Part shown: positions 1 to 25,453 of the stretch, in pieces
Position numbering within the stretch: the first letter of the stretch is position 1
Layout of the letters: each line of letters begins with the position of its first letter
Assembly: GCA_002269645.1 (NCBI GenBank)
Contig: NIVC01005127.1
Span: 1-25,453, forward strand
DNA from: Macrostomum lignano
Taxonomy: Eukaryota
Direction of reading: 5' to 3'
Length of the DNA stretch: 25,453 bases
Notes under the pieces: model-generated
The model's database searches: none
What the model was told of the DNA's origin: nothing
What the model saw: only the letters and a program-made list of their open reading frames with translations
Program-made: the position numbers and the translations under genes

Positions 1-11
1 GGTAAAATGAT

Positions 12-285
12 CTGAAGGACAGGAGAGGGGAGGAAAATAAAACCTGAAGGACTGTAGGAGAGAGGTAACTATAACCTGAAGGACTGTAGGAGAGGGTAAC
101 TATAACCTGAAAGGACTGAGGAGAGAGGGTAACTATAACCTGAAGGACTGTAGGGAGAGGTAACTATAACCTGAAGGACTGTAGGAGAGGGTAACTATAA
201 CCTGAAGGACTGTAGGAGAGGGCAACTATAACCTGAAGGACTGTAGGAGAGGGCAACTATAACCTGAAGGACGGTAAGCTGAAGG
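12..285. repeat. 31-bp tandem minisatellite (ctgaaggactgtaggagagggtaactataac) in TFIP11 intron 1
   Basis: ctgaagg recurs at 140, 171 and 202 (31-bp period); about 8 copies with scattered indels; lies beyond the TFIP11 donor at 412. Confidence 0.95.
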
Positions 286-412
286 ATTGAATGATACACC
301 TGAAGCCTGAAGAACCAGAGGGTAGCGTCGCGTGATTGAAGAAGGTCCGAGAATTGCAGGGAAACGGAGTTATAATTCACTCCACAATTGCATTGCAATA
401 GACAGAACAAAC

Positions 413-1265
413 CTTGACTTTGGCGCCATTGTCTAGCACTGGCACGCCGCCTGGCGCTTTTTTAGCTCCGTCCCGTAGAATCTCTTCTCGTGTTTTTATG
501 GCGTACCTTGGCTGCTGCTGCTGCTGACTTCGCTTGTAGCGGGCTGCAGCAGCAAGTGAGGCGGCTTTGGCGGTCGCGTCCGTCACCGTCTCTTCGTTGC
601 CGCGCCTGGGCACCGGCGCCGATTGTTCGGGATAAAATCCCACAGCCTCTTTGCCTTTGCGCTTTGTAGCCTGAACGGGAGTGACAATACCAGCTAGGTC
701 TTTGCCGAGGCCTTTGCCCTGCTTGTAGCCCATCTGCTCCAGCAGCTTCATGCCGATGCCGCGGGTGTGCCGCTCCCAGTGGCCGAAGCCCTGCTCCGCC
801 TGGGCCTGCTGCTGCTGGCGCTGCCGATCATTGGCCGACTGTTTTGGCCGCTGCGGCTGCCTGCGCTCGCCTGGCGCCTGCTCGATCAGCCGCACCTCAG
901 CATCTCCTCGTCGCTCTCATCCGTGATGTCGCCGCCGCCAGCTTCATCAGCCGCTGCTCCTCTTCCTCCTTCATCGTCATCATCATCCATGGCCGACTGG
1001 CCGCCTTTGACGCCGCCGCTAACGAAACTGATGGGACCGCCGGCTCGGTCTCGGCCGGCTCCGCGCGCCGCGGCGACGCCGGTTGCCGAAGCCGCGGCGA
1101 TTGCCGAAGCGTCATCGTCGTCCTCGTCTTCGGAGTCGCTGGCGAACACGCCCGCCCAAGCCTGCTTCTTGGACATTCGGCGCCGCTGGGCCAGCGGTCC
1201 ATGGAATATTTCCAATCGGCCCCCGTCATGTCGAAGCGCTCCATCTCTTCTTCATCGTCATCCAT
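413..1265 (-). CDS. TFIP11: Tuftelin-interacting protein 11 (Ntr1/Spp382 orthologue, G-patch), coding exon 1; gene continues off the left edge; two 1-nt deletions near 1215 and 897
   Basis: Three frames join into [17 protein letters not shown] / [22 protein letters not shown]...PISFVSGG / [51 protein letters not shown]...[10 protein letters not shown]...KVK. This matches recalled TFIP11 motifs ([32 protein letters not shown] G-patch, PKYSYKT, VKVIDMTG). Donor AAG|GTTTGT at 413/412; 853 nt + 2 = 285 codons. Confidence 0.92.
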
Positions 1266-1374
1266 TGTAGGTTGTGCGCTTGGGCGTTAGCGGCTGCTGG
1301 CTGCAATGTTCAGTGAGCGGGTAGGTGAGGGGTCAGCGAGTGCGCTCAAGTTCTCACCTGCGATATCTGAAACT

Positions 1375-1715
1375 CCAGTAATTCTCCAGCCTAGAACTGA
1401 AATATAAATCTACGAAACCAGTAATCTCCAGACTAAAACTGTAATATGAATCTACAAAACCTGTAATTTTGAATCTAAAACTGTAATATGAATCTAGAAA
1501 ACCTGTAATATCGAATATAAAATTAATATGAATCTACTAAAACTGTAATATCGATCTAAAACTGTAATATGATTGAATCTACAAAACCAGTAATCTTCAG
1601 CCTAAAACAGTAATATGAATCTACAAAACCGGTAATATCAAACTCAAAACTGTAATATAAATCTCAAACCAGTAATCTCCAGCCCAAACATGTAATTCTA
1701 GTCTAAAAAAACCAG
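1375..1715. repeat. Degenerate ~21/42-bp tandem repeat between DNAJC17 and TFIP11
   Basis: gtaat core recurs every 20-22 nt (1421, 1441, 1463, 1483 ... 1672, 1692) with a 42-43 bp dimer structure. Confidence 0.85.
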
Positions 1716-1845
1716 TAGTAATAGCATCGAAGACTATTTCTTTACAGTCTTAAAGTCGTTACAGGGTGTAAAATCACTAAGGACTCGATACATCTATCTA
1801 ACGTTACAATCGGCCATATTAAAAAAACTAGAAAAATATTAACAG

Positions 1846-1851
1846 TTTATT
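1846..1851 (-). terminator. Putative polyadenylation signal AATAAA of DNAJC17
   Basis: tttatt on the + strand, about 120 nt past the stop codon at 1971-1973. Confidence 0.6.
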
Positions 1852-1970
1852 ATTTACTTTCTAATCGTAGTAAGAAACTGTATAAATGCAATGTATTTGA
1901 CTTTAAAACAATATACATGCAGCATAAAATCAACTGATCAGAATGCCACAAGTTGAGTGCTATACACATA

Positions 1971-2881
1971 CTACTGATCATCAGTAGGCGCAGCAGATGC
2001 AGCATTATCATCATCCGTACTATTCTTATCGTCGCCAGGATGAGCGCGTTTGCCACGCGAAAACATTTTAATTAGATCGTCGGCTGTCACTTTGCGCAGC
2101 CAATCGCCAGACGGTCGGCCCTGATTGGTTGGCAGCCAATCGCCTGTAGTGGCTGCCGATGCGGCAGGAGGCACGGGAGTCTGCTGGTGCTGCTGCTTCT
2201 GGCCCTGCAGCCACACAGCCGACAGTCCACCTTGACCCGCTGTCAAGGCCTTGACCAACCTGTCCGCGTCGTCGTGTCTACGAAACTCGACAATAGCGAC
2301 ACCACCGCTGCCACCGCGACTGGATTTCTTACTACTAGCCTTGCCCGGCCTGTACAACAGGGTGACCACCTCGCCGAAGCTGGAGCACAGCGACTTCAAA
2401 GAGGCCTCCGACTGACTAGAACAGTCATCCTGATCTCCACGCCAAGTCAATTTTATTGTCGGCAGATTGTCTTTATCCTTGTCGGCAGCCGCCTGTCGGA
2501 GCTCCTGCCTGAGTAGCTCCTGCTCCCTAGCCAGAACGTCGTTCAGCTCCCGCCTAAGCCGCTGCTTCTCCCTCTCTAGGCTGGCTTCATCCTCCTGTCG
2601 GCTCCGGCCGCTTGCAGACGTCGCACTCTCAGCGGCAGCTGCAGCAGCTTCGGCTGCCTCAAGTTGCTCTTTGAATCGGCGCCGGCCTACCCGAGAGCCC
2701 GGGCCCGCTCGGCGGCAGCCTGACGGCCACGGCGCACTTTATCGTAGGCAGCTCGGGCGGCTGCGTCAGTGAGCAGTTGCAGAGCCTCGGACAGTCGACG
2801 GAAACGTTGAGCAGCCAGCGGATCGTCTGGATTTTTGTCCGGATGAACTTTGAGCGCTGCGGTGCGATAGGCTTTGGTGAT
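1971..2881 (-). CDS. DNAJC17: DNAJC17 (J domain, coiled coil, RRM-like domain), coding exon 2; one 1-nt deletion near 2685-2693
   Basis: Acceptor cctgatag|ATC at 2882/2881. Reads [51 protein letters not shown] (HPD motif; human KAYRQKALSCHPDKNPDNP...[15 protein letters not shown]). After a -1 correction: [12 protein letters not shown]...LPTIKLTW...FGEVVTLL...VAIVEF. TAG at 1973-1971. Confidence 0.92.
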
Positions 2882-3038
2882 CTATCAGGGGATGGATTAG
2901 AGAGGTTTAGTTAGCACCTTAGGTAAAAAGCTGGAGTAAAAATGCCTGTATTTTAGTAAACCGATCCCTCGCCATCTAATTAGTTTGCAATGGGCCTTTA
3001 TTTCAACTTTATTATTCACAATTGAATGCACAACTTAC

Positions 3039-3110
3039 CTCCTTTTCTGTAGCATTCTCATCAATGTTAAGTAGTTTATATAAATCTTCATTTTGTATTG
3101 GTGTATCCAT
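3039..3110 (-). CDS. DNAJC17: DNAJC17 coding exon 1 (24 codons)
   Basis: MDTPIQNEDLYKLLNIDENATEKE matches J-domain helix I (human MDLYALLGIEEKAADKE). Donor GAG|GTAAGT at 3039/3038, phase 0, in frame with exon 2 across a 157-nt intron. Confidence 0.9.
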
Positions 3111-3125
3111 GTTGGAGCTGATATC

Positions 3126-3148
3126 CTGAAGAGCTAAATAGCAAATCA
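3126..3148 (-). promoter_or_regulatory. 3' splice acceptor 15 nt upstream of the DNAJC17 ATG (5'-UTR intron or trans-splice acceptor)
   Basis: Minus strand ttgatttgctatttagctcttcag|gatatcagctccaacATG. Confidence 0.5.
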
Positions 3149-5346
3149 ATAAACTATTAACACATGTTCAAATTAGTAAGCTAGCTTGAAATAAAATTTC
3201 TTTTTAATATACATAGATAGAAACATACAGTTAAAAATATACGTATAGAATATTCATTCCTAATATTACTCAGTAATTTAAAGTAAAACAGTTTTATATA
3301 AATAGTTAGTGTGATATGCTATGCAAGTCTAGAGTTAACTATCTATTTGCTTTTACAAAGTATTTTTGTAGTCTAAAGACCAAGACCCTTGCAAACATAG
3401 CTTGCAAAGTTGGTTGCAAAAGATTCAAATACCATTTTTTCTTTTTTATATTTGTTCTTCATGTCTTTATATCTTATATTAGCATTTAGGCCCTGAAATG
3501 TATTCTATGATATTGTTTTTATCCTTCATAACTTGCTTGACTGGCTAAAAACATTTTATTGTATTTGTTGCTGCTATGATTTATATTATTATTTGTGAAA
3601 GTTTTTCTTATGTAAAAATCTGTGCAATTTCATATCTGCAAATATTTCTTAGGAAAAATTTGTCTTATTATATATATTTTCCAAAATATTCTAGTGAAAA
3701 TACCAAAATCAGCAGTAGACAACTTAGATATCAAAGAATATACATATGTAGGGGCCTATAGAATACTAAAAGCCATGGCCTTCTAACTTTAATAATGTAT
3801 AAGACTAAAAGAAATATATATGTAATATATTTAGTAGTAATAGCAAAATACTGCTTAGGCCTATATAAGAATGCTATTAGTACAGAACAAGAACACATCA
3901 ATAAGAAATTAAAAATACTTAGAAGTATTTTATATATTTTTAAATCCAAGGCATATTTATTAGCTATTAGCCTCTTTCTTAGTTTAAAACTTTTTTAACT
4001 AAATTTTTCTTTTTTATCTCCTGCTTCACCCTAATTTTTATTGCCTTTCTAGCCTAAAGTTAACCATATAAATATATATTTTAGTGAATGGGCTAATATA
4101 CAATATTGCTAAACCAATTAGTAAGTTGTTTATATTAATAAGCTTTGGTTAATGAATTTTTCAAAGTTATTTTAGCTATTTTTATTTTTATAAAATAGCT
4201 TATATAGGCTACAATTTTTTTCTAGTGAACTGAAAATAGAAAGCTGTTTTACTAAGTATATATGTCTAAATTATAAATGGCCTATCTAGTTATTTTAGAA
4301 ATTTAGTATCTATGCTAATAACTTAATAGAATTAGTTGAAACTAATAAAATATTGTGATAACTTTTATATCAATATTTTAAAGTTAAATTAATGTGATAT
4401 AAAAACTTGTGATAGCTACCTTTGATAGTAGAAATATAATTTTGTTAAGATAAAGTACTAGCCTTAGGCCTATTGTATGTAAAAATTTTAAATTAATAAA
4501 TTAATAAAAATCATTAAGAAGGGTCTTCTTACATTAAGATTTGAATTCTTTATAAGGCCTAATTAGAATTTTAAAAGCTAAAGTAAAACTCAATATGTAA
4601 TTTATAAGCTTGAAAATTTTTAGAATATATAAAATTCTAAAATTGGTAAACAAAATGACTTTCTACATATATAACATAGAATGATAGATTGGCCTATAAC
4701 AAATAAAATATGGCAAAAAATCATTGACATTTGTCAAAGATAAAATTAGAATAGATGTGTAAGCTTATAGTATGATTAGGTGGGCCAGGCCTATTAAGTT
4801 AGGCCCTAGCTAAGCAACTTAGACTAGGCGGCTAGGCCTATGTTTGTATTTTTGATAGTTTTATATCTTTTTTTCTTATTCTGGAATCTGGATTTAAAGG
4901 CCTATTCCTAGGCTATACAAAGTATTATAGGTCTACTTTAGATGTTTAGAATATTATTGATAATATTTATGACTGCCACTGTCAGCAGTGCCAGCCAAAA
5001 AGAATAGTTAGGCCTACTAGTATTCATTACTATGCCAATGCCATCATTACTATATTACTACATATTACTAGGCCCATGCTATGCCTTCATAGGGGCACCA
5101 TCATTACCACACCCCTACAAGGGGCAGGGGGCAGGTTACTACCCCTCTTGCCTTCCCTTTCCCTTAAATCTGTCCCTAGTAGCCTACTAGATATAGACAC
5201 TATCAATATCAATCGAAAAGGCACACAAACTAAAATGCTAATAAAAATAAAAGGAACAAATAAAATTTATTGTTATCATAGCCCATAGGCCTAGCATACT
5301 AGATCCATGACTGTACTAAACCCATATGGGCTCATGCCTGCCTGCC

Positions 5347-5811
5347 CGTGTAGGCCGGATGTAGGCTATATTATATATACTTGTTAGGTTGTCGATGGTA
5401 AGCTTTTGGAGTGTAATTTTCGATGAACTGTGAAATTTCGATGGATTTCAAATAATTGTCTACATAAAGACATTTGCAATAGAAATAATTCTGTGCGTAA
5501 TTATAGTAAGCAGGCCTAAATTAGAAAATCATAAAAATGCAGAACCGTTGGCGTAGGTGCTAGTATTTTAGTAAGACGTTTGTTAATATAGTAACTTTTA
5601 AATTTATTGAAAAAGAAAGGAAAGCGATTAATGCTTATCGCTTGATAATATTAAATGTCAAACTAGGCTGGCTGAATAAACTGGGTAATCCTACCACAAA
5701 TAAATGCATTAATTACACTTCAAGTTAAAAACTCTAGATAATTTTTAAAATAAGTTTTAGTAATAAAGCTTATGTCGATTCCAGACTATAATATTAGCAA
5801 CATGAAGTACG
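5347..5811. promoter_or_regulatory. CpG-retaining segment inside a CpG desert; candidate bidirectional promoter for DNAJC17 and XPO7
   Basis: Manual count: 13 CpG in 465 bp, versus 2 in 3244-5346 and about 8 in 5812-10300; lies between two divergently transcribed genes. Confidence 0.4.
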
Positions 5812-6459
5812 TCTAGATTTTTGCAAGTTGCAACATTTTCTTTCTGGCATTTTCCCAACCTCACTAAGTTTAGTTGGCTCTCAGTTGGCTGAAAATTGTT
5901 TGTTTTATTCCAGAGCCAAAACACTTAACTTTTAACATTTCCATGTTATTATCACTTTAACTATCAATGTGAGAATCTATCATTTCATTATAGATAGGCC
6001 TAAATTTGCTAAAATTATAATTATATAGGGGCCTAGTATCTAGACGGTTATATTAATAATAGTAATAATAATAATAAAAATTTAATATTGAAATTCAATT
6101 GTTTTATCTTTGCTACTATATAATAAATATTGTTTGTTTAAATAGGCCTATCCAAATAATTATTTGATTTTTTTCTTATTAAAAGCTAAACTTAGGCTAG
6201 GCCTAGGTAAAAAAGTGCTAGGCCTAATCAAATTTTGCTTAAAACAACTTATTCTTAGTAGGCCTATTTATAAGATTCAGCCTAGCAATTCCTAATCTTT
6301 GCTCAAAATTCTTGTTTTTATCTATATCTAAATGATCAAAATAAAAATCAAACATTTTAAACAAATTCTAAACCTTAGCTTTAGTAAGATGCATTATATT
6401 ATATTACATTACAATGACACTAGGTTTGGAAGGTGCTAGCGCATAGGCCTATACAATTA

Positions 6460-7110
6460 TGAAAAAGAAAGACAAGATAGATTGCAGCAGTCTAGGAGGT
6501 CAGTCCAATTGCCTTCAAGTTGGCAACAAGTGTCTTTTAGAGTGTCTGGTTCTGCCCTTAGCTGCACTAAAACCATTTGATCAATGGGTACAGAATGGCT
6601 AGTCTAAATGGGTTGTTGTTGCCATGGGCAAACTACCATAGGCAGTGTCTTAGCAAGGCCTAGCAATGTTGGCAGAGCATGGCACTAAGGGATGGCAATT
6701 TTGATCTCTCTATCAGCTGGGCTATCAGGAAAACAGCCAAGTAGTACAGGCCCAACGCTTTATGTAGCAGGTTGTAGAGCATTGTATCAAGGGCCCGCTC
6801 TCATGTAGTTGTCATTGGGATAGCCTCTATGCCATAGAGAAGGATTGGCTCTATGGTGGCATAGAACAAGTAGATCTTCAGGTTGTCCTATACTTTGGAG
6901 GTAAAGATTGGCCTAAGATGGTGCATGGCATACCAGGCCTAGGTCCTCTTATCTATAATGATCGCCTCTAGGCTTATCACAAGGGTGCCTAGATAGTGGA
7001 AGTTGCTGTACATGATTAAGATGGCCTTGCCATTGAGCAGGGTCAGTGGTGGGGCATTGTTAGTACCCATATGCAGTACCTCTGTCTTGCCTGCATTAGT
7101 TCATGTAAAG
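6460..7110 (-). mobile_element. 5'-truncated, inactivated non-LTR retrotransposon (RTE-like LINE): end of RT domain and C-terminal region
   Basis: One minus-strand frame from 7097 reads NAGKTEVLHMGTNNAPPLTLLNGKAILIMYSNFHYLGTLVIS...*AWYAMHHLRPIFTSKV*DNLKIYLFYATIEPILLYGIEAIPMTTT*ERALD. This carries the N..KTE(V), F.YLG, AW..L..I, KI.LF...VE.ILLYG.E motifs of RTE-type ORF2; 9 in-frame stops. Confidence 0.85.
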
Positions 7111-10100
7111 ATACATTAGGCTATATTTAAAGTTTGTATATATAAGTATATATATAAATTTAATAATTGATATTTAGCTAGGTTTTTTATGTGCACTGCA
7201 AAGTATGCATATTATACCATCTTTGAGTTTTAAAATTGCACTCTAAAACTAACAAAGTGGGTATAGTTTAGGTATCATTTTATAAGTTATTTTCTTTTTA
7301 AGCCTCATTTGTAATGCCTTAGAATAAGATCAAGAAATATGAGACAAGAAGTCAAGGCATATATATACAAGATAAAAAAACAAGACACAAGAAAATATCC
7401 ATAAATATGTTTATATTCCTAATTTTTTTAACTAAGAGAAATTGCATTCACTGACTCAGCCTTATAATTGCACCTTGAAATTGGGTACAAAGTGCAATTT
7501 TATGTCTTATCTCTTATAAAACTATATTTTTAGCTTGGAATTGCTTATTATTCAAATTTAAAACAAAATAAAACCAATGTAACAATGCTATGATTCAGGC
7601 ACAAAAATGGTGCAAATATAGGTACAAATGCCTTTTTGCCTTTGTAAGAGATGATATTTGGATAAACATAATCATTTAAGTTCTATCTTTGTATTTTTAC
7701 TTTTATCTTATTGTTATTGGAGTAAATAGGACCTAGCTGTGGTTGCTACTACAAGTGCATGCTAATTATCTTTTTGACCTTATGCCATTTACCAATCTTG
7801 GGAGTCAGGACTATTTTAATCATTTACTTTAGTACTGGACACTAGGCTTTTATCTTAGCCCAATATCTGCCAGTATTTGTGCTTGACATAGAGATTAGCA
7901 ACTCGGAAGGTGCACTTCTACCAATTTCACCTGAAAGAGACACTAGACAAGCATGGATATCACAATTGACTTCTAGAGCTACATTGCTACTGACACTGAT
8001 AGAGATTGTCCTCTCTTACTACATTTGGTCTAAGTATTGCTTGTTTTCCCCCATGATAATGCAAAGATGGAATGTATATTTAGCCAAAATTTAAAACAAA
8101 AACTTTTAAAATGCCCAATATATAATAATGCATGCAAAAATATCTCATATGACATTTTTAGGGGTTGTAAAGAAGCAATCTAGAGGATAATATTAGCATT
8201 GTGCAAAAATTTTTGCCTGGCATAAAATCAGGTAAAATGTCTAATTATAGCACTGCAATCCAATAAATATAGGCCTAGCAGTATTTTTAAAATGATACAT
8301 TATGGCTGATAACTAAAATACTATATATATAATCACAATAGTTTTGAATTTAAATACAAATTACTTTTTATAACCACCAAAGATGTTTTTTCTTAGCTTT
8401 TAATAAACATATTTACATTGTTTAAATAATTAAGACTTAGATATAAGTTATATACTATACTAAACTTTAGTTATAAACTAGGTTAAGTAATATAGATAAT
8501 ATTATTTACTTAAGACCAAGTTATTCTGCAATAATTTTTATTTAAATAAGAAGATTATATATAAGATAATCAGAAAACTGAAAACTGAAATCAATAATAG
8601 AATTTTTCTCCCCAAGTATAAAATTATATTATATAGGGGTATATATCCATAATACCTTCCAAGCTAGCTAATCTAGCTAGCTAGCAAAAGACCTAGCCAA
8701 GGTAAGTTTCAAAATGCCTATTCAAAAGATATAGAAAAAGTATTTAAATAGATAACAAAGCATTTGGCTTTAATAATATAGTCATTATTATTTTTGACAT
8801 GTACCTAGAAAATTACATTAATTTTAGCTTAGGTTTCTTTCATACATATAGATTAGTCATTTTTTTGGTCAAAAAATAAATCAGGGGGTTATATATATGT
8901 GTTATGTGTAAAAGATTTTAACATGAAAATAAATATAATTGACATATTAGTTATTCTAGACATGTGGAGTCTCAATCAATGTCAAAAAGTTTGTTGGAGT
9001 GTATTGGCAGAGCTACAACTAAAGTTGGTATTGTCAATGCAGTTTAGAATAGAAGCAGCAATTCTATTATCTTAAAACCTGATGCAAAACATTGTCTTTA
9101 CTAAGTAAAAAGCGAACAATGAGGCATCATTCATCAACTGCACTTAAATTTGGCCTTAGTATTGTCTTAGTAATTTTCCATGCAGTTAATATAAATACAA
9201 TGTTTTTCTCCATTGCATTCCATTTTTCCAATGTGCATTTTTCCATTGCACATAGAAAGCAATTTTGTGATAGACTACCAAATGCATATAGTTGCATGTC
9301 AAAGTATACTGACCATTCATCATTATAAATCATTATGCTAAGTTTTATAAACTTTTCAATGATTAGTAAAAGGGTAAGAATATCTTATGAGACAATGGGC
9401 CAAATAATATCATTGCAAGATAAATCACCACATTCTACTATTCTAAAAATCCAGATCTAGGTACCTTTCTAAGAACCTTGATAGTATTTGAGCTTTCTAC
9501 CAAAAGGGATTTGTCAATCTCATAAGGCATTTTATAGGGCATTAAGCAGGTGTAAAAAATAATTCAAATGATTTCTAAGATTAGCATCTTAATTCTTAAT
9601 GATACATTTCTAGCCTTTATCTGTCTAAAAAGTTATTTTTCAATAAAAGTTAAAATTTAATAGTTAAAAGTTGTTCTGTCTATTAAATCTTTTAAAATTT
9701 GAATTTGAATTTAAAATATTGATAGTCTTTTGTTCCTCAAAGGTAAAATTGCATCTAGGGTTAGATTTTAGGTTATAATTTTAGAATTTTTTAATGTTAA
9801 GTCTATATATGCACAATTTCCAGTGCAATTACAATTGACAATATTAACAAATTAAGGACTTTTACTTGTTTTTGATAAGCTACTAAACTAAGTCACATTT
9901 TCAGTCAAAACTTAGTCTTATGGCTAGTGTAATTTTAGAATTTGTGCATTTATAAATAATATAATTTATAAAACTTTATAACACTTTTTTCAGTAAAGTT
10001 GATGCAAATAAGTATTTGAAGTATAAAACGAATTTTAATTATATGTTTGCTTTATGCTTTTATTAAAAACAAAAATAGTTGATTTTTCTATCATTGCTAG

Positions 10101-10322
10101 TTCTTATTATTAATCAGGAGTTTAATTTAATTAGACTATGCAAGTCTTCTAACAAAGAAACTAAGAATTAAGAAAGTTATTGATAACTCATTTAGTAAAC
10201 CTCTGTCCAAAGAAGATAAATAAGCTATAGTTAATAAAACATTTTACAATATTTGATTTACTGTGCAAATTTCAGCTTATTTCAGTTTATCAACCATATT
10301 TAAATTTAGCGCCAATACAAAC

Positions 10323-10820
10323 ATGGAAGTTGAGCAGGTTGAGCTGCTGTGCAAGCAGCTGTATGAGACGCAGGATGCTTCATTGCGCTCAGAGGCTGAG
10401 AAAGCGCTAGTGAACTTGACCAATGATCCATTGTGCATGTCAAAATGTCAACTGCTGTTGGAACGGGCCAATTCTCCCTATTCTCAGCTGGTTGCCAGCA
10501 ACAGTCTCACTAAACTGCTGTCAAAGCCTTCGCTTAGTCTGTCAGTTGAAGAGCGCCTAGAGATGCGCAATTATGTGCTGAGGTACTTAGCCCAGCATTC
10601 TGGCAAGCTAGTTAGCTACGTGCAGCAGAGCTTGGCCCAGCTGTTCTGCCGTCTGACTCGGCTGGGCTGGTTCGACTCGGACAGTAAAGAGGATTGGCCG
10701 TTTCGCAATGTTGTTCAGTTAATTACTAATTTTCTGCAGAGACCGGACTCGCAGCATGTGCTGATTGGAGTGCAGCTGCTTTCACAGTTGGTTGCCGAGA
10801 TGAATACGTTTGCTGATCAG
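10323..10820 (+). CDS. XPO7: Exportin-7 (RanBP16/17 family) coding exon 1
   Basis: [29 protein letters not shown]...KCQLLLERANSPYSQL...RNYVL...LGWFD matches human [24 protein letters not shown]. ATG in aaacATG context; donor CAG|GTGAGC; 166 codons. Confidence 0.95.
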
Positions 10821-10879
10821 GTGAGCATGTTAGTCACTTGGAAGTCATAGGCCTTCCAATGCAGTTACAAAATAGGTTT

Positions 10880-11462
10880 CTGTTAATTAGTGTGCTGGGT
10901 CCAGGTGTTCTAATGAGTTTGCTATGCTAGTTGTGCAAAAATAGTTATTTGCCCTAATTCTTTGCTAGATGTGCTAATTAGTGTGCTAGGTGCTCTAATT
11001 GTTGCATTAGGTGCTTTTATTTGGTGTGCTAGGTGTTCTAATTGGTGTGCTAGGTGTTCTAATTGGTGTGCTAGGTGTTCTAATTGGTGTGCTAGGTGTT
11101 CTAACTGGTGTGCTAGGTGTTCTAACTGGTGTGCTAGGTGTTCTAATTGGTGTGCTAGGTGTTATATTTGGTGTGCTAGGTGTTCTAATTGGTGTGCTAG
11201 GTGCTCTAATTGGTGTCCTAGGTTCTCTAATTGTTGCATTAGGTGCTTTTATTTGGTGTGCTAGGTGTTCTAATTGGTGTGCTAGGGGCTCTAATTGGTG
11301 TGCTAGGTGCTCTAATTGGTGTGCTAGGTGCTCTAATTGGTGTGCTAGGTGTTCTATTTGGTGTGCTAGGTGTTCTAATTGGTGTGCTAGGTGCTCTAAT
11401 TGGTGTGCTAGGTGCTCTAATTGGTGTGCTAGGTTAGGTGCTCTAATTGGTGTGTGCTAGGC
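10880..11462. repeat. 21-bp minisatellite (ctaattggtgtgctaggtgtt) in XPO7 intron 1
   Basis: More than 20 near-identical copies; gives 7-aa repeat ORFs (CARCSNW, GVLGVLI). Confidence 0.97.
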
Positions 11463-11616
11463 TTCTAGCGCAGGGTGTATTAGTTTGTTACGCTTTCAAA
11501 ATATACAATATTCATAAAATGGAAACATCAGGCCTTTATATCGCTTTTTTACTAGCTACTACTACTGTTAGTACTAAGCTTTACCTCGCCATCTGCCTAA
11601 TTAACCTCTCCTGCAG

Positions 11617-12378
11617 GAGTCCAGCCGCTCCCTGAGCATGCACAGGAAAATCGCTTCCTCATTCCGCGACTCTCAGTTATTCGAAATATTCCGACTCGGC
11701 TGCTCTCTGCTACGCGACGCGTCCTCGAATTTGAAATCGCTCAGCAGCTCGGTCGCCGATCCGTCATCAACCGAGCACAATCTGCTAGCGCACACGCTTC
11801 GCCTAGTAAAGAACTGCTTGAACTTTGATTTCATCGGCACAGCTGGCGACGAATCAGCCGACGATTTGAGCACCGTCCAAATACCGACCTCTTGGCGGCC
11901 GGCCTTCTTCGATCAGGACTGCGTACTGCCCGGCCTGTTCTTTGAGCTGTTCTCCGGATTGCCTGCCAGCCTGGCTCCGCTGTCCCTGGCCTGCCTAGTC
12001 CAGGTGGCCTCAATCCGCCGCTCCCTGTTCTCCAATGCCGAACGGGCCGCATTTCTTAATTCGTTGGTTCGCGGAGTTCGCGACATTCTGCGCAATCCTG
12101 TTGGTCTGAACGATCCGTCGTGTTATCACGAATTCTGCCGACTGGTTGCCCGGCTCAAGTCTAATTATCAGCTTGGCGAGTTGGTTCGGATTGAAGCCTA
12201 TGATGAGTTTATTAAACTCATCGCCGATTTTACTGTTCGCAGCTTGCAGCTGTACAATTTTGGATCGAATAGCGTGCACTATCTGCTGTCTCTATGGCAA
12301 CGCATGGTCGCTTCGATACCGTATTTGAAAGTTACCGAGCCGCACTATTTAGAGGCCTATGTGCCAGAGATTGTAACG
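11617..12378 (+). CDS. XPO7: Exportin-7 coding exon 2
   Basis: Acceptor cctgcag|[25 protein letters not shown]...CLNFDFIGT...TVQIPTSWR...[21 protein letters not shown]...[12 protein letters not shown]...YVPEIVT. Donor ACG|GTATGT; 254 codons. Confidence 0.96.
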
Positions 12379-12437
12379 GTATGTTTATTTGTGTTGGTTG
12401 TAATTGCCAAAATTTATTGGTTCTCCAAAGCAGGTCG

Positions 12438-13520
<1,083 letters not shown>

Positions 13521-13643
13521 GCTGAAGTCACGTAGGCTGAAGTGGCTGAAGTACTTTGTCTCTGCTGTCAAACCCAAAGTTGCTTCCCATATCCTAGACC
13601 TAAACACACACAGTTAAGTAATGCCAAATTGCATTCCCAACAG

Positions 13644-14183
13644 GCCTACGTGACCTCCCGAGTGGACTCCGTATCGCTAGTGTTTCGCGAGGGCCTCGAG
13701 CAGCCCCTGGACGATGTGAATTTGGTCAGCCAACAGTTGGAACAATTAGCTACCATTGGTCGTTGCGAATACGAGAAAACTGTTCAACTGCTTGTACAGT
13801 TATTTGACCAATCAGCTTCGGCCTATAGTCAGGTGATGCCGCTGGGCGGTACAGATGTACTTGTGCAAGAGTGCAAACTGGCCTGGCTGACCTATTTTAT
13901 GGGCGCCTGCGTTGGCGGCAGGATATCCTTTAATTCAACCGATGTTCACGACGAATTGGACTCGGAGCTCTGCTGCCGGGTGCTCCAACTGATGCGGCTG
14001 GCCGACCAGCGGCTGCCCCACGCTGCTCACAGGCTGGAGCTGGCGTTTCTCTACTTTCTAGACCAATTTCGCAAGATCTACGTTGGCGACTCGGTGCAGA
14101 AGGCCTGCAAAGTCTATAGAAGAATGGGCGAAGTATTGGGCATAGCAGATGAGAGTGCGATTCTGGCTGTGTTTGTTACTAAG
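13644..14183 (+). CDS. XPO7: Exportin-7 coding exon 3 (ends at a GC donor)
   Basis: Acceptor caacag|GCC. AYVTSRVDSV...LATIGRCEYEKT...LFDQSA...GGRISF...FRKIYVGD...VFVTK. Donor AAG|GCAAGT; 180 codons. Confidence 0.93.
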
Positions 14184-14220
14184 GCAAGTGTTTTGCTATT
14201 GTTCTTCCTAGAAAGGCTAA

Positions 14221-14640
14221 GGGGGGTCACCTGACCCCTTTTATAAAGACAAGTGGTTTAACGATTCTCAAGAATTCCCAGGGGTCAGTGACCCCTTCCA
14301 GAAGTACAAGTATTTCGAAGATTCTCGAGAATTCCAGGGGTCAGTTGACCCCTATTAGAAGTACAAGTGTTTCCAAGATTCCTAAGAATTCCAAGGGGGG
14401 TCAGTTGACCCCTACCAGAAGTACAAGTATTTCAAATATTCCCAAGAATTTCAAGGGGGGGGGGGTCAAGTGACCCCTTAGAATTTCAAGTGGTTTGATG
14501 ATTCCTAAAAAATTCCAGTGGTCACGTGACCACCATAGGAGTTCAAAGAAGGTTTAAAGGGTCTGATGGACCCTCCCTAAGAAATCCGAAGGTCAACTGA
14601 CCCCTCCCCCAACAAGTATAGGGGTCAGGTGTCCCCCTAA
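14221..14640. repeat. Degenerate ~56-65-bp tandem repeat, each unit carrying a GGGGTCA-N1-2-TGACCCC palindrome, XPO7 intron 3
   Basis: Palindromes start at 14223, 14281, 14337, 14397, 14462, 14519, 14590 and 14621. Confidence 0.9.
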
Positions 14641-14773
14641 GAAATACAATACGTGAAATGATCTCCAAATTGGGTCTAGATATCAGACTATCTCGGTGTA
14701 AAATCAAGGGGTCATCCGGCAATAACCAACGGTAAAAGTCCTAACAATTTTTTTTCAATCAACAAACTCTCAG

Positions 14774-15256
14774 GTAATAGCCAATCTAAAATTCTGGAGC
14801 CACCACGAGACCATCATAGGCCGCACATTGGCCCTGCTCAGCGATCTCAGCGCCGGCTATTCCGCAGTGCGCAAACTGGTCAGACTAGAAAGCGTCCAAT
14901 TCGTACTGGCCAATCATTCCGCCGCGCATTTCCCGTTCCTCAGCGGCCAGGAGACCCTGCCGACTAGGCTGAAATTTCGCACCTCATTCTATGCCGCTCT
15001 GGGCCGCCTGCTGATGGTCGATCTGGGCGAAGACGAGGACCGATTCCAGGCGTTTATGCAGCCGCTAACTGACGCATTCTCTAATGTTGGCAATTTGCTC
15101 AATTCAAATCAACTGCAGGAGGCTCAGACTGGCCTTGTTGGCTTGGCTAGAGATCTGCGCGGCATTGCGTTCAGTTTGAATACTAAGACTGCCTATATGA
15201 TGCTGCTGGATTGGTTTTGCCCGGACTATTCACAGCTTATGGTCAAGGCGCTTGAG
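14774..15256 (+). CDS. XPO7: Exportin-7 coding exon 4
   Basis: Acceptor ctctcag|GTA. VIANLKFWS...DLSAGYSAVRKLVRL...ALGRLLMVDLGEDED...LVGLARDLRGIAF...KALE. Donor GAG|GTTTGT; 161 codons. Confidence 0.95.
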
Positions 15257-15276
15257 GTTTGTGGCCGTTTACACAT

Positions 15277-16165
15277 TGCCTCTCTCTCCCTCCCAGCTCA
15301 CTATCTCCCTCTATCCCATTGTCTCCCTCTCCCATCTCACTGTCTCCCTCTATCCCATTGTCTCCCTCTCCCATCTCACTGTCTCCCTCTCCTATCCCAC
15401 TGTCTCCCTCCCACCCTCCCATCTCACTGTCTCCCTCCATCTCATTGTCTCCCTCTCCCATCTCACTGTCTCCCTCTATCTCATTGTCTCCCTCTCCCAT
15501 CTCACTGTCTCCCTCTCTCATCTCACTGTCTCACTCTCTCATCTCACTTTCTCCATCTTCTATCTCAGTGCCTCCCTCTCCTATCCCACTGTCTCCCTCC
15601 CTCCCTCCCATCTCACTGTCTCCCTCTATCTCACTGTCTCCCTCTCCTATCTCACTGTCTCCCTCTCTCATCTCACTGTATCTCTCTCATTTCAATGTCT
15701 CCCACTCCTATCTCTCTGTCTCTCTTTCTCATCTCACTTTCTCCATCTTTTATCTCAGTGTCTCCCTCTCATGTCACTGTCTCTCTCTCCCATCTCACTG
15801 TTTCCCTCTCCCATCTCAATCTCCCATCTCACTGTTTCCCTCTCCCATCTCACTGTCTCTCTCATTTCAATGTCTCCCACTCCTATCTCTCTGTCTCTCT
15901 TTCTCATCTTACTCTCTCCATCTTCTATCTCAGTGTCTCCCTCTCCCATCTCACTGTCTCTCTCATCTCACTCTCCCTCTCCCATCTCACTGTCTCCCTC
16001 TCCTATCTCTCTCATCTCACTGTCTCCCTCTTCCATCTCACTGTCTCCCTCTCCTATCTCTCTCATCTCACTGTCTCCCTCTCCCATCTCACTGTCTCTC
16101 TCATCTCAGTGCCTTCCTCTCCTATCCCACTGTCTCCGTCCCATCTCACCGTCTCCCTCCATTAT
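15277..16165. repeat. 21-bp CT-rich minisatellite (ctccctctcccatctcactgt), XPO7 intron 4
   Basis: About 40 degenerate copies; nearly stop-free in all + frames, giving artefactual 321-506 aa ORFs. Confidence 0.96.
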
Positions 16166-16280
16166 GTGTCTATCGATCCATATCCCGCCTCACACTGTTT
16201 CCTGTTCTTCGATACTACAAGTAGTAAAGCTAGTACTAGAACAAAAATTTAATACCGAACTAAACAACTCCGGATGGCAG

Positions 16281-16903
16281 GTCTGGGGCGCCTCCCCCGA
16301 GGTGACCACCCCGATCCTGAAGCTGTACGCCGAGGTGGCGCAAAACCGGTCCAACCGGCTGCAGTTCGACGTGGCCAGCCCGGACGGTGTCCTCCTGTTC
16401 CGCGAGCTGTCCCGGGTTGTCTGCACCTACGGCGAAGGCCTTCTGGCCAGACAGCCGCCTAAGGAACGAATCTATCATCACAAGTTGAAGGGCATCGCTG
16501 TCTGCTTTACTATATTGAAAGCAAGTCTATCTGGCAACTATGTGAACCTTGGCGTATTCAGTCTGTACCAGGACCAGCATTGGACTCTGCGCTGTCTGTA
16601 TTTGTCCGCCTATTGCTCAGCGTTGAACAGACTGAACTGTTGCAATATCCGAAACTGTCTCAGGCTTATTATCCTCTGCTGGACTGTCTGGCTCAGGACC
16701 ATGTGTACTTCTTGGCCGGCTCCGAGCCCACTGTCTTTCTGTACGTGCTGCAATCCGTTCACGATGGCCTGACTTCTTCCGATACTCTGGTCTGCTCGGC
16801 TTGCTGCGCTGTGCTCGATAGTCTGCTCAGCTTCCTCTTCACCTGTCTGCAACGGCGCGGCAGACTAAGGCCTCGGCAAAGGGAGGCGTGCGATCGAATG
16901 CAG
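16281..16903 (+). CDS. XPO7: Exportin-7 coding exon 5; 1-nt deletion near 16575; ends at a probable GC donor
   Basis: Acceptor ggcag|GTC. VWGASPEVTTPILKL...NRSNRLQFDVASPDGVLLFRE...KLKGIAVCF...LSGNYVNLGVFSLYQD, then after a -1 correction ALDSAL...YPKLSQAYY...QDH...CSACCAVLD...CDRMQ. Donor CAG|GCGAGT. Confidence 0.9.
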
Positions 16904-16939
16904 GCGAGTTGCTGCGATGCTTGGATTTGGAAAAATATG

Positions 16940-17345
16940 AGGAGTTCTGGTCCGCTATCAGTATTTATTGGTTGCCATGGGGACTTCTGGGTTGCTATGG
17001 CGATTTATTGGTTGTCATGGGAAATTCTGGGTTGTTATGGGGATTTATTGATTGTCATGGGAAATTCTGGGTTGCTATGGCGATTTATTTGTTGTCATTG
17101 CTAATTCTGGGTTGCTATGGGGATTTATTGGTTGTCATGAGAAAATTCTGGGTTGTTATGGGGATTTATTGATTGTCATTGGAAATTCTAGGTTGCTATG
17201 AGGATTTATTGGCTGTCATTGCTAATTCTGGGTGGTTATGGGGATTTATTGGTTGTCATGGGGATTTCTAAGTTTCTATGAGGTTTTATGGCTCTATGAG
17301 GATGTTTGTTTTGCTATGGGGATTTGAATCGATTATGGAGTTTAA
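16940..17345. repeat. 40-bp (2 x 20) minisatellite, XPO7 intron 5
   Basis: Blocks gaaattctgg gttgctatgg ggatttattg gttgtcatgg repeat with period 40 and decay toward the 3' end. Confidence 0.93.
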
Positions 17346-17565
17346 GAGTCACTATTCGGATTTATTGGTTAATGTATAGATTTGGAGATTGATGATATGG
17401 AGACTTCTAGGTTGCTATGGGATTAATAATCGCTTTGTATAAATTTTCGTGGATTCGGTTTGGGAACCTTCTATGAACTATTAGGGCTATTATCGAGTTA
17501 TATATAGAGGATTTCTAAATGGTTAATATATTAATAATCGCGCTTGCAATTATCCGCCCACGCAG

Positions 17566-17934
17566 ACCAGTGTCCAGCCCCGCCTGCTGGAGCAGCTGCT
17601 GGTCACCCTGCTCAACATTGTGGTATTCGAAGATTGCCGGCACCAATGGAGCCTGTCCCGGCCGCTGCTGCCGCTCATACTGCTAAATGAGAAATGCTTC
17701 CAAGAGGTGCGCGCCTCCATCATCAGCTCGCAGCAGTGGGGCGGCGGCCAGGCCGGGATGGAGCGGCAATCGGCCGTGTCCGCCTGTTTCGACAAGCTCA
17801 TGGAGGGCGTCGAGCGGAATCTGCTGGTTCGGAATCGGGACAAGTTCACCCAGAATCTGTCGCTGTTCAGGCGGGACATTGGCGACGCGTTGAAAGCCGC
17901 CCCGGCTGTTGACCTTGGCAACGAGATGTCCTGA
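17566..17934 (+). CDS. XPO7: Exportin-7 coding exon 6 (terminal)
   Basis: Acceptor cacgcag|[45 protein letters not shown]...[30 protein letters not shown]...NEMS*. The joined protein is about 1091 aa, similar to human XPO7. Confidence 0.95.
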
Positions 17935-17946
17935 ATACTGCGATTG

Positions 17947-17952
17947 AATAAA
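17947..17952 (+). terminator. Putative polyadenylation signal AATAAA of XPO7
   Basis: 12 nt after the TGA; would imply a very short 3' UTR. Confidence 0.45.
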
Positions 17953-19204
17953 TAACAGGACCGACTAGGCCAAAAACACAGGCGTCAGAGACTTGTCGCT
18001 TTCCTTTATTCATAAAATCCCGTCCCCTCTGTTCTCTCTAATCTTGGCTTTAGCACCACCTATCAATTATGTGTGTTATTTCACAGAAAGCTGGGCTGCT
18101 TCGCTTCTATGAAAAATATGTTTTTTGAAGGCTCAAAGTAGCAAGCATTGAGCCTTTGAAAATTTCTTGAAACGATTTGCCTCGTCTTGTCTACTTACTA
18201 ATAGTACACGGTTTGAATTTGTATTTAATCTACATGAAAAAGGTGTGTATTATAATGCCTAATGCTAAGTACTTTTTAATGTCCATAAAAGGCCAGTAAA
18301 TAAAAAAATTATATTTATTACGCCTAAGTACATTGTTAATGTACATGTTCAAGTGTACAGATTGCTCACACACTGCGGTGACGTGCAAAATGCGCCCACT
18401 AAATTTACATATTTTAGTATAATTTAATTATCAAAAAATGCTTCATATTTCCTGTGTACTCTATGGTTATTTTTGCAGGCATTGAGCAGTGTACATCATG
18501 TCTAATGTCTAGTTTCTGGCTGCAGGTCGATATTCTGTAAAAACAATTTCTTATTTAGTAGGTTAAAAAACGGTGAGTAGCTTTTTTGCTTTAATCTTGC
18601 TGTATTCAAGTTTGGCACAAGTACAACTAGTTACATTCAAATTAGCATTTCGGAAGAAATTCTCTGCCCGAAATTGCTTTGAGAGAGACACATAGAGATT
18701 GTTCCCGACTTATAATGTGCATTATGGTTTTACCCCTGATTTGCAACTTATTGATGCCATCAACTGCAAGAAAGATTTATTACTGTCAACCGACTGCTTC
18801 ACAGACCCCCTGTTTGGGCCATAGACAGGTGAACAGCAAGTCTTTAGTAGCTTGGCTCTCCCGCAAAGGATTGAACTGCTTGCACCTAGGTAAATGCTAA
18901 ATTTCCGAGTATCTATAATCCGGTCCTCGGGTCAATTAATAAGCATATTTTTTCTTGTCTGATTTTTGCTGCTCGCGTGTTAGATTATTTTGTGTCTAAA
19001 AATTGCTTCTTTTATTATCCCTTTCCATTTGTTCAACTGTCTGTATTCATTGATTTTATTGTAACACGCGGTCTGTTAACCATTGCTGTTTGCTAACTAT
19101 TATATTAATCTATTGTTGGAACTTTGCCGTTCAATACCTGTGCCCAAGTTGTCAAGCGGAAGGATTTTTCTCAGTTGCTTCTTCTATTATATAGGATCAC
19201 TTGG

Positions 19205-19617
19205 ATTGAATCTAATCCAAGATTTGTTTGCAATGGAGCTTTTGTCTATGGTGGCAGGGCTGCCACAGCGGCATTTAATTTGGTCCATAGCGGCTATGAA
19301 ACCCAATCATGAGTCACAGTTGTGTAATGCAATTTATTGAAGCAAATTTCACTGTGCCAACGCAAGGTGACGTCAAAAATTCAAAGAGCAAAAAGCCCAT
19401 GGCATTTGTTCAACAGTCTGGCATAATGGTCCACGATTCTGGGGCTTATGAAGCACCGATTTCTTGCTCACTGCCTGTGACAGTCATGTCTAAATGAAAA
19501 TCTAGGGGTGAAACTGCAGAGCAACTATGGGACCAAATTAGATGCCGCTGTGCCAGCCTTGCTACTATAGACAGAAGCTCCGTTACTTTGGCAAACGTAT
19601 CTTGGATTAAATTCAAT
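19205..19617. mobile_element. Diverged ~100-bp inverted repeat pair (19205-19299 / 19516-19617); MITE/foldback-like remnant
   Basis: attgaatctaatccaagat...ggagcttttgtctatggtggcagggctgccacagcggcatttaatttggtccatag aligns at roughly 80% to the reverse complement of the second arm; the ORF track also shows LNLIQD...QRHLIWS on both strands. Confidence 0.6.
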
Positions 19618-20475
19618 GCGTGTAGGCCCAAATGGACTGAAAAATGCTGTACTGCCTTTGTCTGTTATAGCTACTCAATGAAAATGCGCAACACGTAGGT
19701 CGGATTTATAATAGATATTGATTAGAGAGGTTGGGCCATAGACAGCAGAAACAGTGAGAAACAGAGGTCATTGTGCTCCTACGCATGCGAATAAGCGCAT
19801 GTACGCTGGCGCACACTGGCTCACATAGGTTGTACAGCGGTCCTGACTGTCTTATCTGTCAGTCATGTACACTTTTTTGGCCCTCCAATCTAGCGCTTCA
19901 GAACTTAAAACAATCAAACGACTGCATTATTGTAGTATAGCTTGGCCAGACAAAAGCCAATCACCTTGGCATTTTGCCTGCTAGATTGAATCCAACATGG
20001 GACAAAGGTTTGGAGAATGCCGTATTGTGCATATTTATTGAGTTATCACTTGCCACCGAAGCCCGCGTGTGTGGTTTCGTTGTCTGAAATTCGATTTGTA
20101 TTTTTTCTACTCAAGGCCGAGTTGCTCGAGTCCGGTCCCCACCGATTTATCTCCTCTGCCCCGACTACAGGAGCAACCAGCAACGCTTGTTCGGTCTCTG
20201 TTTAAAAATGCATTTACTTCTATTTGTAGTAGTAATAGCGGTATAAACTGTAATGACAAGTTCGCCCGAGGCTCTTCTTTAATGAAGAAAACAATAAATC
20301 AAATAAATTATAAATTGGATGCGCAGCCTGTGCGCGTGCGTATCTGAAATTCGGATTGAGCGATGACTGACTTTGAAAAATACTTGTTTTAATTAAATGC
20401 GTGTCCAAGTGTGGTCTGTTCTATTTATTCGATTAGTTTACATTCACAAGTCAGGCAGAAGAACAGGGCAGGACG

Positions 20476-21184
20476 GACAGGACCAGCTTACACAGATCAT
20501 CGAAGACAGGAACAGCTGACATATCATAGGGAGACAGGAACAGCTGACATATCATAGGAGACAGGATCAGCTGACAGATCATAGGAGACAGGAACAGCTG
20601 ACATCGTAGGAGACAGGACCAGCGCACATATCATAGGAGACAGGACCAGCGCACATATCATAGGAGACAGGACCAGCGCACATATCATAGGAGACAGGAA
20701 CAGCTGACATATCATAGGGAGACAGAAACAGCTGACAGATCATAGGGAGACAGGAACAGCTGACAGATCATAGGAGACAGGAACAGCTGACATATCATAG
20801 GGAGACAGAAACAGCTGACAGATCATAGGGAGACAGGAACAGCTGACAGATCATAGGAGACAGGAACAGCTGACAGATCATAGGAGACAGGAACAGCTGA
20901 CAGATCATAGGAGACAGGAACAGCTGACAGATCATAGGAGACAGGAACAGCTGACAGATCATAGGAGACAGGAACAGCTGACAGATCATAGGAGACAGGA
21001 ACAGCTGACAGATCATAGGAGACAGGAACAGCTGACAGATCATAGGAGACAGGAACAGCTGACAGATCATAGGAGACAGGAACAGCTGACAGATCATAGG
21101 AGACAGGAACAGCTGACAGATCATAGGAGACAGGAACAGCTGACAGATCATAGGAGACAGGAACAGCTGACAGATCATAGGGAG
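20476..21184. repeat. 27-bp minisatellite (ggagacaggaacagctgacagatcata) between XPO7 and the kinesin
   Basis: About 25 copies; gives a 9-aa repeat ORF (MICQLFLSP) on the minus strand. Confidence 0.97.
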
Positions 21185-22255
21185 AAGGAAGACGGGAATT
21201 TTTTATGTTTTAAGGATTGTCTCTCAATTTAGTCAGAAAAAAGGTGCAAGCAAATAGCTTTACACCACTTTCTCTTCACAATTGCGAGTTAAAGATGTCT
21301 GTCTCATATAAACACGAGCGTATATCTATATATATATCTATATCTCGTATGTCTAATTGAAATCAGACATTATTTACAAACCTAAATTAATAATCTCCCA
21401 ACAGGGAATATTGTATCTGCATGGCAACACCATTCTGTCTAGACCATACAAAATATGCAATGAAGGGTGACGATTTGTACTCGTATTTATAGTTTGCAGA
21501 AATATGGGAAATTTGGCAACCAGTTCCCCGACATTTCTATCCAATTTAATTGGCCTTTCTGAATGCTCCTCCCTGTGCGCTGTTTAAAGCCTGCTGGCTA
21601 GCTGCTGGAAACTCTGTACTCATCCTGTGCTCTCTAAATTCTCTTCCCAGAAGCAGCTGCAGTGCTCCAGAAAAGCTCCTAGAGACCGTGTCGCCCAACC
21701 CCTCCCAAGCTTGTACTGCCGACCGGATCGCTCACCCCATGCCTCCAGCTCCTTAGCATTGCATTCTCCCTCATCTCCCAGCCTCTCCCCTAGCATTGGT
21801 GCAGAGGTTATCTCCCCGCCCCACACACGCACGCCTGTGCACGGGACACACTGCATGGCATCCACTTTCAAAGTGCTGGCGCCGCCGCCAGCCTCTCGCG
21901 CCGCTGAAACCTCCCGACAGCTCAGCCCCATCGATTTTCCTGCCCCTTCGGCTTTCTCTCTCTCTTGGCTGCACTTCCCCTCCCAGCCTCCCCCAGACCG
22001 TCCTATCTGCATGCTAGATGAAGCGCTTAGGACTGGCCCTATCAGTGCCGCTGGAGCCCGCAGACGTCCCACGTAGTAGCGAAGCCTGCAGGACAGACAG
22101 TCGGACAAAGCGAACGGCCCTGGTGGTGTGTGTGACACGTGTCTGCATGCCCGCCTGCCGCTGCTGCTGCCTCTGCAGCACAAGCCAGTCTGTTGGTCTA
22201 TTTTCTTCTATTAGTATTTTAATAACAGACTTATAGACTCGGAACTCCTAGGGTC

Positions 22256-22355
22256 ATGTCGTCAGTGAAGGTGGCAGTTCGGGTCCGGCCGTTCAACAGT
22301 CGCGAGCTGCACAGCGATGCCAAGTGCATAATTGAGATGCGCGACAACACAACGT
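22256..22355 (+). CDS. unc-104: Kinesin-3 (KIF1A/unc-104-like) coding exon 1
   Basis: [33 protein letters not shown] matches KIF1[32 protein letters not shown]. Donor T|GTGAGC, phase 1. Missed by the ORF track. Confidence 0.92.
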
Positions 22356-22994
22356 GTGAGCTGACTCGGTCGAGGTTTACTTTTATGTTTAGCATTGATG
22401 ATGTCATTTTTGCAAATTAATTAGGACGTTGCTCAACACAAATTGAGCTCTCGAATTTCATTTCGAATTTTCTGATAGTTACTAGTTGGTCTCCATAATC
22501 GCTTAGCTGTTATGAATAGGTATATATTGCTACGGGACTATGCAGACTAGAATATTTACTCGCGTTGAAACTTTTCTTAAAGTGCAGCCAAGCCCAGAGA
22601 GGTCTTCTCAAATCCGTATGTAAACCCCCTACATTCGGAGAGCCGAAAGTCAAACACTGAGCTGTCAGGATCTACTTTCCGCTATGGACGAAATGGCATG
22701 GCATCAGAGAATATTTCAGAGATTGTTTGCTTCAGGCTCGAGAAGAGTTGGAGAGTGGTGATCGCCTGGGAAGATTTCCTCTTCAATCCCCTTTTGACAG
22801 GAGAATCCGCTTCCGCTTCTTAATTATAGCCCCTTCTGGACCGCCTCTCGCCCCCCCCCCACTCCGGAAGTCTGTGAGGAGTGGATTTGAGGCGAGCAGA
22901 GCTTGGCGGGCTGCCTCGGCATGGGTCGCACGTGACCTGCCATTTTATACTAATTTATACTTATATTATATTATTATTTTTGATACATTATTCC

Positions 22995-23812
22995 AGGAAT
23001 CTTAATAAACAGTTGGGGAATTTCAATAAATATTTTGGAGGATCTCAATAAACAGTTTAGGGAATCTCAATAAACATTTGTGGAATCTCAGTAAAACATT
23101 TGGAATCTCAGTAAACAGTTTGTGAATCTCAATAAACATTTTGGGGAATCACAATAAATAGTTTGGGGAATCTCAATAAACGGTTTGGGAATCTCAACAG
23201 ACAACTTGGGGAAATCTCAATGAAACAAGTTGGATCTCAATAAAAGATTTGGGAACTCAATAAACAATTTGGGGAATCTCAATAAACAGTTTGGGAATCT
23301 CAATAACAGTTTGGGGAATCTAAACAGTCTGAGGAAGCTCAATAAACAATTTGGATCTCAATAAAACAGTTTGGGAAACTCGCAAACAGTTTGGGAATCT
23401 CAATAAACAGTTTGGGGAATCTCAATAAACAATTTGGGAATCTCAATAAACAGTTTGGGGAATCTCATAAACATTTGGAGATATCTCATAAACAATTTGG
23501 GAACTCAATAAACAGTTTAGGGAATTCTCAATAAACAATTTGGAATCTCAATAAACATTTTGGGGAATCTTAATAAACAATTTGGGGATCTCAATAAACA
23601 GTTTGGGGAATCTCAATAATCAGTTTGGGGAATCTCAATGAGCAATTTGAGGAATCTCAATGAGCTTGAGGAATCTCAATGAGTAATTTGAGGAATCTCA
23701 ACAGACAGTTTGGGGAATCTCAATAAACATTGTAGCGAATCTCAATAGACAGTTTGGGGAATCTCAACAGACAGTTTGGGGAATCTCAACAGACAGTTTG
23801 GGGAATCTCATC
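22995..23812. repeat. ~22-bp minisatellite (ggggaatctcaataaacagttt), kinesin intron 1
   Basis: About 35 indel-rich copies running to within ~13 nt of the acceptor at 23825. Confidence 0.96.
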
Positions 23813-23825
23813 TCAACTCCCTCAG

Positions 23826-24326
23826 ACATCACGAACCCGAAAGCCGGCCCAAAGAGCAGGCGGTCAAGAGCTTCCAGTTCGAGCTACTGGTCGCACCAGC
23901 CCGGCGGCCCAGGATTCGCCAGCCAGCGCCGCGTCTACGAAGACATCGGCGTGGAAACGCTGGAGCACGCGTTCGAAGGCTACAATGTGTGCATCTTCGC
24001 CTACGGGCAGACAGGCGCGGGCAAGAGCTACACGATGATGGGCCGGCCCTCGGAGCCTGAGCAGGCCGGCATCATCCCGCAGCTGTGCGAGAATCTGTTC
24101 TGCCGGCTGGGCCAGCTGACCGAGGCCGGGGCCAGCAGCATCCTTGAAGTGTCCTACATGGAGATCTACTGCGAGCGGTTCGCGACCTGCTCAATCCGAA
24201 GAACAAGGCCAACCTGCGGGTTCGCGAGCACCCGCTGCTGGGGCCCTACGTTGAGGATCTGTCCAAGTGCGCTGTGACCAGCTTTGGCGACATCAACGAT
24301 TTGATTGATGCCGGAAATAAGTCCAG
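23826..24326 (+). CDS. unc-104: Kinesin-3 (KIF1A/unc-104-like) coding exon 2, motor domain with P-loop; lesions near 23849, 23881 and 24178; gene continues off the right edge
   Basis: Acceptor ccctcag|AC. YITNPK...SYWSH...[26 protein letters not shown]...GIIPQLCE...[11 protein letters not shown], then after a -1 correction [49 protein letters not shown]. Donor AG|GTGATT. Confidence 0.93.
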
Positions 24327-24429
24327 GTGATTGAAGGCTGGGATTCTCTTAGTGCTGGGAAATCTGCAAAAAATGAGGAGACTTTTTCTGAAATCGGAAA
24401 TCGATCTTTTACGGGAATTTTTTAATCCA

Positions 24430-25453
24430 AGACCGATATGGGAGAATTTTCCTAGCACTCTTAAAATCGAAAATCGATATTTTAAAGAAATTCTCCTAGC
24501 ACTATGAAAATCGATACCGGAGGGGAATTCTCCTAGCACTATGAAAATCGATATCGGAGGGGAATTCTCCTAGCACTATGAAAATCGATACCGGAGGGGA
24601 ATTCTCCTAGCACTCTGAAAATCGATACCGGAGGGGAATTCTCCTAGCACTATGAAAATCGATACCGGAGGGGAATTCTCCTAGCACTATGAAAATCGAT
24701 ATCGGAGGGGAATTCTCCTAGCACTCTGAAAATCGATACCGGAGGGGAATTCTCCTAGCACTCTGAAAATCGATACCGGAGGGGAATTCTCCTAGCACTA
24801 TGAAAATCGATACCGGAGGGGAATTCTCCTAGCACTATGAAAATTGATACCGGAGGGGAATTCTCCTAGCACTATGAAAATCGATATCGGAGGGAATTCT
24901 CCTAGCACTATGAAAATCGATACCGGAGGGGAATTCTCCTAGCACTATGAAAATCGATGTCGAAAGGGAATTCTCCTAGCACTCTGAAAATCTATGTCGA
25001 AGGGGAATTCTCCTAGCACTCTGAAAATCGATACGGAGGGGAATTCTCCTAGCACTATGAAAATCGATACCGGAAGGGAATTCTCCTAGCACTCTGAAAA
25101 TCGATACCGGAGGGAATTCTCCTAGCACTATGAAAATCGATACCGAGGGGAATTCTCCTAGCACTATGAAAATCGATACCGGAGGGGAATTCTCCTAGCA
25201 CTCTGAAAATCGATGTTGGAGGGGAATTCTCCTAGCACTCTGAAAATCGATGTTGGAGGGGAATTCTCCTAGCACTATGAAAATCGATGTTGGAGGGGAA
25301 TTCTCCTAGCACTCTGAAAATCGATGTTGGAGGGGAATTCTCCTAGCACTATGAAAATCCATGTTGGAGGGGAATTCTCCTAGCATTCTGAAAATCGATG
25401 TTGGAGGGGAATTCTCCTAGCACTATGAAAATCGATGTTGGAGGGGAATTAAG
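24430..25453. repeat. 37-bp minisatellite (ggggaattctcctagcactatgaaaatcgataccgga), kinesin intron 2, running off the right edge
   Basis: ctcctagc at 24493 and 24530 (37-bp period); about 26 copies with no spacers. Confidence 0.97.

Follow-up and report, generated by a model that had tools for sequence, protein, structure and literature searches.

In the flatworm Macrostomum lignano, orthologues of DNAJC17 and TFIP11 lie head to tail on the minus strand of contig NIVC01005127.1, separated by a spacer of 705 nt (1266..1970), and it is plausible, with the evidence standing about level, that the pair forms a two-gene operon, DNAJC17 then TFIP11, resolved by spliced-leader (SL) trans-splicing. Two published M. 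lignano gene models cross the spacer at exact splice sites, and a model from a copepod likewise has DNAJC17 fused to TFIP11, in that order. The window referred to below is the whole 25,453-nt stretch of DNA analysed.

Results

The DNAJC17 orthologue occupies 3110..1971 on the minus strand, with its ATG at 3110 and one intron. Coding exon 1 (3039..3110, minus) comprises 24 codons (MDTPIQNEDLYKLLNIDENATEKE), in which the J domain begins, and has a GC content of only 29%; the N-terminus that it encodes can be aligned with those of DNAJC17 orthologues, and its sequence is also present in M. lignano PAA73417.1. The sole intron (2882..3038, minus; 157 nt, GT..AG, phase 0 after codon 24) shares its position with intron 1 of annelid orthologues, as judged from tblastn exon breaks at the Ridgeia and Capitella loci. 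Coding exon 2 (1971..2881, minus) holds the remaining J domain including HPD, a coiled coil, an RRM and a divergent tail, and ends in the stop codon TAG at 1973-1971. Pfam detects DnaJ (8.6e-22, residues 9-71) and RRM_1 (4.4e-4), and the HPD motif of the N-terminal J domain, H37-P38-D39, is invariant in the orthologue alignment. The RRM, placed after a charged coiled-coil linker, is marginal for Pfam, its 20.5 bits falling just short of the cut-off (20.7); it matches orthologue RRMs column by column (K169, W172, G195, E224, W249-L250) and contains an 11-residue insertion in the flatworm protein. All proteins that bear the name DNAJC17 (mollusc, annelid, vertebrate; E down to 1.4e-35) are among the best 25 database matches, and J-proteins of other classes match solely through the J domain, with E no better than 1e-11. 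DNAJC17 orthologues share a conserved C-terminal helix (DFExIVLMKMRQAxER...), which was not found in the divergent flatworm tail, where alignment is weak and the other frames are without the motif. An acceptor-like CTTCAG (3126..3131, minus), 15 nt upstream of the DNAJC17 ATG, fits the [T/C]TNCAG consensus (PMC8629364) and is a candidate SL acceptor, at which an SL ending in ATG, if joined, would read in frame with DNAJC17 (M-DISSN-MDTP...).

Coding exon 1 of the TFIP11 orthologue (413..1265, minus; ATG at 1265) encodes TIP_N (Pfam 4.7e-9) followed by a G-patch (8.6e-15) whose core is invariant across the homologue alignment, and runs to ...GAKVK, past which aligned TFIP11 homologues continue as ...KVKVIDMT. 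The start of intron 1 (1..412, minus), with its donor GT at 412-411, contains a 31-nt minisatellite (12-276). The top database matches of this gene are TFIP11, and the exon is about 97% identical to M. lignano PAA73418.1 (phmmer, E 4.5e-91), whose accession follows directly upon PAA73417.1, the DNAJC17 protein of the same species. The remainder of TFIP11, GCFC included, lies beyond the window start; a 97%-identical full-length M. lignano sequence carries GCFC at 3.8e-39. On these domains (DnaJ with RRM_1, TIP_N with G-patch) and best matches, the orthology of both genes put forward in the original prediction is confirmed at the level of sequence. Their tandem arrangement on one strand agrees with it in exon and ORF coordinates, and the DNAJC17 stop at 1971, the TFIP11 ATG at 1265, the 705 nt between them and the AATAAA at 1846-1851 were all reproduced.

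Single-base indels break both frames, that of TFIP11 at 1196-1197 (a CC run) and somewhere in 889-922, and that of DNAJC17 at 2690-2692, where one base is missing from a GGG run. Three such breaks within about 1.8 kb of coding DNA could be taken to mean that the genes are decaying pseudogenes, or that their juxtaposition is an artefact of assembly, which we consider very improbable indeed. The highly conserved XPO7 within the window is broken in a similar manner (16569-16585), as is the kinesin motor, twice (about 23880 and 24176), and three of the breaks coincide with short homopolymer runs (TFIP11 1196-1197, DNAJC17 2690-2692, kinesin about 24176). Further, the NCBI M. lignano proteins are continuous across the breaks: PAA73417.1, which reads ...ERARALGVGRRRF... 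at 2690, shows 100% identity with the translated DNAJC17 to either side of that point. The two genes are also adjacent in two protein sets, NCBI and UniRef, each independently of the other. As XPO7 and kinesin share the defect and the NCBI proteins are uninterrupted there, the frame breaks in both genes are assembly indels, and a pseudogene reading of the frameshifts was rejected on these same grounds.

No gene intervenes between DNAJC17 and TFIP11, the spacer ORFs being without any family match. An Rfam scan of the window returned no RNA family and therefore no SL RNA gene, and the 35-nt M. lignano SL (CGGTCTCTTACTGCGAAGACTCAATTTATTGCATG) was, as expected, not found in the window at up to 3 mismatches. 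The candidate poly(A) signal of DNAJC17, AATAAA at 1846..1851 (minus; TTTATT on the plus strand), lies 119 nt past the stop codon and is the sole A[AT]TAAA of the spacer. As one or more such hexamers occur in 45% of shuffles of the AT-rich stretch of 274 nt that follows the stop, the signal was rejected as evidence beyond chance. A 42-nt minisatellite (1375..1696, minus; 7.7 copies, 79% matches) makes up 46% of the spacer, and each unit bears TTACAG or TTTTAG on the gene strand. Ten [T/C]TNCAG acceptor-like motifs are present in the spacer, at least seven of which (TTACAG) are copies of this one unit, and the TTTCAG at 1402 likewise falls inside the array; their abundance was discarded as a signal, since it mostly reflects a single unit repeated. 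The AATAAA and downstream acceptor motifs noted in the original prediction do exist, but the former is at chance level and most of the latter are minisatellite copies.

The unique 109 nt adjoining the TFIP11 ATG hold two [T/C]TNCAG motifs vs 0.19 expected (P ~0.012). One, TTTCAG at 1367..1372 (minus), lies 101 nt upstream of the ATG and is followed after 9 nt by a donor-like GTGAGA at 1357. The other, TTGCAG at 1301..1306 (minus), from which an exon would begin at 1300 and run 35 nt to the ATG, matches the published M. lignano trans-splice acceptor motif (PMC8629364) and is the best candidate SL site of TFIP11. A further acceptor, CCCAAG at 1279..1284 (minus), would begin the exon at 1278 and leave 13 nt to the ATG. 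At all three acceptors an SL-derived ATG would be out of frame with TFIP11, which is no argument for or against. The GC-rich 109 nt can also be read as a 5' exon of TFIP11 itself with a 57-nt intron (CAG/GTGAGA ... TTGCAG/), and on this reading TFIP11 would have an independent transcription start site (TSS). With the 322 nt of repeat subtracted, the spacer measures 383 nt, within the limit of less than 1 kb (repeat-adjusted) that defines M. lignano operons together with a common strand and a downstream gene bearing an SL (PMC8629364); the raw 705 nt exceeds the 300-nt cut-off applied to parasitic flatworms (PMC12582326). The raw distance is also well above the mode of about 100 nt among operon spacers, which counts against an operon.

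Two M. lignano models in UniRef cross the spacer at exact GT..AG sites, both using a donor GT (1970..1971, minus; CAGTA/GTATGT) that overlaps the final base of the DNAJC17 stop codon. A0A1I8FY55 (1118 aa; DnaJ, TIP_N, G-patch and GCFC) joins 1972 to 1278, in frame, by way of the CCCAAG acceptor, and A0A1I8FZF6 (354 aa) joins 1972 to 1300 by way of TTGCAG; window DNA spliced 1972->1278 and 1972->1300 yields exactly their respective junction peptides, the introns so removed measuring 693 and 671 nt. These chimeras may be artefacts of gene prediction and not evidence-based. In the Mlig_3_7 gene names the two genes have unlike transcript-cluster prefixes (Mlig017391 vs Mlig019197), and therefore genome-guided assembly made no obvious join between them; according to the authors of the M. 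lignano operon study, repeat-rich operon spacers break transcriptional units (PMC8629364). Flatworm chimeric gene models have been taken as marks of polycistronic precursors (PMC12582326). Co-transcription, as originally proposed, gains indirect support from the published models that splice the DNAJC17 end in cis to acceptors near the TFIP11 ATG.

Outside the flatworms, the salmon louse Lepeophtheirus salmonis has a model, CAB4066231.1, in which DNAJC17 (BLASTP 2e-23 to the M. lignano protein) passes directly into the start of TFIP11, in the same order as in M. lignano, and salmon-louse ESTs with SL-like 5' ends have been reported (PMC4664967). A fusion of TFIP11 with a GTPase in Haematococcus is another, unrelated TFIP11 chimera. 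The louse model lends indirect support to a non-random linkage of the pair, but adjacency across relatives was not borne out in a tblastn survey of 11 loci from three parasitic flatworms, a rotifer, annelids, molluscs, a nematode and two further eukaryotes, within limited flanks. DNAJC17 was not found near TFIP11 in Opisthorchis, Paragonimus, Cichlidogyrus, Rotaria and one further eukaryote, in flanks of at most 10 kb on short contigs (upstream of TFIP11, only 2.1 kb in Opisthorchis and 10 kb in Paragonimus), nor was TFIP11 found near DNAJC17 in Ridgeia, Capitella, Gigantopelta, Aplysia, Toxocara and one further genome, in flanks of at most 10 kb. In Cichlidogyrus a Mito_carr gene stands upstream of TFIP11 on the opposite strand. 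One GC-rich, flatworm-like TFIP11 contig was too short and was set aside. In human as in yeast, the genes for DNAJC17/Cwc23 and TFIP11/Ntr1 are found on separate chromosomes, and the orthologues are not known to be linked in Caenorhabditis elegans.

Discussion

On the reading that we rank first, that of an operon, the locus would be expressed as follows. RNA polymerase II starting at the DNAJC17 promoter would continue across the 705-nt spacer into TFIP11, the upstream mRNA would be cleaved and polyadenylated soon after the AATAAA (1846-1851), and the downstream mRNA would be freed by trans-splicing of the 35-nt SL onto an acceptor just 5' of the TFIP11 ATG, for which TTGCAG (exon from 1300) is the best candidate. 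The minisatellite would be neutral filler, of the type that inflates M. lignano intercistronic regions. The same acceptors may at times be joined in cis to the cryptic donor that lies within the stop codon of DNAJC17, and such occasional use would account for the J-domain/TFIP11 chimeras in public protein sets. SL trans-splicing and operons are widespread in M. lignano (PMC5730564, PMC8629364), and its operon spacers are rich in repeats (PMC8629364).

It is also quite possible, though somewhat short of an even prospect, that DNAJC17 and TFIP11 are two independent units, in which DNAJC17 ends near 1825 and TFIP11 has a promoter or TSS of its own, inside the minisatellite or a little downstream, and a 5' end that is either capped or trans-spliced from a short outron belonging to TFIP11 itself. 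The adjacency would then be transcriptionally meaningless. The differing Mlig_3_7 prefixes favor such an arrangement, as do a spacer seven times the usual operon mode, the CAG/GTGAGA at 1357 and TTGCAG/ at 1301 that would bound a 57-nt 5'-UTR intron and so imply an upstream exon, and the non-adjacency of the partner gene, within the flanks covered, at the 11 other loci. However, two published models cross the spacer at exact GT..AG sites, the distance satisfies the repeat-adjusted operon criterion of M. lignano itself, and the same pair is fused in the louse model.

An operon comprised of DNAJC17 and TFIP11 would most readily be compared with the SL operons described in the same species (Wudarski et al. 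2017, PMC5730564; Ustyantsev & Berezikov 2021, PMC8629364), with which the locus has in common same-strand neighbors, a repeat-filled spacer whose adjusted length is under 1 kb, a [T/C]TNCAG acceptor near the downstream ATG and conserved housekeeping genes, a class enriched for SL trans-splicing. It differs from them in its raw spacer (705 nt against a mode of about 100 nt) and in the differing transcript-cluster prefixes of its annotated genes, and its SL on TFIP11 and its precursor spanning both genes are predicted ones. Candidate operons of parasitic flatworms, such as cytochrome b-c1 subunit 7 / enolase (PMC12582326), are likewise dicistronic, are fused by annotation pipelines and have acceptors common to cis- and trans-splicing, although the 300-bp threshold of that study is exceeded here; neither gene name was found in those of its supplementary files that were searched. 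The SL2-type operons of C. elegans resemble the proposed locus in their polycistronic precursor, in the coupling of upstream 3'-end formation to downstream trans-splicing and in being mostly two-gene and housekeeping, whereas they use a specialised SL2 where flatworms use a single SL type, and nematode spacing is typically about 100 nt. A0A1I8FY55, A0A1I8FZF6 and CAB4066231.1 are of the conjoined or read-through type, skipping the upstream stop codon or terminal exon; what sets them apart is that the same gene pair is fused in two phyla and that the M. lignano acceptors lie where SL addition would be expected.

Why the two genes should be paired at all is a separate question, the answer to which is compatible with the operon mechanism. 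As the original prediction held, yeast Cwc23 binds Ntr1; it does so at the C-terminus of Ntr1, and Cwc23, Ntr1 and Ntr2 assemble into a stoichiometric heterotrimer (PMC6044358). In vertebrates, DNAJC17 has been named as the Cwc23 orthologue (PMC5958099). The two genes are the animal counterparts of Ntr1 (TIP_N, G-patch, GCFC) and Cwc23 (J protein) of the yeast NTR complex (Ntr1/Spp382, Ntr2, Cwc23, Prp43). The yeast proteins bind directly and in stoichiometric balance; binding of the animal pair would be a prediction from this. DNAJC17 carries an RRM that budding-yeast Cwc23 does not. The yeast Cwc23 and Ntr1 genes are not known to be linked.

It could be that selection keeps the pair together, co-transcription or a shared regulatory domain balancing the dosage of stoichiometric partners, but this appears rather unlikely. 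Order and strand are alike in a flatworm and a copepod; a given upstream neighbor would arise by chance about once in 10^4 per genome, by our estimate, and one case among the few dozen full-length TFIP11 models screened would therefore be unexpected. The Haematococcus chimera shows that model fusions normally catch arbitrary neighbors. However, in flanks of at most 10 kb the partner gene was not found at 11 loci from flatworms to nematode, the members of the pair lie on different chromosomes in human and yeast, and the louse pair is known as a fused gene model. With thousands of M. lignano operon pairs, a few interacting pairs would probably be expected by chance. Further, a direct interaction of animal DNAJC17 with TFIP11 was not found documented in the literature searched, and neither the literature nor the supplements searched held anything on DNAJC17 with TFIP11, on tuftelin with spliced leader or on the Mlig gene identifiers.

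Should the genes be merely neighbors, the locus would be an ordinary one, illustrating how predictors fuse close genes in repeat-rich, error-prone flatworm assemblies. The most far-reaching proposal, which we hold to be distinctly unlikely, is that a DNAJC17-TFIP11 operon resolved by SL trans-splicing recurs in flatworm and copepod, having arisen or been kept through the coupling of two stoichiometric NTR subunits. Animal operons are usually thought to be grouped by expression level or germline use and not by the binding of their products. If true, this would be a rare animal operon with content shaped by direct protein-protein interaction, the more striking when common to, or evolved twice in, two SL-trans-splicing lineages. 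It would also hint at an animal DNAJC17-TFIP11 partnership and provide a concrete test case for dosage-balance selection on operon content, one that can be examined in M. lignano, for which transgenesis as well as SL and poly(A) mapping are established.

Results

In the free-living flatworm Macrostomum lignano, DNAJC17 and TFIP11 lie head-to-tail on the minus strand, with the gene names and coordinates of the original prediction upheld. DNAJC17 is read from an ATG at 3110 through a 72-nt exon 1 (3110..3039), a sole GT..AG intron of 157 nt (3038..2882) and an exon 2 running from 2881 to a TAG stop (1973-1971), and TFIP11 exon 1 extends from its ATG at 1265 to 413 (1265..413), where a GT donor follows at 412-411. 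The DNAJC17 protein contains the Pfam domains DnaJ (8.6e-22) and RRM_1 (4.4e-4, slightly below the curated cut-off) and matches mollusc, annelid and vertebrate DNAJC17 at ~40% identity, while the TFIP11 protein contains TIP_N (4.7e-9) and G-patch (8.6e-15) and matches trematodes and one monogenean. Alignments with orthologues placed all conserved J-domain, RRM and G-patch residues; the conserved C-terminal helix of DNAJC17 was not recognisable in the aligned flatworm protein. In an exhaustive phmmer search, the G-patch part of exon 1 was best matched (97% identity, E 4.5e-91) by P0170, the M. lignano TFIP11 protein PAA73418.1 (BOX15_Mlig019197g1, 821 aa), whose 90% cluster also includes the DNAJC17 protein PAA73417.1 (BOX15_Mlig017391g2). 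As these accession numbers are adjacent and each protein derives from a 379,945-bp contig, the NCBI annotation of M. lignano likewise puts the two genes side by side. Where annelid orthologues have about 10 introns, M. lignano DNAJC17 retains the first alone, at the same position, and TFIP11 exon 1 encodes TIP_N and G-patch in one piece, these domains being divided in Opisthorchis by a 4.7-kb intron; both genes show extensive intron loss. Base composition changes sharply: coding exons are 51-65% GC versus about 25-36% in the 7-kb region between DNAJC17 and exportin-7 (3000-10000), and DNAJC17 exon 1 (3039-3110) is 29% GC versus 59% in exon 2 (1971-2881).

On the plus strand are exportin-7 (10323..17934) and, from about 23800, the beginning of a kinesin-3-like gene. 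Introns and intergenic DNA are full of unrelated minisatellites (periods 21-57 nt) plus a 1.1-kb (AGAT)n array, with repeat arrays at 12-276, 1375-1696, 10963-11434, 12440-13520, 14219-14460, 15283-16159, 16963-17325, 20476-21190, 22996-23810 and 24489-25450, several of which give long spurious ORFs. Between exportin-7 and kinesin (18000-23000), both strands have GC-rich ORFs (e.g. 21620-22183) that matched no Pfam family.

Single-base-type indels disrupt the conserved frames of all four genes, three times within a short homopolymer run. TFIP11 is shifted at 1196-1197 (ATGGACCGCTGG where homologues need ...MD-PL...) and again somewhere in 889-922, DNAJC17 at a GGG run (2690-2692), exportin-7 within a highly conserved stretch between LYQDQ and ALDSAL (16569-16585), and the kinesin motor twice, between KSFQF and SYWSH and after MEIYCER (about 23872-23896; 24170-24178). 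Such breaks could mark pseudogenes, or the pairing itself could be an artefact, which we consider very improbable; the pseudogene reading was rejected because the conserved neighbours exportin-7 and kinesin share the defect and public M. lignano proteins continue uninterrupted across the DNAJC17 site, where they have ERARALGVGRRRF and are 100% identical on either side. The breaks are therefore single-base indels left by insufficient polishing of a long-read assembly, on which fragmented gene models are to be expected. At 1050-1110, the window TFIP11 and P0170 differ over 29 residues, this stretch being in another frame, and therefore one of the two sequences has a further compensating indel pair; the NCBI version resembles homologues more.

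The spacer (1970..1266) measures 705 nt and, with other gene-to-gene distances of about 7.2 kb and 5.9 kb, is by far the tightest gap in the window. A 42-nt minisatellite (1375-1696) makes up 46% of it, leaving 383 nt after repeat subtraction. Repeats are known to swell M. lignano operon spacers, whose repeat-subtracted lengths peak near 100 bp under a cut-off of 1 kb (PMC8629364). The locus fits the M. lignano operon geometry by this cut-off but exceeds the 300 bp applied to parasitic flatworms (PMC12582326). The predicted acceptor motifs are present but mostly represent one repeated unit, as every minisatellite unit carries TTACAG or TTTTAG on the gene strand. The unique GC-rich 109 nt adjoining the TFIP11 ATG hold two matches to the published acceptor motif [T/C]TNCAG versus 0.19 expected (P about 0.012), namely TTTCAG (1372-1367) and TTGCAG (1306-1301), both on the minus strand. 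Alternatively, this segment may contain a 57-nt intron, from CAG/GTGAGA at 1357 to TTGCAG at 1301, which would place a non-coding exon further upstream and give TFIP11 a transcription start of its own. AATAAA does occur at 1846-1851, 119 nt past the stop, but is no commoner than chance, such a signal also arising in 45% of shuffles of the AT-rich stretch after the stop. A further acceptor-like site, CTTCAG (3126-3131), precedes the DNAJC17 start codon by 15 nt, and a spliced leader (SL) ending in ATG joined there would keep the DNAJC17 frame; DNAJC17 may thus be trans-spliced too, and the operon, if real, might begin further upstream.

The cluster of P0170 also holds two UniRef-only M. lignano entries titled "J domain-containing protein": A0A1I8FY55 (1118 aa; DnaJ, TIP_N, G-patch, GCFC) and A0A1I8FZF6 (354 aa). 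Joining 1972 to 1278 or 1300 in the window DNA yields both junction peptides exactly, so that the models assume a GT..AG intron of 1971..1279 or 1971..1301. The donor is CAGTA/GTATGT, its G being the final base of the DNAJC17 stop codon, and the second junction uses as its acceptor TTGCAG, a match to the trans-splice motif. Flatworm acceptors are often common to cis- and trans-splicing, and chimeric models have been read as marks of polycistronic precursors (PMC12582326). If the chimeric models were built on RNA evidence, a single precursor would extend across the two genes; an RNA basis is plausible because both open with untranslated 5' sequence rather than methionine, and one is an out-of-frame 14-residue extension. 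The differing transcript-cluster prefixes of the Mlig_3_7 names (Mlig017391 and Mlig019197) count against a joint transcript; the authors do report that transcriptional units are split in repeat-rich operon spacers.

Adjacency in other species was not recovered in the loci compared, with flanks of at most 10 kb and several short contigs. The sequence upstream of TFIP11 showed no DNAJC17 in Opisthorchis viverrini (over 2.1 kb), Paragonimus kellicotti (over 10 kb), Cichlidogyrus casuarinus (the neighbour being a mitochondrial-carrier gene on the other strand), Rotaria or one further eukaryote (ENA). Likewise, the 10 kb downstream of DNAJC17 showed no TFIP11 in Ridgeia, Capitella, Gigantopelta, Aplysia, Toxocara or one further genome. 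In Paragonimus kellicotti LOND01029316.1, the TFIP11 halves (N-terminal TIP_N and G-patch; C-terminal GCFC, 568 aa) are annotated on opposite strands as AHF37_07960 and AHF37_07961, probably through scaffold inversion or mis-joining.

When the 150 phmmer hits were screened for TFIP11-type proteins with a G-patch away from the N-terminus, the lone outlier was P0284, "TFIP11 [Lepeophtheirus salmonis]" (CAB4066231.1). DNAJC17 makes up residues 83-258 of this model, matching the M. lignano protein at 33% identity (E 2e-23), and the TFIP11 start MANEEEVMPFEITDQDL comes directly after it. At the level of the gene model, the copepod hence joins both genes in identical order. A glutaredoxin-like (DUF836) segment (residues 25-70) precedes the DNAJC17 part, and the model skips the HPD-bearing J-domain exon. 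This composition suggests three same-strand genes in a row, fused by annotation. Louse ESTs are reported to have SL-like 5' ends (PMC4664967). For comparison, an over-long Haematococcus TFIP11 model is fused with an unrelated GTPase. We estimate that a specified upstream neighbour would occur by chance in roughly 1 in 10^4 genomes, so one case in a few dozen full-length models is unexpected.

Discussion

M. lignano adds a 35-nt SL to about 30% of its genes, about 15% being placed in operons (PMC8629364), and multi-gene precursors account for almost 7% of its assembled transcripts (PMC5730564). Given the spacer geometry, the well-placed acceptors and the two bridging public models, we give an even chance to polycistronic transcription of DNAJC17 and TFIP11 with SL resolution, as originally proposed. 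Independent transcription, to which the 57-nt intron and the differing transcript clusters would point, is a serious possibility, if somewhat short of an even chance. The original prediction also invoked selected co-regulation of binding partners. Its premise is supported by the literature, in which Cwc23 binds the Ntr1 C-terminus (PMC6044358) and DNAJC17 is described as the vertebrate orthologue of Cwc23 (PMC5958099). A functional link between DNAJC17 and TFIP11 was not found in the literature searched, and their interaction in animals would be an extrapolation. With thousands of operon pairs in M. lignano, a few interacting pairs are to be expected by chance. Selection for co-expression, which is compatible with the operon reading, is unlikely, although the copepod recurrence raised our estimate. 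In kind, the locus is a further operon candidate in a species with thousands of operons, made notable by its gene content and by recurrence in a second SL-using phylum.

Follow-up and report, generated by a model that had tools for sequence, protein, structure and literature searches.

The window, that is, the whole stretch of DNA analysed here, is 25,453 nucleotides long. It was found that the relic of a LINE retrotransposon lies inside an AT-rich, CpG-depleted intergenic block. The features are listed below.

12-276, 1375-1696, 10963-11434, 14219-14460 and 15283-16159: minisatellites
16963-17325, 20476-21190, 22996-23810 and 24489-25450: further minisatellites
377-3130, minus strand: TFIP11-like gene and DnaJ/RRM-type gene
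3000-10200, no strand: AT-rich (27% GC), CpG-depleted (observed/expected ratio, o/e, 0.04-0.26) intergenic block with the LINE, defined by composition
3856-6451, no strand: cluster of 11 copies of the octamer TAGGCCTA, the last one within the LINE 3′ end
5330-5800, no strand: CpG-retaining patch of 470 bp in the CpG-free block (12 CpG, o/e 1.05, 32% GC)
6444-7097, minus strand: relic of a 5′-truncated non-LTR (LINE) retrotransposon (46% GC, 3 CpG; tblastn and collinear protein alignment)
6483-7097, minus strand: reading frame of 205 codons, beginning at 7097, with nine stops (six TAG, two TAA, one TGA)
6941, 6890, 6662, 6635, 6569 and 6494, minus strand: TAG stops of this frame
6560 and 6539, minus strand: TAA stops of this frame
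6803, minus strand: TGA stop of this frame
7011-7013, minus strand: extra codon (ATG), the sole indel relative to all relatives, missing from six relatives and from the gene model P0121
6519-6834, plus strand: stretch whose antisense translation survives as "exons" of the gene models P0121 and P0168 (alignments to both)
10263-17934, plus strand: GC-rich exons of the exportin-7 gene, by homology
23798-24240: kinesin-3 motor

The AT-rich block is flanked by the DnaJ/RRM-type gene on the minus strand and the exportin-7 gene on the plus strand. By eye, the DnaJ-type gene seems to have its first coding exon at 3030-3130 on the minus strand; it reads M D T P I Q N E D L Y K L L N I D E N A T E K E and is then followed by GT. 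This exon abuts the block, which would therefore separate two genes of divergent orientation. The exons on either side of the block have a CpG o/e of 0.56-1.25. Over the exons at 377-2450, 10263-17934 and 23798-24240, which belong to broadly expressed genes, the ratio is about 0.8-1.25, with one exon at 0.56, and no gene-body-methylation footprint was seen in the TFIP11-like, DnaJ/RRM-type, exportin-7 or kinesin-3 exons. Compared with the LINE itself, its non-repeat flanks are richer in AT and poorer in CpG. Around the patch at 5330-5800, the o/e of the block is otherwise 0.04-0.07; the patch may be a younger insertion or an island free of methylation. No near-identical proteins to the window exons were present in the database searched. 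Against XPO7 of arthropods and vertebrates, an exportin-7 exon shows 58-66% identity, compared with 34% for a fungal protein, and gene models of Macrostomum lignano contain the LINE family; both observations agree with the first-pass annotation, which had taken the DNA to be from an animal genome. Rfam and tRNA scans of the whole window found nothing.

In the interval 6481-7097 (A153, C124, G164, T176; 46.7% GC; three CpGs, o/e 0.09), the first-pass annotation had recognised a LINE fragment of about 205 codons in a single frame with nine stops and only three CpGs. These counts were reproduced; there is no frameshift, and one extra codon is present at 7011-7013. The number of stops alone is not telling, since 7-20 stops occur in the other five frames of this interval. 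The frame is real rather than a product of chance, because its translation can be aligned over the full length with six intact reverse transcriptase (RT) proteins of the non-LTR type. All six are collinear with all 205 codons in the protein alignment, without a frameshift, and this collinear alignment (about 200 amino acids) to intact RVT_1 proteins bears out the LINE assignment. In tblastn, the intact relatives P0122, P0126 and P0130 span 7097 to 6498 or 6444, with E values down to 2e-42. The homology begins abruptly at 7097 (about residue 276 of 495 in the relative) and reaches the C-terminus near 6444, and the sequence from 7098 onward is AT-rich and non-homologous. Judging from the alignments, the copy is 5′-truncated and has retained its 3′ end. 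What is left of it is the final ~36 residues of the RT domain and a C-terminal extension. RVT_1 is the only Pfam domain in the intact relatives, and the RTE-like clade named in the first-pass annotation is a putative label; a Pfam search of the stop-masked fragment, which lies mostly C-terminal to RVT_1, gave no match, nor did a search of the raw stop-masked fragment against a set of 5.8 billion proteins. A stop-free 52-residue peptide of the LINE, used as the query, showed 73% identity to a stretch of P0121 and 54% to P0122, and a profile search with a four-row alignment of real matches led to about 45 relatives of the family. No second LINE copy was found within the window. A BLAST search in a purine/pyrimidine alphabet for further hypermutated copies in the AT-rich block gave hundreds of spurious matches and was uninformative.

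The six intact RVT_1-bearing relatives are metagenome contigs (L001-L006). The relatives of the fragment have 60-64% GC and a CpG o/e of about 0.85. Over L001-L006 and the further intact family loci L007-L086, GC ranges from 54 to 64% (whole contigs and aligned coding parts); these loci are short contigs from ENA, JGI and Logan assemblies, with one from a TARA metagenome, and some distant ones are contigs titled marine metagenome. A metagenome scan for nearer relatives yielded only copies of at most 48% identity. P0121 is the UniParc entry UPI0007A29404; it has long identical stretches in common with P0168, which is named as a Macrostomum lignano protein in UniRef. Both are chimeric M. lignano gene models reading the LINE family in sense and antisense frames. 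In these chimeras, an alpha/beta-hydrolase N-terminus is fused to antisense and sense LINE pieces, and P0121 additionally contains LTR-retroelement gag/protease-like parts. They are likely to be annotation artefacts of a repeat-rich assembly. The two models read 6628-6744 in two overlapping frames, which fixes near-ancestral DNA there. Using three alignments and no reference to the fragment, 362 of the 532 covered nucleotides of the M. lignano copy could be determined. The ancestor used below is a proxy composed of these 362 sites of protein-constrained M. lignano DNA and 124 sites from the consensus of the distant relatives (486 in total). The motifs that had been proposed by reverting T to C and A to G match the relatives, which have LRRRRQ, [LF]RRGQGR..TL and K[IVM]RLFRA[AT]VE. 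At the KIYLFY site, the reversion fits the relatives but the proposed CG>TA change is not needed, since the M. lignano copy, which is the nearest relative, has KIHLFH and a single CA>TA step suffices.

The differences between the M. lignano copy and the fragment at the 362 sites were as follows.

C>T: 33-34
G>A: 33-34
T>C: 0
A>G: 0
Transversions: 10

In total, 67 G:C>A:T transitions, no A:T>G:C transition and 10 transversions were counted, and none of the 133 A/T sites of the comparison had undergone an AT>GC transition. The proposal of inactivation by directional C>T and G>A change without frameshifts therefore holds. About 29-30% of the G/C of the copy was lost to one-way change. Its ordinary divergence is low, with transversions at about 3% and a single indel of 3 bp, and by this clock the copy is young. 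Because ordinary mutation was low while 29% of the G/C sites flipped, the frame is intact and yet filled with stops. Could these differences be an artefact of the inference, the fragment coming from a subfamily or lineage that was already AT-richer before insertion? The ancestor is a proxy, which leaves some room for this, but it is very unlikely. Divergence between subfamilies should run both ways, and neither T>C nor A>G was seen. When a difference was called polarisable if at least five of the six distant relatives agreed, the fragment carried the derived state at 35 of 40 differences, the relatives siding with M. lignano. The nine stops show that the changes arose in a non-functional copy, and the identity of the fragment to the M. 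lignano copy is 97% if GC>AT transitions are ignored (purine/pyrimidine). Going by this identity, the window most likely comes from M. lignano or a close relative.

The variants inside eight intronic minisatellite arrays of the same window, obtained by re-synchronised slicing and MAFFT, served as the control. They comprise 39 GC>AT transitions, 27 AT>GC transitions, 56 transversions and 38 indels, and no CpA preference was seen among them. The LINE differs from this control in direction (p=2e-10) and in the ratio of transitions to transversions (6.7 versus 1.2, p=1e-6). Scaled to the 10 transversions, about 11 GC>AT transitions are expected in the LINE, whereas 67 are seen. Outside CpG, C>T change is about 5-6 times the transversion-based prediction, and at CpC and CpT together it is about 4-fold above the transversion clock.

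The C>T changes on the 486-site ancestor (both strands) were sorted by dinucleotide context.

CpG: 32 of 60 (0.53)
CpA: 16 of 43 (0.37)
CpC: 11 of 84 (0.13)
CpT: 7 of 42 (0.17)

The change extends beyond CpG and favours CpA, as the first-pass annotation had claimed (16/43 at CpA versus 18/126 at CpC and CpT; Fisher p=0.002, or p=0.03 with the M. lignano sites alone). The table gave neither transitions confined to CpG nor CpA>TpA at the background rate. The CpA rate is about 2.5-3 times that of CpC and CpT, an excess that consists of 16 events at one locus. The inferred ancestral codons at the LINE stops are CAG, CGG, CGA, CAN (CAA/CAG) or NGG. Since TAG or TAA made by a transition must derive from CAG, CAA or TGG, the argument from CpA>TpA at stops is partly tautological, and the context table is the real test. 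Among trinucleotides, CAG (7/14) and CAC (3/6) are the most mutated of the non-CpG class, while GCC is mutated at 1 of 30. Of 16 fully determined CpGs, 15 were lost, becoming CA (seven), TG (four), TA (two) or other dinucleotides (two).

It is unlikely that ordinary neutral decay, in which CpG methylation decay and AT-biased mutation acted over a long time in a low-recombination region and no non-CpG process took part, produced this record. CpG loss with a matching TpG/CpA gain is classical, the surrounding block has 27% GC, TA-type stops necessarily come from CA or TG, and a 2.5-3-fold CpA effect at a single locus is modest. On the other hand, such decay does not readily give zero AT>GC changes at 133 A/T sites against 67 GC>AT, a transition:transversion ratio of 6.7 where the minisatellites of the window have 1.2, a loss of 29% of the G/C beside about 3% transversions and one in-frame indel, or a non-CpG C>T rate about 5-6 times that predicted from transversions.

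The two strands were affected alike. At CpA, 8 of 22 sites are changed on one strand and 8 of 21 on the other, and the context hierarchy is the same on both. The mutated fraction is 24-34% in each fifth of the element, so that there is no clustering, and the succession of C>T and G>A changes, put to a runs test, showed no strand-coordinated tracts (z about -0.9). In the trinucleotide table, LINE C>T change was not elevated in the TC context, and no TC/CC preference was found. These data bear on AID/APOBEC-like editing of single-stranded DNA or RNA during retrotransposition, by which the copy would have been born hypermutated. APOBEC hypermutation of retroelements is established in vertebrates (PMC4866542), and the LINE resembles APOBEC3-edited copies in its excess of G>A/C>T and in its premature stops (PMC4866542). 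Editing of this kind would also account for many transitions with little other divergence. However, the editing of cDNA would be strand-specific, while on the sense strand of the LINE C>T (33) and G>A (34) are about equally frequent and follow one context hierarchy. G>A changes clustered on one strand in a deaminase context (TC/CC, or GA/GG on the complementary strand) were not found, and the runs test was not significant. The saturation of CpG change and the CpG-free flanks, which were affected too, show a regional process acting after integration. Birth of the copy in a hypermutated state is thus extremely improbable.

The pattern had also been called RIP-like, after the repeat-induced point mutation of Neurospora and other fungi, of which CpG/TCG-targeted variants exist in basidiomycetes (PMC3318451). 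As in fungal RIP, the LINE shows one-way C>T and G>A change on both strands, stops without frameshifts, and CpA hit more often than CpC or CpT; the transitions are C>T and G>A only (67 versus 0 in reverse), equally on the two strands. The thresholds for RIP that go back to Margolin 1998 and RIPCAL are reportedly a TpA/ApT of at least 0.89 and a (CpA+TpG)/(ApC+GpT) of at most 1.03. In the LINE interval, TpA/ApT is 0.98, (CpA+TpG)/(ApC+GpT) is 1.70, and the composite index is -0.73; the neighbouring blocks have composite indices of -0.06 and -0.33. A fungal-type signature, with CpA preferred, TpA raised and CpA/TpG lowered, was thus not found in the interval by the substrate index (1.70) or the composite index (-0.73). 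TpA is not enriched (o/e 1.06, about three over expectation). Rather, about 30 CpGs are missing, and TpG and CpA together exceed expectation by about 26, which nearly makes up for the loss. The LINE is unlike a RIP target in further respects, since CpA is changed less often than CpG, the family copies in two M. lignano gene models are spared, and decay has gone further in the flanks than in the repeat. The M. lignano copies, as seen through P0121 and P0168, have open antisense frames and are essentially unmutated; the mutated state was not found in them. The RIP-like part of the first-pass annotation is therefore not sustained, on the indices of the LINE (-0.73) and its neighbouring blocks (-0.06 and -0.33) as well as on the CpG preference, the unmutated copies of the two M. 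lignano models and the decayed flanks. Animals are not known to possess the fungal RIP machinery.

The same observations weigh on a wider proposal, namely that a dedicated genome-defence system acting on double-stranded DNA operates in an animal, be it a RIP-like one, triggered by homology and using a DNMT-like deaminating enzyme, or another cytosine deaminase aimed at transposable elements. The one-way C>T change on both strands, the raised CpA, the many stops without frameshifts, and a burst that was fast relative to background divergence would all fit. Still, such a system appears quite unlikely. Besides the indices (1.70 and -0.73), the order of CpG and CpA, the lack of TpA enrichment, the intact family copies in M. 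lignano models and the greater decay of the unique flanks, there are no strand-coordinated runs, no second trigger copy lies within the window, and C>T change is not raised in TC, the usual context of enzymes of the DddA or APOBEC type.

The record may best be compared with the methylation-driven CpG decay of silenced transposons, as in vertebrate Alu and L1 (PMC7431005). Regional CpG depletion matched by a gain of TpG/CpA, the pattern by which 5mC decay is recognised, is present at the LINE block. As in Alu/L1-type decay, CpG is almost gone from the LINE (15 of 16), and the TpG/CpA excess balances the deficit. The change is likewise strand-symmetric, gradual, unclustered and regional, and the neighbouring exons are spared. 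The LINE departs from that type in its additional non-CpG C>T change (37% at CpA, about 15% at CpC/CpT) and in the absence of reverse transitions. The host differs too, being a flatworm-type invertebrate in which the gene bodies of this window are free of CpG depletion. Methylation of transposons or intergenic DNA is not known to have been described in flatworm-type invertebrates.

In its hierarchy (CG far above CA, CA above CT, and CT about equal to CC, with CAG 7/14 and CAC 3/6 at the top), the LINE resembles DNMT3-type non-CpG methylation. In the neurons and ES cells of vertebrates, non-CpG (CpA) methylation serves as an epigenetic mark. It is not known as a germline mutational signature in the transposable elements of invertebrates. 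Focal CpG loss is the usual footprint of targeted germline methylation. It is somewhat more probable than all other origins taken together that the copy underwent regional deamination of cytosines in double-stranded DNA after its insertion, and the deaminated base was most likely 5mC, at CpG and to a lesser degree at CpA. How large the changes are, which way they run, their contexts, their symmetry and the loss of CpG across the region are observed; methylation would be their cause, and non-CpG methylation, which the first-pass annotation had offered as its alternative, would be the best reading. The mechanism of deamination is put forward from a single locus.

The following course of events can be proposed. 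A GC-rich (about 60-64% GC), CpG-rich LINE of a family found in M. lignano would have been inserted, 5′-truncated, into the intergenic block. After insertion, C>T change in one direction would have taken place on both strands. Nearly all CpGs would have turned into TpG/CpA, some going on to TpA, and about 37% of the CpA and about 15% of the CpC/CpT cytosines would have changed besides. The process would have been regional and bound to chromatin, with 5mC most likely set by enzymes of the DNMT1/DNMT3 type at CpG and, to a lesser degree, at CpA. A regional, chromatin-bound process is suggested because the contexts form a hierarchy (CpG far above CpA, CpA above CpT and CpC), the two strands are alike, the changes are not clustered, and a CpG-free block of 7 kb stands beside unaffected exons.

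Classical animal methylation does not predict the raised CpC and CpT. Since these contexts are also about 4-fold raised, a general deamination-prone state could contribute. If the 27% GC of the flanks were the equilibrium of the same process, the LINE should contain about 10-17 AT>GC changes, and it has none; the flanks and the LINE may therefore differ in history.

DNMT1 and DNMT3 are both retained in Macrostomum lignano, where 5mC is present at a low level; the pattern of methylation is undescribed for this species and for free-living flatworms (PMC11292947, PMC9246332). With normal-CpG housekeeping exons beside a CpG-free intergenic block, the footprint at this locus is the opposite of a gene-body mark. 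Most methylating invertebrates show a gene-body methylation footprint, their 5mC being usually on gene bodies and not on intergenic transposable elements. It is conceivable, though rather doubtful, that this macrostomid marks intergenic DNA bearing transposable elements, and not gene bodies, with dense methylation that reaches CpA (CAG/CAC), or uses another cytosine-deaminating activity directed at double-stranded DNA, and that fast one-way C>T change kills its retrotransposons, a RIP-like outcome of independent origin. If this were general, the mutational inactivation of transposable elements through cytosine modification would operate in a spiralian, and the spectrum (CpG far above CpA, CpA above CpY, GCC refractory) would be a fingerprint of the enzyme involved. 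If it concerns this locus only, the copy is a dead LINE of the ordinary kind in which the traces of deamination are unusually clean. As a variant of methylation-type transposon decay at one locus, it is worth a genome-wide check.

Some other repeats of the window may be mentioned. Minisatellites with a period of 21-57 bp and up to 43 units occur in almost every intron and spacer, and several of them yield long spurious ORFs in the program-made ORF list. In an intron of the exportin-7 gene, about 268 AGAT units make up a microsatellite of 1.08 kb (12440-13520), with a GC skew near 1. The palindrome TAGGCCTA has 12 copies, versus 0.6 expected; 11 are in the left half of the AT-rich block and one is at 8270. 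It was considered whether these islands are mutational survivors, GCC being refractory, but a simulation of the LINE-derived model gave at least 15-fold too few sites. In 3000-10200, AGGCCT is followed by A in 18 of 18 cases and preceded by T in 12 of 18, with no wider consensus. The G/C runs of the AT-rich block are mostly of the G..C form, GGCC occurring 24 times versus two for GGGG and three for CCCC.
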